Source of the DNA: Nitrososphaerales archaeon | GTDB lineage: Archaea; Thermoproteota; Nitrososphaeria; Nitrososphaerales; CADDZS01 | Length of the DNA stretch: 37,047 nucleotides | Reading direction: 5' to 3' | Assembly (NCBI GenBank): GCA_035533635.1 | Contig: DATLTL010000061.1 | Coordinates: 1-37,047 of the forward strand | Part shown: piece by piece, positions 1-37,047 of the stretch | Layout: each line of letters opens with the position of its first letter | Position numbering within the stretch: the first letter of the stretch is position 1 | Position numbers and translations under genes: made by a program | The notes under the pieces: model-generated | What the model saw: the letters and a program-made list of their open reading frames with translations, nothing else | Told to the model about the DNA's origin: nothing | The model's database searches: none

Positions 1-528
1 AGAACCAGAGTGAAAATGGGCTCGGAGGAGCCCGGCTACGTGGCCTAACTGGGCTGTGTGTACTACATTGAAGATTGTCGTGCTTTTTGACTCGTTCCCA
101 GTCATGATTGCTCTAATTTACAAGGTGGAATTTAAACATTCGATTAGCTTTCTTATTGCGCCCCTGATATGATTCGCTTCACGAAATATTATGGAAGAAG
201 AGCAAAGAAGCATCCCTATTTTCCGCTAGTTCGAGGAGAAGCCGAAATACTGTCGTAGTGCTTCTCCAGATCGGGAGCAATCACCGCGCAGAGCTTGACA
301 TTGGCTACTATTTGTATTCGAGTAGAGATTGGTTCCTTCGGATGAGCATCTTCTTCTCAACCCCGAATGGCGATGACAGGAGTGCGCCAGCGGATTATGA
401 ATGCCCCTTTGACGAACTAACAGAAACATTTTCTGAAATAAAGCGGATCCTGGTGAACCAACGCAGGTTGCCGTTTGTGTTTCTGAGAATAATTCGGCAC
501 GCGCTTATATATTTCCTTGACGCGATGA

Positions 529-1554
529 ATGCGCTGCTTGTCATCATTATCAACTGCTGAAATCTTTAGGCGTACGAGGCTGCTCTTCAAAAATGTAGAC
601 AAGCTCAAACAAGTAGCTCTCTTCGGCCACCGCGCTGAGGAAGAAGATGGACTGCCAAGAGCGGAGATAGAGAAAATCGCCTTCTCTCATGCGGGATTAG
701 TACTTCGTAGCTTGACTGAGTACAATGTAAGAAGGATGTGTGGCGAGGCGGTATACGGCGCGGGACTCCAGAACTACACGCAGGGGAGGGTCTCAGACAA
801 GAAGTTTTCGAAGAACACTCTTTCAGGAAAGCTGGATGAGAGCGGCAGGAAGTGGCTATCCAGCCGTGACCCTCAGTTCTTCGAACCCACGATTACGCTT
901 GAAAGAAACTCGAAGAGACCGCTCATCTCCGGCGGCTGTGCCTGCTCTCTGGCGAGCGAAGGAAGTTTATGCGCCCACATCGCCGCTCTCATGATCGCTT
1001 GGGTCAGGAAACCCCAGGACTTTGTGGAGGGTGGCAATGACCAGACAATGAAATCCGAGTTCGAGGAGGCTATGCAGCGCGTTGTGGACTCGCTCAAAGA
1101 GCTGATCGGCTGCATCGAAAAGGGCAGTTCGAGTACTGATGATCTACGGCTGCTTCAGAAAACATACTCAAAGCTCAGGCTCTGGGCAGACGATGTCAAG
1201 GAAGCAAATGGCGGCGCTTTGGCAATACGCGGTGCACAACCAGACAAGGATTTGCGACCGCTGATTCGTGAATTCTCTGAGACGCTCAACTATGTGTCCT
1301 TTGCCCTAATGTTCGCTATTGAAAGCAAATACAAAGTCGGAACAACCGATCTCTACAACATGACAACCGTATCCACGTTTGCAAGAGTGCTCGAGTTGTT
1401 CGTCGAAAGCGAGGGTCGCAGAAAACCGGTTGACCCGATTTTAGTGAGAGGCAAAAGTGGAAGAAAAAGGGAAATGTTGACCAGCCCTGCGACAGTTTCA
1501 TCGCACACTGCGAGGAGCTGGGACAGCTTGGTGGAAAACTTCTCCGGCCGCTAG
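529..1554 (+). CDS. SWIM zinc-finger domain protein
   Basis: CxCx8CxH signature in GGCACSLASEGSLCAHIAALMIAW (Cys137/Cys139/Cys148/His150, nt 937-978). It follows the segment that usually precedes SWIM fingers. The rest is helical with no other domain recognised. The true start is probably downstream of 529, since the track gives the longest ORF. Confidence 0.6.
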   Translation: MRCLSSLSTAEIFRRTRLLFKNVDKLKQVALFGHRAEEEDGLPRAEIEKIAFSHAGLVLRSLTEYNVRRMCGEAVYGAGLQNYTQGRVSDKKFSKNTLSGKLDESGRKWLSSRDPQFFEPTITLERNSKRPLISGGCACSLASEGSLCAHIAALMIAWVRKPQDFVEGGNDQTMKSEFEEAMQRVVDSLKELIGCIEKGSSSTDDLRLLQKTYSKLRLWADDVKEANGGALAIRGAQPDKDLRPLIREFSETLNYVSFALMFAIESKYKVGTTDLYNMTTVSTFARVLELFVESEGRRKPVDPILVRGKSGRKREMLTSPATVSSHTARSWDSLVENFSGR

Positions 1555-3063
1555 TTGTTTATAGAACATGTGACAAATCAAAACGAAATGTCTGCAGGGG
1601 CATTAGCCGAACTCGACTCGAAGGCGAAGAGCGCGTTCGGTTCTTACGTGGTGAGAAAGGAGCTCGTGCAATCGCACGAGATAAGCAGGCTGCCTCGCTT
1701 CATCTCAGAGTACCTCGTGGCAAAGTTCTACCCTTCGGGAGAGCCGACACAAGACGACATACGTAAGCTTCAGGATTTCGTGACCGTACACTTTCCCGAG
1801 CTGAGAGACAAGGACAAGATACTGCATGACATCATGACGCAAGGCAGCTACACGCTGATGGACGAGTTCAAGGTTGAGACTGACATCAAGGGAGCAACGC
1901 ACCGCCTTTTCATTCCCTGTCTGAACATAAGAGACGCAAAGGTTCTCCCGACAATTCTGGACGAGAACACAGACCTGCTCCGTTCCGGGATGTGGGGCGT
2001 TGCGACGCTCAAGTACTTGCCCGACGGGGATCAGACGAAGGAAAGTGACACTTCTCCTGTGTTGATGACAAAGTTCACCCCATTCGAAGTGGTCAACGTC
2101 AAGCTTTCCGAGTTTGCCTCGAAGCGGCAGCTCTTCACAAGGAGTGAGTGGATCGACCTCCTCGTAAGGAGCATTGGGCTGAATCCAGATTCGTACAATC
2201 ATCACCAGAAACTCTTGCTCTTGCTGAGACTCGTTCCCCTCGTGGAGCCAAACTGCAACGTCCTGGAATTGGGACCGAAGGCAACCGGAAAGACCTACCT
2301 GTACAGGAACATATCGTATTCGACGAGGCTGATAGCTGGAGGAAGGGTGGGCCCGGCCACGCTGTTTTACAACATCGCGACAAAGACAGTGGGCGAGATC
2401 GGTGTGAGAGACTGCGTGGTGCTGGATGAGATAGGCAAGCTGACATTTTCAAACAGCGAGGAGATGATCGGAAAGCTGAAGGACTACATGGTTGACGGCT
2501 TCTTCGAAAGGGGTCCAAAAAAGGCGCACGCCAGCGCTTCAATGGTATTCATGGGCAATGCCGAGTTCGGTTCTTCGGGTGATTCTTCAGCACCATCAAC
2601 AAGAGATATTGTCAGCGCCCTCCCTCATTTCATGAGGGACTCTGCTCTCCTTGACAGAATCCATTGTTTCATCCCTGGATGGGAGCTTCCAAAGATAATG
2701 CAGTCGAGTGAACACCTCGCATCCGGGTACGGAATCGTTGCCGACTACCTTTCAGAAGTGTTTCACCAGATGTCGATGCAGGGATCGTACTCGGACATTT
2801 TCTGGGACAGAGTGAAGATCGAATCCTCAACGCAAGAAGGCGTCACGATAAGGGAGGAGAAGGCGATCAAGAAGGTGGCTTCGGGGATGCTCAAGCTACT
2901 CTGCCCCGACAAGGCGTGTGAGGAGCAGGACATCACAATAGCTATGAAGGTGGCGGTGGAGGGCAGGCAGAGGGTGAACGCGCTTCTAAGCTCGATCTCT
3001 CCAGAGGAGTTCGACAAGGACAAGGACATAAAGTTCTCTCCAAAATCCGCTTCGATCCCGTAA
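1555..3063 (+). CDS. BrxL-like AAA+ ATPase lacking the Lon protease domain (TIGR02688-like)
   Basis: The N-terminus (AFGSYVVRKELV...RLPRFISEYLVAKF) matches my recollection of the BrxL N-domain. Walker A GPKATGKT (nt 2272-2295), Walker B VVLDEIG, and the conserved IPGWELPK...GYGIVADYLSEVF segment are present. The ORF ends at about 500 aa with no Lon-type protease domain. Start is TTG 1555 abutting the upstream stop, or more likely ATG 1588 (MSAGALAELD). Confidence 0.7.
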   Translation: MFIEHVTNQNEMSAGALAELDSKAKSAFGSYVVRKELVQSHEISRLPRFISEYLVAKFYPSGEPTQDDIRKLQDFVTVHFPELRDKDKILHDIMTQGSYTLMDEFKVETDIKGATHRLFIPCLNIRDAKVLPTILDENTDLLRSGMWGVATLKYLPDGDQTKESDTSPVLMTKFTPFEVVNVKLSEFASKRQLFTRSEWIDLLVRSIGLNPDSYNHHQKLLLLLRLVPLVEPNCNVLELGPKATGKTYLYRNISYSTRLIAGGRVGPATLFYNIATKTVGEIGVRDCVVLDEIGKLTFSNSEEMIGKLKDYMVDGFFERGPKKAHASASMVFMGNAEFGSSGDSSAPSTRDIVSALPHFMRDSALLDRIHCFIPGWELPKIMQSSEHLASGYGIVADYLSEVFHQMSMQGSYSDIFWDRVKIESSTQEGVTIREEKAIKKVASGMLKLLCPDKACEEQDITIAMKVAVEGRQRVNALLSSISPEEFDKDKDIKFSPKSASIP

Positions 3064-3422
3064 GACAAAGGGGAAGTCATGTCTTCCTTCGACACTCCGT
3101 GGGTTTTGGCAGAGGTATAGCTGGGCCCACGTTGCCGAAAGAGGCGCGAACGTATCTGTTGTGTATGAGTCACACGTCACGCGCTCAAAAGTCTGGTCGT
3201 CTCCGCAACCGAGACTAGTATTCGCAACTCCCCAGATTGTTAGAAACGATCTTCGCACCGGGTCCACTAACCTTTAGGAAGTAGTCTATCACGACGCGTC
3301 ATTTGTTTAGTACTAGCCACTTTTCCTTTTCCTTGATCCCAAATGTCTTCGGTCGGGCATACCGAGAGATGGCAATCAATATAGCTCAAGACATAAGACA
3401 AGGGAACATGAACGGCAGATAA

Positions 3423-4841
3423 TTGCAAGACTGCACGCTGAATTTCGACAAGGGAACCATAGTAGTGAGAGGGGATGTCAGGATCCCAAACACTTCGTGG
3501 GACGAAAGAATCAAGTCGTTCAGGGCTCAGGCTCTTCACTACAGCGAGATTGTGCAGTACCTGAAGCGGAGCGCTCTTCCATTTTCCGACTTTGTGCAGG
3601 AAGGTTTGATGCCCTGCCCAAATTTGAGCTGCCCATCCATAAAGCTCAGGGGATACCAGAAGCAGGCTCTTACGGCATGGGACAAGTCGGGAAGGAGGGG
3701 AACTATAGTCCTCCCGACAGGATCTGGAAAGACGGTCATAGCCCTGAAAGCTATTGAACTAGTTAACCAGTCTTCAATCATTCTTATCCCCACTCTTGAT
3801 TTGTTGGAGCAGTGGAGGAAAAGACTCGCAAAAGAGCTCAACGTAGAGGTCGGAGTATACGGCGGCGGCGAAAACACGCTAAAGCCAGTGACAGTTTCTA
3901 CATACGATACCGCATACATTAGGGCGGCCGAGCTCGGGAACAGGTTCTCCCTTCTCATCGCAGACGAGGTCCATCACATCGCTTCTGAAGGGTACAGGCA
4001 GATCGCCGAGATGTTCGCGTCTCCCTACAGGCTAGGGCTGACAGCCACATTCGAGAGGGAGGACATGCTTCATAATGAAATCCCACGGCTCGTCGGTGGG
4101 GTCGTGTTCCGGATGGAGCCTGAAGATCTGGCCGGCAGGTACCTCTCCAACTTCCGGATAGAAAGGCTCAGGGTAGACCTCAAGGAAAATGAGGCGCAGG
4201 AATACGAGAAATACCACTCAATATTTAGAGACTACCTGACGAAGAACAGGATAACTCTGAACACCCCAATACAATTCCAGAGGTTTGTGATGAGGAGCGG
4301 CAGAGATCCGGAAGCGAGAAGGGCGCTGCTCGCAAGGAACAAGGCTCAGAAGATTGCCTTCAACTCAGAATCCAAGATAGAGAAGCTGGAGGAGATTCTG
4401 AGAGAAAATAGGAATGAGAGAGTGATAATATTCACTCAGCACAACGATCTGGTGTACAGAATTTCAAGGAGGTTCCTGATCCCCTTCATAACTCACACAA
4501 CGAACAAGGACGAAAGACACACCGTTTTGGAGCTCTTCAACAGCGGAGAGTACAGGGCCGTCGTCACATCCAAGGTTCTGGACGAGGGGATTGATGTCCC
4601 TGAAGCTTCGCTCGGAATCATCCTCAGCGGAACGGGAAGCTTAAGGGAGTTTGTGCAGAGGCTTGGCAGGGTCTTGAGAAAAAAGACTGACAGAGACGCA
4701 AGGTTGATCGAGATAGTATCAAGCGAGACATCGGAGGTTAACACGAGTTCGAGGAGAAGGAGGGGCCACCGAGATGGTGCGTCATCTTCATTGTCTCCTG
4801 AAAAAGCGTCGTCCACAAGCTCTGGAAGATCATATCAATGA
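3423..4841 (+). CDS. xpb: XPB (Rad25/ERCC3-type) superfamily-2 DNA helicase
   Basis: N-terminal damage-recognition-like domain (LNFDKGTIVVRGDV...WDERIKSFRAQALHY). Helicase motifs LRGYQKQA, PTGSGKT, DEVHH and LGLTATFEREDM (the XPB-specific RED motif), plus VTSKVLDEGIDVPEA and REFVQRLGRVLR. Confidence 0.85.
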   Translation: MQDCTLNFDKGTIVVRGDVRIPNTSWDERIKSFRAQALHYSEIVQYLKRSALPFSDFVQEGLMPCPNLSCPSIKLRGYQKQALTAWDKSGRRGTIVLPTGSGKTVIALKAIELVNQSSIILIPTLDLLEQWRKRLAKELNVEVGVYGGGENTLKPVTVSTYDTAYIRAAELGNRFSLLIADEVHHIASEGYRQIAEMFASPYRLGLTATFEREDMLHNEIPRLVGGVVFRMEPEDLAGRYLSNFRIERLRVDLKENEAQEYEKYHSIFRDYLTKNRITLNTPIQFQRFVMRSGRDPEARRALLARNKAQKIAFNSESKIEKLEEILRENRNERVIIFTQHNDLVYRISRRFLIPFITHTTNKDERHTVLELFNSGEYRAVVTSKVLDEGIDVPEASLGIILSGTGSLREFVQRLGRVLRKKTDRDARLIEIVSSETSEVNTSSRRRRGHRDGASSSLSPEKASSTSSGRSYQ

Positions 4842-4953
4842 TTGGTATTGAAGAATCTCGGATAGATTGGATACAGCCAACTCGTTCATTCAACTCCAAG
4901 CAACTGATTTGATCTCGCTAAGTCGAACAAACAGGGGAGGTTGAAGTCTACAT

Positions 4954-6741
4954 ATGCTTCCATCAAATCTACTGAGAGCAAGGGTTTCGAGAGGAGGCGC
5001 GATAAGGCTCCTATATGCATCTCCCGTTACCACCGCAGAACTTGCGCACAGCCTGATCGACATTTTCAGGAAATCTCAGGGGATGAAGAAAGGTGACCTA
5101 TTCGAAAAGCTGGAAGAAGCAGAGTCGACTGGTGATAACGGCAAGAAAACAGACTCCACCATGGTAGACCATGACTACAAGCTCGTGAGGGGGCTTTCGG
5201 AACTTCTGATGAGGATGTGCGTTTTTGAATCTGAAAGAACTGAGATAGATCCCAAACGTGCAAGGGAGCTTGTCTTCAGGAAAGCAAGCAAGAGCAGGGC
5301 TACTTCAGTTTCAGAGATTGGTCGGGTGATTAGCGAAGCGGCCAGCGAGGTGGGGAAGAAGGAAGAAGATCTTCAAAGATCGCTCTGGGCCGACCTCGAC
5401 GAAGAGCTCATCATGAAACAGTTTAACCCGCCAAAGAGCGCGGAAGATCTGATCAGGTCATACAACCTGTCCCTAGCCCAAACCGCTCTTTTCAAATGTT
5501 CAAGGTTAGAGTTCACGGCCTCCGGGAACTGGAAGAACATCTTCTGGGGAATCAAAAGGCTCGGAATGATGTACGTAGTAGAAGCAGTCAATGGCAGTGG
5601 GAGCAGCAGTAGCAGCAGTAATAATAGAAGCAACAACATCGGTGACAAACCCGATTACTTGGTTTCTCTCGACGGCCCTCTTTCGCTTTTCAAGTGGACC
5701 GACAGATATGGGACCTCACTTGCCAAACTCCTTCCTCAGATAATAGGAAACGAGTCTTGGAGAATAAAGGCACAGATAGTCGATAAGAGGAAAAACAGGA
5801 TCCTTTCCTTCGAGGAATCGAGCGAAAACACAAGCGGGTTTTTTCCCACTGATGAGGCAATTGGAGGCAGACGACTGTACGACAGCAGCGTCGAAGAAAA
5901 GTTTGCAAAGAGTTTTGCCTCCCTCGGCGATACGGGGTGGACTCTCAGGAGGGAACCAGAGCCGCTCTTGACTGATCCTTCGCCCGAGACTGGGATCAGG
6001 CATATCATAATCCCAGATTTCAGCTTTGAGAAACGGGGTACGCGGAAGAAGGTCTATCTGGAAATAGTGGGATTTTGGACTCCAGAGTACCTGACAAGGA
6101 AGCTCGAGAAGCTCTCACTGCTCCCGAAGGATTCTGTTGATATCATAATAGCCATCGACGAGGATCTGGTATGCTCAAGCGGCGGGGATAGGAGGAAGTT
6201 CCTTCATCTTGTTCCTGCTCTAAACGAAAGAAGGGTGGTCACCTATTCATCAGGGAAGAAAGTTCCTCTCGCGCCGATTTTCGAACACCTCAAGCTGATA
6301 GACGATGAAATCGTAAAAGGAGAGACCCAGCGGATTTTGGAAATGCTCAGAGGGGCTGAATTCAAGCAGGATGTGATCCGGCTGGAAGAGATTGCCTCGA
6401 ACTGGGGCGTCACCCCCAAAGCAGTACGTGCCGCGCTCGTATCAGAGGGTGTGAATGGATATTCCAAGATCGGCGACCATTTGGTCAGCGAAAAGAAACT
6501 AGAAGAAGTAAGAAAGAAAATAGAAGTGCTCATTCACCGCACTGCCGGACATACTAAAAATGGATCAACAATAGCAGAAGTAGTGGGAGCAAAAGCAGAG
6601 GAAGAAGCAAGCCTGATGGAAGTGAACGATGCCATACAGTCGTGCGGCCTCGATCCACCCGGCGTTATAGAAGCGTTGGGTTACACCATTGTCTGGGAGG
6701 GACTGGATATGGATAAGAGTAGGGTGATCAGGGAAAAATGA
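4954..6741 (+). CDS. bax1: Bax1 / DUF790 family nuclease (XPB partner)
   Basis: N-terminus MLPSNLLRARVSRGGAIRLLY is typical of DUF790/Bax1. PD-(D/E)xK-like core IIIPDFSFE ... VYLEIVGFWTPEYL. It lies directly downstream of xpb, as in characterised archaeal XPB-Bax1 pairs. At 595 aa it is longer than I recall for typical Bax1 (roughly 400-460 aa), with a Ser/Asn low-complexity insert and a C-terminal extension. Confidence 0.75.
   Translation: MLPSNLLRARVSRGGAIRLLYASPVTTAELAHSLIDIFRKSQGMKKGDLFEKLEEAESTGDNGKKTDSTMVDHDYKLVRGLSELLMRMCVFESERTEIDPKRARELVFRKASKSRATSVSEIGRVISEAASEVGKKEEDLQRSLWADLDEELIMKQFNPPKSAEDLIRSYNLSLAQTALFKCSRLEFTASGNWKNIFWGIKRLGMMYVVEAVNGSGSSSSSSNNRSNNIGDKPDYLVSLDGPLSLFKWTDRYGTSLAKLLPQIIGNESWRIKAQIVDKRKNRILSFEESSENTSGFFPTDEAIGGRRLYDSSVEEKFAKSFASLGDTGWTLRREPEPLLTDPSPETGIRHIIIPDFSFEKRGTRKKVYLEIVGFWTPEYLTRKLEKLSLLPKDSVDIIIAIDEDLVCSSGGDRRKFLHLVPALNERRVVTYSSGKKVPLAPIFEHLKLIDDEIVKGETQRILEMLRGAEFKQDVIRLEEIASNWGVTPKAVRAALVSEGVNGYSKIGDHLVSEKKLEEVRKKIEVLIHRTAGHTKNGSTIAEVVGAKAEEEASLMEVNDAIQSCGLDPPGVIEALGYTIVWEGLDMDKSRVIREK
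5593..5637 (+). repeat. AGC/AGT/AAT/AAC trinucleotide low-complexity tract inside bax1 (encodes GSGSSSSSSNNRSNN)
   Basis: Direct reading: ggc agt ggg agc agc agt agc agc agt aat aat aga agc aac aac. Confidence 0.8.
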
Positions 6742-6815
6742 TCCAATCTGAAACTCCACGATTCAGTGTGGTGCTACGCCGAATCGCAATTTCGCATGGC
6801 CAATGTGTTTAGGAC

Positions 6816-6821
6816 TTTTTT
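6816..6821 (+). terminator. oligo-T tract downstream of bax1 (possible archaeal terminator)
   Basis: A T6 run about 75 nt after the bax1 stop. Archaeal RNA polymerase terminates at oligo-T. Confidence 0.3.
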
Positions 6822-6871
6822 CAATTCAACTACTTCAAATTGGCAGTTTTTCCAGTCCTGCTCCTAGCAGA

Positions 6872-7139
6872 TTATAATGTCACAGTTAGCGTTTCAACAG
6901 CGTCGTCCGGTTGAATTTCCCGGTCGAGCTTTTTCTTGACTTGGCGCAGAAAGTCTATAAGTTGCCTGGTGTTGGAAATCCTAGTTTGGGACAACTGAAT
7001 ACAGACTCAGATTTTCTTTGATGCTTTCTTCATCAGCTGGAATCTCTCTTGTCCCAGTCGACTCTAGAATAGTAATTGCGTCCTTCAGAGATTCGTCGCT
7101 CGGAATAAACTTGTACAGTGTCTTGAACGTCGAAAAGAA
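6872..7139 (-). pseudogene. decayed gene remnant (two overlapping reading-frame fragments)
   Basis: Minus-strand fragments FFSTFKTLYKFIPSDESLKDAITILESTGTREIPADEESIKENLSLYSVVPN* (7139-6981) and VCIQLSQTRISNTRQLIDFLRQVKKKLDREIQPDDAVETLTVTL* (7006-6872). Both look protein-like but lie in different frames, each bounded upstream by a stop. They sit in an otherwise ORF-free 870-nt gap. Confidence 0.3.
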
Positions 7140-7403
7140 TCATTGAACACAAGGTACGCAGTCGACACCAATGTACTTGTACATTGGTTGCTAAAGTCTG
7201 ATGGACTGAGAGCAAAGATAATCAATAGTCAGACGTTCGCCAAAGTCTAAGAAAGGTAGCAGAAACATCGTTGAACAATATTTCGTACTCTTAGTCCATA
7301 ATGCAGAATCATGTTGTGAAACATGGCTTTCCCTCCCTCAACATCTGAGAAGTTCGTGCGTTCAAACGCACATGGAGTTAGGGCAAGCGCCGCGGGTTAC
7401 CTT

Positions 7404-7449
7404 AACTTACTCACTCACGTGCCACGTTCTCGTCTCTCGTTTCCTCTGT
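7404..7449 (+). repeat. 46-bp direct repeat, copy 1 (weaker similarity extends left to about 7392)
   Basis: aacttactcActcacgtgccacgttctcgtctctcgtttcctctgt is identical to 14514-14559 except for one base (7413 A vs 14523 G). Confidence 0.9.
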
Positions 7450-7614
7450 CCCTAATCTTAGCACTCGCTCGAATTTAAGCGTTCGACCCGGTTGCTTCTC
7501 AAAGCCAAGCCGTAGCATTTGCGGTACATAGAACAAAAGTTTGAGCACCTACGCTCCTCGTGATCTACGGTTAACGCGAAATCAGGTTAACTACATTTAA
7601 GCATGGGGTGACGG

Positions 7615-8928
7615 TTAACATTTTCCGCCGAGGAACGATGTGTTTGTTCCAATCGTATCAATTCTCCCTATCTTATTCAATTTGAGTGACAAGAGATAGC
7701 TCAGACTGACTGGTTTGTAGTCTAACAGCTCACAGCTGACGTTGATCGTCCTCTTCTCTCCTTCGACGAAAGGATAATCTCTCACGTTATTGTTGTGTTT
7801 GTCGCCGTGAATGACCCAGGCGCGATTTGCTTCCACCCACCTTCGAAGGTCGTCGGGCAGTTCATTGGGATCGTGTGCTACAGCGAAGCACTTCGTTTCC
7901 TTCTCGTATTCGTCCCTGATACTGAATTTGTCGAATTGGATAGTTCCCACGCTATCATCGTCATGGTTACCCTTTACGAAGATCTTTTGTCCTTTTAGTT
8001 TTGGCCACCAGTATTTCGAAGGCTTGCGATCTCTTCCAAATGTTAGGTCGCCGAGAAAGTAGACCTTGTCATTGTCCCCTACTGTACCATTCCAGTTTTG
8101 AATAAGTACACTATTCATTTCGTTGATATCTTCGCAGAAGGGTCTTGCGGTATAGCTGATGATATTTCCATGGTCAAGATGAAGGTCGCTGATGAAAAAT
8201 ATTTTGGGATTACTCCTCATGCGTGAAAGCTGCCCAAGCAATCTAGAATGCTTCAGTTCGATCCCCTTCTCGACCCTGTACGCTTTGAGTGTCTTGCGCC
8301 ATTCGCTCCAATCTAGCGCCTGCTCACGCGTGAAGAGCTTCTTCCGAACCAGATCGTATTCCCGATCAATTCTGCCTCCTTGATCAAGTATTGTCACCCT
8401 CAGCGCATCTAGAGGGAGGTATGGCCTCCCTTTCTTGATGTGGAGATTTTGTCCTTTTGCCCCATCTCTTCTAGAATGTTCATTGCTTAGGAATTCCCAA
8501 ACACGTTGAAGGTCATCGTCAGAAAGATCCCATCCAATAGTAATGTGGAACCAGGGGTCATTGTTCTCGTGATCCCAAGGTTGTACACTCGGGAAATCTT
8601 TGCTCAAAGCTCTTACCAACTCCCTTCTAAAGGAGAGAAGTTCAGGACTCGGCAGAATTCTGAACGCAATTACGTTGCCCTCGGTGCCCCTAACCTTCGA
8701 TTCGTAGTCGTCGACAAGATAAGGGAGAGTGCTATGCTTGTTGCATACTCTTTCGAGGAGTTTCCGTAGTTCCGGCCACTTGCGTTCCGGGACTTCGGCG
8801 TTTCCGTACAAAGTTAGATGCGGAATCTTTGCAACCTTTCCGTGGCGTACTAAATCGTTTGCTGCAACTGCATTCAGCACAGACCTAAAGCGGAAGTCGC
8901 CCGGCCTGACCCTAAGCTCGACGAGCAA
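7615..8928 (-). CDS. 2H phosphoesterase (LigT/CPDase-like) fused to a calcineurin-type metallophosphoesterase
   Basis: The N-terminal half has the two HxTx motifs of the 2H superfamily (IPHLTLYG and WFHITIGW). The C-terminal half has metallophosphoesterase motifs FFISDLHLDHGN, YFLGDLTFG, VKGNHD and VIHGDKH. Confidence 0.7.
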   Translation of the reverse strand: MLVELRVRPGDFRFRSVLNAVAANDLVRHGKVAKIPHLTLYGNAEVPERKWPELRKLLERVCNKHSTLPYLVDDYESKVRGTEGNVIAFRILPSPELLSFRRELVRALSKDFPSVQPWDHENNDPWFHITIGWDLSDDDLQRVWEFLSNEHSRRDGAKGQNLHIKKGRPYLPLDALRVTILDQGGRIDREYDLVRKKLFTREQALDWSEWRKTLKAYRVEKGIELKHSRLLGQLSRMRSNPKIFFISDLHLDHGNIISYTARPFCEDINEMNSVLIQNWNGTVGDNDKVYFLGDLTFGRDRKPSKYWWPKLKGQKIFVKGNHDDDSVGTIQFDKFSIRDEYEKETKCFAVAHDPNELPDDLRRWVEANRAWVIHGDKHNNNVRDYPFVEGEKRTINVSCELLDYKPVSLSYLLSLKLNKIGRIDTIGTNTSFLGGKC

Positions 8929-9015
8929 GAATACTCACTCCCCTTCCCTGCCAAATCCGCGAATGCAAGGATTCCGACGCGTCAGCTGAAGAACGTATCG
9001 TCCACACCTTCGGGT

Positions 9016-10317
9016 TTGTCTCTTATCGTAAAATTAGTTGTTAGATACGGCTTCTCTAGAAATTGGGTAATTGACCATGAGCTCAATTACTGGCTCCAAA
9101 GGGTTCAAGGAGACATGGTCCAATTTCAAACAGCAAACAAGAACAACTCCAGTCACGCCTGGGATGCGATGGTGGACGATGATACGCCTCAGCTTGAAGA
9201 AGGTGAGGTAACACGCGATTTCACTTCCACCGAGCAGTCTTCTCCATACGGGGAAATCGCTCCCGCAAAGCATGACGTTTCCAAGATTCTCGGAGAGGAC
9301 CCGGCAACCATCGGGAACGCACGTTATTGGCTCATCCGTGGAACCTTTGACTCTGTGAAGGACGCACGTATCTACAAGCAAATAGAAAAGGCCGTTCGCC
9401 ATCTCAAAGTGAGAGACTCGGACAGATACCAGCTCCAAGAACGCATCAAGAAGAAACTCCCAAAGACCCAGAATGAAACTGGACTCGCCATGAAGAAAGC
9501 TATTGCGGGCCTGTTGTACAGCGAAACACGAGAGTTAGGCGTTCCAGTTGATGAGCTGCAGAGATGCCTCGCGAACTCTGGAATCGACCTTAGAACGAAG
9601 AAGCTCAGGTTCGTTACGAGGAGGAGCGAAGGGTGCGAACAACATCCTCCTTCTTCCTCGTCACTTGTCGATCACATACTTCTCAACGGACAGAAACCAA
9701 GAGATAAACCAGTAGTGGAACAAATCGCATGTGGCTATTACGAAGTATCGCTAGTGCCGATGCTGGACGAGGTGCTAGGAGGAGGCGGTGATGTGAAAAT
9801 CGCTGTCGGCTGCGATTGTGCCATATGTAGCTTCGACGGGGCAGACATCAGTAGAGACGGCAAATCGGCTGTTATGCGTGCGAGCACGAAGAAGAGCTGC
9901 TTTGCAGCATTTCGCATGGCAAACAGAACGCTTCCCGCTGATCTGCAGCCTCTCGAAGATGAAAAGGGGCGACAGGAAAGAATGGAAAAGAAAATACTAG
10001 CGATCTACAGTCCCTTTTCTGACAATCATCCGCTCACAAGGGCACTCGCGATTCGTACTTGTTGCCTAGCTCAGCTACAGTCAGAGTTCCTGAGATGCTA
10101 CAGGGAGCTCACGGAGAACGGGACCGCAGGAACATCGCCAAGAAGCCTTGCAAGGAAAGCGGTCTTTGCCGCAGACGCTCGAGTCTACGCACATCTGTCT
10201 AGGGAGAGGAAACTTGCGGCGTGGGAACTCTTGATGCCCTCGCTTTCGCATCTGAGCGCTGAGGACAGAAGGTATGCGCTGGTGAGCGGGATATGCATCC
10301 CGTCAGAGTTCGCTTGA
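9016..10317 (+). CDS. hypothetical protein (Cys cluster VGCDCAICSF; no family recognised)
   Basis: Long ORF divergent from 7615-8928 and 16 nt upstream of the ParB-like gene, so probably in the same operon. The start is uncertain (TTG 9016 or the internal Met of MVQFQTANK). Confidence 0.5.
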   Translation: MSLIVKLVVRYGFSRNWVIDHELNYWLQRVQGDMVQFQTANKNNSSHAWDAMVDDDTPQLEEGEVTRDFTSTEQSSPYGEIAPAKHDVSKILGEDPATIGNARYWLIRGTFDSVKDARIYKQIEKAVRHLKVRDSDRYQLQERIKKKLPKTQNETGLAMKKAIAGLLYSETRELGVPVDELQRCLANSGIDLRTKKLRFVTRRSEGCEQHPPSSSSLVDHILLNGQKPRDKPVVEQIACGYYEVSLVPMLDEVLGGGGDVKIAVGCDCAICSFDGADISRDGKSAVMRASTKKSCFAAFRMANRTLPADLQPLEDEKGRQERMEKKILAIYSPFSDNHPLTRALAIRTCCLAQLQSEFLRCYRELTENGTAGTSPRSLARKAVFAADARVYAHLSRERKLAAWELLMPSLSHLSAEDRRYALVSGICIPSEFA

Positions 10318-10333
10318 GCGAGGGAAAAGAAAA

Positions 10334-11584
10334 ATGACTGAAGCAGTTGTTAGCAGTGGCACACCTACCCTGAAGGAGATTGAGCTTTCAAAATGCGACA
10401 TCCATCCACTGTTCAAGAACATGAGGTTCGACTGCGCCGAAGACATCGAGAAACTTTGCGAATTGATTCACATCAACGGTCAGCAGTTACCGGGAATCGT
10501 AGTTCCCGTACCTGGTAACGAAGGTTACTACTGGTCGACTATTGGAAACAGGCGGTTGCTTGCGTGCAAGATGTCAATGGAGAAGTACGGCACGCCAGAG
10601 ACGTTCCTTGCGATGATCAAAGAGGATCTAATAGATCAGGACATCGTAATCAAAAAGTACGTCGAGAACTTTTCGGAAGATGGTGGTGGCAGAAAGGATC
10701 TCTCTTTTCTCGAAGAAGCTTCCTCTCTCAGCGAGATGATTTCTAGATTCCCGACAGAGTTCAGAAAGAAAGTTGCAATAGGCATGAACGCGACGGAGGA
10801 AGCCATCCAGAGAAAAGTTGACTTGTTCAAAAGGCTGGATCCTGCGATGGTGGCCGACCTCCACAGGTTGGAGCGACACGTCGTCCCACCATTCTATTTC
10901 ACGTACGAACACGTGGAATCCCTCATATCACTCCATCTTGGTAGAGAGGCAACGCTCAAGATTGCGGCGCTAGTTGCAGAAAGGCGGGCATCTCCGTCGT
11001 TTGTAGATGCTTACGCGCTTGCACTCGACACTGGAAAAGTAGGTGAACCTGAATGGCTATACACGATATTTCCGGATATCGAGCGACGGAGAGAAGAGGA
11101 GAAGAAAAAAGACAAGATTTCACAAATGAAAGAGGTGGCAACAGCTCCTTCTTCTAATTCCGCATTTCTAAAGAATGCAGTCAGCGTAGGATGCTTCCAC
11201 TGCGGTTTCGAGAATCCACTCAAATCAACTCTCAAAGGAACCGTTAGCTTTCTGAATCCATCCGATCCAATTCACAAGGAATCGATGGAACCAATTTCAT
11301 ATCTCTTGCCTCCCAAGGTCTGTTGGAACTGCCATAAGCCATTCTCAATAATTGTGCACGGACGGACGAAGATCAAGTCGATTCCTCCAGTTGAAGAGAA
11401 CGACGAGTACGCTGGAGAAGAGTTAGCAGGTACATTCGAATCAAAGCTAGGGCTTATCGACTTCGATCAAGATGCGGCGGAGTGCAAGGAGGGTTGCTTG
11501 CTTTGCCACTGGATCTTTGCTACCATGAAGGGAAGGTTCAAGCTTGACCATGCGACGGGACGGTTCACTGTCAACGCTCAGTAA
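10334..11584 (+). CDS. ParB/Srx N-terminal-domain protein with C-terminal zinc-ribbon-like Cys pairs
   Basis: ParB-N-like segment IELSKCDIHPLFKNMRFDCAEDIEKLCELIHINGQQLPGIVVPV...YWSTIGNRRLLACKM (GxRR box). The C-terminus has CFHCG...CWNCH and CKEGCLLCH. Confidence 0.55.
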   Translation: MTEAVVSSGTPTLKEIELSKCDIHPLFKNMRFDCAEDIEKLCELIHINGQQLPGIVVPVPGNEGYYWSTIGNRRLLACKMSMEKYGTPETFLAMIKEDLIDQDIVIKKYVENFSEDGGGRKDLSFLEEASSLSEMISRFPTEFRKKVAIGMNATEEAIQRKVDLFKRLDPAMVADLHRLERHVVPPFYFTYEHVESLISLHLGREATLKIAALVAERRASPSFVDAYALALDTGKVGEPEWLYTIFPDIERRREEEKKKDKISQMKEVATAPSSNSAFLKNAVSVGCFHCGFENPLKSTLKGTVSFLNPSDPIHKESMEPISYLLPPKVCWNCHKPFSIIVHGRTKIKSIPPVEENDEYAGEELAGTFESKLGLIDFDQDAAECKEGCLLCHWIFATMKGRFKLDHATGRFTVNAQ

Positions 11585-11642
11585 ATGATCCAAAAAAGTC
11601 AGTTCGACCCCGCAATTCGATCAGCCTTTGCATAAGCGGGAA

Positions 11643-11690
11643 ATCCGATGAATATGCGATTATCCGATGGATATCGGATTTCCTTAAATA
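11643..11690 (+). promoter_or_regulatory. ATCCGATG direct repeats plus ATCCGAT/ATCGGAT inverted repeat next to a TATA-like box, upstream of the HTH gene
   Basis: atccgatg occurs at 11643-11650 and 11662-11669. The inverted repeat is atccgat(ggat)atcggat at 11662-11679. ccttaaata at 11682-11690 lies about 35 nt before ATG 11724. Confidence 0.45.
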
Positions 11691-11723
11691 CAATCGTCGA
11701 GACAACTAGCATGTCGTAAGACG

Positions 11724-12419
11724 ATGGTTAAACTAACAGCCCCGCAGACATCCAAAGTCATCAACTATCTCCTTGCCAACCCCAGCACATCTCAGGTCGA
11801 AATTTCAAGGAGTGTAGGAGTGTCACGAGATCTCGTCAACCATGTCGTCCACGAATTGGAGGCTCCAGGGATAGTTTTGCAGGAGGCGCGCGAACATCTG
11901 GAGCTCAAGGATCCTCTCAGGCTGCTTGAAGCTCTGTCAATCCAGCGTCCGCTGTCAAAGCATCTGATAGCCGAATTCAGGACGGAAGAGTCTGATGTGA
12001 CAAAAGTTGAGAGGATGGTAAGAAACGCGGCCGCTCATTTTTCAGATAGTAATGGCTATGCACTCACATGCTTTTCTGCTCTCTCCAAATACATTGAATA
12101 CTACATTACTTATCCAACAGTGCACGTGTACTCTGAAAGACCGGGCGAGCTTCGCAAGGGTCTCGTCGAAGGAAGAGGGGATGTTGTGGTTCAAATTCTA
12201 AAACCAGATTCTGAGCTGATACTCGGAAATGCAAGGCGGATGCGTGACTTGATGCTAGTCGAGCCTATACAGGTCGTCATCGACCTCTTCTGTCTCGGGG
12301 GCGCGGGGCGCGACGGAGCGATGAAGCTTTACGAAAACGTGAAACAAGTTGGCGGCAGCAATAAGAAGGACAAGGTTCAGATCTCCACTAGTAAGAGGAT
12401 CGTACGAAGAACTGCTTAG
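11724..12419 (+). CDS. winged-HTH transcriptional regulator, AbiEi-like antitoxin candidate
   Basis: N-terminal wHTH (VINYLLANPSTSQVEISRSVGVSRDLVNHVVHELEAPGIV) plus a C-terminal domain of about 150 aa. It sits directly upstream of, and overlaps, a nucleotidyltransferase-like ORF. Confidence 0.5.
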   Translation: MVKLTAPQTSKVINYLLANPSTSQVEISRSVGVSRDLVNHVVHELEAPGIVLQEAREHLELKDPLRLLEALSIQRPLSKHLIAEFRTEESDVTKVERMVRNAAAHFSDSNGYALTCFSALSKYIEYYITYPTVHVYSERPGELRKGLVEGRGDVVVQILKPDSELILGNARRMRDLMLVEPIQVVIDLFCLGGAGRDGAMKLYENVKQVGGSNKKDKVQISTSKRIVRRTA

Positions 12420-13167
12420 TTTCCTCCACTATTATCGGCACTTCGGAACGCCGACAATCATTGGAGGGTGGGCGGTGTATTTCTACAACCCGTACTATGG
12501 GTCTGTTGACATAGATGTCGTGGGGCCCAGCTTCAGAGGGTCCTTCTACGAAGTAATTGAGAGGTATGAGCGATCCCATGGATACGCTATAATTCCGAAC
12601 GAGCCTTTCGGTATAGAAGTCGTCGCGAGCAAGCCACTATACAGAGGCAAGAAGAAGATCGGCGAAATGGAGATCGACGCTTGCAGTTACGGACAAAACT
12701 CAGCCAGTCTGTTCCATGAAGATGAAACAAAGCATCTCCCATACTCCCTCTGCGGGCGAGAAGATCATCGAAGGGAAGCCGTCATAGCAAAAGACCGTAT
12801 CTGCTACGTTCCAAGCAGAGCCCTTCTGACGCTCTTCAAGGTGAAGGCTAGAAGAGACAGATCATTCGACATCAGTGCGAGGGGTGCGACCATGAATCCT
12901 TCCAGGCTTGAGTGGTTGAGAGCGAAGGTCGTCAAGGACGGTTCGGACATCATAGCTTTGCTCGACGATAAGAATCGAAGAGGTAGAGAGCTGTTGAATG
13001 ACCAGCTTGATTTTGCGCAAATGAAACGGATCGCCTCTGCACACGAGATAACCGATTTGGTGAGAGAAACTCTGCAGGAAGTGCTGAAAGACAATAGCGC
13101 GTTTTCTTTATACAACAGATATGTCGAGCGGAAAGCACTGCTACAATCCGTGGAAGCGCTGGACTAA
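12349..13167 (+). CDS. nucleotidyltransferase-fold protein, AbiEii-like toxin candidate
   Basis: IIGGWAVYFYNPYYGSVDIDVV resembles the GG(T/W)A...S.DID motif of AbiEii/COG2253-type nucleotidyltransferases. The only in-frame start found by eye is TTG 12349, giving an unusual 71-nt overlap with the HTH gene. Confidence 0.45.
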   Translation: MAAAIRRTRFRSPLVRGSYEELLSFLHYYRHFGTPTIIGGWAVYFYNPYYGSVDIDVVGPSFRGSFYEVIERYERSHGYAIIPNEPFGIEVVASKPLYRGKKKIGEMEIDACSYGQNSASLFHEDETKHLPYSLCGREDHRREAVIAKDRICYVPSRALLTLFKVKARRDRSFDISARGATMNPSRLEWLRAKVVKDGSDIIALLDDKNRRGRELLNDQLDFAQMKRIASAHEITDLVRETLQEVLKDNSAFSLYNRYVERKALLQSVEALD

Positions 13168-13295
13168 CAGTTTAAGCGGAGACTCGCTATGGAAAGCTAG
13201 GTACGTGGTCGCAGTGCTGAAGTATGCGCTAGAATCATGGTATACTTGATGCGCAGACGGTTGCAGGTTTCATTTCTGGAAGAAAGAGATGTCTT

Positions 13296-14459
13296 TTGAT
13301 GGAGGATGACACGAGTCGCCGCAAGAGGCTCGATCTTGAAACAATCAAGAAGGTGATCAGAAAACCTGACTTCAATCACGAAGGCATGTATGTTGAGGAG
13401 GTAATTGTGGATACAGACCTCTACAACAAAGTTGAGAATCTCACGCGGAAAATCTACAGCAAAAGACAATTCAAGTCCGATATCCGGTGGGAGGGACTCT
13501 ACGTTCCTGTAAACTCAAGAGGAAAGGAAATTTGCATCCCTCTTTTCATAATGAAGTTAAAGAACAATTATTTCCTCCACGTCGATAAAGTCGGCAGTAT
13601 CATAATTTCCACAAAGGAGTTCGCAACAAGAGAGAATCTTCCAAACCTTGGTTCAGCCGTGATCATCGACAGCAATGAAACTAAAGAATACCGAGTAACG
13701 AAGAATCTAGTACTATCTCTTGATGGCTTTCTGCCTGAACTGAACAAACCCAAGGCAATTGAAAAGAGAGTGCCGTATGAATACCGCGGCGGGAAAATCA
13801 AACGAAAATATGTTGTTTCGCACAGAGACCTCATGGGCGAACTGACAAAGAAACAAATCTTCAGGAGTTACAGAAGACACCTTCGAAAAGTCAGATCTGT
13901 AGATAGGATATCATTGAATGAGTATCTCCATACTGCGGCTATCGCGTATCGCGCGCTCTATCCAGAATTCCGAGACAAAAATTCGCTGGAAATGTACGAC
14001 AGCAGAGCGGATTTTAGACACGGTGGTATGCTTGATATCAAGGATGCGAACAGTAAAGACGAATACACGAACTGGCTTGTAAGCAGCACATGGTCGGGTT
14101 CCCACCCCTTTGAGATAATTGCAGGATACCGCACCATTGGAATCTGCCTAGATCCTCCAAGGAAAAACAAATACTTGCCCCAGGAGGAGAGCGGGTACTA
14201 TACTCTATCTGCGGGAGGAGCCTCCTACCATAAGACACTAGTTGATATTCTATCGGCCTTCATTAAGCGAAAAGCTCCGGTAAGAGCAGCTGGGCTCAAA
14301 GAAATTTTGAACTATCTAACGGGAAAGACGTTCCTCCGAATAGACGAATTCTGGTCTGATGAAACCGTTCCATATTCAACGCTGAAGCAGAGAAGATTAT
14401 TGAGCAAGGTCGTATGGGATAGGCTTTCATTCGCGAAGCTGCGCCATAGAAAGCGCTGA
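13296..14459 (+). CDS. hypothetical protein (387 aa, basic, no family recognised)
   Basis: Long uninterrupted ORF with ordinary amino-acid composition. It is the last gene before repeat copy 2. Confidence 0.5.
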   Translation: MMEDDTSRRKRLDLETIKKVIRKPDFNHEGMYVEEVIVDTDLYNKVENLTRKIYSKRQFKSDIRWEGLYVPVNSRGKEICIPLFIMKLKNNYFLHVDKVGSIIISTKEFATRENLPNLGSAVIIDSNETKEYRVTKNLVLSLDGFLPELNKPKAIEKRVPYEYRGGKIKRKYVVSHRDLMGELTKKQIFRSYRRHLRKVRSVDRISLNEYLHTAAIAYRALYPEFRDKNSLEMYDSRADFRHGGMLDIKDANSKDEYTNWLVSSTWSGSHPFEIIAGYRTIGICLDPPRKNKYLPQEESGYYTLSAGGASYHKTLVDILSAFIKRKAPVRAAGLKEILNYLTGKTFLRIDEFWSDETVPYSTLKQRRLLSKVVWDRLSFAKLRHRKR

Positions 14460-14513
14460 TCGCCGCGTCGCCGCACTACCACCATCCCTCTTCGCAGTGC
14501 GGATGGTTAGCTC

Positions 14514-14559
14514 AACTTACTCGCTCACGTGCCACGTTCTCGTCTCTCGTTTCCTCTGT
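14514..14559 (+). repeat. 46-bp direct repeat, copy 2 (related sequence extends left to about 14485)
   Basis: See copy 1. It lies 22 nt upstream of ATG 14581 of the methyltransferase. Confidence 0.9.
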
Positions 14560-14632
14560 GGAGCTGCTGCTTCTCTGGATATGAAGCGTTTACTGACTGG
14601 GCGAGTACTATACTCCAGATTGGCTTGCGGAA

Positions 14633-16831
14633 TTGATAGTCAACGAAGCTCTTGAAGATGAGACGAAAGAAATACTTGATCCGTCCTCTGGCTCCGGTAC
14701 ATTTCTAGCAGCTAGTATTCGTAGAAAGAAAGAATTGATGTCGAAGAACAAGAAATACTCTGCTTCTGCTCAACTTGACTTGATTATGCGAACTGTCAGA
14801 GGGATCGATGTTCATCCTCTTGCAATTATACTGTCAAGGGCGAACTATTTGGCAGCTATTGGACCTGAACTATTATCTGCGCGACGGGGCGCTATTTCGG
14901 TTCCTGTGTATCTTGCAAACTCGCTCAGACTTCCTGAGACCGCAACTGATCTGCATCAAGGCGTCAGTTCGTACAAAATTGATGCTGAGAAAAAAATTCT
15001 AAGGTTGCCAATACAAATTGCAAAAGATCCTGATTTTACGGATATCGCAATAGAAACAGTTCGCGAATACTCTCACGAGGTAGCCTCTGGGCTTAGCCCA
15101 AAGATTGAGGAATTTGAAAACTTGCTTTATCAGAGATTAACCGCTCAACAGAAAAACAAGCTCGAAAAGAATGCTCCAAGCATTCTTCTTGAAACCGCAA
15201 TCACAATGGCTGATCTTATCAAAGAGGGAAAAGACACGATCTGGGCATTTATTCTGAAAAACATATACAAACCTCTTTTTCTCCAAGCCGAAAAATTTGA
15301 TGTCATTGTAGGTAACCCTCCGTGGCTTTCGTACCGATATGTTGAGAGTACTGAATACCAAGATTTTCTAAAGAATTTGATAATTGATAAGTACAATATA
15401 CTCGGCAAGGAAAGAGCAGAACTAATTACACAGATGGAACTTGCAACTCTCTTCCTAGCTAGAGCATCGGACTTGTTTCTGAAAAAGCAAGGAACAATTT
15501 ACTTTGTCATGCCCAGAAGTGTCTTCGTAAGTGACCAACACTTCAATTTTAGAGATGGAAGTTCCAAGCCTTCAATGAAACTTTTCCAGCTTTACGATCT
15601 TGAGGATGTCGAACCTCTTTTCAAAGTGCCTAGTTGTGTTGTGGCAGCGAAATTTGGAACTCCCGCCAAACAAGTCGACGCTAAGATCTTTGAAGGAAAA
15701 CTTCAGCGGAAAAATGCTAAATTGAAAGAAGCTTTGGCAGTACTCACTTCCACTGACAAGAAATTTCAGTGTTACAGGATCGGGCAGCGCTCATTTCTTG
15801 AAAGCGTGGAATTTCAGAAAGTATTACGAGCAATCGAAAAAAGCAAGCCCAGTGAATATTACAAGAATTTTACGCAAGGCGCAACGATTGTCCCGCGTCA
15901 ACTGTGGTTTGTTGAACCAGTTGTCCACGAGAAACTTGGAATGGACCCTTCTATGCCGAGACTCAAGACTTCTCAAAGAGCAATTGATCGAGCAAAAGAA
16001 CAGTACGCAGATGTACGAGTGGAAGGCGAAGTCGAATCTAGATTCCTATTCGGAGTCGCCACGGGATCGGAATTAGCCCCATTCTGCTCAACCACACTTC
16101 CAGTAGTTGTGTTACCTATTGAGGCAAGTGAAGGCAAGTACCACATGCTTGATGTTGAGGAATCTCAAAGGAAAGGATACTCGGGATTGAAAGAATGGCT
16201 TGTAACTGCCGAGAAAACTTGGAAAAAGAAGAGAGGTGAAAAGGCGACCAAGATGAGCATCTACCAAAGACTAAATTATTCGCACTGCCTGACCAACCAG
16301 AGTTCAAAAAAGAAATACAAAGTTCTCTATAATGCATCGGGAACATATCTTGTATCGTGTATAGTTAGAAATCAGAAAGAGGTTGTCGAATTAGAAAATT
16401 CACGAATTAATATTACTGGAGTAGTCGCCGATGCGAAAGCTTACTGGTTCGATACAAACAACCTAGATGAAGCTCTTTTTATCACATCCATGCTAAACTC
16501 GCCCATTGTTGACTCTCTTATCAAACCAATGCAGAGTCACGGACTTTGGGGAGAACGTGATATTCACAAGAAAGTGCTCGAGCTTCCTCTCCCAAAGTTT
16601 GATTCGTCGAATAAATCCCATATCGCCATGGTAGAACTTGCAAAAAAAGCACAAGTGAAAGCCGAAACTTTGATTCCAAGTCTTGAAAAGAAGTACGTCG
16701 GGATAGGAAAAATTAGACAACTTATCAAGGTCGAATTGGCAGAGGAATTACTCAACATAGACAAGATCATGCGCGAATTACTTAGTAAGATTGGTGATTT
16801 GGACAGTGGAATGGAAGGCTTTCTCAAGTAG
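14633..16831 (+). CDS. gamma-class N6-adenine DNA methyltransferase (M.TaqI/Eco57I-like), 5' end disrupted by an apparent frameshift
   Basis: Motif I ILDPSSGSGTFL and motif IV VIVGNPPWLSY are present. Motif X GEYYTPDWLAELIV is encoded in-frame just upstream of the called TTG start, but that frame is closed by TGA at 14594. ATG 14581 (MKRLLTG) lies in the +1 frame. The long C-terminal region is a presumed target-recognition domain. Confidence 0.85.
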   Translation: MIVNEALEDETKEILDPSSGSGTFLAASIRRKKELMSKNKKYSASAQLDLIMRTVRGIDVHPLAIILSRANYLAAIGPELLSARRGAISVPVYLANSLRLPETATDLHQGVSSYKIDAEKKILRLPIQIAKDPDFTDIAIETVREYSHEVASGLSPKIEEFENLLYQRLTAQQKNKLEKNAPSILLETAITMADLIKEGKDTIWAFILKNIYKPLFLQAEKFDVIVGNPPWLSYRYVESTEYQDFLKNLIIDKYNILGKERAELITQMELATLFLARASDLFLKKQGTIYFVMPRSVFVSDQHFNFRDGSSKPSMKLFQLYDLEDVEPLFKVPSCVVAAKFGTPAKQVDAKIFEGKLQRKNAKLKEALAVLTSTDKKFQCYRIGQRSFLESVEFQKVLRAIEKSKPSEYYKNFTQGATIVPRQLWFVEPVVHEKLGMDPSMPRLKTSQRAIDRAKEQYADVRVEGEVESRFLFGVATGSELAPFCSTTLPVVVLPIEASEGKYHMLDVEESQRKGYSGLKEWLVTAEKTWKKKRGEKATKMSIYQRLNYSHCLTNQSSKKKYKVLYNASGTYLVSCIVRNQKEVVELENSRINITGVVADAKAYWFDTNNLDEALFITSMLNSPIVDSLIKPMQSHGLWGERDIHKKVLELPLPKFDSSNKSHIAMVELAKKAQVKAETLIPSLEKKYVGIGKIRQLIKVELAEELLNIDKIMRELLSKIGDLDSGMEGFLK

Positions 16832-17058
16832 GTCTTTTCGTCATGCCACCAGCAAATCTGGCATGGGCCATGTCCAAGTTCATCATATGCCTGACTCCAA
16901 TGCAGAACTTCTTTGCTCATCCAGCTGAGTTGGGGCATTTTCTTTCATCAGACGCCTCCCTTTCGGTTGCAACGCTCGCTAGAAAGCAAAATTGCGAAAG
17001 ATGAAAATTTGACAGCAGGTAGACAACTAAGGCATTGAGACATGAGTAGGTTCATTTA

Positions 17059-18036
17059 TTGGCGGACAGCTCTAAGGGCAGTAGTGTCGAAATGCAACGA
17101 GCAGGGAAACCAAGTTCCACTCATTCGCAAAACGAAAAACCTGATTGGCTACTGGATCGCATCAAGACTTTGGAAGGTTACAACGAGAAGGCCCGAGATC
17201 TACTCAAACAGACAGGAGAAGTATACGAAGTCGGACCGCAAGCTGTGTTGAAGCTCAGCATTTTAGCATACTACCTTGATGTCTATACCCAGATCATTAA
17301 GAAGCGGTTCCCAAAGTCATACTTTCTTGACTTGTTTGCTTCTTCGGGAATCAATAAGATTGAGAACACTGATGAGGTGATATTGGGTTCACCTCTCATA
17401 GCTGAATACATTCCAGACAAGAAATTTGATAAGCTCATTCTCTTTGAAAGCAAGGAAGCGAGAGCGAAGGCGCTTCAAAAACTGCTTCCAAAAGCAAAGG
17501 TCGTTCACGGTGATGTTAACGCCCTCGATCTTACAAACTACTTCAAGGACGAGGAGGGCAAAATTGTTCCATTGTTCTGCTTTGCAGATCCAGAAGGTAT
17601 GGAGCTAGATTGGTCTACCATGACGCAGGTTCTGAAGACTTGGTCTGATGTCATGATAAATTACCATCCCGATGCTGTAAGAAGAACCGCAGGTCGAGCA
17701 TTCAAGAAGGATAAACCGTACGAAGATAGGATGAATAGTTTCTTTGGAACCGACCACTGGAAGCTCTTTCAGACTTTTGAAAGCGACGATGCTTTTTTGA
17801 ATTTATATATCTCCCAGATTCGTCAATTCAAGGAAATGGTCATACCGATCAGGGTCAGAGGACAGAAGAGTTATTACTATTACATTATATTCGCTGTTAA
17901 GAAAACAAATGGTACTCAAGGTTGGATCGATGCTATTGAGAGAGCGAAGAAACACATCGAAAGCTCCGATGCTTCAAGAACGCTGACAACGATCGATATA
18001 CAGCAAGGGAAACAACAAACGCTGTCCTTTGACTAG
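17059..18036 (+). CDS. tcmP: three-Cys-motif partner protein TcmP (TIGR04474-like)
   Basis: LKLSILAYYLDVYTQII...YFLDLFASSGINKI resembles the TcmP signature (K...Yl..Y...yiDlFAGpG). It sits immediately upstream (33-nt gap) of a Gp37/Gp68-family gene, which is the defining context of TcmP. The start may be ATG 17092. Confidence 0.65.
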   Translation: MADSSKGSSVEMQRAGKPSSTHSQNEKPDWLLDRIKTLEGYNEKARDLLKQTGEVYEVGPQAVLKLSILAYYLDVYTQIIKKRFPKSYFLDLFASSGINKIENTDEVILGSPLIAEYIPDKKFDKLILFESKEARAKALQKLLPKAKVVHGDVNALDLTNYFKDEEGKIVPLFCFADPEGMELDWSTMTQVLKTWSDVMINYHPDAVRRTAGRAFKKDKPYEDRMNSFFGTDHWKLFQTFESDDAFLNLYISQIRQFKEMVIPIRVRGQKSYYYYIIFAVKKTNGTQGWIDAIERAKKHIESSDASRTLTTIDIQQGKQQTLSFD

Positions 18037-18069
18037 AAGAAAAATGCGCGGATATGTTCAAAAAGAATA

Positions 18070-18873
18070 ATGGAGAGCCTATCTGGTCTAAGGAATGCGA
18101 GATGTCCTGAATTGGGAGACAAAAGCGCCATAGAATGGACTGACGCCTCGTGGAATCCTACCACTGGTTGCGATAAGGTATCACCTGGTTGCAAAAACTG
18201 CTATGCGGAACGTCTTGCTGGCAGATTACAACTTATGGGCAATCCGAAATACAAGAACGGTTTCAAGTTCACTGTCCAAGAGAGCGCCCTAGACCTCCCC
18301 CTCAAATGGAAGGAGCCTAGGAAGATATTCGTTAATTCAATGAGTGATCTGTTTCATGAAGAAATGCCCTTTGGGTATCTCAAGAGGTGCTTCGATATTA
18401 TGAAGAAGGCTGATCGGCACAGATACCAAATATTGACCAAAAGACCTGAAAGGATGCAGGAATTCGCGGAGTTCTATGGAGAAATCCCTGACCACGTATG
18501 GATGGGAACTTCGGTTGAAATGGCCTTCTACAAGAAACGGATCGATATTCTGAGAAACATAGAAGCAAAGATAAGGTTCATCAGCTTTGAACCATTGCTA
18601 GGAGCAATCGGCAAAGTGAACTTTAGAGGAATTTCTTGGTCAATAGTGGGTGGTGAGAGTGGACCTGGGCACAGGCCGATCGAAAAGGAATGGGTGCGAG
18701 AGATAAGAGATCAGTGCAAGACTCAAAAAGTTGCCTTCTTCTTCAAACAATGGGGTGGTGCCACGCCAAAGTCAGGTGGACGACTTCTTGATGGCAAGTT
18801 ATGGAACCAATACCCTGAACCTGCGCCTAACTACACTAAGCGGACAATGCAACCACTACAGCTAGTATCATAA
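18070..18873 (+). CDS. DUF5131 / phage Gp37-Gp68 family protein (PF07505-like)
   Basis: N-terminal IEWTDASWNPTTGCDKVSPGCKNCYAERLA is the family hallmark with its three-Cys motif. FISFEPLLG and VGGESGPG...FFFKQWGG are also family-typical. Confidence 0.8.
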   Translation: MESLSGLRNARCPELGDKSAIEWTDASWNPTTGCDKVSPGCKNCYAERLAGRLQLMGNPKYKNGFKFTVQESALDLPLKWKEPRKIFVNSMSDLFHEEMPFGYLKRCFDIMKKADRHRYQILTKRPERMQEFAEFYGEIPDHVWMGTSVEMAFYKKRIDILRNIEAKIRFISFEPLLGAIGKVNFRGISWSIVGGESGPGHRPIEKEWVREIRDQCKTQKVAFFFKQWGGATPKSGGRLLDGKLWNQYPEPAPNYTKRTMQPLQLVS

Positions 18874-19117
18874 TTGAATCGATCTACCTATTCATGATTG
18901 CGAATCGGAGAAACTCTCAGGTCAGTCCTCCAAGGAAGATTCACGCCTGTCTAACCTAGTCAATGGACAGGATTCAAGCCATCGCAGAGTCAATATTCGG
19001 AGCTTTATTTCAAACAAAGAAGGAAGCCAGTCATACGGTCCAATTCTATGATTGATTCCTTTTGCTCACGAGCAACAAACTAAAATTCCACGATTACTGA
19101 ACAATCAATGAGATCCA

Positions 19118-20188
19118 TTGTCGCAGGTCCAAATTCCAAGCGATCCGATCAGTGAAAGTTTCGCACTCTGCAAGAACACACTGGAGAACATTGGGCAACA
19201 TACTCTTACCATGCGCGCGCTGGATTCGATACTCGATCAATTCATCAACGATGAAGATGCAATCAAGGGCGACGAGACGACCGAACAGATAGATTTCAAA
19301 CCTCATGATGAGATTTCACTCTCTACAGTTAATCCAACAATTGGAATTCCCAAAACAGTCTATGCGGTTGATTCTAGCAGCATCGTCTTGGGTCAAGGAG
19401 TAAAGGGGGGTGTTCTCTTCAGCATCAGAGTTGTCGTTCTGAGCTGGAACCCAAAGGTAGGAAAGAGATCAATAGTGGACAGATTCGAAGTTCCAGGCTT
19501 TGTTTCGAATGAGAACAAAGAGGATTTGTATCATGGGCTCCGATCGAAGCTATGGAATCTGAGCCGAGAAGATGTCAAGGCGCCGGAACCATTCAAGATG
19601 GTCGACAGGATCAGAAATATTTACGAAAGGTATGCACAGATCGAGATTTCAAAGAAGATTGATGATTCCATATTACTGGTTGACGGATCTCTGACAGCTG
19701 ATACAGTGGATACTCCTTCAGCTGTGTTGGAAGAAGTCCTGAAGAACGCTGCCACTAATAGCTCCGACGTAGTCGCCATATCCAAAAAGACAAGATTGAC
19801 TACGGCGTCCGGAACAAGAATACTCGAACTGCTCGGCGAAAATACGAAGATTCCAGCTATAGTTCCAATTTCGAAACTTCTTTCTCCAAGGGCGCCATAC
19901 CGGTTGCTCGGTGAGGTCTATGTGGGAAGATTGAGTGGTGTGCCGATTTCTTTTCGAATCGATGTGAGCTCAAAGAGAGATCATGCACACGTCTTTGGAG
20001 ACCTTCTGGCGAGCGTGCCTCTCGAGAGTGGATATCCTGTTCCTCTGATTCATGCGCATGTTCATTGCTATTATAATTCATTTGATGTACTAGGCGTGAG
20101 AGCATTCTTGGCCAAGAAGCGCGTCCCGATGACTGAGGAATTTGATATAAGACGGATTCTGTTTGGCATGTATGGCGGAGGAGCTTGA
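19118..20188 (+). CDS. nurA: NurA-domain nuclease
   Basis: VYAVDSSSIVLG and ILLVDGSLTAD match the NurA catalytic Asp motifs. It is followed after 5 nt by a HerA-type ATPase gene. Confidence 0.6.
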   Translation: MSQVQIPSDPISESFALCKNTLENIGQHTLTMRALDSILDQFINDEDAIKGDETTEQIDFKPHDEISLSTVNPTIGIPKTVYAVDSSSIVLGQGVKGGVLFSIRVVVLSWNPKVGKRSIVDRFEVPGFVSNENKEDLYHGLRSKLWNLSREDVKAPEPFKMVDRIRNIYERYAQIEISKKIDDSILLVDGSLTADTVDTPSAVLEEVLKNAATNSSDVVAISKKTRLTTASGTRILELLGENTKIPAIVPISKLLSPRAPYRLLGEVYVGRLSGVPISFRIDVSSKRDHAHVFGDLLASVPLESGYPVPLIHAHVHCYYNSFDVLGVRAFLAKKRVPMTEEFDIRRILFGMYGGGA

Positions 20189-20193
20189 ATTAG

Positions 20194-21687
20194 TTGATAG
20201 TTATTGAGAAATACTTTGACCGACTTTCAGTACTTTACAATCCCTTGACCGAGCAGGCAAGAGTTGGAGAAAGTCTCCTAATTCATGAGCCCGGAATCCA
20301 AAATGGACCCAATGGAGTAATTGCTCAGATAATCGAGGAAAGACCCTATGTTCCCATGGGAATGAGAGATAGCCTTCTTATCGAATCACTTACACCGGAA
20401 ATAACCACTAGCACCGCGCAACCAGAAGAGCTGGGTGCTGCTCGTTCTGAACTGCGAAATCAAAAAACTATCATCGCCAAGATCAGACTTAGCGCGATTG
20501 TAGACAAGGGAAAATCTCTTCCCTCATCTCTTGTTCCATGGACTGGCTGGAGCCCCACTCCGAGCTCTAAGGTCACAAAGATTTCAGATTCAGAGATTCT
20601 CAGATTCATCGATCTCAAGGGAACTACTAAGAATATTGCCTCGATTGGAAAGACTACTGGCGACACTCCTTTTGATTTTAATCTATACTACCTTCACGGC
20701 ATCAGTACTCTTGTTGGAGGGCGGGGAACTGGCAAGAGTCATCTCGCGAAGAAATTTGCTCTAAAGCTTGTTGATGCGGGACGCCAAGTGATTATTTTTG
20801 ACATCAATGATGAGTGGACTGCCATGGAAAAAGGCGCAGATGGCAAGGAGAGCCCATATGCAAAGAAAATTGTAAGGGCAAACCCCGGGGAATCACTCTC
20901 TTTTGATCTGAAGTATCTTGGAAAGATAGTTTTCATTTCTATGCTGAAGATGATGAATCTTGATCCATCTACCTCTTCTGTTCAAACTCTCATGAACAAG
21001 TGGGACGAGCTCGACAGGGAGAAGAAACTCACATTCGATAATTTGAAGAAGACCGCCGAGTCGACAAATGAAAAAGTGAAGGAAGCGCTTCAAACTAGAT
21101 TTGCACAGTTGGAGAATAGCGGAATAATAGCGTCTGGCGAAAACAATGGAACGAGTATACAGGCGTTGCTTGAAAAGATAAAGGAGGGAGGACTTCTTGT
21201 CGTAAACCTCAAAGACAAGCCAAAGATTTCGCAGTACGTCATCGTTCAGCTCTTCACAAGCAAACTTGCGAACATTCTCTCCGATCCAAGATCAACCCCG
21301 CTTGTCCTGATTGTCGAAGAAGCGCAGACATACATGAGCAATTTCGATATTGAGGAAATCGTAGCAAGGCTCAGGCACCTGGGGCTCCATCAGATCTATA
21401 TCACCAACAGCCCACAGAGCTTGACTCCGTTCCTCATGAGCCACATTTCGAACTGGTTCCTATTCAATCTCGTGAATCAGCAGGACATTGAATATCTTCA
21501 ACGATCTCTGCCCCTTGACCTGGAGTCTGCCAGTGTTCTCATCAGAATGCTTCCCCCCAGACAGGCGCTTGTTGTGATAAACGAGAACTACAAGGACTCG
21601 ACAAAGAATTATCCTTTCGTAGTCAAGGTTGATCCAATTCCATATCAGACCGCAGGAGTGACAAGAGAGCTTTTTGAAGCTCCTTAG
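20194..21687 (+). CDS. herA: HerA-type (DUF87/FtsK-HerA superfamily) ATPase
   Basis: N-terminal HAS-barrel-like segment (ARVGESLLIHE...GVIAQIIEE). Walker A GGRGTGKSHLAKKF and Walker B LVLIVEEAQ. The size (497 aa) and its pairing with nurA fit HerA. Confidence 0.7.
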   Translation: MIVIEKYFDRLSVLYNPLTEQARVGESLLIHEPGIQNGPNGVIAQIIEERPYVPMGMRDSLLIESLTPEITTSTAQPEELGAARSELRNQKTIIAKIRLSAIVDKGKSLPSSLVPWTGWSPTPSSKVTKISDSEILRFIDLKGTTKNIASIGKTTGDTPFDFNLYYLHGISTLVGGRGTGKSHLAKKFALKLVDAGRQVIIFDINDEWTAMEKGADGKESPYAKKIVRANPGESLSFDLKYLGKIVFISMLKMMNLDPSTSSVQTLMNKWDELDREKKLTFDNLKKTAESTNEKVKEALQTRFAQLENSGIIASGENNGTSIQALLEKIKEGGLLVVNLKDKPKISQYVIVQLFTSKLANILSDPRSTPLVLIVEEAQTYMSNFDIEEIVARLRHLGLHQIYITNSPQSLTPFLMSHISNWFLFNLVNQQDIEYLQRSLPLDLESASVLIRMLPPRQALVVINENYKDSTKNYPFVVKVDPIPYQTAGVTRELFEAP

Positions 21688-21743
21688 TTAGTTTAGGACA
21701 GAATCTTAGTGCTGCTGCTGACAATCGTCAAGCCGGGGCGCAT

Positions 21744-21749
21744 TTTTTA
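21744..21749 (+). terminator. oligo-T tract downstream of herA (possible archaeal terminator)
   Basis: A T6 run 57 nt after the herA stop. Confidence 0.3.
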
Positions 21750-21761
21750 TCCCCCTTATGT

Positions 21762-21825
21762 ACTTACTTGCTCTCACTCTCTCTGTCTTGCTCACTCTCT
21801 CTTACACTCTCTCCTATCGACACAC
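21762..21825 (+). repeat. CT-rich polypyrimidine tract whose first 25 nt resemble the ends of the 46-bp repeat
   Basis: acttacttgctctcactctctctgtcttgctcactctctcttacactctctcct is almost purine-free on the + strand. acttact...ctctgt parallels the repeat termini. Confidence 0.5.
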
Positions 21826-21830
21826 ACGCT

Positions 21831-21887
21831 CAATACTTGTGTTAAAGTATTGAACGTGATTTCCAAGACTTAGAATTAAGTATTGAA
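21831..21887 (+). promoter_or_regulatory. CAATACTT/AAGTATTG inverted repeat plus a second AAGTATTGAA copy 33 nt downstream
   Basis: caatactt at 21831-21838, aagtattgaa at 21845-21854 and aagtattgaa at 21878-21887, all just upstream of ORF 21900. Confidence 0.35.
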
Positions 21888-21899
21888 ACAAATCGCAAA

Positions 21900-22130
21900 T
21901 TGTTTTATGTAACTTTTGCTATGATTGCTCTAACAAAAGAGGCGAATGCATTGCGTAGAAGTGGAGAAATAATGCTGTTCGGTCTAATCTTCTTCTTTGC
22001 TGTAATTCTAGTGAGTTTCATGGGCGTATTCTCAGTTCCGATAAGTTTCGTGCTAGGGTTGTTAGGCGTTGCCGTGCTGGTAACGCTCTCAGGATACGGC
22101 CTCAGCAAATTTGAAGATAGATTTAGCTGA
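21900..22130 (+). CDS. small two-TM membrane protein
   Basis: Two hydrophobic helices (LFGLIFFFAVILVSFMGVF and VLGLLGVAVLVTLSGYGL). An antisense ORF overlaps it, so coding is uncertain. Confidence 0.4.
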   Translation: MFYVTFAMIALTKEANALRRSGEIMLFGLIFFFAVILVSFMGVFSVPISFVLGLLGVAVLVTLSGYGLSKFEDRFS

Positions 22131-22522
22131 TTATCCGCAGTGCCTGAACCGTTATTCGAGTACGTGTTGCTGATCGGCCGAGACATCTGTACTCGTGGGC
22201 ATTGGTTACACTTTCCTCAAGAAAGGGACACTGCGTCGAATGCGATTGAGCGCTGGTGAAAAGACACCGCTCCATCGTTTGCCAGTACACATGAAATCAG
22301 AGCTATCTATGAGTCTCAAAAGAAGTATGAGGCCGTTCGAAGTCAGAGCAGAATTATGATGAGCATTTACACGCACTTTCACTTTTTGGGCGAGAAGGGT
22401 GCCTGGCCTGTAAAGTTGGCCTCGTTCGATTTTAGGCATAAGAGGTTAGAGCGTTACTAGTAAATTAGTTGACACGCTCGTTTTAATCAAAGTCTTTTCC
22501 GGCCTTGCTTTGGCCTTAGATA

Positions 22523-22723
22523 TTGGCTAGAATTAGAGACGAAGTTTTACAATGTCCACGCTGTGGATCAGAATGCAATCTGAAACGACTTGTTCCAAGG
22601 GACGCATATTGTGAAAACTGTCAGATCAGATTTCTTGATCTTAGAAACTGGGAAATCAAGGATGGGTTTGCAATGAAATTCGTTCCATTAGATAAACACA
22701 CAGAAGGAATCCATCAATCGTGA
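22523..22723 (+). CDS. small zinc-ribbon protein
   Basis: CPRCGSEC ... CENC forms a four-Cys ribbon in a 66-aa ORF. Confidence 0.4.
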   Translation: MARIRDEVLQCPRCGSECNLKRLVPRDAYCENCQIRFLDLRNWEIKDGFAMKFVPLDKHTEGIHQS

Positions 22724-22967
22724 CCAGCTCCGGATTTGGGGGGGGCTAAGCTTGTGCGGTCGGTCAGAATTGAACAGATGCTTCTTCGCAGCGTAATATC
22801 GTAGCGCTAAGCCCAACTTACAAATAAGATTGCTTACAGTAATAGAACTAATCGAGGGTTTTGGAGAAAGAAAAGCTTTCCTTGATTAGCTTCTATATTG
22901 GAAGCAAAGATGAAGTCGATACTGTTCATATACGAGCTTTGACTATTCTGATATTGCAGTAAGTAAT

Positions 22968-23591
22968 TTGCCTGACGATGACGATGATAGCGACCGTTCT
23001 GTTTCAGACGATGTTTCCGAATGGCTAGAAGATATTTTGGAATGGATCAAGACGTATGGCCTTTGGATTATTGCTGTCTTGATTATCGTTAGCCTTTTGC
23101 TTGGAGCAACGTTGTATGCCAATGTCAACTCAGAGCATTATACCACTCTTACTTCTACTCAAACACGAACAACCACAACAATTTCGATAACCACATACAC
23201 GAATACAACGGAAGTCTCCGAGCTGACATCTCAAGTTAGCAGTCTTACTTCTGTTGTCAATAGCATGAGTTCCGTATCTTCGGCTCAACAGAATCAGATA
23301 ACTATACTGCAACAACAAGTATCGAACAGCCCAGTTCTGGTTAATGGAACAATAAAGATGGGATGGGGATACACGCCATCAAAAATAACTTTCACGTCTT
23401 TCAAATCAACTTGGGTCGCAGGCGTATCCAGCAACAGTTTCAAAATCTATCTTCCGCGAGATGTCTATAACGTGAGTGTGATATACGGTGGATGGCAATG
23501 CATATTCACATGCAACTCTTCGCCTTCCCATTCTGTTCTCATACTAAACCAAAACACATCGACGTATTATCACGTAACATATCATGCCTAG
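22968..23591 (+). CDS. single-pass membrane protein with an acidic N-terminus, Thr/Ser-rich linker and beta-rich C-domain
   Basis: DDDDDSD start, TM helix LWIIAVLIIVSLLLGATLY, then TLTSTQTRTTTTISITTYTNTT. Confidence 0.5.
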   Translation: MPDDDDDSDRSVSDDVSEWLEDILEWIKTYGLWIIAVLIIVSLLLGATLYANVNSEHYTTLTSTQTRTTTTISITTYTNTTEVSELTSQVSSLTSVVNSMSSVSSAQQNQITILQQQVSNSPVLVNGTIKMGWGYTPSKITFTSFKSTWVAGVSSNSFKIYLPRDVYNVSVIYGGWQCIFTCNSSPSHSVLILNQNTSTYYHVTYHA

Positions 23592-23841
23592 GTCAGCCTA
23601 CTCCATGGGTGAAAAAATGGCGAAAAAGAAACGCAGATAGGGTCTAAAGCAGGTTACGTAACTGCAAAGAAGTTCGTCAATATGGCTAGAGAGATGGCGC
23701 TCAAAGCATCAATCTACAATTCCTTCATCACAACGGCGAAGTAAAAGGAAGCATCCAGAGAACACAGAGGAAGGCATCAAAACATCATATTCGTGCAACA
23801 GAGCACAGATTCGGCACTATTCGTTTTTCGGGCTTCTAGCC

Positions 23842-24411
23842 TCATCTGATATGTCGTTCCAAACGGCTTTTTGTTTGGTTATACCATGTTTTGTAGTATA
23901 TTTGCCATGATCTACTTGCAAATATCACTTCTTCAGAAGCGTCTTTTGGTAAGCTTGAGTACATTAAGCGATAGGTCAAACGTAATCCAAGATTCGACTT
24001 GATTCTAGATCCAAGCCAACTAGAAATATTTTGAATCTCTGTGGCGGTGTCATGGTCAGAGTTATCCGCAGTTCGTCTTGCTACGTCTTTAGTAAATTCT
24101 GGCGCATCATCCGTGATGGTCATGTCGTAACCGTTTATGAAACAAAAGAATGCCGTTGTCATTAGAGCCGTTCTTTTGTTTCCATCTGTAAAAGGATGGA
24201 AATTGATGTATGCATACATCAGTGCGCTTATCTTGCTAAGAAGGCTAGGGAATGGGATAAAATGATAAACATCTGTCTTTACCCATTCAATCGAGCCTTC
24301 AACCATCCCCTTCGACATCCATCCTTGATCGCCTCTTAGCTTGATCAAGACATCGTGAAAGTCTTGAACGTATTTGGGTGTAGGATAGATTATCCTGTTT
24401 GGATGAGCCAA
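23842..24411 (-). CDS. Doc/Fic family protein (toxin-type)
   Basis: Fic-fold active-site motif HPFTDGNKRTAL, the Doc-type HxFx(D/E)GNKR variant. Size is 189 aa. Confidence 0.8.
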   Translation of the reverse strand: MAHPNRIIYPTPKYVQDFHDVLIKLRGDQGWMSKGMVEGSIEWVKTDVYHFIPFPSLLSKISALMYAYINFHPFTDGNKRTALMTTAFFCFINGYDMTITDDAPEFTKDVARRTADNSDHDTATEIQNISSWLGSRIKSNLGLRLTYRLMYSSLPKDASEEVIFASRSWQIYYKTWYNQTKSRLERHIR

Positions 24412-24417
24412 TGACGA

Positions 24418-24597
24418 CTACATGTCGGCTAATCTTTCGAATACTTTTCTGTTTTGGCTCAAAACAGAGTTCGCGAATTGTTCAGGCTCTTGCGTAGTCC
24501 TTCCTCCTTTGCTCATTACCAATACTGCGATAGCCACAAAAACGGCTAGTACCGCCACTAGTAATGCCACTGGGATAGCTAATTTCTCAGAATCCAT
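24418..24597 (-). CDS. 59-aa ORF upstream of doc/fic: TM helix plus short C-terminal tail (candidate antitoxin)
   Basis: My own translation (below the track cutoff): MDSEKLAIPVALLVAVLAVFVAIAVLVMSKGGRTTQEPEQFANSVLSQNRKVFERLADM*. Its stop lies 6 nt before the TTG start of the Fic gene. Confidence 0.3.
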   Translation of the reverse strand: MDSEKLAIPVALLVAVLAVFVAIAVLVMSKGGRTTQEPEQFANSVLSQNRKVFERLADM

Positions 24598-24711
24598 GCC
24601 TATGCACAGCCTCGCGATACACTAGCGAAGAACCGCAAATATATCCATTTTGTACCCGCGATCTCATGGAGAATGGCTTTGGCCCAGTAATACCTCTCAT
24701 TTATGCATTCT

Positions 24712-25101
24712 TTAGACGGTTCCGTATTCATCTTCTGGTGAAACGCGAGGACGTTTCACTTCGGGTGAACAAGCATCAAACGCTCCGTGGTAGCCGTCAA
24801 CTCCTACTATCTTATCTCCATGTTTTGCTACCCATAGAAAATCTGCATCATAGACTCTACGCGGCGCCCAAGAACTGTCAGAGATACTCAGGAAGGACTC
24901 AAGCGACTCCAAATGATGTCTCTTAACAAACCTGCTTTTGCGCTGAATCGCCCATCCTTGACACAAACATCGATGGAAGATGCCATGACTCAGGCCAATG
25001 AAATATTTTCTGCGACATTCTAGGAACTCTCTTGGTTCCATGTCTACCTCGGTGTACTTCCACTTGGAGAACTGCTTAGGAAGCGGAAGCATTTGAATCA
25101 A
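24712..25101 (-). CDS. hypothetical protein (129 aa), third gene of a minus-strand operon
   Basis: ORF 21 nt downstream of 25123-26337 on the same strand. No motif recognised. Confidence 0.45.
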   Translation of the reverse strand: MIQMLPLPKQFSKWKYTEVDMEPREFLECRRKYFIGLSHGIFHRCLCQGWAIQRKSRFVKRHHLESLESFLSISDSSWAPRRVYDADFLWVAKHGDKIVGVDGYHGAFDACSPEVKRPRVSPEDEYGTV

Positions 25102-25122
25102 CCAATCAGTCTTGGCGTTTCA

Positions 25123-26337
25123 TTATTTCTTGGGTTGAAATGATTGAATCACTGTGGTCTGATTCCTATTCGCTTGAAGAATGGAGGACAATGGGATTAT
25201 CATTTGTTCTCCTTCCAGCTTCACCATTCCAGGTTCGAATTTCCTTACAAGTACGGACAGTTCGTACGGGTTGATGATTCCTACAGGAGGATTGTTAGAC
25301 TCAGGTTGGTGAATATTATTGGTAACTACAAGTGGTATGAACTTGGTTGCAATCGGTTTTTTGTCAAGAAATTGTGAGAGGCCGCTGTCCTTATGGAATT
25401 TCACATGTGATTCATCCGCCAACCATACTGCTTTGTGATAAATCTCGACCTTGGCTTGAGCAATAATGTTCTTGTTATGAATTGGATGTCTCGACTCGAA
25501 CTTTTGCTCCTTGCATTCAGTCACAAAGACGAACTCATCTTTCTTCGCGATTACGTCAATGTCAGTTCGACTCTTTTTACCTGTAGGCTCAAAACTTCCT
25601 ATTATCTCAATGGGTTTTGGATAAACGTCAACAGAGTCTGCCAAAAGTATGTCTCTGACTCTCCTTTCAAATAGTCTTCCCTTAAAATTAGAATCACAAA
25701 AGTTGTCAAAGATGTATTCAGGTTGTGAAACTTGGCAAAGAAGCACGCGTTTACCGTTGAACATACTCATTCCGTCCACTTCGATGATAGGCAATTCATT
25801 CAACTCTTCCGGATTTGAAGCGGTCAATAGTTGTACAATCTGACCTACTGACTGTTTTCTTCCTGCACTTCTTCTCAGGCTGGTAACTAGGTCGGCTTTG
25901 GGTTTTGCATAGACACTGTCACCACTTTTGCGGATTAATTCTAGCATGGAATCAGTCATTTCCAGAAAATTCTCGTATGTGTATCCAAAATACGTCTTGA
26001 AATTCTCTTGAAAACCTGGGGCTTCCGAAAGTTTGTTTATCTCCTCGAGTTCCCTCCTAAGAGATTCTCTGTTCTCAGGACTATCGAATCCTTTTGACAG
26101 ATTCTGCAACGAAGTTCGACCCTCCTTCTTCAGATCTGTAAACCAATTAACGGTGCCAGCGCTACCAACTTCTATGTCTCTGACAATCACGGACTTGATT
26201 TTGCTTGATTGCTCATTCACTTGGTCAGGATATCGAATTTCCAGTATGTCATCGTCTTCGTCAACTTCAAATATCGCCGACGTCTCGACTAGACCCTTCA
26301 ATAACAATTCTCTGTGGACTAACGCAATCAGTTTCAA
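25123..26337 (-). CDS. hypothetical protein with a C-terminal PD-(D/E)xK (restriction-endonuclease-fold) nuclease-like core
   Basis: GRLFERRVRDILLA ... RTDIDVIAKKDEFVFVTECKEQK fits the helix-E / D / ExK arrangement. The N-terminal 200 aa or so have no recognised family. Confidence 0.5.
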   Translation of the reverse strand: MKLIALVHRELLLKGLVETSAIFEVDEDDDILEIRYPDQVNEQSSKIKSVIVRDIEVGSAGTVNWFTDLKKEGRTSLQNLSKGFDSPENRESLRRELEEINKLSEAPGFQENFKTYFGYTYENFLEMTDSMLELIRKSGDSVYAKPKADLVTSLRRSAGRKQSVGQIVQLLTASNPEELNELPIIEVDGMSMFNGKRVLLCQVSQPEYIFDNFCDSNFKGRLFERRVRDILLADSVDVYPKPIEIIGSFEPTGKKSRTDIDVIAKKDEFVFVTECKEQKFESRHPIHNKNIIAQAKVEIYHKAVWLADESHVKFHKDSGLSQFLDKKPIATKFIPLVVTNNIHQPESNNPPVGIINPYELSVLVRKFEPGMVKLEGEQMIIPLSSILQANRNQTTVIQSFQPKK

Positions 26338-26390
26338 TATGACATTTATTCCAAAGTTTATTGTTCTCCTACTAGGATTGAGGATGGCAA

Positions 26391-26804
26391 TTAGGCCGGT
26401 TGCATTCTTTTCTTCCGGTAGTCCAATCTCATATGTATGAATCCAAGCTTGGGTCGTTGCTCAGTTTTCTTCTCTACGAATTTTTTTATCATATTTGCGT
26501 TATTTGTCAGTATGTATCCTACTTCCATATCTGGCAAATTTGAAATTGTGGTTCGCCCTTTCCGTCCGTTCAAAAGGAGGATCGGAATGGTCTCTCGAAT
26601 GGACTTTTCGTACTCAAGCGAAATCTGATAAACCATTGCTCCAGACATCTTTTCTTCAATGAGTTTAGATTCAGAGATTCCCTTGTACACTTCTGTGGTC
26701 AGATTGCTCTGAACATCCTCTAGTCGTAGAAGTGTGAATATCCCGTCGAAGCGGCTTATGACTTTGGTTTCATTTACAATGTTGTTGTGTAGCCTGCCAA
26801 TCAT
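26391..26804 (-). CDS. hypothetical protein (137 aa), first gene of the minus-strand operon
   Basis: ORF 53 nt upstream of the nuclease-like gene on the same strand. Confidence 0.45.
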   Translation of the reverse strand: MIGRLHNNIVNETKVISRFDGIFTLLRLEDVQSNLTTEVYKGISESKLIEEKMSGAMVYQISLEYEKSIRETIPILLLNGRKGRTTISNLPDMEVGYILTNNANMIKKFVEKKTEQRPKLGFIHMRLDYRKKRMQPA

Positions 26805-27346
26805 TGCTCTGATTTGTTCACGCCCAGAAATCAGACGCTTAGTTAAGACATCTCACCAATCCAAAGTCCAATTCGTGTCGGGAAAGTATTAGGACTTTGT
26901 AATAACTATGGAGATTCTTAGGTCATTTCTATATACATGCAGGCAGTCTGCCTGTCTCTCTAACTATCTCTTGGTCTCTGGCAATCTCTGGCAAGCAGGC
27001 ATACAGGGAAGCAGACAAGCAGGGGCAAGAAAGAGAGGCTTGAATGGTGGGTTTACGCCAGTCTTGTCCTTGCTAGTTTTGTACAAGATTTTCAAGAGAT
27101 ACAAGTTCATTGGAGGTAAAATGTACTCCAAATTCGCTGGAAAGTGGTATTTGACTGTCCTAATTGTTTTGTTCATTTCATACATCATTTATTTGACTTA
27201 CGCACTGCAGCCCACTTTGGCAATAACTACTGTCGCGACATCAACCGCGTCCACTGGATAGGTATCAAAATACTCTAACGAATAGTAAATGTCTGAGTGA
27301 CGACGTCCTAATTTATATTCTCGGGCAGGCATCACAGCTCTGTGCA

Positions 27347-27961
27347 ATGACTACAGAAATGCAAAGCAAGGAAAAACTTGCGGAATCTGAATATTTCCTA
27401 GAGCTTCTTCGAAGCAACTTTGGAGACCTAAGAATTATGAAATATTGCTTCTCCGCATTCATGAGCGCAGTTCACAGCACAATGGACATCATGCTGTACG
27501 ACTGTGCTGAGGCGTTTGAATTGCGTCTCACGCGAGAGGAGAGATTCGAACAAAGAGACTTCGCACTAGTTGCCCGAGCAAAAGAAAATAAAAACGCTTT
27601 GGAATTTCTTGCATGGTGGAAGCAAAAGGTGGGACTCCTGAGCAAGAATCCCCTGTGGAATACACGACATGTGATAAACCATCGTGGTTATCCTCCAGTG
27701 AAGCAGACTGTATTTGTTTCTGGAACTATTCTGGCTCAATCCAGTGTCAGTTACGAACTTCCTTCTATTGATGAAGTCATCGTTAGTGGTTCCGTAGGGC
27801 CCGTATTACCCAGTAACGCTTGGCAGAATATTGTTACAAATCCAGAAATCTATCTTGAGGAGTTTCCAGACATCGACCTTCGAAAACTATGTCAGATGTT
27901 ATGGAGCGAAGTCGGAGCCATCGTTTCAGAGGCCGAAAAGAAGTTCTTGAGTGCGCGATGA
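27347..27961 (+). CDS. hypothetical alpha-helical protein with a possible HEPN Rx4H motif
   Basis: Helical N-half (SEYFLELLRSNF...FSAFMSAVHSTMDIML) followed by NTRHVINHRG (R-x4-H). It overlaps the next gene by 11 nt. Confidence 0.35.
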   Translation: MTTEMQSKEKLAESEYFLELLRSNFGDLRIMKYCFSAFMSAVHSTMDIMLYDCAEAFELRLTREERFEQRDFALVARAKENKNALEFLAWWKQKVGLLSKNPLWNTRHVINHRGYPPVKQTVFVSGTILAQSSVSYELPSIDEVIVSGSVGPVLPSNAWQNIVTNPEIYLEEFPDIDLRKLCQMLWSEVGAIVSEAEKKFLSAR

Positions 27962-28838
27962 TGAGAAATCTGGCTCTAGGTCAAGAAATCACATGAATGC
28001 AGAGAGTAAAGGACTTCTGATACATATTGGAGCGGACACATCGAATGATGAAACTCTCGGAATCGTTGGTCCAGTTTTTCATGACAATCAATTTGAATTC
28101 ATCCCTATCGTTGAAACAATGCCGAGACAAGGTGCTCCAACTTATAGAGACATTAGGTGCACATCACGGCAATCTAGCCCCTACAACAGAAATCTTTCGT
28201 TCTACGTTCGTGAGCCCCTTGAACAGAAACCATGTCATTACGACCCTAACCCTGAAGGTTTCACTTATTCCGAGCCTCCTGATGCGAGAAGGGGAAAGCA
28301 GTTACTTCGCTTGTTACCAGATGATTTCATTTTCTTCGTTGCCAGTCTAGCCCAGTATTCGGAAGAGAGTTACCGCGAAGTTGATACATCAACAATTCGA
28401 CGACATCAGGCAGGACAAATGACAAAATATCTGATTGGCTATTTCAAGATAAGAGAAGTATTCCAAGTTGACACCAGTGCGACGGAGCAGTCTCGCCACT
28501 ATTCCATAAGAATAGCCCGAAACAACGCGGAAATAGATTCCTCTATGCTCGAGGCGGTTGAACCACAAATCAGGATCAACGCTCACTTCCTAAGACCATC
28601 TGACCGATTCATATGTGCGGTTGGCAATAGAATCGGAATGAAAGGGCAACAACGGCTGTCTCTGTTATTACCTGAAGCTATCCCGCTTACTGAAGGCTGG
28701 CCATTCAAACCGCTTCCCTTCGCCGAAAGGGTTTATGGGAAACTGAACTATCCGAGGGGTCACAAGTGGATTCCTAACGATTTGCGTCCAGATGGATTGC
28801 AGACTCTATTGTCCCGGATTTCAGAATTAGGAGAATGA
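27951..28838 (+). CDS. hypothetical protein resembling the Nmad3-type 'nucleotide modification associated' family
   Basis: LLIHIGADTSNDETLGIVGPVFHDNQFEFIPIVE follows the pattern h-h-x-G-x-D-S/T...G..(G/S)P(I/V)F.D(G/N).F.F(I/L)PI that I associate with that family. HYDPNPEGFTYSEP and DDFIFFVASL follow. The likely start is the Met of MNAESKG (27993). Confidence 0.35.
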   Translation: MRDDEKSGSRSRNHMNAESKGLLIHIGADTSNDETLGIVGPVFHDNQFEFIPIVETMPRQGAPTYRDIRCTSRQSSPYNRNLSFYVREPLEQKPCHYDPNPEGFTYSEPPDARRGKQLLRLLPDDFIFFVASLAQYSEESYREVDTSTIRRHQAGQMTKYLIGYFKIREVFQVDTSATEQSRHYSIRIARNNAEIDSSMLEAVEPQIRINAHFLRPSDRFICAVGNRIGMKGQQRLSLLLPEAIPLTEGWPFKPLPFAERVYGKLNYPRGHKWIPNDLRPDGLQTLLSRISELGE

Positions 28839-28845
28839 ATGGGAC

Positions 28846-29466
28846 TTGCAGCACTCCCAATTTCTCCGTAGCTACGTAATGACTGCTGACACGGGCTTTG
28901 CACCTTCTGTAGATAGGGACGGAAGATATCTGACCTTGTGCACTTGTAAAGGATATCACATACGAAGCGTTGCAAATGAAAACGACTGGATAATGGGCAC
29001 AGTTGGAACAAAACTCGCGAGCCTTCACGACGAGAACAATTTTGAGAGTGTAGTCTATCTAGCAAAGATTACAGAGCCTCCAATGAGTTTCAGAAAATAT
29101 TGGGAAGATGATAGATTCCTGAATAGATGCGATAGAGTCTATTCCCCGAGGGAGGATGGTGGAGGCTACATGTCGGTGCAATGGAATCCTCACCTCAATA
29201 ATAATAATCTCGAACCCGACGACACCAAACCTGACAGAGTTTTAATCTCGGATTACTTCTATTATTTTGGCCGCGACCCAATACGTTTGAGCAGTAGATT
29301 CCGTCGTTTCGTAGCGAGAGGTAGAGTGACTCGCAAATTCCCAATAGAGTCTATCCGTGAACTCCTCGACGACTTTGAAAGAAATTGTAGCGGGTTACGA
29401 AACAAGTGTCGTCCACCTTCCGACCCAAATCCCAGATGTCCTGAGGGGACCCTTTGTAGTGACTAA
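28846..29466 (+). CDS. hypothetical protein resembling the Nmad2-type 'nucleotide modification associated' family
   Basis: LRSYVMTADTGFAPSVDRDGRYLTLCTCKGYHIRSVANENDWIMG matches the Y.(V/M)..D.GFAPN...(L)TLA.CKP.IR...GDWI.G pattern recalled for this family. It starts 7 nt after the previous gene. Confidence 0.45.
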   Translation: MQHSQFLRSYVMTADTGFAPSVDRDGRYLTLCTCKGYHIRSVANENDWIMGTVGTKLASLHDENNFESVVYLAKITEPPMSFRKYWEDDRFLNRCDRVYSPREDGGGYMSVQWNPHLNNNNLEPDDTKPDRVLISDYFYYFGRDPIRLSSRFRRFVARGRVTRKFPIESIRELLDDFERNCSGLRNKCRPPSDPNPRCPEGTLCSD

Positions 29467-29839
29467 TGTCGGAGAATTATAGCGCGGCGATTTTATATTG
29501 TGGCTGGTAATAAATTCGGTATAAGACGAGTTGGAAGACTTTCTCAAGACACTTTCATTGACAATACTGTGCGTCTTCCTACTGGACTTTCTTCTCTTGC
29601 AATTCTTTCCAGTTATTCTTCCCCTGAATGTGCTGCTTTCCCATTATGCAATTCTCGTGGCAGCTTCAGGTCTTTCCGCAGCAGCGTTGCTCTTTCCATC
29701 GGATTTTCTTTCTATCTTAAGAGCAGACGTTCTTCGCTCAAAGCATTGAAAAAATTGTAGTTTTGAAGATTACCGACCCACGTCGGCATGTTGAATTGCT
29801 ATTTAAGCAGCACACAACTGCTATCCAAGGGAATTTCCG

Positions 29840-30316
29840 ATGAAACTCGTGCCCAGAGATTCGATTGACTGGAGTACCCGGAACAGCAGGAGTAGAAGTA
29901 GAATCGTAGAATTCGAAAACTTGGTAAAAAAAGCGACAATTGAAGAAGAAGCGACTGCAATTAAACTAACTCTTGGTCAAGCGAACGCACTTATTCGTAA
30001 AGTTAAGGCCGAAGTTGAATTCGCAGAGGTATTTTCGACTAGAGAAAAAGACGGCACGTACTCTGTCAAGGGATACGCAGAGGTATTTTCGACTAGAGAA
30101 AAAGACGGCACGTACTCTGTCAAGGGATACATTCGGGAAGATTTTGTCAAAATTAAATTGGTTCCAAACCCGCAGTTTCTTGTTAAAGAAGTTAGCAAGA
30201 ACTTTTTCTCAGTAAAATGCAATCACAAGAATTGCAGAGCGGGCGGCGTATTTTCAAAAGAAGACATGGAGTATTTCATTGCTTCGCATCCCGAGTATCA
30301 CGACAATAAGCCATGA
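29840..30316 (+). CDS. hypothetical protein containing a perfect 18-aa internal duplication
   Basis: AEVFSTREKDGTYSVKGY occurs twice in tandem. The C-terminus has KCNHKNC. Confidence 0.5.
   Translation: MKLVPRDSIDWSTRNSRSRSRIVEFENLVKKATIEEEATAIKLTLGQANALIRKVKAEVEFAEVFSTREKDGTYSVKGYAEVFSTREKDGTYSVKGYIREDFVKIKLVPNPQFLVKEVSKNFFSVKCNHKNCRAGGVFSKEDMEYFIASHPEYHDNKP
30023..30130 (+). repeat. perfect 54-bp tandem duplication (2 copies)
   Basis: gcagaggtattttcgactagagaaaaagacggcacgtactctgtcaagggatac at 30023-30076 is repeated exactly at 30077-30130. Confidence 0.95.
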
Positions 30317-30373
30317 ATCAGAAGGGTGTTTGACAAAATACTCTAGTAGCTACAGGCTTTCAAAATCGACGTA

Positions 30374-30646
30374 ATGTCTAGAGGGAACCCAACATGCTAT
30401 TCATGTGGAAACAAATTCGGATTTATTGAGAGGAAATACAATTTTACCAATGTGGTCTCGTATTGTTTTGCTTGTATGAAATGTTCAATTTGCGGAAGTA
30501 AAGCGTATGGCGATTATCGACATCTATTAACCAACGACAGTGCTGTATGCGCTTTATTTTCGATTATGAATTCTGTGCATGGATGCCAAATCTGTAGAAC
30601 TTTTCCGAGCAAGCGTGCGAGGCCGTCACTAATTGTTAAAATATAA
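30374..30646 (+). CDS. small Cys-rich (zinc-binding-like) protein
   Basis: CYSCG, CFACMKCSICG and CQIC pairs in 90 aa. Confidence 0.4.
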   Translation: MSRGNPTCYSCGNKFGFIERKYNFTNVVSYCFACMKCSICGSKAYGDYRHLLTNDSAVCALFSIMNSVHGCQICRTFPSKRARPSLIVKI

Positions 30647-30753
30647 GGCCCGGGAAGCCATAGTGATGAGAGATTATACATCTGTAGTAATATTCTGCAT
30701 CTGTTCTAGCTTCAAATGCTCTAGGAAATTTCACTTGGGTTCTAATAATCAGG

Positions 30754-31089
30754 TTGAGCTATAGAATGGCCATGGCATGGGCAAGGAACAAGACAACTAG
30801 TGAGCACGTCAACCTCATCGATGCAATTTTTACCAAGGAAAGGTTGATGATAATAGAAGTCCTCAAAACGAAAGGTAAGAAGAATATTAGCGAACTCTCG
30901 AGATTGACTAATATTGATAGGACTTCAATGACACATCACCTGGGTATTCTCAAGAACTATGGTATAGTAACATCCAAGTACGAGCAGCTTCCGAGCGGCA
31001 AATTGAAGGGGAAGTTCGGTAAGTACTACGAGCTGAACAACGAGAAATACGAAGAAGCAAAAAAAATAGTTTACAGTAAGCTCCCTTAA
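30754..31089 (+). CDS. ArsR-family winged-HTH transcriptional regulator
   Basis: RLMIIEVLKTKGKKNISELSRLTNIDRTSMTHHLGILKNYGIV is a typical ArsR/SmtB HTH. Confidence 0.7.
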   Translation: MSYRMAMAWARNKTTSEHVNLIDAIFTKERLMIIEVLKTKGKKNISELSRLTNIDRTSMTHHLGILKNYGIVTSKYEQLPSGKLKGKFGKYYELNNEKYEEAKKIVYSKLP

Positions 31090-31263
31090 AATCTCTCCAA
31101 TAATTCAGCAGAAAGCTGAGAGAGCGGTTCTCACCATATTCTGATGGGCGCACTCAACTGGTAATAGAAAAGTTCGTCAAAGGCCGTAAAAATAGTCTGT
31201 ACCAGAGGCTATCTTAAATGGTTAAATATCTCTAGTGGCGTTAATAACTACACTTGTAGCAAA

Positions 31264-31791
31264 ATGCGTCATCAACTGCGCTCGCATAGCCGTATGTCGT
31301 ACCAATCATCAAGTGCAGACTCAAGTGTTTACGCGGCGCTTCTTATCATAATTGTTATCATAGCCGTGGCTGGTATTGGTGTTTATTCGTACTTATCAAT
31401 CACGCCTAGCAGTAGCATCGTTACAATCAGCCCACCCAATGTGAAAATTGTAAACGTCTCATGGCAGTCTGCGGGTGTTTTTGGGGGCCAGAAAAATTCT
31501 ATCAATCAGAATGACAAAACATCAATTTCCTTTAAGATAGAAAGTAACAGCCAGTCTGTCTATTCAGGACTCGTTGCAGAGGCCGCGCTTTCACCAAATG
31601 TCCAAGGCATAGAGATTTCACCTTCCACTCAAGCTATCGAAACTCTGGGTCCGCAAGGTACTAGCCAATCGTACACTTATGATGTGCAAACAGTCAATGC
31701 GCCCCCTGGCACATACACAATTAGCATCCTCGTCACGTGGAACAATTTGACAGCTGCAAGCACATCACAAGACTTGACAGTGACCGCTTAG
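31264..31791 (+). CDS. N-terminally anchored extracellular beta-rich protein
   Basis: TM/signal-anchor VYAALLIIIVIIAVAGIGVYSYL, then a Ser/Thr/Asn-rich beta-strand-like domain. Confidence 0.5.
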   Translation: MRHQLRSHSRMSYQSSSADSSVYAALLIIIVIIAVAGIGVYSYLSITPSSSIVTISPPNVKIVNVSWQSAGVFGGQKNSINQNDKTSISFKIESNSQSVYSGLVAEAALSPNVQGIEISPSTQAIETLGPQGTSQSYTYDVQTVNAPPGTYTISILVTWNNLTAASTSQDLTVTA

Positions 31792-31795
31792 GAGT

Positions 31796-32170
31796 TTGAA
31801 TAACATGCCAAGTGGTTTGTATGCGATTGTGTTCATTCCTGCCGTCATTGCGGGTGTGTTCGCAGGAATATTTTTGGTCACGGGAATTAATATTGACCCT
31901 GATTCACTTGTGATAAATGCGCTGAACCCGGTAATGCACCAATTTGGAGGAACCGCATCGTCAATTTGGAATCTTTCAACTACAATTTTACTTCTTGCAA
32001 GTATAGTAGCCGCTGTCATCACGATAGTGACAATAGTTCTAACGGGTTTACCAGGAATTGTGGTTGGAATTTGTGGTTTTCTAGGTATGATTCTAATAAT
32101 AACAGGTCAGTTAGCTGTCGTAGGCGTATTCATGCTTATCATCGGACTTGTCATTTCCATAGTATTCTAA
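31796..32170 (+). CDS. multi-pass integral membrane protein
   Basis: About four hydrophobic helices. Starts 5 nt after the previous gene. Confidence 0.55.
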   Translation: MNNMPSGLYAIVFIPAVIAGVFAGIFLVTGINIDPDSLVINALNPVMHQFGGTASSIWNLSTTILLLASIVAAVITIVTIVLTGLPGIVVGICGFLGMILIITGQLAVVGVFMLIIGLVISIVF

Positions 32171-32224
32171 GCGACTCGGTCGGCGAATCCATACACAACA
32201 TCAAGGCGCCAGAGGTTTTTCGAC

Positions 32225-32479
32225 ATGGTAAGGAAATCGTTTGCAATAAAACATGGAAGATACTTTGCAGCTGCAGGCTGGGGTAGATATGGCCCATATG
32301 CCGTCGGAACTTATCGAAGAGGTAGAGGTGTGGCTAAAGTGACCGTAGGAACAAGGGGAGGTACAATTGGCGGACGCATTCGAGTTTACCGAAAAGTTCG
32401 GGTGGGAGCTACACTCAATCTTACTCATCATCGCCATTCTCTATCGCTAAGAACAAGACGAAGGATTTACCGACTCTAG
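32225..32479 (+). CDS. small Gly/Arg-rich basic protein (uncertain)
   Basis: 84-aa ORF GRYGPYAVGTYRRGRGVAKVTVGTRGGTIGGRIRVY. An antisense ORF overlaps it. Confidence 0.25.
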   Translation: MVRKSFAIKHGRYFAAAGWGRYGPYAVGTYRRGRGVAKVTVGTRGGTIGGRIRVYRKVRVGATLNLTHHRHSLSLRTRRRIYRL

Positions 32480-32619
32480 TGCCTAATGCAGAATGATTAT
32501 TTTCCTAGCTCGGTTCACGAGGTTTGCACCAAACGCATGCACCCCTTTAGCGAATTCGGACGTATTTGAGTTTCTATTTCATATTGTGACCTGACTAATT
32601 GAAGACTTTACCAATTATG

Positions 32620-32907
32620 TCAACTTGTGCCATTGATGTGATTAGGATTAGGAATGAAAACAGTCGAAGGGATATTGCAATTATTCGACCACTCATTACC
32701 CACTCCGTGAATGTTGACTTCACCGATTCCAAATGTTTGACATGACAGGGACGTGTGAATTGTTGTATTCAGTCCCGTTGCGCCATATTGGTCGGGAACT
32801 GTATAGGATTGGGAAGTAGGAACATAAATGAAGACTGCCATGAGGATAATTACAATCATTACTATGCTCACAATGTCCAGATAGAGTGTCCTGTTTGCTT
32901 TCGCCAT
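32620..32907 (-). CDS. small N-terminally anchored protein
   Basis: TM helix IVSIVMIVIILMAVFIYV followed by a short Cys-containing ectodomain. Confidence 0.4.
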   Translation of the reverse strand: MAKANRTLYLDIVSIVMIVIILMAVFIYVPTSQSYTVPDQYGATGLNTTIHTSLSCQTFGIGEVNIHGVGNEWSNNCNIPSTVFIPNPNHINGTS

Positions 32908-33112
32908 GTAAGATATCTTCTAAGATGTCATCAGTGTTATTTGAAAGTATGCGATTGCAATACTGTTCTAGCGAACAGAACACGTGATTACTTGCGTTGC
33001 GGCGTTTGAAGATGGCAGCCAGAACAATGCGACAACTGTGGCAACTGCTACTTGAAGAGTTGATATCTTCTTGCCTCAAGAAAAGCACTCTAGATTAGTC
33101 TCAAATAGTTAG

Positions 33113-33430
33113 GTGCCGTTGATATTTGCTATGAAATACGTAAAGCTGTTTGTTGGCTTTCTCGCAGCTGGAATCGCATTTATTTTAGCGGGTTTTTACA
33201 TCAGGACATTACCTGTAAATGCATTTGACCCGAATTTTTGTTATCAATGTGGCCTTACCCCGAACACGCCCAACTTGCACTTGACCTTTGACGTGGGCAC
33301 TCTAGTTATCGGGATTGGCGTTGCTCTCCTAATAGTAGCTCTCGTCATTGGATTGTATGGTTATTTCAGCGACAGGAAAAATGCGAAGATGGCTAAAATT
33401 GAGCCTAATCCGGCTCAAGTAAATCCTTGA
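33113..33430 (+). CDS. small two-TM membrane protein
   Basis: FVGFLAAGIAFILAGFYI and LVIGIGVALLIVALVIGLYGY. Confidence 0.5.
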   Translation: MPLIFAMKYVKLFVGFLAAGIAFILAGFYIRTLPVNAFDPNFCYQCGLTPNTPNLHLTFDVGTLVIGIGVALLIVALVIGLYGYFSDRKNAKMAKIEPNPAQVNP

Positions 33431-33515
33431 GTACACGAAGAAATCTGGGCTTGTGTGTTTTCCTGTGTAGTTTTAAATAGGAATTTCGGATATTACTTAT
33501 TTCGACTATGCTAGC

Positions 33516-33797
33516 ATGAATAAAATTCTCGTCATGATAGTAATAGCTTTGGTACTAGTTGGTATCGTGGCTATCGGATACATCTTGAGTCCTACGGCAC
33601 ATGTAACGGAACAGGTCGTGGTAAGGACTGAGGTTACTGGATTCGTTTGCACTTTTACAACTTCAAGCCCGCCTGTCATAACTACAGCAATTACTTACAC
33701 AACCTACATCACTGCCAACAATATCACATCTCCTTTTGGTAAAACAATTGTGACCACTCAGACGACTCAAACCACAGAGTTGTCTTCGTGTGCCTAG
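33516..33797 (+). CDS. small N-terminally anchored Thr-rich protein
   Basis: ILVMIVIALVLVGIVAIGYIL, then a T-rich segment. The architecture is similar to 22968-23591. Confidence 0.45.
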   Translation: MNKILVMIVIALVLVGIVAIGYILSPTAHVTEQVVVRTEVTGFVCTFTTSSPPVITTAITYTTYITANNITSPFGKTIVTTQTTQTTELSSCA

Positions 33798-33852
33798 AAT
33801 GTTGAAAGAATTGGTTTCCAAGTCGGCAATCAGTAAGAGATAGTGTAATGAC

Positions 33853-34110
33853 ATGATACAAACTCACAGATTAGCGGGAATAACATTAATCTTGTGGGGG
33901 TTCTATTTCATGTACTCTTCCCTGACTTCGAGATACTCTCTACAACCTTCTTTTCTTTTGTCTTACTATCTCCCTTTGGCTGTCGGTCTCGGATCTGCGG
34001 TATTCGGGATTTACTTGATAGTAGGGAGAAAGCCAATATTTGCAAACCACAACGCAAGCCTAGTAACGAAAGAGCCCTCAGCTAAGGAGAAATTGGAAGG
34101 CTTTGCGTAA
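33853..34110 (+). CDS. small two-TM membrane protein
   Basis: Two hydrophobic helices. Overlaps the next ORF by 8 nt. Confidence 0.45.
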   Translation: MIQTHRLAGITLILWGFYFMYSSLTSRYSLQPSFLLSYYLPLAVGLGSAVFGIYLIVGRKPIFANHNASLVTKEPSAKEKLEGFA

Positions 34111-34408
34111 GGAGTTCACAATTATTGGCACAGGTGTTGCCGTTGTCGGAGTGGTTCTCATATTGATTACTTTGTCTACTCCAATCTACCCTCTGAATCC
34201 TTTAGTCCAAGGTATTGCTGAGACATGCACTTACAATAGGAATTATTTGGAGTTGTATCTGGGAATCATCCTACTCGCAATTGGTGCTATTCTCGCACTG
34301 GTGTCAATGCGAATAAAATCGAAACCGTCGACCGAAAGTATCCATGAAGAAACAGAAGCAAAACCGAATACGCAGAGTTGTTCTGTTATTCCAAAGTCTC
34401 AAATGTGA
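34103..34408 (+). CDS. small two-TM membrane protein
   Basis: GTGVAVVGVVLILITL and LGIILLAIGAILALVSM. Confidence 0.45.
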   Translation: MRKEFTIIGTGVAVVGVVLILITLSTPIYPLNPLVQGIAETCTYNRNYLELYLGIILLAIGAILALVSMRIKSKPSTESIHEETEAKPNTQSCSVIPKSQM

Positions 34409-34521
34409 TTCTCGGTTTAATTTGGACATAGTAGGTTGGAAACTGTTTGAAGAGAGAAGGCAAGCGAAATAATAGAATCGTTGTTTTCATCCTTTTGGGA
34501 GTTTTGGCCATCGGCGCAGTT

Positions 34522-34880
34522 GAGTCGATCGGAAAATCGATTTCGATCAATTGAACAAGGGCAAGCAATTGCTATTGAAAATCGATCAAAAAAATTAGCT
34601 TGAAATTGAGAGAAGATGGGTAACTCGTAACCTTTCACGGCTGCATATCTCGCTGACCCAATACCTTGGTAATCCCGATGCAAAAAGCCCCGCCCCTCCC
34701 TCTTGCTTTGCGGATGGATTGCTCGTCCTCTGAGATCAAAATCTATCTATATGGCAAATCCGTTGATGCAATCTATGGTTCGACTGTTCGATTCGAATCA
34801 ATTCTATCGATCGATGAATCGAAGGATTGATTGATCGAGAAACGGGGGGCGCGAAAAATCGATCAAAAAAAATAGATCGA
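34522..34880. repeat. intergenic cluster of (G)AAAATCGAT(C) / TCGATCGAT / GATC motifs with A-tracts
   Basis: gaaaatcgat at 34532 and 34577, gaaaaatcgatcaaaaaaaa at 34854, tatcgatcgatgaatcga at 34804-34821, plus further tcgat/gatc sites. No ORF that looks coding. Confidence 0.5.
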
Positions 34881-35013
34881 ATATGAAGATCCATCCGCAT
34901 CCACGTGGATAATTTTCTCTGAGGCGGGACAACCGTATGTCTACAACATTTGTCGACATTGTCGACTTCGCTCGCAATCCGCTCAATCCAAGGATGGTTT
35001 CTTTAAAGGCACA

Positions 35014-35226
35014 TTGCATCACTTTCTGAGCATGCCGAGATGGAAGGAAGGGTCGCGAGAGTTTACGTTCAGCGTAAATTCTCACGAGACTAGAGGGCAT
35101 CAGTGCACAATTCCAAAGCCTGTAATTGAAGCCCTGGGAGAACCGGAGAGGATCACGTTCATGATCAAAGGCAAGAGAGTCGAAGTAGAAGCTGCAGAAG
35201 GTACAAGGAAATCATCACTACTTTGA
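35014..35226 (+). CDS. small AbrB/SpoVT-like (antitoxin-type) DNA-binding protein candidate
   Basis: CTIPKPVIEALGEPERITFMIKGKRVEVE resembles the swapped-hairpin AbrB/MazE motif (tIPk.ir..lg..d.v). Confidence 0.35.
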   Translation: MHHFLSMPRWKEGSREFTFSVNSHETRGHQCTIPKPVIEALGEPERITFMIKGKRVEVEAAEGTRKSSLL

Positions 35227-35264
35227 GAAGCTCGGGTTGAAGGAGAATTTTTGAGAGTAGGTGT

Positions 35265-35570
35265 TCAGCAATAGGATCGGCGTTTCTGGAGCAACTCGTC
35301 CACTTGATTGAACTCTGCCCATTCTATTCCCTCTTCCTTTTTGATTAGAGCGACAAACTCCCACAACGGCATCCCCGCAATCCTAGCCGCTTCCCATAGC
35401 GTCACTTTTTCTGCCCTGAGCTGAACTATGGCCTTTCTGAGCTTCCATTTCTTGTATCCTGTATCCATGAGCATCCTTACCGCCGTTGATTTGTTGACTG
35501 ATTCCTCCTTCTTCACGCTGTCGATTGCCCTCTCAAGATCCTTGCTGAGGCGTACGCCAACCGCTGTCAT
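35265..35570 (-). CDS. ribbon-helix-helix plus UPF0175-like antitoxin-type protein
   Basis: N-terminal RHH (VGVRLSKDLERAIDSV). The C-terminal VTLWEAARIAGMPLWEFVALIKKEGIEW resembles the UPF0175 family. Confidence 0.5.
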   Translation of the reverse strand: MTAVGVRLSKDLERAIDSVKKEESVNKSTAVRMLMDTGYKKWKLRKAIVQLRAEKVTLWEAARIAGMPLWEFVALIKKEEGIEWAEFNQVDELLQKRRSYC

Positions 35571-35688
35571 ATTCTACCACTCTGCTCCGACTAGGTAATG
35601 TCAAACATTGTTGAACGTATTACTAAGACATTTCCTCTTGGCGCGAGGCTCATGCCGGGGATGGGAGACGGCAAAGACTCGATGTTAG

Positions 35689-35916
35689 CTACAAACGCGG
35701 CAATCTCTCTTCGTATTCTCTGTGTTGCGCTGAGGATCGGAAGACCTCAATCTGTGTCAGATTTGTTTTGAGCCATATGTCTAGGAGAATCTCTTTGTCG
35801 CAATGCGGACATCTGATTGATTTCCCCTGGTGATCGGGCTGTGATCCTCCAAGCTCCTCCGCATCACCATCGATGAATTTGTAGATCGTAGGTCCAATTT
35901 TATTCTCTTGTTCCAT
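35689..35916 (-). CDS. small protein with a single CxxC knuckle (uncertain)
   Basis: RCPHCDKEI. A competing overlapping ORF (35781-36008) exists. Confidence 0.3.
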   Translation of the reverse strand: MEQENKIGPTIYKFIDGDAEELGGSQPDHQGKSIRCPHCDKEILLDIWLKTNLTQIEVFRSSAQHREYEERLPRL

Positions 35917-36422
35917 TTTAGCTCGTCATTATGATTGACTTTGCGTCTTTTGAGTCTTATTCTGATTCGCAGAACCGAAGGCTGAGGATGATAAATTGAG
36001 TAAAGCATGGAACGTGCTGGTCAAGCAGTCATTTAGCTACCTTGAGATTATGTCGGCTCTTTCCTTCGTTTTACGAAGTTCTCGACCAACATTTGTTAAG
36101 ATTCTGACTAGTCTTTCGTTGTAATCCACTCCGTCCATGCAAAATCCAAAGTTGAATTGAAAATTAAATGTTTTCTCAGTAGCCTACCCGCTACCCCTAA
36201 GCCCTAACGCACCGGGGGATCTCCGAAAAGAGATCCTAGGACCTGGATAGTCGTTCGAGCAGCGTCCTGTCCTCCTGAAGAAGATGTCTAACCGCATCTT
36301 CAAACTCTTCGTCGTTGAATTCACTCGGAATCCTCGGTTTGCTGGTCATTATTTGGTACCCTTTTGCACGCGCCTAAATTCGTTGCTGTCCATGACCACA
36401 AACAACCCATGATTGCGTTGTA

Positions 36423-36804
36423 GGCGGAGAGTCAGGAAAGCGTGTCTATTGGCACATGATGACCAATTCTGTTCCCGACAGCCCCTCCACTGCGCAACAC
36501 CTCTCCGAAGAGAGTCAGCTGCGCAGCTTCACAGGAAACTGTTTCGGTACTCTCCACGTCTGGAGAGACCAACCCCAAGCAAGTGCTTGGAGCACCCAGT
36601 AGCATTAACTACCGGGTTCGTCAGGGGAAACATCTCGCACAAGAGTGCAAGGAATCATCTTCCACTAGTGGAAGGAATGCCTTCCGCCGGATGCGGGAGG
36701 ACTTTTCGTCCCTTATTCATTCATCTCGGTTCCGTAGTTTCAGAGGCGATCAATCATGGGCTCCTGACTGGAGCAGTCTCAGTATCGGCGGCCAATCTCT
36801 CGCC
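36423..36804 (-). ncRNA. highly structured ncRNA candidate, RNase P RNA-like (identity unconfirmed, ends approximate)
   Basis: Read on the minus strand there are many nested perfect helices. One is CUGCGCA...[CUCUC-UUCG-GAGAG]...UGCGCAG (36490-36526). Another is CCCGGUAG-UUAAUG-CUACUGGG (36595-36616), with a G-U pair possible only on this strand. Others are CCAAGC-ACUU-GCUUGG, CUCUCCA-GACG-UGGAGAG and GGAAGG-CAUU-CCUUCC. The termini GGCGAGAG / CUCUCCGCC can pair like a P1 stem. GACGAAAAGUCC and GGGAACAGAAUUGG are reminiscent of RNase P CR-I/CR-V. GC content appears higher than the flanks (by eye), and the only ORF there is Arg/Cys-rich and implausible. Confidence 0.45.
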
Positions 36805-37047
36805 ACGCAGAATCCAGTACCTGCCACGTGAATGGTGTGTCACGATTCTCCACTTTTTGTGAGTGCCAAGAAAGAAGAACTAGAAGCCAAATGGACACAA
36901 CTTTTTCTGTCCACTTTTCTTGAAGAACCGCTCAAAACTTACAGTACGCCTGGTGTGCTGCGTGTTTCTACTTGAAACGCCACCGATTGCTGATGTTGGC
37001 ATGTCCATTTTTGTTATGATGTTACCACCACAACGCCTAACGGTAAG

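Follow-up and report, generated by a model that had tools for sequence, protein, structure and literature searches.

A SWIM-motif protein and a short BrxL ATPase form a conserved gene pair beside XPB-Bax1 in a soil Nitrososphaerales archaeon

Gene layout of the locus

The locus belongs to a soil Nitrososphaerales (Thaumarchaeota) archaeon and lies on a stretch of 37,047 nucleotides (the window). Four consecutive, co-directional open reading frames had been recognized in an initial annotation made from the sequence alone, and all four are confirmed on the + strand at the coordinates given there. They encode a SWIM-motif protein, a BrxL-like AAA+ ATPase (short BrxL; sBrxL), an archaeal XPB helicase and a Bax1 nuclease; the genes, the spacer that separates the two pairs and the extent of homology to related loci are as follows.

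529..1554, + strand: SWIM-motif protein, 341 aa; partner of the short BrxL
1588..3063, + strand: sBrxL, 491 aa from ATG 1588 (502 aa from the alternative TTG 1555)
3064..3422, no strand: spacer between the cassettes, 359 nt; positions 3080-3384 without a match in any related locus
3423..4841, + strand: archaeal XPB helicase, 472 aa; Pfam XPB_DRD, ResIII, ERCC3_RAD25_C
4954..6741, + strand: Bax1/DUF790 nuclease, 595 aa; Pfam DUF790
396..3079, + strand: SWIM-sBrxL cassette as delimited by nucleotide homology (blastn, window versus every locus fetched)
3385..6731, + strand: XPB-Bax1 cassette as delimited by nucleotide homology (blastn, window versus every locus fetched)

The SWIM stop codon had been described as abutting the BrxL-like frame, which is true only if translation starts at TTG 1555; the called ATG 1588 lies 33 nt downstream. 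This ATG is backed by the gene called on a near-identical contig (L107; 491 aa) and by a 100%-identical database entry (P0044), and the gap between the two genes is 8-33 nt across homologous loci. The spacer in front of xpb, given earlier as 360 nt, measures 359 nt. Placement of the four genes at the edge of a defence island is borne out by L107, which is the same contig as the window extended leftwards and in which the genes leading up to the SWIM gene are housekeeping genes. Repeats on either side of the cassettes were sought, but only short, chance-level matches turned up, thus the cassettes have no recognizable element ends; no Rfam families were found in the whole window. Purifying selection acts on all four genes, with dN/dS values of 0.25-0.33 for the SWIM gene, 0.10-0.12 for sBrxL, 0.10 for XPB and 0.14 for Bax1.

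The short BrxL and its SWIM-motif partner

sBrxL scores 455.9 bits on TIGR02688 (cut-off, 329.3) and covers model positions 3-448 of 449; it contains the Pfam domains BrxL_N (PF20442) and BrxL_ATPase (PF13337) and is also matched by the PADLOC BrxL models. No Lon protease domain is detected in it by Pfam, in keeping with its first description as a protease-less BrxL-like AAA+ protein, and its build is that of an N-terminal DNA-binding region followed by an MCM-like AAA+ domain, without the Lon-like C-terminal domain. The protein aligns with residues 7-463 of the 679 residues of Acinetobacter BrxL (8EMC; E = 6e-76). Acinetobacter BrxL forms a hexameric ring bound to dsDNA, has DNA-dependent ATPase activity and adopts an MCM-like fold (PMC10164562). 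Both the Walker A (GPKATGKT) and Walker B (VVLDE) motifs of this type-1 BREX protein (8EMC/8EMH) are conserved in sBrxL, which, together with the alignment to 8EMC, makes a DNA-encircling ring the expected assembly. In 8EMC, however, the Lon-like C-terminal domain drives tail-to-tail dimerization of rings; because sBrxL lacks this domain, its higher-order assembly may differ. The BrxL of type-4 BREX, a member of the same TIGR02688 family, likewise consists of the N-terminal DNA-binding region and the MCM-like AAA+ domain without the C-terminal domain (PMC12839542); its operon also encodes BrxP, BrxC and PglZ, whereas the only conserved partner of sBrxL in the window is the SWIM protein. Among 80 genome loci that encode sBrxL, at least 24 lie in PglX/PglZ (BREX) operons, 13 lie in a DUF1156-methyltransferase operon and 6 have a SWIM partner; sBrxL is therefore a portable motor module that is combined with three or more distinct sets of partners in archaea.

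The SWIM protein has no significant match in Pfam, NCBIfam or PADLOC, thus conservation of its motif, a divergent homologue and the predicted fold had to serve for its assignment. The SWIM finger proposed initially, for which the signature is CxCxnCxH within a beta-beta-alpha unit, falls short by profile score, since Pfam SWIM (PF04434) gives the window protein only 11 bits (E = 0.34; gathering score, 19.6); the putative assignment is based instead on three other observations: the residues C137-x-C139...C148-x-H150 are invariant in 17 homologues (alignment A2) and in 33 homologues (alignment A3); a divergent family member in locus L016 reaches 19.3 bits on the same profile, the best of the family although still under the gathering score; and ZSWIM8 is the top PDB structural match to the AlphaFold model (E = 1.5e-3). 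In this model (alignment A3; pLDDT 74), strands are followed by a helix at 149-160. The predicted layout comprises N-terminal helices, a beta-sheet and helix bearing CxC...CxH, a helical bundle and a disordered C-terminal tail, which is closed by a conserved RSWDxL[VI]ExF motif. The family is tiny: it comprises 43 clusters when grouped at 90% identity, and a search of 1.84 billion representative proteins yielded 31 clusters (50% identity, E ≤ 1e-10). A metagenome scan with the SWIM alignment added just 12 loci, mainly on short contigs, and nothing was found among IMG/VR viral contigs scanned with the SWIM and sBrxL alignments.

Wherever a homologous locus extends far enough downstream, sBrxL comes directly after the SWIM gene (24 further loci, representing ~13 independent contexts). 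The two genes constitute a strictly linked, conserved two-gene operon outside BREX, which has to date been seen only in Nitrososphaerales and Nitrosocaldales and in which divergence of the SWIM partner proceeds at about three times the rate of sBrxL (in L006, for example, 45% versus 81% identity). No published description of this pairing was found in the literature searched; XPB-Bax1 is an ordinary pair. Makarova, Aravind and Koonin are said to have noted in 2002 that stand-alone SWIM proteins adjoin SNF2/SF2 ATPases in prokaryotes. As in those pairs, a small SWIM zinc-finger protein is here encoded directly beside a DNA-dependent ATPase; in contrast to them, the partner belongs to the AAA+ ring ATPases (BrxL/MCM type) rather than to the SF2 helicases, and the full-length SWIM protein family is limited to Nitrososphaerales-like archaea.

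The earlier judgement that the locus is not BREX holds, given the lack of PglZ and of an adjacent PglX or BrxC. No PF08665 (PglZ) match was obtained in the window ORFs scanned, and tblastn with an archaeal PglZ matched neither the window nor any of the 31 further SWIM-type loci. Neither BrxC/PglY nor PglX nor BrxP adjoins the genes in the window (BrxC as judged by Pfam scans of the window ORFs only), and the other SWIM-type loci have no PglX-like methyltransferase. The accompanying statement that no PglX is present applies to the adjoining genes only, as the sole PglX-like domain, an Eco57I/PglX-like methyltransferase at 14633-16831, is encoded 11.5 kb off with seven genes between. This methyltransferase, together with the NCBIfam labelling of TIGR02688 as a BREX component, would suit an origin of sBrxL as the leftover of a decayed BREX operon, with the SWIM frame as an unrelated or spurious neighbour. 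Such an origin is highly improbable: SWIM and sBrxL are kept together in ~13 contexts that have neither PglZ nor PglX in the vicinity, purifying selection acts on both, and the sBrxL proteins of SWIM-type loci are at least 54% identical to that of the window, against at most 52% for those of BREX-type and other non-SWIM contexts. An orphan BREX remnant was accordingly rejected on the basis of the conservation with the SWIM gene and of the purifying selection.

The XPB-Bax1 pair and its relation to SWIM-sBrxL

The domain calls first made for XPB and Bax1 are confirmed by Pfam and by alignment to PDB chains. XPB scores 58.5 bits on Pfam XPB_DRD (cut-off, 26), also matches ResIII, Helicase_C and ERCC3_RAD25_C, and aligns over its full length with A. 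fulgidus XPB (6P66_A, residues 6 to 449; E = 7e-135); motif I (PTGSGKT), DEVHH, the RED motif (FERED) and the damage-recognition domain can all be read in it. Bax1 scores 340 bits on DUF790 (cut-off, 28.8; E = 1.5e-101), matches the Bax1 chains 6P66_B and 6P4O_B, and keeps the nuclease motif IPDF...YLEIVGFWT, which aligns with the same motif of 6P66_B. Both proteins score under the cut-offs of the NCBIfam equivalogs (XPB, 199.8 bits versus 610 for NF045503; Bax1, 244 versus 500 for the Bax1 equivalogs). In common with the archaeal XPB-Bax1 complex (A. fulgidus 6P66; Sulfolobus 6P4F/6P4O), the pair consists of full-length homologues encoded by adjacent genes, with the gap of 112 nt that had been given correctly; it differs in that Bax1, which also carries a C-terminal domain, has a low-complexity Ser/Asn-rich insert and in that the pair is located within a variable island.

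The closest relatives of the pair, L104-L106, adjoin a PCNA paralogue and show 77% aa identity in Bax1 and 80% nt identity over the pair, and this Bax1 clade (the 77% group) is only ~45% identical to most Nitrososphaerota Bax1 proteins. Helicase-DUF790 pairs are found on 42 plasmids, including Deinococcus and haloarchaeal plasmids, with neither BrxL nor SWIM beside them in the two neighbourhoods inspected. The second cassette is a canonical XPB-Bax1 pair that probably moves independently and is of the same kind as those on plasmids.

The region probably represents two autonomous two-gene cassettes that have come to lie side by side where a variable, defence-rich island begins. The initial annotation had instead proposed a single four-gene system, and had named a lack of co-occurrence of the two pairs in other genomes as evidence against it. 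The proposal fails on that count: in the neighbourhood census, XPB-Bax1 stands beside SWIM/TIGR02688 in only 2 of ~13 informative independent contexts, namely the window and L015. The two cassettes are independent of each other. No XPB or Bax1 gene is present in L001 (its cassette shares 92% nt identity with SWIM-sBrxL of the window), L002, L006, L012-L014, L016, L017, L098 and L111, or in L009/L110 (93% sBrxL identity), and neither is encoded in any of the 74 non-SWIM sBrxL loci (fetched sequence, up to 10 kb each side). Conversely, SWIM-sBrxL is found in none of three independent related XPB-Bax1 contexts; SWIM and BrxL are absent from the XPB-Bax1 relatives L104-106, L108 and L109, and from the closest relatives of the L015 Bax1 (84% and 62%). 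At the nucleotide level, homology breaks exactly within the 359-nt spacer, where the junction matches nothing by blastn against all fetched loci. The SWIM-sBrxL block is 92% identical to L001, 90% to L092 and 86% to L009-11/L094, and these matches all stop at 3038-3079 with differing flanks beyond. A match between the 437-aa gene downstream in L012 and the 437-aa gene at 7615-8928 of the window would have marked XPB-Bax1 as an insertion, but the two genes showed no nucleotide similarity.

As a counterpoint, two independent juxtapositions among ~13 contexts exceed what chance positioning in a ~3 Mb genome would produce. In L015 the order is reversed (XPB-Bax1-SWIM-sBrxL), with a Bax1-SWIM gap of 105 nt. 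The arrangements in the window and L015 arose separately, because the nearest relatives of either pair lack them. Other copies of SWIM-sBrxL have helicase or nuclease neighbours, a 733-aa DEAD/Lhr-like helicase upstream in L016 and DUF559 and AAA_12 fragments downstream in L009, and a loose functional affinity is therefore conceivable. These observations would accord with a facultative four-gene system, in which SWIM-sBrxL senses or loads on foreign DNA and XPB-Bax1 is called in as a dispensable helicase-nuclease effector, much as BREX-family loci are reported to gather auxiliary nucleases (PMC12839542). A system of this kind is nevertheless unlikely, since XPB-Bax1 is missing in 11 of ~13 contexts, among them the closest relatives (92% nt identity), and since neither the homology-free spacer nor the 74 non-SWIM sBrxL loci agree with it. 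The L015 XPB also argues against it, being both 5'-truncated (its first 131 residues, with the damage-recognition domain and Walker A, are missing) and frameshifted.

Candidate functions of the SWIM-sBrxL pair

Taken as an autonomous cassette, SWIM-sBrxL would have at its centre an ATP-dependent ring that encircles double-stranded DNA, as seen with Acinetobacter BrxL. The SWIM protein, as the faster-evolving partner, is likely an adaptor or sensor for this DNA-encircling ATPase, or its specificity subunit; it would bind DNA or a target via its zinc finger and may dock on the sBrxL ring via the conserved C-terminal RSWD tail. Neither a methyltransferase nor a nuclease is encoded in the pair, and its action would therefore be to occupy or remodel DNA; it might, for instance, keep an invading element from replicating, or pass DNA on to unlinked nucleases. 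XPB-Bax1, for its part, opens a bubble in DNA and cuts it.

A bolder proposal is that SWIM-sBrxL is a minimal, methylation-free, BrxL-based immune module of soil Thaumarchaeota that recruits separate helicase-nuclease pairs, including XPB-Bax1, as effectors. The proposal is unlikely to be correct; if true, it would make the role of archaeal XPB-Bax1 one of defence against mobile DNA rather than of excision repair. To date, archaeal strains deleted for XPB have shown just a mild UV phenotype (reviewed in PMC7690668). A four-gene restriction-like machine would be more striking, but the data do not back that reading. The mode of action of BrxL is still debated, and it is usually studied in the setting of six-gene BREX operons. 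A natural two-gene context, in which a short BrxL has one fast-evolving zinc-finger partner, would be a much simpler test bed for the action of the ring on DNA and for its targeting.

A defence function of SWIM-sBrxL is putative, as the pair is in many cases bordered by housekeeping genes. Several loci are flanked only by such genes (aldo-keto reductase, oxidoreductases, ferredoxin, PGK), as would be expected of a Nitrososphaerales-specific DNA-maintenance factor with a part in replication, repair or chromatin, whose adjacency to XPB-Bax1 would reflect a shared DNA-repair neighbourhood. The strong conservation of sBrxL (dN/dS about 0.1), the MCM-like fold of the ATPase (PMC10164562) and the lack of a viral (IMG/VR) or PADLOC match to the SWIM protein fit a maintenance role of this type. 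Such a role has a small but real chance of being correct; against it stand the patchy distribution and small size of the family and the occurrence of the same cassette, at 86-92% nt identity, in differing genomic contexts. Moreover, some copies of the pair adjoin toxin-antitoxin genes, TnpB genes or a defence-type island, and every further sBrxL context found is a restriction-like system.

Four genes at the island edge

Four consecutive plus-strand open reading frames occupy the left end of the window, as the initial annotation had described:

529-1554, +, SWIM-motif protein (CxC...CxH conservation, divergent homologue, fold)
1555/1588-3063, +, sBrxL, a short, Lon-less BrxL (TIGR02688, Pfam, PADLOC)
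3423-4841, +, XPB (Pfam, alignment to A. fulgidus XPB)
4954-6741, +, Bax1/DUF790 (DUF790 profile, Bax1 structures)

The reading of the second gene as BrxL-like without a protease holds: TIGR02688 scores 455.9 bits (cut-off 329.3), BrxL_N and BrxL_ATPase (Pfam) and the BrxL models of PADLOC match, Pfam detects no Lon domain, and the protein aligns with residues 7-463 of Acinetobacter BrxL (8EMC, 679 residues). The third gene, judged by its sequence, is a complete archaeal XPB, with damage-recognition, ResIII and Helicase_C domains (Pfam) and a full-length alignment to A. fulgidus XPB (E=7e-135); the fourth is likewise borne out as Bax1 (DUF790, E=1.5e-101; structural database matches 6P66_B and 6P4O_B). 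The SWIM call is less direct, as the protein has no significant profile match (Pfam SWIM, E=0.34), but it is favored by a signature (C137, C139, C148, H150) kept without exception in two alignments, of 17 and of 33 homologues, by a Pfam SWIM score of 19.3 bits on one divergent family member, and by an AlphaFold model (pLDDT 74) whose best PDB match is ZSWIM8. After a low-confidence linker, the C-terminus carries the conserved motif RSWDxL[VI]ExF (window 1513-1554, residues 329-341), a candidate docking peptide for sBrxL. Of the reported spacing, the 112 nt between XPB and Bax1 stands; the gap between sBrxL and XPB is 359 nt, and sBrxL does not abut the SWIM stop codon but starts 33 nt past it, at ATG 1588, in the called gene of the near-identical contig L107 and in an identical database entry.

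Separate distributions of SWIM-sBrxL and XPB-Bax1

The SWIM-protein family is small, with 43 clusters at 90% identity; among 1.84 billion representatives, 31 clusters (50% identity) match at E<=1e-10, and weaker matches cover the generic SWIM region alone. In every locus with downstream sequence, sBrxL follows the SWIM gene by 8-33 nt; this applies to 24 further loci, collected through look-ups of proteins and scans of GTDB genomes and metagenomes, and removal of duplicates left about 13 contexts with informative flanks. Purifying selection acts on both genes (dN/dS 0.25-0.33 for SWIM, 0.10-0.12 for sBrxL), the SWIM protein diverging about three times faster. PglZ and PglX were not found near SWIM-type loci, save for the window's distant methyltransferase, and no description of SWIM-sBrxL was found in the literature searched. 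SWIM-sBrxL places a known protein family in a variant, conserved context, with a putative function. One copy, syntenic with L009 (L110:10001-12199), seems decayed: its SWIM frame shifts past about residue 190 and the called BrxL_ATPase is a 149-aa fragment, owing either to loss of the gene or to indel errors in the long reads.

The proposal that all four genes form one DNA-surveillance or defence system is not sustained by this census. XPB-Bax1 adjoins SWIM-sBrxL in 2 of the approximately 13 contexts, the window and L015; it is missing from L001 (92% nucleotide identity to the SWIM-sBrxL cassette), from L009/L110 (93% sBrxL identity), and from L002, L006, L012-L014, L016, L017, L098 and L111. 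Homology by blastn falls into two separate blocks (window 396-3079 and 3385-6731), and nothing matches 3080-3384. In L015:5343-11498, the sole other locus with all four genes, the order is XPB-Bax1-SWIM-sBrxL, between an EfeU-like permease and an aldo-keto reductase. Its frameshifted XPB is missing residues 1-131, and with them the damage-recognition domain and Walker A; this damage may be partly sequencing or assembly error, because sBrxL is also frameshifted in this long-read metagenome-assembled genome.

From the XPB-Bax1 side, the window Bax1 falls in a small clade at 77% identity, against about 42-45% for most Bax1 proteins of Nitrososphaerota, and SWIM and BrxL were not found in its relatives L104-L106, nor SWIM and sBrxL in the nearest relatives of the L015 Bax1 (84 and 62% identity). 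XPB-Bax1 is an already known pair, and because helicase-DUF790 pairs occur on 42 plasmids (12 of Deinococcus, many haloarchaeal), XPB-Bax1-like pairs are common on mobile replicons. In the two plasmid neighborhoods inspected, replication/partition genes and transposases lie nearby, and BrxL and SWIM were not found.

L104:4798-11767 (also L105, L106), XPB-Bax1 head-to-head with a divergently transcribed PCNA paralogue (281 aa; sliding-clamp models, E=4e-40), adjoined by a 738-aa P-loop protein (weak MutS_V match)
NC_015163.1 51759-54393 and NZ_CP112975.1 37983-40734 (L114, L115), overlapping DEAD-box helicase and DUF790 genes

In L104-L106, Multi_ubiq and ThiF-like (E1) genes occur at a distance of a few kb from XPB-Bax1.

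The census from both sides and the separate homology blocks therefore indicate that the two pairs have separate histories, their adjacency having arisen twice by recent juxtaposition. A facultative-effector model linking them is improbable in our estimate; it is retained because the two pairs came together independently twice in about 13 contexts, more often than expected from random placement in a genome, and because DNA enzymes, including another SF2 helicase, neighbor SWIM-sBrxL elsewhere:

L016:3011-8643 (with the pair), DEAD/Lhr-like helicase, 733 aa, 616 nt upstream
L009:8188-9118, DUF559 (Vsr-like endonuclease) and AAA_12 helicase fragments, convergent, downstream

The tendency of mobile modules to gather in variable regions accounts for the same data with no functional link.

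Partners and putative role of sBrxL

Among 80 genome loci with sBrxL, at least 24 are in PglX/PglZ (BREX) operons, 13 combine sBrxL with a DUF1156 methyltransferase in one operon, and 6 have a SWIM partner, all of these in Nitrososphaerales or Nitrosocaldales; SWIM-type sBrxL shares at least 54% identity with the window protein, and every other sBrxL at most 52%.

L022:3646-12748, DUF1156-sBrxL operon (also L021, L024, L026, L049, L053, L057, L058, L059, L071, L076; partial in L072, L073)

A ~1020-aa DUF1156 anti-phage methyltransferase comes first, followed by a ~1085-aa protein, sBrxL, and ~271-aa and ~172-aa proteins; apart from the methyltransferase and sBrxL, none of these has a profile match. 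The genes are co-directional and conserved in 13 genomes of archaea, among them Bathyarchaeia, Pyrodictium, Sulfolobales and Infirmifilum. The operon looks like a BREX-related (DUF499/DUF1156) system with sBrxL in place of the helicase, and may be undescribed, since a 2026 BREX survey limits BrxL to types 1 and 4.

Acinetobacter BrxL, which has an MCM-like fold, forms an ATP-dependent ring around double-stranded DNA, and its ATPase site is required for phage restriction (PMC10164562); SWIM, XPB and DUF790 are not mentioned in PMC12839542. Most economically, sBrxL would be a portable DNA-ring motor that, in these archaea, a fast-evolving SWIM adaptor may target or load, possibly via its C-terminal tail. 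Lacking both a nuclease and a methyltransferase, the pair would work either through its occupancy of DNA or in concert with unlinked nucleases. The patchy distribution, the near-identical cassettes in different contexts, and the toxin-antitoxin or TnpB genes adjoining some copies make a role in defence plausible, but several copies have housekeeping neighbors only.

Genomic setting

The contig is assigned to Nitrososphaerales via named homologues. L107, with 4 mismatches across 12.5 kb, reaches 5.7 kb further left and shows housekeeping genes running up to the SWIM gene; because these lie on the left, and a winged-helix regulator and the following genes on the right, the four genes lie on the border of a variable island, in agreement with the defence-island edge originally noted:

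7615-8928, -, 2H phosphoesterase (2'-5' RNA ligase-like)/metallophosphatase fusion, 437 aa
10334-11584, +, ParB/RepB-like protein, Cys-rich C-terminal half
14633-16831, Eco57I/PglX-like methyltransferase (32% identity over 334 aa to an archaeal PglX methyltransferase domain)
18070-18873, DUF5131
19118-21687, NurA-HerA pair
23842-24411, -, Fic
27951-29466, Nmad3/Nmad2

The first two may be signs of an integrated element or of one derived from a plasmid; the remainder lie in the low-G+C part. Window G+C is about 0.49-0.52 over 1-13 kb and about 0.43 over 13-35 kb, rising again past 35 kb; that of the left housekeeping flank is 0.46.

Follow-up and report, generated by a model that had tools for sequence, protein, structure and literature searches.

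Direct repeats around a recombinase-free accessory interval in a Nitrososphaerales archaeon: a possible insertion junction

Att sites of 29–69 bp have been reported for crenarchaeal integrated elements, and both intergenic targets and tandem re-use of a single site are on record (PMC6563490; PMC8371274). Those described from Thaumarchaeota tend to be shorter, with a median of 17 bp (PMC6563490; PMC8371274). In SSV-type (class I, "suicidal") elements, the archaeal integrase gene is split by integration (PMC7253208; PMC8371274). Elements of the lambda or pNOB8 type, which target tRNA genes, 3′ ends of protein genes or intergenic regions, carry their own integrase, usually beside one att site; no such integrase was found at the locus described here.

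We analyzed a 37,047-nt stretch of DNA from a Nitrososphaerales archaeon (contig DATLTL010000061.1, assembly GCA_035533635.1; hereafter the window). A repeat search of the window returned one family, with two direct copies on the plus strand at 7386–7449 and 14496–14559 (64 nt, 89% identity, spacing 7110 nt). An earlier note on this DNA had placed a near-perfect direct repeat at 7404–7449 and 14514–14559. These positions were correct; the 46-nt core matches at 45 of 46 positions and is also present in independent assemblies. The weaker similarity that the same note saw to the left was borne out by gapped alignment (52/55 for 7395–7449 against 14505–14559; 57/64 for the longer 64-nt form). The exact match is confined to the rightmost 36 nt (7414–7449 in copy 1). 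The right edge of the repeat is abrupt and similarity decays leftward, with all three mismatches of the 55-nt form in its left 19 nt (calculated as (19/55)^3 = 0.04). Similarity between the 150-nt flanks of the two copies is at the level of shuffled sequence, the score being reached in 38 of 200 shuffles on the left and 131 of 200 on the right.

The window is a metagenomic contig assembled with MEGAHIT, whose final k-mer of 141 is far above the 36-nt exact repeat. Both copies are identical across five independent assemblies, and the arrangement recurs in the output of two pipelines (three ENA MEGAHIT assemblies and at least one from JGI). Between assemblies, 0–4 SNPs were found in up to 21 kb, none of them in the repeat or the interval. 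Logan contigs (k=31) end within the 36-nt exact stretch, and the unitig of the interval is 7134 nt, the length predicted for a genuine two-copy repeat.

The repeat site is intergenic. Neither copy overlaps a tRNA, as the earlier note had surmised, and a search for Rfam families was also negative. No open frame runs through either copy, all frames being closed or non-coding. Fold z-scores of +0.6 to +1.6 (both strands, both copies) gave no sign of a stable fold or hairpin in the repeat. The repeat thus has no tRNA, Rfam family, coding frame or special fold, so its conservation is not due to a gene product. It does contain a short 5-1-5 palindrome, ACGTG-C-CACGT. To the left of copy 1, a non-coding gap of 644 nt (6742–7385, no ORF of ≥80 aa) separates it from the Bax1/DUF790 gene. 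Rfam matched nothing in this gap at E ≤ 10, a six-frame Pfam scan of 6742–7614 at E ≤ 1 gave nothing credible, and the gap is not conserved in relatives that have the XPB-Bax1 pair in common. This gap and copy 1 lie where the conserved XPB-Bax1 pair gives way to lineage-specific accessory DNA. In the nearest other genomes, Bax1 is merely 41–43% identical and no downstream DNA is shared.

The bracketed interval contains six ORFs between 7615 and 14459, in agreement with the six accessory-type genes reported earlier. The first, on the minus strand (7615–8928), encodes a 437-aa fusion of a 2H/LigT-like phosphoesterase with a calcineurin-like metallophosphoesterase (Pfam 2_5_RNA_ligase2, 3.9e-08, and Metallophos_2; PHROG phosphoesterase, 2e-38). 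The remaining genes are on the plus strand. Searches of Pfam, PADLOC, NCBIfam, PHROG and PDB matched nothing in the 433-aa product of the second (9016–10317). A search of 5.8e9 proteins returned only three that are closely related to it, one of 1.84e9 returned 29 representatives, and no member of the family has an informative domain; the AF2 model of the protein was unusable (pLDDT 43.5). In the 416-aa product of the third gene (10334–11584), the N-terminal domain is of ParB/RepB type and the C-terminal half is Cys-rich and zinc-ribbon-like. The NCBIfam RepB/ParB score of this protein (3.6e-12) falls under the curated cut-off, its PHROG match is ParB-like, and residues 16–154 match rhizobial repB by tblastn. 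A 231-aa winged-helix regulator follows (11724–12419; Pfam HTH_24, 2.6e-06), then a 230-aa protein (12475–13167) for which family searches gave no match.

These five genes (7615–13167) recur in the same order, at ~75% DNA identity, in Nitrososphaerota MAG contigs (L023–L027), where the module flanks are unrelated to those in the window. Amino acid identity to the L023/L025 counterparts is 71% for the phosphoesterase fusion and 80% for both the regulator and the 230-aa protein, and DNA similarity to the relatives stops at 13166. Upstream of the regulator gene lies a palindromic, operator-like element (11639–11683) with ATCCGAT/ATCGGAT arms, an 11-nt perfect inverted repeat, followed by TTAAATA. 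Its sequence is unrelated to the bracket repeat, and it hardly differs between the window and L023/L025, against ~75% identity in coding DNA. In another metagenome (L021/L022), the two-gene core of the module, comprising the 433-aa and ParB-like genes, adjoins a Phage_integrase gene. These comparisons show that all but one of the enclosed genes belong to a rare, conserved, self-regulated module of five that moves between archaeal genomes.

The sixth gene (13299–14459, plus strand) lies within the bracket and outside the module. It is absent from the relatives' module contigs, and homologues of its 386-aa product (31–37% identity) are encoded by solitary genes in unrelated neighborhoods. Neither family nor fold searches matched the protein (AF2 pLDDT 64.8; Foldseek returned nothing at E ≤ 0.001), and it has no recombinase-like fold. 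By gene content, the interval is a composite of the module and an unrelated solitary gene. In GC, GC3 and tetranucleotide signature, it is not distinct from the left flank, and there is no discontinuity at copy 1.

A recombinase was sought inside and around the interval. The earlier statement that none is enclosed was confirmed for integrases and transposases in all six proteins by Pfam, PADLOC, NCBIfam and PHROG searches. None was present in the 660-nt gap to the left of the interval or in the six-frame translation of 6742–7614, and no recombinase or recognizable remnant was found elsewhere in ~52 kb of assembled context, including a 3.9-kb extension past the right end of the window. Neither an empty site nor a circle junction came to light, and occupancy was not polymorphic in the assemblies; long contigs carrying Bax1 or the interval are all occupied, and the k=31 unitigs are blind to empty sites.

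The proposal that the repeats have the attL/attR geometry of an integrated element stands in part. The att-like direct repeats, the intergenic site and the mobile cargo support it; the failure to find a recombinase or an empty site and the composite interval do not. The earlier note also regarded two observations as damaging, a dispersed repeat and relatives that carry the same genes without the repeats. The outcome was divided: the module-carrying relatives have no such repeat within their available flank, and the repeat is not dispersed within the sequence searched. An integrated cassette is plausible, if unproven, and would not be a new kind of system.

Our preferred reading, to which we assign a probability of about 0.4, is that the two copies are attL/attR-like junction repeats left by insertion of ~7.1 kb of accessory DNA, with a recombinase that acted in trans or has since been lost, possibly in a tandem array. 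The target would have been the intergenic site just downstream of the conserved XPB-Bax1 genes, on the margin of an archaeal defense island. A circular donor would have recombined reciprocally, through a site of ~55 nt, with a similar site in the chromosome. Restriction of the mismatches to the left arm suits two sites that differed in one arm before recombination. The catalyst would have been a tyrosine-type integrase with no gene inside the interval, either supplied in trans or lost since insertion. One conceivable source in trans is a neighboring element in a tandem array that re-used the same site, its integrase lying beyond the assembled right end. The inserted element is probably now fixed, given the absence of a recombinase, the single core mismatch, the composite content and the lack of occupancy variation in five assemblies. 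A bolder version, in which the 46-mer is a dedicated exchange site where integrase-less defense cassettes are inserted and swapped by a recombinase from the host or a neighboring element, with the module as a new defense system carried as cargo, is a long shot; it would amount to an archaeal equivalent of Xer-exploiting or integron-like cassette capture.

A second rearrangement breakpoint, not remarked by the earlier note, lies 37 nt from copy 2. An ORF at 14597–16831 (plus strand) encodes the methyltransferase and target-recognition parts of a type IIG restriction-modification (RM) enzyme; DPSSGSGTFL and NPPW, the methyltransferase motifs, are both retained, as is the C-terminal part. More than 100 homologues, each about 1080 aa, were found; homology begins at homologue residue 338/339, so the gene has lost its first ~338 codons, which would encode the restriction half. 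Registered against an intact homologue, identity is ~25% to the left of 14597 and ~70% to the right. Against the PADLOC REase_MTase_IIG model (1100), the intact homologue covers 35–1061 and the ORF in the window 405–1073. A profile search with --max found no N-terminal remnant anywhere in the window. Intact (MmeI-like) type IIG enzymes unite in one polypeptide an N-terminal endonuclease part, a gamma-class N6A methyltransferase (DPxxGxGxF, NPPW) and a C-terminal TRD. Such an enzyme was rejected here since the N-terminal endonuclease part is missing, and the gene is best described, from these alignments, as a truncated type IIG derivative. It stays open across 732 codons, which suggests that the local arrangement is young relative to the 5–11% divergence of the left part of the repeat. 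The intervening 37 nt (14560–14596, plus strand) contain an ATG at 14581, 22 nt past copy 2 and shifted by one base from the RM frame; removal of one base would open a 749-aa methyltransferase from it.

The proximity of copy 2 to this independent breakpoint means that the repeat could belong to a rearrangement that was not site-specific. It would then be a functionless scar, left either by Campbell-type integration of a circle with ~55–64 nt of homology or by a short templated copy made during the break-repair or deletion event that took away the 5′ third of the RM gene. The 37 nt of unexplained filler are typical of illegitimate junctions, a recombinase was found nowhere in the searched context, and the interval is composite with unbroken composition at copy 1. 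Exchange of modules between integrated archaeal elements by homologous recombination has also been described (PMC8371274). However, a templated copy of recent origin would be expected to match evenly along its length, and the mismatches instead cluster in the left arm. Furthermore, 36–55 nt is short for homologous recombination (the "homologous" reaction driven by the pTN3 integrase needed ≥104 bp; PMC8371274), and the RM breakpoint and the repeat edge fall at different positions. We regard such a scar as somewhat unlikely, though it is the most serious competitor to an insertion junction.

The position of copy 2 upstream of ATG 14581, together with the short palindrome, raises the question of whether the repeat is a duplicated regulatory segment (promoter, operator or leader), carried along with the truncated RM gene or copied to a place in front of it, with ACGTG-C-CACGT as a protein-binding site. 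There is a parallel in L021, where a 15-nt promoter-like string is repeated 7.6 kb apart, before two start codons. Copy 1 fits poorly, being placed past the 3′ end of the LigT-like gene, which is on the minus strand, and ahead of no plus-strand gene, the next of which starts only at 9016. A binding site needs far less than 46 nt at 98% identity, the module regulator has a different conserved operator (11639–11683), and no clear archaeal TATA/BRE could be read in the repeat. A regulatory duplication is improbable on this showing.

Copy number bears on the possibility that each repeat is the solo terminus of a mobile element present in several copies (a MITE, an IS or another kind), most of which was deleted, so that the bracket geometry is coincidental. 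Two sub-motifs of the repeat, with ≤3 mismatches allowed, matched at these two places only, and two matches occurred in 0 of 100 shuffles. The window, ~9 kb of extra flank (including 3.9 kb past the right end), 287 kb of related loci and three public collections yielded no third copy; the public metagenome collection scanned includes other contigs from the same sample series. The count over ~46 kb of this genome is two. The earlier note's check for a dispersed 46-mer thus returned no further copies as far as the data reach, and a dispersed MITE/REP-like repeat was rejected on this count together with the absence of a public match, an inverted partner or a fold. The sharp right edge and inward-decaying similarity do resemble diverged element termini, and an IS66-family transposase, whose insertion seems polymorphic, lies just past the window, >22 kb from the interval. 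Nevertheless, the repeat has no similarity to the IS66 region (L019), no inverted partner was found, and neither a hairpin nor a significant fold accompanies the missing further copies, which makes solo ends very improbable. An assembly artifact, with two loci wrongly joined at a short repeat that they share, deserves hardly any weight despite the metagenomic MEGAHIT origin of the contig, as several assemblies from two pipelines agree, the exact stretch is far shorter than the final k-mer, and the Logan unitig lengths fit a genuine two-copy repeat.

As the evidence stands, the locus is an ordinary insertion or a rearrangement scar in a poorly sampled, uncultured archaeon. If the repeat proved to be a functional att site used in trans, it would reveal how defense genes are shuffled in archaeal islands without an integrase for each cassette; a true att site would also provide a defined 46-bp substrate for testing recombination in trans. 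Two by-products are more useful: the rare, conserved, self-regulated five-gene module, a candidate novel defense system, and a clear case of a type IIG RM gene without its nuclease half at a rearrangement junction.

Comparison with known systems places the locus as follows. It shares with integron cassettes promoter-poor accessory genes delimited by repeats in an array-like accessory region; an integron cassette or attC site was rejected on the lack of an attC-type imperfect hairpin and of an integron integrase, and because 7.1 kb and six genes are far above cassette size. A composite or IS-bounded transposon was rejected as well, there being no transposase in or beside the interval, the repeats being direct and 46–64 nt, and the only IS being IS66 at >22 kb. 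IMEX are bacterial integrative elements that exploit the host Xer recombinase; direct repeats of the recombination site border them, and they have no recombinase of their own. The interval here is likewise bracketed by direct repeats and encodes no recombinase. Unlike IMEX sites, the repeat is not dif-like, has only the 5-1-5 motif in place of an 11-6-11 palindrome, and shows no link to XerA. To our knowledge, no archaeal IMEX has been described. Gene splitting of the SSV type would account for the missing intact integrase; it was rejected because the att site should fall within the integrase ORF and int(N)/int(C) should abut the repeats, and there is neither an ORF through the copies nor an integrase fragment. 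Tandem arrays on one att site (NitGar-E1/E2; PMC6563490) share some features. A third copy and a far-end integrase were not seen here, the assemblies stopping at the IS66 copy, but an internal copy splits two blocks of different gene content and the start coincides with a core/accessory boundary. The archaeal attL/attR elements with a pNOB8- or lambda-type tyrosine integrase (PMC6563490; PMC8371274) differ from this locus in that no integrase lies in or beside the interval, the content of which is a mosaic. They resemble it in their direct repeats of att length around a few kilobases of accessory or defense-type genes, in the intergenic target, and in a cargo module that occurs in other genomes, once beside an integrase.

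The 46-nt sequence at 7404–7449 recurs in the same orientation at 14514–14559 with a single A/G difference, as an earlier note on this DNA had described. The weaker similarity that it had seen running leftward belongs to the same pair, which a repeat search lengthened to 64 nt (copy 1, 7386–7449; copy 2, 14496–14559; 89%). The copies are spaced 7110 nt apart. In gapped alignment identity is 52/55, or 57/64 for the longer version, with no mismatch in the rightmost 36 nt; all three mismatches of the 55-nt version fall within its left 19 nt (p about 0.04 by our own calculation). Similarity stops abruptly at the right edge, and the 150 nt outside either end resemble each other about as much as shuffled sequence does. 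With up to three mismatches allowed, sub-motifs of the repeat occurred at these two sites only in the window, and two matches were seen in 0/100 shuffles. Coarsely put, the repeat is a recombination scar: one short sequence stands at both junctions of a block of accessory genes.

The window, which comes from an uncultured archaeon, is a defence island with housekeeping genes flanking it on the left. At 529–3063, a 341-aa orphan overlaps and precedes a BrxL-like Lon ATPase (491 aa; N-terminal and ATPase domains only). No other BREX genes were found within ~10 kb of the latter, and the two genes may form a stand-alone system. An XPB helicase, which also scored strongly against the PADLOC PbeA models (7e-57), is paired with a Bax1/DUF790 nuclease at 3423–6741. 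The nearest Bax1 homologues (41–43% identity) lie in MAGs labeled "archaeon" and "Nitrososphaerota." The XPB-Bax1 pair is kept in distant archaeal MAGs (XPB about 64% identity) with no other window gene alongside, and conservation in relatives does not extend into the 644-nt gap that follows Bax1, which places copy 1 near the point where conserved DNA gives way to lineage-specific DNA. From XPB and Bax1 the order continues with copy 1, six genes, copy 2, and an Eco57I/MmeI-type methyltransferase ORF. Further right are TcmP and DUF5131 (a three-Cys-motif pair) and then NurA and a HerA-like ATPase (17059–21687), a Fic-domain gene (23842–24411), and Nmad3 with Nmad2 (27951–29466). The TcmP/DUF5131, NurA/HerA, and Nmad3/Nmad2 pairs are of a kind typical of defence islands; numerous small ORFs are also present. 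The ORF at 29840–30316 carries a 54-nt tandem duplication (30019–30126, 53/54 identical) that gives an in-frame 18-codon repeat. All assemblies stop near window ~36,600–37,047, and one contig reaches 3.9 kb beyond the right end, into an IS66-family transposase. Contig L019 (1–5400) is identical to the window as far as ~36,600, where it departs into an IS66-family transposase gene, a divergence that suggests either an IS66 insertion polymorphism in the population or a repeat boundary.

Five of the enclosed genes (7615–13167) constitute a module. The first, on the minus strand, encodes a LigT-like 2H phosphoesterase-metallophosphoesterase fusion; it is followed by genes for a 433-aa orphan, a 416-aa protein whose N-terminal domain is of ParB/RepB type and whose C-terminal part is Cys-rich and zinc-ribbon-like, a 231-aa winged-helix (wHTH) regulator, and a 230-aa orphan. 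This order is preserved in contigs from two Nitrososphaerota MAGs and three other assemblies (L023–L027) at about 75% DNA and 69–81% amino acid identity, and the similarity runs from window 7652 to 13166 exactly. The flanks of these five contigs are unrelated to the window and hold nothing resembling the repeat. Two other relatives, L021 and L022, have the two-gene core (61% and 55% amino acid identity; L021:4045–6445) in another neighbourhood, where a Phage_integrase gene and a RecA-like ATPase come first. Relatives of the 433-aa protein are very few (3 close ones among 5.8e9 proteins; 29 representatives among 1.84e9), and neither an exhaustive profile search nor a domain scan of this family gave an informative domain. 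Upstream of the wHTH gene, a palindrome at 11639–11683 (GGAAATCCGAT ... ATCGGATTTCC) contains internal ATCCGAT/ATCGGAT repeats and is followed by TTAAATA. It is near-invariant across lineages with ~75% coding DNA identity, is unlike the bracketing repeat, and has the operator-like sequence of a putative operator of the module. The module had no match in PADLOC, and viral or proviral relatives of the interval proteins and of the methyltransferase were not found. We regard the module as a candidate novel defence or plasmid-maintenance system.

The sixth gene (386 aa; 13299–14459) lies outside the module, and the interval is composite. Homologues of this gene (31–37% identity) are solitary, amid housekeeping or unrelated genes; because they never adjoin a methyltransferase, a role for the 386-aa protein as the restriction partner of the methyltransferase was ruled out. 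GC3 declines gradually from the left flank (0.55–0.68) through the module (0.53–0.57) to the 386-aa gene (0.50) and onward to the truncated methyltransferase ORF (0.39); values further right are 0.40–0.49, and those of the housekeeping genes are 0.42–0.55. Tetranucleotide signatures all correlate (r = 0.54–0.83). Composition is uninformative here, giving no sign that the interval is a discrete foreign unit and no evidence against that either.

The earlier note had recognized no integrase or transposase inside the interval, and this holds: Pfam, PADLOC, NCBIfam, and PHROGs placed none of the six proteins in a recombinase family. Run on all ORFs, the same four collections gave no recombinase in the remainder of the window, and a six-frame translation scan gave none in the gap left of copy 1. 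PDB sequence searches for a hidden integrase were negative. An AF2 model of the 386-aa protein (pLDDT 64.8) had no PDB fold match in Foldseek at E ≤ 0.001; the 433-aa AF2 model was too poor for use. The partial gene beyond IS66 was likewise negative.

These results bear on the suggestion that the copies represent attL and attR around an integrated element. The length and orientation of the repeat are att-like and the cargo is mobile, and to that extent the suggestion stands; an integrase was looked for and is absent. Our preferred reading, to which we assign a probability of about 0.4, is that an integrase not encoded in the interval made a site-specific insertion at an intergenic site, with copy 1 and copy 2 as its att-like junctions. 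Repeat length, orientation, and intergenic site match those of archaeal elements (PMC6563490; PMC8371274). The reading is favored because the cargo is mobile and integrase-associated elsewhere and because copy 1 sits at the core/accessory boundary; the left-clustered mismatches are as expected of two already diverged sites with an identical core. Mismatches in att sites together with integrase loss lead to element sequestration (PMC8371274), which agrees with the lack of occupancy variation among the assemblies carrying the locus. Bax1 relatives gave no empty site, being too distant and without shared downstream genes. In a tandem-array variant, copy 1 would separate the core from element 1, copy 2 would separate element 1 from element 2, and the series would continue onward; a third copy and an integrase are predicted past the IS66-interrupted right end.

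The main rival, somewhat less likely than this reading, is a scar formed independently of any recombinase. It could have arisen by Campbell-type homologous integration via a short shared segment, or as a templated patch from the illegitimate event that truncated the neighboring type IIG restriction-modification (RM) gene. The composite content of the interval and the failure to find a recombinase count in its favor, as does the proximity of copy 2 to the RM breakpoint. The ORF in question (14597–16831, plus strand) matches its more than 100 homologues, of about 1080 aa, from residue 338/339 on; in a profile built from 70 of them, position 338 aligns at window 14594. Identity to the DNA of P0012, an intact homologue, rises in register at 14597, from about 25% before it to about 70% after it. 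P0012 spans 35–1061 of the PADLOC type IIG REase-MTase model (1100), whereas the window ORF covers 405–1073 only, which indicates that the restriction half (the first ~338 codons) has been lost. A profile search with all filters off detected no N-terminal remnant in the window. Between the repeat edge at 14559 and the breakpoint lie 37 nt of filler (14560–14596), and that this filler is unexplained also favors a recombinase-independent event. Against such an event, the mismatches are unevenly spread, and the repeat edge and the RM breakpoint are at different positions. The filler contains an ATG (14581) that is one base off the RM reading frame, and the 732-codon remainder is still open; the MmeI-like remnant is a recent pseudogene or else on its way to becoming an orphan methyltransferase. 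Insertion of the cassette into the RM gene was ruled out, since the window contains no trace of the missing 338 codons, and 37 nt separate the breakpoint from the repeat edge. The closest intact RM homologue did not reveal an ancestral locus; it shows no synteny and sits in an unrelated defence neighbourhood.

Duplication of a regulatory segment is improbable. A reminder that a short direct repeat in such an island may be a copied promoter comes from L021, where a promoter-like string (CCGCGTGTTATAAGG ... AGCATGA) occurs at 154–192 and again at 7739–7777, 7.6 kb apart, directly 5' of an integrase start codon and of a 51-aa gene. A role for the repeat as operator of the wHTH regulator was ruled out by the module's own, different conserved operator. 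Coding function was likewise rejected, every frame being closed or implausible, and so was RNA or DNA structure, the fold being no better than those of shuffles on both strands. Neither copy overlaps a tRNA or tmRNA, which settles a point on which the earlier note had been guarded. The covariance check that it had proposed matched the repeat to no Rfam family, whether at gathering thresholds or with the cut-off relaxed to E ≤ 10; a single sR16 match was dismissed (12 bits against a 70-bit gathering score, E = 7).

Less probable still is that the copies are solo ends of a repeated element. No extra copy, diverged ones included, was found in the window, in ~9 kb of added flank, or across related loci totalling 287 kb, and the repeat had no match in a plasmid database. 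Exact 36-mer and 24-mer scans of species genomes, IMG/VR, and JGI metagenomes gave zero matches in contigs other than the window's own or identical ones, a scope that includes the same-series Ga0307372 and Ga0307373 contigs. JGI contigs that are known to hold the 24-mer were missing from the results of the metagenome scan; with that caveat, the scans argue against a dispersed MITE/REP-like repeat for contigs other than the window's own. An SSV-type split integrase, an integron attC cassette, an IS-bounded transposon, and a MITE were each tested and did not fit. An assembly artefact is very unlikely, as Logan short contigs end within the 36 nt of exact identity and the interval comes out as a unitig of 7134 nt, the behavior of a k = 31 graph at a genuine two-copy repeat, which confirms the repeat and does not address occupancy. 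The window itself is ENA contig ERZ27256801 k141_1533292; two more ENA assemblies, as well as JGI assemblies, also show both copies arranged in this way and differ by 0–4 SNPs in up to 21 kb and by none within the repeat or interval.

It seems quite unlikely that the repeat serves as a dedicated site for exchanging defence cassettes that lack an integrase, with the recombinase encoded elsewhere. The value of the locus is modest overall and derives chiefly from the rare five-gene module and from possible trans-mobilized cassettes. The nearest known systems are the attL/attR-flanked cryptic elements integrated in archaeal genomes, and tandem arrays re-using one site. Cryptic elements of this kind are defined by an integrase, whereas the interval described here is bracketed without one. 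The bracket is probably a decayed or trans-dependent member of the known integrated elements and not a new kind of system.

Follow-up and report, generated by a model that had tools for sequence, protein, structure and literature searches.

The stretch of DNA analysed here, 37,047 nucleotides in length and referred to below as the window, carries a nurA gene and, directly downstream on the same plus strand, a herA gene. An earlier note on this DNA had placed the two genes 5 nt apart, and this reading was borne out by the coordinates of the open reading frames, by Pfam, by AlphaFold models and by comparison with the PDB. The features to which we refer are the following:

6732..34690, no strand assigned: variable genomic island (about 28 kb) with the pair inside; about 2.7 kb take its place in a close relative (locus L095, GCA_021806865.1)
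14597..16831, plus strand: remnant of an Eco57I/type IIG-like N6-adenine methyltransferase, truncated at its 5' end, recognised by homology to a full-length homologue at locus L004
17059..18873, plus strand: candidate defence pair of TcmP (17059-18036) and a radical-SAM-like DUF5131 protein (18070-18873), from NCBIfam, Pfam and PADLOC
18874..19117, plus strand: intergenic region of 244 nt 5' of nurA, in which the pair presumably has a promoter of its own, as read from the sequence
19118..20188, plus strand: nurA, NurA-family RNase H-like nuclease of 356 aa with a TTG start, from Pfam, fold and motifs
20194..21687, plus strand: herA, hexameric ATPase of the HerA/FtsK superfamily, 497 aa, with a beta-rich N-terminal domain and a RecA-like core, from Pfam DUF87, fold and motifs
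21743..21748, plus strand: T6 run about 55 nt past the herA stop codon, possible archaeal terminator, as read from the sequence

The product of 19118-20188 matched the Pfam NurA model (PF09376) over residues 79-255 with 29.6 bits, the gathering cut-off being 21. Its AlphaFold (AF2) model, with a pLDDT of 82, found NurA of Sulfolobus solfataricus (2YGK) as its top PDB match (E 9.6e-10), followed by the NurA structures 7F6D and 9X1M (Deinococcus, Thermococcus), with TM scores of just 0.39-0.52 against these matches. The same S. solfataricus protein was reached at E 7.4e-7 by a profile built from 26 family sequences. Among these 26 relatives, residues D85, E170, D189, K223, R280, D282, Y306 and H314 are invariant, and D85, E170, D189, Y306 and H314 align to the SsoNurA motifs VAIDGGS, MEAL, LMDGSL and GYPFPLLKAH. 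Judged from this alignment, the D-E-D-Y-H active site is intact. The protein is thus a member of the NurA family by its sequence score, its RNase H-like NurA fold and its catalytic residues alike; no PADLOC model matched it.

The product of 20194-21687 scored 40.7 bits against the HerA central domain DUF87 (Pfam PF01935, cut-off 23.2). Its AF2 model (pLDDT 84, pTM 0.82) shows beta strands over residues 1-130 followed by an alpha/beta core, and its top PDB match was S. solfataricus HerA 4D2I (E 2.5e-22, TM 0.68/0.73), which was also found by the family profile over residues 126-486 at E 7.6e-12. From the model, the N-terminal domain may specifically be a HAS barrel. The Walker A motif GGRGTGKS (residues 175-182) is invariant across the family, as are the Walker B residues E375/E376, R392/R394 and T404/N405. 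The DUF87 score and the combination of a beta-rich N-terminus with a RecA-like core that carries Walker A, Walker B and arginine finger place the protein among the HerA ATPases. Altogether, the region 19118-21687 almost certainly encodes a genuine NurA-HerA pair.

The two genes behave as a unit. nurA lies directly 5' of herA in 70 of the 90 sequences that were scanned (89 loci and the window), and the pairwise identities of NurA and HerA correlate with r=0.80 across 66 loci when identities are computed over shared columns only. nurA and herA are therefore co-inherited. An all-against-all BLAST of the proteins encoded nearby revealed NurA-HerA as the sole unit kept across contexts. A third conserved gene of the clade was sought in the same comparison and discarded, as the recurring '352 aa' and '416 aa' open reading frames proved to be mutually non-homologous.

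The clade to which the pair of the window belongs is rare. HMMER, run exhaustively over 1.84 billion representatives, returned just 212 matches, in which this clade amounts to one full-length cluster with a next relative that is 35% identical, and among the matches listed for the 185,579 GTDB species genomes no relative exceeded 36% identity. Metagenomes, when scanned, contributed short contigs only. A phylogeny, which the earlier note had proposed as a check, was inferred by neighbour joining with 100 bootstraps and set the pair apart from the core copies. Indeed, the clade of the window was monophyletic in 100/100 bootstraps, a core clade of 60 sequences from Bathyarchaeia and Nitrososphaeria excluded it in 100/100, and nesting of the pair inside the Nitrososphaeria core was seen in 0/100. 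The deep branching order is another matter, since a wider accessory clade that would unite the clade of the window with CRISPR- and GmrSD-linked outgroups had a bootstrap support of just 7-16% and was not retained.

The core clade represents the inherited NurA-HerA of Bathyarchaeia and Nitrososphaeria, known from Thaumarchaeota genome papers as the HerA-NurA pair. Its loci share the synteny GatD-GatE-small wHTH proteins-NurA-HerA: two clusters of small wHTH-like genes lie directly 5' of the core pair at 47 and 32 loci, and GatE and GatD are present at 17 and 11. The inherited pair and that of the window have in common their membership of a common wider family, with HerA proteins that are 26-31% identical, the nurA-herA order, abutting genes and the lack of adjacent mre11 or rad50. 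They differ in that no small wHTH-like genes, GatD or GatE adjoin the pair of the window or the other members of its clade, and in that the core tree is congruent with taxonomy whereas that of the clade is not. The XPB protein encoded in the window is 62-67% identical to proteins of Methylarchaceae and Nitrososphaerales and 87-89% identical to that of GCA_021806865.1. The host is therefore a Nitrososphaerota archaeon, and its NurA-HerA pair nonetheless falls outside the core clade of this lineage. Vertical inheritance as the sole copy, with conserved synteny in relatives, had been named beforehand as the finding that would speak against an accessory role, and neither the synteny nor the phylogeny fits it. 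The pair is, as far as can be read from the sequences, very probably an accessory or xenologous copy and not the vertically inherited one of its lineage.

The earlier note had also stressed the lack of mre11 and rad50. Among the open reading frames of at least 100 aa in the 37-kb window, none matched an Mre11-type (Metallophos plus Mre11 DNA-binding) or Rad50-type (SMC_N/AAA_23) domain; the sole, weak Metallophos_2 match comes from a gene on the other strand (7615-8928), which encodes a 2'-5' RNA ligase fusion. The pair is thus not part of an mre11-rad50-herA-nurA repair operon, and this observation stands. As an argument for an accessory role it does not, because in Nitrososphaeria and Bathyarchaeia the inherited pair likewise has no mre11 or rad50 within 10 kb. 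Nitrosocaldus encodes Mre11 and Rad50 besides HerA-NurA (PMC5797428).

The genomic island around the pair was delimited by blastn against L095, where window positions 3385-6731 correspond to 8122-11489 (80%) and 34700-34899 to 14200-14404 (74%). The pair is absent from this locus in L095, within the about 8 kb of its contig past Bax1. The GC content is 0.43 across 13.2-34.7 kb, about 5 points lower than the 0.48-0.51 of the flanks and of the relative. Defence-type neighbours, which had been recognised previously, are real. TcmP scored 106 bits with its NCBIfam model (cut-off 53) and DUF5131 322 bits with Pfam, and together they match the PADLOC candidate system PDC-M41 (PDC-M41A/B); this gene pair recurs in none of the other NurA-HerA contexts and lies outside the NurA-HerA unit. 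Other genes of this type in the window encode BrxL, Fic/Doc and Nmad2/Nmad3. The Eco57I-like methyltransferase is 31% identical to residues 331-1040 of the 1042-aa homologue that adjoins NurA-HerA in L004. Its motif X, GEYYTP, directly follows a TGA stop at 14594 and lies upstream of the first start codon, and about 330 N-terminal residues have no counterpart in the window. A 387-aa open reading frame at 13296-14459 was considered as the missing N-terminal half, and no similarity was found.

Repeat-like sequences had been thought to bound the pair. Tandem Repeats Finder and a repeat search over 12-26 kb and over the whole window returned only chance-level matches of 16-21 nt around the pair. 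The one significant repeat, of 64 nt (7386-7449 and 14496-14559), does not bracket it, and 3' of the pair there is just a CT-rich low-complexity stretch (21771-21813). BLAST of both sequences against all loci found nothing, so that this part of the earlier description is not upheld. Searches for a tRNA or an Rfam element that could have served as an integration target gave no match.

We then considered the neighbourhoods of the other clade members, which comprise six independent contexts beyond the window, and of three outgroups. Five of the six contexts lie near restriction-modification (RM), GmrSD, Shedu or BrxC/D-like genes. In L003/L094 a type III Mod-Res directly follows the pair, and a BglII RM system, Csa1 and a BrxC/D-like gene are close by. 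A type IIG enzyme lies directly upstream of the pair in L004, while the neighbours in L005 are GmrSD, two BrxC/D-like genes, a Cas3-like helicase and AbiV-HEPN. L090 has a Shedu gene (SduA_C), with Cdc6, RadA and PolB at 3-6 kb, and L092 has Dam methyltransferases and SLFN/AlbA_2, with an integrase at a distance of about 7 kb. The pair of L006 is found amid housekeeping genes (thermosome, GGR). As for the outgroups, NurA-HerA lies two genes from Cas6 in L010, together with GmrSD in L011, and between CRISPR-like arrays with Csx1, Csx3, Cas_NE0113 and Csa1 in L106, the nearest of the three. Overall, 85 neighbour proteins of the clade gave matches to 175 PADLOC families, as compared to 50 over 109 neighbour proteins of the core clade.

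Comparison with known systems shows where the pair resembles them and where it departs from them. With the canonical archaeal HerA-NurA (S. solfataricus 4D2I/2YGK, T. kodakarensis 9X1L-9X1P, P. furiosus NurA 3TAL) it shares the two genes, the folds, the sizes of about 500 and 350 aa, Walker A and B, and the D-E-D-Y-H site of NurA. However, identity in structural alignments is just 14-16%, single-sequence HMMER does not reach the canonical proteins, and the pair lies in a variable island rather than in a core operon with mre11-rad50. Sir2-HerA (Nezha, 8J4U/8SUB) and DUF4297-HerA (9C1M/8ZIQ) are likewise two-gene operons of a HerA ATPase and a degradative effector that occur in defence islands, and the HerA profile matches them at E 3.6e-14 and 4.9e-14, with TM scores of about 0.65-0.70. 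Here, by contrast, the effector is NurA, the HerA is about 100 aa shorter and the host is an archaeon. The partner being NurA instead of Sir2 or DUF4297, the pair is not a Gao_Her system. The curated NCBIfam model HerA_antiphage gave 23.8 bits against a cut-off of 800, and the HerA models of PADLOC reached E 1e-6 to 1e-3 at most. TdpAB (8WET/8WFD) and MADS also combine a HerA-like ATPase with a nuclease or a modification-linked system, and TdpA is among the top three structural matches of the window HerA, but no homologue of TdpB, MAD6 or MAD7 is encoded in the window. The mad8 model of PADLOC did match HerA at 1.6e-20, and mad2 matches were weak. For the original MADS profiles HHpred/PDB alignments were used, and the model of their authors makes MAD6, MAD7 and MAD8 mandatory. 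The mad8 match is therefore probably generic for HerA/FtsK ATPases, and membership of MADS was rejected.

In our view, the clade is most likely a rare, horizontally moving branch, represented here by a pair that a Nitrososphaerota archaeon carries in a variable defence island. As to its function, the sequences tip the balance somewhat towards defence. The pair would then be a stand-alone, innate effector directed against viruses or plasmids, accessory to its host and, by association, probably antiviral. This retains part of the effector role that had been suggested earlier: the pair is accessory and island-borne, and RM, GmrSD, Shedu, BrxC/D-like and CRISPR-accessory neighbours make defence plausible by association. 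Published work is consistent with such a role. [quoted passage not shown] We envisage that a HerA ATPase ring would pump double-stranded DNA into a NurA nuclease dimer, that the complex would load wherever a linear genome, invading or replicating, exposes free DNA ends, and that this linear DNA would be degraded processively at the expense of ATP. The circular host chromosome would be spared, having no ends. The logic would be that of RecBCD and independent of methylation. This analogy with RecBCD/AddAB, which was drawn before for HerA-NurA (PMC12977600), is functional only: in both cases a motor and a nuclease would act on free double-stranded DNA ends to destroy linear foreign DNA, but the proteins belong to unrelated families, and HerA-NurA is not known to be under any Chi-like control. 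Complex formation, end-dependent DNA destruction and the antiviral role are what we infer; for a HerA hexamer bound to a NurA dimer, the conserved adjacency of the genes and the correlated divergence of their products lend indirect support. The housekeeping context of L006 is a counterpoint to defence, and the position of L090 near Cdc6, RadA and PolB would fit DNA metabolism.

Such contexts are also in keeping with a second DNA-repair copy, which would resect ends 5'-3' in homologous recombination or stand in for the copy native to the lineage, its variable location being incidental. We consider this possible but unlikely, given that the clade is sporadic, rare and without conserved synteny, that it falls outside the inherited clade in all bootstraps, that the pair is missing at the same locus in the close relative, and that its neighbours are mostly defence genes. 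On the other side of the balance, the fold and all catalytic motifs are those of repair-type NurA and HerA, SsoHerA 4D2I is the single best structural match, and the 497 aa of HerA are close to the canonical 500 aa and not to the 560-700 aa of defence HerAs.

HerA/FtsK-type ATPases serve as viral packaging motors, and the pair might belong to an integrated plasmid or virus and process its DNA for replication, transfer or packaging. This we hold to be improbable. No relative was found in the viral contigs of IMG/VR, and the PHROG matches, including that to the 'terminase large subunit' phrog_2666 at 1e-15, are of a generic ATPase kind, so that a viral origin was rejected. Furthermore, Pfam and PHROGs detected no integrase, capsid or conjugation genes in the window, the island is not flanked by att-like repeats, and the contexts have just nurA and herA in common. 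The STIV B204 ATPase among the PDB profile matches and the integrase in L092 would agree with a mobile element, as would the proposal that NurA-HerA generates single-stranded DNA for archaeal Ced/Ted DNA transfer (PMC9905601), with CedD as the top NCBIfam match, far under its cut-off.

It is more doubtful still that the pair is an accessory arm of CRISPR-Cas or of another sensor, namely an auxiliary degradation module that has drifted from its partner here. There are precedents in the nurA-csm6-herA clusters of Pyrobaculum and in the regulation of nurA and herA by Csa3a (PMC12977600), besides the FLSHclust scoring mentioned above, and the outgroups L106 and L010 show the same association, as does Csa1 near the pair in L003. 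The window itself, however, has neither cas genes nor a CRISPR array, and the members of its clade, none of which adjoin either, border on many different systems (RM, GmrSD, Shedu, BrxC/D-like) with no constant partner.

Least probable of all is the modification-coupled restriction put forward in the earlier note, in which self DNA would carry marks set by the upstream methyltransferase and/or TcmP-DUF5131, and DNA without such marks would be destroyed by NurA-HerA: the methyltransferases here and in L004, L003/L094 and L092 would suit it, but such coupling is unsupported because the one in the window has lost its N-terminal part and motif X with it and because the neighbours vary, those elsewhere being of unrelated families with their own nucleases, L005, L006 and L090 having none nearby, and TcmP-DUF5131 and MADS offering no alternative.

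The defence reading bears on the biology of the whole family. There is open debate on whether archaeal HerA-NurA acts in recombination or in antiviral defence, and a structural study of the Thermococcus complex from 2026 concluded that the complex is unable to produce recombinogenic 3' tails, with defence suggested as the alternative. It is conceivable, if at present a long shot, that a distinct mobile NurA-HerA clade constitutes a self-sufficient archaeal antiviral system that destroys DNA from its ends without marking or guide RNA, and that it is the archaeal counterpart of the bacterial Sir2-HerA and DUF4297-HerA and their evolutionary link to the 'repair' HerA-NurA. If this were true, HerA-NurA may originally have served defence and not recombination. 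The textbook copies of HerA-NurA are essential and located in repair operons, and their role is therefore hard to test genetically. The question is more accessible in a clade that is dispensable, borne on an island and accompanied by RM, GmrSD, Shedu and CRISPR accessory genes, as it can be deleted, transplanted and challenged with viruses. A positive result in such a challenge would extend the HerA-based immune systems by a member from the archaea and would inform the origin of the bacterial HerA-effector systems.

The NurA-HerA pair consists of two genes that are separated by 5 nt:

19118-20188, plus strand: nurA, 356 aa, TTG start (ORF reading)
20194-21687, plus strand: herA, 497 aa, TTG start (ORF reading)

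The identical two genes were predicted by an independent metagenome gene caller on identical contigs. The first ORF scored 29.6 bits against Pfam NurA (curated threshold 21), and the second 40.7 bits against the HerA central domain DUF87 (curated threshold 23.2). In the family alignment, the Walker A motif of HerA (GGRGTGKS, residues 175-182) and its Walker B residues (E375/E376) are invariant, as are R392, R394, T404 and N405. The same is true for D85, E170, D189, K223, R280, D282, Y306 and H314 of NurA in an alignment of 26 relatives, and in the NurA-family profile the active-site motifs align with VAIDGGS, MEAL, LMDGSL and GYPFPLLKAH of Sulfolobus NurA (2YGK). As judged from these residues, the ATPase motifs of HerA and the active site of NurA are intact. 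AlphaFold models (pLDDT 84 for HerA and 82 for NurA; pTM 0.82 for each) gave as best PDB matches the canonical Sulfolobus HerA 4D2I (E 2.5e-22, TM 0.68/0.73) and Sulfolobus NurA 2YGK (E 9.6e-10), the latter followed by Deinococcus and Thermococcus NurA chains. Because sequence, fold and motifs all agree, we assign the two proteins to the NurA and HerA families. No Mre11-type or Rad50-type domains were found among the window ORFs of at least 100 aa. Therefore, the core observation of the earlier note, namely a NurA-HerA pair with no mre11 or rad50 nearby, is correct.

Only 212 of 1.84 billion representatives were matched at E≤1e-3, and word-indexed and exhaustive searches concur on a small family. 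In the exhaustive search, the clade of the window formed one full-length 50% cluster, the next relative being 35% identical; a scan of 185,579 GTDB species genomes gave no relative with more than 36% identity among the matches listed. Bathyarchaeia and Nitrososphaeria commonly carry members of the wider family (26-31% identity), whose tree roughly tracks taxonomy. Of the 90 sequences scanned (89 loci and the window), 70 have a NurA-like gene immediately upstream of herA. The wider family also has a deeply conserved synteny, with one to three genes for small wHTH-like proteins immediately upstream of the pair (two gene clusters, of 47 and 32 loci) and GatD-GatE beyond them; it is found again in Nitrososphaerales, Nitrosocaldus, Terraquivivens (Caldarchaeales) and Geothermarchaeota. 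The wHTH-like proteins, one to three paralogues of 150-180 aa with weak wHTH likeness and often preceded by GatD-GatE, were seen at L016, L041, L052, L060 (4090-11458), L063 and about 40 more loci, and the conserved wHTH-NurA-HerA operon of the inherited pair appears to be uncharacterised. This core pair is evidently the HerA-NurA that thaumarchaeal genome papers name together with Mre11 and Rad50 (PMC5797428). No mre11 or rad50 gene lies within 10 kb of it either. Their absence is therefore normal for the phylum and, contrary to what the earlier note had argued, is no evidence of a special role. The bacterial relatives (L070, 8952-12645, and other Chloroflexota/Fervidibacter loci, namely L048-L051, L062 and L071-L088) encode HerA without NurA; with an upstream HTH-WYL-WCX regulator in 6 loci and a downstream PD-(D/E)XK nuclease in 8, they look like a separate candidate defence module that pairs HerA with a nuclease.

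The clade of the window comprises the window and six independent contigs, with identities among the seven of 58-93% for HerA and 45-84% for NurA. It lacks the core synteny, and its phylogeny is not vertical: in neighbour-joining bootstraps the clade was monophyletic in 100/100 replicates, it was left out of the 60-sequence core clade in 100/100, and it fell inside the Nitrososphaeria core, itself monophyletic in 85/100, in 0/100. With GC contents of 0.40 to 0.54, the contigs bearing this clade suggest a diversity of hosts. The divergences of NurA and HerA are correlated (r=0.80), showing that the two genes travel together. At L103 (6110-6871) there is a herA fragment of this clade that is N-terminally truncated, apparently frameshifted and without nurA upstream, as would fit an accessory gene in decay.

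XPB places the host among the Nitrososphaerota archaea: the window protein shares 87-89% identity with XPB of the close relative GCA_021806865.1 (L095) and 62-67% with proteins that carry the names Methylarchaceae, Thaumarchaeota, Nitrososphaerales and Conexivisphaerales. Aligned as DNA, the window and the contig of this relative show collinear homology at three places, namely XPB-Bax1 (window 3385-6731 and L095 8122-11489, 80% identity), window 34700-34899 and L095 14200-14404, and window 36474-36627 and L095 17435-17582. Thus, where the window has about 28 kb (6.7-34.7 kb) with NurA-HerA in it, the relative has about 2.7 kb instead. The GC content is 0.43 at 13.2-34.7 kb versus 0.48-0.51 in the flanks and the close relative. 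The segment of about 28 kb is a strain-variable island. What replaces it downstream of XPB-Bax1 in L095 includes genes for Multi_ubiq and ThiF/E1-like proteins (15477-16416), a ubiquitin-like conjugation module of a type known from defence systems. A non-coding element of about 200 nt, conserved in the relative (window 34640-34920, L095 14140-14425, 81% identity), marks the island's right edge. Its ends are inverted (GCGGATGGA...TCCATCCGC) and its core is rich in ATCGAT; it matches neither a tRNA nor an Rfam family and could be MITE-like or regulatory.

The neighbours in the window are:

1555-3063: BrxL
3423-6741: archaeal XPB-Bax1 pair
minus strand: 2'-5' RNA ligase/phosphoesterase fusion
in the window: wHTH protein
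14597-16831 (gene also listed as 14633-16831): Eco57I/type IIG-like methyltransferase, 5'-truncated
17059-18873: TcmP and DUF5131 (radical-SAM-like), PADLOC candidate system PDC-M41 (PDC-M41A/B)
23842-24411, minus strand: Fic/Doc
27951-29466: Nmad3 and Nmad2

At the left edge (529-3063), a 341-aa protein without family match precedes the BrxL Lon-like ATPase, and no further BREX genes are visible in the window. PCNA and other genes occupy this position in the close relative, so the BrxL-side flank of XPB-Bax1 is variable too. TcmP, a three-Cys-motif partner protein, forms a tight pair with the DUF5131 protein. A 204-aa uncharacterised protein, Nmad3 and Nmad2 (nucleotide-modification-associated domains) form an apparent operon at 27347-29466, a candidate nucleic-acid modification module. 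Within an ORF without family match (29840-30316, 158 aa), a 54-nt unit is tandemly duplicated (30019-30126; copies 98-100% identical).

The view that repeat-like sequences delimit the pair did not hold: near the pair there are only chance-level matches of 16-21 nt, and herA is followed merely by a CT-rich low-complexity stretch. The sole significant repeat of the window, of 64 nt (7386-7449 and 14496-14559), does not bracket the pair. Its direct copies are 89% identical (94.5% over a 55-nt core) and 7.1 kb apart, and it is absent from every other locus compared. The homology of the methyltransferase to a 1042-aa full-length relative starts at residue 331 of that relative, and the GEYYTP motif stands directly behind a TGA stop (14594) and ahead of the earliest possible start codon. 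No counterpart of the missing N-terminal residues (about 330) was found anywhere in the window, and the residual frame of 732 codons is intact. Judged from its sequence, the gene is a remnant, and it may be a pseudogene remnant. Since the second repeat copy ends 37 nt before 14597, where the ORF regains full-length homology, rearrangement or insertion of the 7.1-kb segment probably truncated the methyltransferase.

The contexts of the other members of the clade, and of the nearest outgroups, are:

L003/L094 (one context): type III Mod-Res directly downstream; BglII RM system, Csa1, BrxC/D-like ATPase
L004: full-length type IIG enzyme directly upstream
L005: GmrSD, two BrxC/D-like genes, Cas3-like helicase, AbiV-HEPN
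L090: Shedu SduA_C nuclease upstream; Cdc6, RadA and PolB 3-6 kb downstream
L092: XPD-like helicase, two Dam methyltransferases, SLFN/AlbA_2, integrase
L006: nothing but housekeeping genes
L010 (outgroup, Thermoprotei): Cas6 two genes downstream
L011 (outgroup, Bathyarchaeota): GmrSD directly downstream
L106 (outgroup, GCA_002011075.2; 1315-1585, 6974-12502, 15835-15994): closest full-length relative, 35% identity, between two CRISPR-like arrays of period 64-65

No neighbour gene common to several contexts of the clade was found. A crude control compared PADLOC matches (E≤1e-8): 175 families for 85 neighbour proteins in the clade, and 50, mostly generic ATPase/helicase models, for 109 in the core clade. 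The nearest outgroups repeat this defence-neighbour pattern. At L106, the gene upstream of herA is NurA-like (own HMM), and the neighbours include Csx1, Csx3, Cas_NE0113, Csa1 and an MNT-HEPN pair. The outgroup pattern echoes the nurA-csm6-herA clusters noted in Pyrobaculum (PMC12977600), and the FLSHclust survey scores NurA and HerA as putative CRISPR auxiliary genes (PMC10910872).

It is established for HerA-NurA that a hexamer of HerA feeds double-stranded DNA into a dimer of NurA for cleavage. The complex of Thermococcus acts as an exonuclease on both strands, from any end structure, and its authors favour a defence role over end resection (PMC12977600). Since all catalytic features are kept and the genes behave as accessory genes, the best explanation for the present pair is an end-dependent destroyer of linear DNA. 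The two proteins would form a complex acting as a stand-alone, ATP-driven system that destroys invading linear DNA from its ends, while the circular host chromosome, having no free ends, would be spared; the expected phenotype would be antiviral. We regard such a defence function as somewhat probable. Clearly less probable is that the pair serves repair as a second copy or has taken the place of the housekeeping one, a reading to which the canonical-like structure and the contexts of L006 and L090 lend weight. A function in a mobile element is unlikely: packaging and transfer ATPases are HerA-like and L092 carries an integrase, but neither viral relatives nor element hallmarks were found. That the pair is an accessory to CRISPR or to some other sensor seems more unlikely still. 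We give least credence to the methylation-coupled model of the earlier note, in which upstream modification genes mark self and NurA-HerA destroys unmarked DNA, because the window methyltransferase is truncated, those of the other contexts belong to unrelated families, and TcmP-DUF5131 is absent from the other contexts. That note was largely right in what it observed and partly right in how it interpreted this.

The pair belongs neither to the mre11-rad50-herA-nurA operon type nor, because both synteny and phylogeny differ, to the vertically inherited TACK pair. Nor does it qualify as a Sir2-HerA or DUF4297-HerA system, since the effector differs, and HerA scored 23.8 bits against the NCBIfam antiphage HerA model (cut-off 800); membership in MADS is rejected because only a generic mad8 match was found. 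By functional analogy, as opposed to membership, the pair would resemble HerA-effector systems in coupling a HerA motor to a degradative enzyme, and RecBCD in taking DNA ends as a non-self cue. As the idea of an antiviral NurA-HerA and a statistical link to CRISPR loci have already been published, the finding does not open a new category. Its novelty lies in delineating, in mesophilic TACK archaea, a discrete, rare and mobile NurA-HerA clade that is distinct from the inherited copy and moves together with defence genes of diverse kinds.

Follow-up and report, generated by a model that had tools for sequence, protein, structure and literature searches.

Three genes lie side by side on the forward strand of a 37,047-nt stretch of a Nitrososphaerales contig (the window). 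Together with a TATA-like element they make up the following features:

27313..27319, + strand: TATA-box-like TTTATAT, read from the sequence, ~28 nt 5' of the gene 1 ATG; putative promoter
27347..27961, + strand: gene 1, ORF of 204 aa with an ATG start; candidate HEPN-type RNase and proposed effector
27951..28838, + strand: gene 2, Nmad3-domain protein of 295 aa from GTG 27951 or 281 aa from ATG 27993
28846..29466, + strand: gene 3, Nmad2-domain protein of 206 aa with a TTG start

The spacing of the three genes is operon-like with either start of gene 2. Exactly 7 nt separate the gene 2 stop codon from the TTG of gene 3, in line with the first-pass annotation, which had described three tightly packed genes; the 11-nt overlap that it gave for genes 1 and 2 requires GTG 27951 to be the start, and ATG 27993 leaves a gap of 31 nt instead. 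Three near-identical public contigs are divided on this point, two calling ATG 27993 and one GTG. The TTG start of gene 3 is supported by the conservation among homologues of the N-terminal strand FLRSYVMTAD, in which Y10 is nearly invariant. The Pfam scores of genes 2 and 3 and the 320 homologous representatives of gene 1 (both below) indicate that all three are real genes instead of chance ORFs. The TATA-like box fits a single archaeal leaderless transcript that would span genes 1 to 3; a sigma-70 scan gave no match on the + strand in the region upstream of gene 1. A search for the boundaries of a mobile cassette found no meaningful repeats flanking the three genes.

The surrounding window is an archaeal-type defence island. 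It encodes BrxL (E 9e-110), a type IIG restriction-modification-like protein (E 1.6e-58), PDC-M41A (E 3e-16), and a HerA/mad8-like protein (E 1.6e-20), together with NurA, Fic, a PDDEXK-like protein, and XPB-Bax1. Within it, searches for tRNAs, Rfam families, and TIR domains (by HMM) returned no match, and the genes flanking the three include no thymidylate-synthase-like, kinase, 5-hmdU-kinase-like, or MazG plus UDG genes. Related Nmad3 loci elsewhere adjoin AbiE and TIR genes (L005) or an integrase (L010).

Domain Identities of Genes 2 and 3

Both family assignments of the first-pass annotation, which had been read from motifs, are borne out by profile searches, and all of the motifs that it quoted, including the one in gene 1, are present (IHIGADT, GPVFHDNQFEFIPI, DTGFAP, LTLCTCK, DWIMG, and RHVINH). 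Gene 2 matches the Pfam Nmad3 family (PF18754) with 52.1 bits against a curated gathering cut-off of 27 (E 9e-14), over profile positions 2-157 of 247, and also matches PHROG 34025 (E 5.5e-9). It carries the C-terminal NAH..R block common to 26 Nmad3 homologues. In an alignment referenced to gene 2, residues E35, H82, D84, D111, N196, and H198 (numbered for the 281-aa form) are invariant across gene 2 and 26 diverse homologues. Gene 3 scores 87.3 bits with Nmad2 (PF18753; cut-off 26.1, E 1.3e-24), and the match runs from position 6 to position 183 of the 200-position profile. It has the residues conserved in the family, D15, G17, F18, A19, P20, C34, R40, D47, D96, Y99, and D126, of which those in the D-x-G-F-A-P and T-C-K/IR/DW motifs (the first eight) are conserved in 14 Nmad2 homologues, including that of the Escherichia coli system DS-4.

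Neither family could be placed by structure. The Nmad2 profile matched nothing in the PDB, the Nmad3 profile gave there only chance-level matches to RNase P protein (E ~0.1), and an AF2 model of Nmad2 built from a four-sequence alignment was unusable (pLDDT 36). Profile-profile comparison by hhalign led us to reject, at its sensitivity, the idea that Nmad3 is a cryptic TIR domain (probability 0.1% against the TIR proteins that partner bacterial Nmad2) and the idea that Nmad3 and Nmad2 are paralogues (0.05%). Comparison of both with one ASCH neighbour revealed no PUA/ASCH-like signal, and PADLOC has no model that matches any of genes 1 to 3. A viral origin of genes 2 and 3 was likewise rejected, as no homologues were found in 50,697 phage records or in IMG/VR contigs.

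Gene 1, a Predicted HEPN-Type RNase

Gene 1 belongs to a family of 320 homologous cluster representatives (E<=1e-3). Its R-x4-H dyad (R107 and H112, in RHVINH followed by RG) is at least 90% conserved in 76 aligned family members and invariant among the 12 closest relatives. Eight of the 76 weakly match the Pfam family HEPN_Cthe2314 (best E 6.9e-6) and one matches HEPN_RiboL-PSP. Gene 1 itself has no match in Pfam, NCBIfam, PHROG, PADLOC, or PDB sequences, and not one family from Pfam, NCBIfam, or PADLOC, HEPN or other, matches it at E<=1. The AF2 model is a confident helical bundle (pLDDT 88.2, pTM 0.79) with helices at residues 6-23, 28-56, 69-98, 106-113, and 178-201; the R-x4-H motif lies within the fourth of these, residues 122-166 form a variable, low-confidence insert of ~45 residues, and a small beta element is also present. 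In a Foldseek search of the PDB the best E value was 0.76, with TM scores of 0.25-0.38; most of the top-ranked matches are to HEPN toxins, and all are nonsignificant.

Based on the conservation of the dyad, the weak HEPN_Cthe2314 matches of relatives, the helical model, and the ranking of folds, it is plausible that gene 1 is a HEPN-type RNase, a prediction that these lines of evidence reach indirectly. The HEPN proposal of the first-pass annotation thus keeps its motif and its helical protein, and gains relatives with weak HEPN matches; it finds no direct profile match or significant structural match. Compared with HepT of HepT-MntA and the Cthe_2314-like family PF18730, both known as HEPN toxins or effectors, gene 1 is alike in an R-x4-H motif with a polar residue after the arginine, in its predicted helical bundle, and in its location in a defence island, but differs by the variable insert and beta element and by the want of a significant profile or structural match of its own. 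Unlike HepT, it has no MNT antitoxin beside it, and no nucleotidyltransferase was found among the scanned neighbours. Relatives at four loci (L001, L055, L056, and L063) are solitary and lie in unrelated contexts lacking Nmad genes; since the neighbours at these loci are mutually unrelated, a conserved partner for the family was rejected. No plasmid homologues of gene 1 were found.

Recurrence of the Nmad3-Nmad2 Pair and Exchange of Its Nuclease

The Nmad3-Nmad2 pair recurs outside this contig. On an independent contig (L057), an Nmad3 gene 42% identical to gene 2 abuts an Nmad2 gene 45% identical to gene 3 (junction TAG-ATG), and directly upstream of the two lies the gene of a PLDc_2 protein of 268 aa (E 1.3e-8), which has an HSK motif and a weak match to the PLD domain of NgoFVII (E 0.0026). 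In a Heimdallarchaeota locus (L011) the order is a gene that weakly resembles Nmad2 (60% probability and E 9e-5 by hhalign), Nmad3, and a PLDc_2 gene with HLKVILTD. The exchange of the nuclease is thus seen at two loci besides the present one, and the second hinges on that weak hhalign match. Nmad3 is also followed by Nmad2 at L006/L007 and L059-61, and L009 carries both; some pairs have no nuclease nearby, and at L008 an IS110 transposase lies upstream and the copies are frameshifted.

The first-pass annotation had posed a HEPN, Nmad3, and Nmad2 trio, and as a fixed unit this did not survive the neighbourhood survey, in which the genes were found apart: gene 1 relatives occur outside Nmad contexts, Nmad3 occurs without Nmad2 at 33 genome loci, and bacterial Nmad2 is partnered by TIR. 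Because the Nmad pair recurs with a different nuclease, the locus is better described as modular. The form nuclease plus Nmad3 plus Nmad2 was seen again, with a predicted PLD protein replacing the putative HEPN protein. As its relatives are solitary elsewhere, gene 1 itself is tied to the pair through one contig lineage and through the analogy with the PLD gene.

In bacteria, Nmad2 keeps other company. A TIR gene of ~160 aa lies immediately upstream, abutting or overlapping, in all 10 loci inspected, and MazG-like, UDG, kinase, thymidylate-synthase, or TIR-SLOG genes are often present as well. One of the 10 is the E. coli system DS-4 (working name NTTI), whose Nmad2 protein (WP_047174762.1) is 35% identical to gene 3 (E 4e-20). 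DS-4 is listed as phage-protective in the DefensePredictor study (DeWeirdt, Mahoney and Laub, Science 2026; PMC13092281, Tables S6, S8, and S11); the individual role of its Nmad2 is not dissected in the accessible text of that paper (PMC13092281). The first-pass remark that no biochemical characterization of the Nmad families was known stands as to their biochemistry but needs amending for defence, as an Nmad2-containing system appears in those tables as validated against phage (PMC13092281). DS-4 comprises five genes (thymidylate-synthase-like, dNMP kinase, 5-hmdU-DNA-kinase-like, ThsB-like TIR, and Nmad2). Its Nmad2 gene, like gene 3, is terminal, and overlaps its upstream partner; DS-4 differs from the archaeal locus in having neither Nmad3 nor HEPN, whereas the latter has no TIR, synthase, or kinase and places Nmad3 upstream of Nmad2.

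The predicted TIR-Nmad2(-MazG-UDG / TIR-SLOG) cassettes of plasmids and metagenomes (L043-L054) also resemble the archaeal locus, in that Nmad2 directly follows a small partner gene and in that they lie on mobile elements or in defence-rich regions, close to SIR2, patatin, and CBASS genes; their partner, however, is a TIR domain instead of Nmad3. Such cassettes appear as predictions, unvalidated, in Fig. 6F and S12 of the DefensePredictor paper (PMC13092281). Relative to the Nmad2 of the TIR cassettes, the archaeal-type protein has extra residues following DTGFAP and has lost some within the 'RNGS...GDNIYH' region. Phage thymidine-hypermodification clusters (Nmad5, M6-like phages; PMC9476957, PMC8989533) share the 'Nmad' label and the association with nucleotide chemistry, but the window has no hydroxymethylase, kinase, or aGPT-Pplase, and those clusters modify viral DNA, whereas the present context is cellular defence. 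PUA-Cal-HAD (bioRxiv 10.64898/2026.01.15.699771) and Thoeris follow a like logic, a conserved nucleotide-centred module with alternative effectors; the analogy is a conceptual one, as Nmad2 and Nmad3 have no demonstrable PUA/ASCH or TIR similarity.

A Candidate Antiviral Cassette

We tentatively propose, with a probability of roughly 0.45, that the three genes are one operon encoding a modular antiviral or abortive-infection cassette, built from an Nmad3-Nmad2 core and an exchangeable nuclease effector. The pair would be the conserved core and would correspond, in archaea, to the TIR-Nmad2 pair that bacteria carry in defence cassettes of nucleotide-metabolism type. The effector joined to this core would be a swappable nuclease, an RNase of HEPN type at this locus and a member of the PLD family in related ones. 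Nmad3 and Nmad2 may recognize or make a nucleotide-derived cue, for example a modified nucleotide or base associated with infection. The cue would release the HEPN RNase, which may then cut RNA through its R107/H112 dyad and arrest growth of the infected cell.

The same genes could instead follow a restriction-modification logic, in which Nmad3 and Nmad2 act on the host itself, modifying its nucleic acid or its pool of nucleotides, and the adjacent nuclease attacks the unmodified invader. The Nmad families were reportedly named, in Pfam descriptions and in work from the Aravind laboratory, after their association with nucleotide-modification genes; the synthase-like, kinase, 5-hmdU-kinase-like, MazG, and UDG neighbours of bacterial Nmad2 point the same way, as does the weak resemblance of the L057 nuclease to a restriction enzyme, and the invariant His, Asp, Asn, and His residues of Nmad3 suggest an enzyme. 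A HEPN RNase, however, would fit poorly as the restricting component where the modified molecule is DNA, the synthase, kinase, MazG, and UDG companions are absent beside the three genes in the window, no Nmad2 or Nmad3 system is known to have a modified base, and the bacterial TIR partner points to signalling or NAD chemistry instead of self-marking. We consider this reading unlikely. Doubtful, too, is the view that gene 1, whether a HEPN-like toxin acting by itself or some other gene of the island, lies upstream by chance and that Nmad3-Nmad2 alone forms the functional unit. The gene 1 family does occur alone in varied contexts and the pair exists without it, and tight packing of unrelated genes is usual in defence islands; on the other hand, the same-strand spacing of -11 or +31 nt leaves scant room for a promoter of gene 2's own, the sole TATA-like box seen precedes gene 1, and L057 holds a different nuclease in the position of gene 1.

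Nmad3 also occurs outside defence contexts. At 15 bacterial loci it directly adjoins queG, and in eight of these the two genes run in the same direction, the stop codon of one overlapping the start codon of the other; most bacterial homologues lie in housekeeping synteny beside queG, so a role in defence is not inherent to Nmad3. The position beside queG in Chloroflexota could suggest that Nmad3 and the pair act in tRNA or queuosine-type base metabolism and that their location in an island is incidental, but this is very improbable for the present locus: the queG-linked homologues share just 25-30% identity with gene 2 and come without Nmad2, no queuosine genes lie near the three genes in the window, and the archaeal relatives, often pseudogenized, lie near integrases, IS elements, AbiE, TIR, and nucleases, a pattern of accessory instead of core genes.

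Beyond the cassette of core and swappable nuclease that we prefer lies a bolder and rather improbable version, in which Nmad3-Nmad2 would be the core of an undescribed archaeal immune system, Nmad3 taking the place of TIR to make or sense a nucleotide-derived signal and interchangeable HEPN RNase and PLD DNase acting as executors. The queG-Nmad3 linkage in Chloroflexota raises a possible connection of such a system to 7-deazaguanine or queuosine-type bases. If true, archaea would possess an analogue of Thoeris-like signalling that is made from two orphan protein folds.

Nmad2 is newly among the experimentally validated defence domains, through the listing of DS-4 in the DefensePredictor tables, and the present locus gives it an alternative, obligate-looking partner, Nmad3 rather than TIR. 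The Nmad3-Nmad2 pair recruits differing nucleases, and the version described here is archaeal. If the pair is a modification module only, it would define a new nucleic-acid or nucleotide modification. The three genes thus offer a compact test case for the chemistry of two orphan domains and for archaeal immunity based on nucleotide cues.

Layout and family assignments of the trio

Three ORFs, all on the + strand, are present as described in the first-pass annotation, which proposed a HEPN + Nmad3 + Nmad2 operon:

27347..27961, + strand, gene 1, HEPN candidate (ORF, 204 aa, ATG start)
27951..28838, + strand, gene 2, Nmad3-domain protein (ORF, 295 aa, GTG start)
28846..29466, + strand, gene 3, Nmad2-domain protein (ORF, 206 aa, TTG start)

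Genes 2 and 3 are separated by exactly 7 nt, as claimed; the 11-nt overlap of genes 1 and 2 holds with the GTG start but becomes a 31-nt gap with the ATG at 27993, which gene callers chose on two of three near-identical public contigs (GTG on the third). A TATA-like TTTATAT lies ~28 nt before the ATG of gene 1 and no comparable element was seen upstream of gene 2 or gene 3, which suggests a single leaderless archaeal transcript for all three genes. No tRNA, Rfam family or flanking repeats that would mark a cassette were found at the trio. Just downstream, an ORF at 29840-30316 (158 aa, no assigned function) contains a perfect 54-nt tandem duplication (30022-30130) encoding the repeated peptide AEVFSTREKDGTYSVKGY.

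Pfam profiles confirm gene 2 as Nmad3 (PF18754, 52.1 bits vs. a cut-off of 27) and gene 3 as Nmad2 (PF18753, 87.3 bits vs. 26.1); neither single-sequence nor profile searches returned a relative of solved structure for either. The closest labelled Nmad3 relatives come from Bathyarchaeota and Heimdallarchaeota MAGs. Across 26 diverse Nmad3 proteins, aligned, twelve residues are invariant (P27, F34, E35, H82, D84, P85, D111, A117, G149, N196, A197, H198), a pattern that suggests an active or ligand-binding site. Nmad2 conserves D15-x-G-F-A-P, C34, R40, D47, D96, Y99 and D126 (14 proteins), and its predicted structure (pLDDT 36) is too poor to show a fold. Kinship between the two families was considered and is not detectable. 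Some Nmad3 proteins (L028, L030, L032, L034, L037, L039 and L040 of Poribacteria; L013, L020, L042) carry an N-terminal extension of ~200-350 aa, measured on stop-to-stop frames so that part could be untranslated, with no Pfam match.

Gene 1 is probably HEPN. The proposed R-x4-H motif and helical character stood, but gene 1 itself had no direct match in Pfam, NCBIfam, PHROGs, PADLOC or the PDB sequences, and its model had no significant Foldseek match in the PDB (best E 0.76), although most top-ranked, non-significant chains were HEPN toxins (HepT-MntA, SO_3166, sacsin HEPN); a viral library gave no match. An exhaustive HMMER search gathered 320 cluster representatives into one family, most of them stand-alone proteins of about 200 aa. 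R107 and H112 (RHVINH motif) reach at least 90% conservation among 76 full-length members, and the motif block reads PLW..R....HRGYP in the 12 closest. Weak matches to Pfam HEPN_Cthe2314 come from eight of these 76 (best E 6.9e-6); HEPN_RiboL-PSP is hit by one. The AF2 model built from the family alignment is confident (pLDDT 88.2, pTM 0.79). Helices span 6-23, 28-56, 69-98, 106-113 (motif-bearing) and 178-201, and residues 122-166 form a variable insert of low confidence. Elsewhere, on contig L063, a 166-aa gene (4481-4981) with the textbook HEPN-type motif RNKIFH lies directly upstream of gene-1-family member P0017 (5001-5660), placing two HEPN-like genes in tandem.

Genomic surroundings

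The window resembles a defence island, probably from an archaeon; PADLOC models did not match the trio itself. Its other features are:

1555-3063, BrxL (PADLOC E 9e-110), adjoining XPB with Bax1/DUF790
14633-16831, type IIG R-M-like gene (E 1.6e-58)
17059-18036, PDC-M41A (E 3e-16)
18070-18873, DUF5131 gene
19118-21687, NurA + HerA/mad8-like ATPase
23842-24411, Fic
25123-26337, PDDEXK-like gene

No other recognisable BREX gene lies beside BrxL in the window, which also encodes ArsR-type regulators. GC content is about 0.50 over 1-13 kb and drops to 0.41-0.45 over 13-35 kb, and the low-GC part houses every listed gene from the type IIG R-M-like to the PDDEXK-like. The trio region seems prone to mobile-element traffic, with an IS66-family transposase ~8 kb downstream on L002 (20034-20615), a 43-kb JGI copy of the contig, and an IS110 transposase upstream of, and adjoining, a related Nmad3 in L008.

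Recurrence of the pair and alternative readings

The trio as a conserved unit did not survive the neighbourhood survey, which found its component genes apart elsewhere. The sole close gene 1 homologue (44% identical) sits on a contig without any Nmad gene, and three further family members are solitary amid unrelated genes. A reading in which gene 1 merely happens to lie next to the pair, with Nmad3-Nmad2 as the whole functional unit, is unlikely in our judgement. The pair itself recurs: archaeal-type Nmad2, set apart in the alignment by an insertion following DTGFAP and a later deletion, accompanies Nmad3 in the window, L057, L006/L007/L059-61 (Nmad3 frameshifted) and L009 (both fragmented). 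In L057, a 268-aa PLD-family nuclease (PLDc_2 E 1.3e-8, HSK motif) directly upstream of the pair holds exactly the position of the HEPN-like gene in the window, and the Heimdallarchaeota locus L011 has the order weakly Nmad2-like gene (hhalign probability 60%, E 9e-5), Nmad3, PLD nuclease with canonical HxKxxxxD. The L057 nuclease also weakly matches NgoFVII-PLD; an R-M-like scheme, with self marked by the Nmad pair and non-self restricted by the nuclease, is about as unlikely as the unrelated-neighbour reading. For other archaeal Nmad3 genes the neighbours are an integrase with an ASCH protein (L010), AbiE genes, TIR genes and two proteins of no known function (L005), or small proteins of no known function (L058). 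Nmad3 is split over two or three frames in L006/L007 (163-1069), L009 (7064-8495, Nmad2 likewise), L012 (5932-6880) and L018 (5869-6780), reflecting either pseudogenisation or homopolymer errors of long-read assemblies. At these few loci the core is kept, the nucleases vary, mobile elements lie nearby and pseudogenisation is frequent, as would be expected if the defence system were modular.

A queuosine-related housekeeping role is, in our view, very improbable. Nmad2 lay within 6 kb of Nmad3 in none of 33 loci from species-representative genomes, even with a broad Nmad2 HMM, and queG adjoins Nmad3 in 14 of the 33 and on one metagenome contig (L062), a housekeeping synteny. This adjacency may point to a connection with queuosine or 7-deazaguanine, or be no more than lineage synteny. 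The queG-Nmad3 loci (Dehalococcoidia/Chloroflexota: L014-L026, L031, L033, L036, L062; for example L016, with queG at 4833-5984 and Nmad3 at 5986-6744) encode an epoxyqueuosine reductase with Fer4_16, QueG_DUF1730 and HEAT domains, co-directional with a 1-4 nt overlap in eight loci and divergent in six, amid IMPDH-like, GHMP kinase and aspartate kinase genes.

Bacterial TIR-Nmad2 cassettes and a proposed mechanism

A ~160-aa ThsB-like TIR gene immediately precedes Nmad2, abutting or overlapping it, in all 10 bacterial loci examined (L043, L044, L047-L052, L054 and E. coli DS-4), and TIR-Nmad2 looks like a widespread unnamed cassette. These loci often also carry a MazG-like NTP pyrophosphohydrolase and UDG (often downstream of Nmad2), a synthase and kinase, or a TIR-SLOG protein; in L054 a TIR-SLOG(cluster 2) protein is interposed. 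DS-4, one of 42 systems that DeWeirdt et al. (PMC13092281) report as validated against phage, is listed in their Table S8 with TS-like, dNMP kinase, 5-hmdU-kinase-like, TIR and Nmad2 genes. Gene 3 shares 35% identity with the DS-4 Nmad2 protein. The window trio falls outside the DS-4/TIR-Nmad2 group on two defining features, lacking both the TIR and the nucleotide-metabolism companions.

The best-supported reading, at a probability of roughly 0.45, is that an Nmad3-Nmad2 core would work with an interchangeable nuclease as its effector; in the window this would be a HEPN RNase acting through R107/H112. By analogy, the bacterial cassettes suggest that the core may deal with a nucleotide-derived cue, and the locus follows a logic similar to that of known sensor-plus-effector island cassettes. 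In the literature searched, neither Nmad3 nor an Nmad3-Nmad2 pairing is mentioned in connection with defence. The Nmad2 and Nmad3 domains are already catalogued and defence-island logic is familiar; what is new is that Nmad3 stands in for TIR, that HEPN and PLD nucleases are swapped and that the setting is archaeal. The blank biochemistry is also what makes this locus worth testing.
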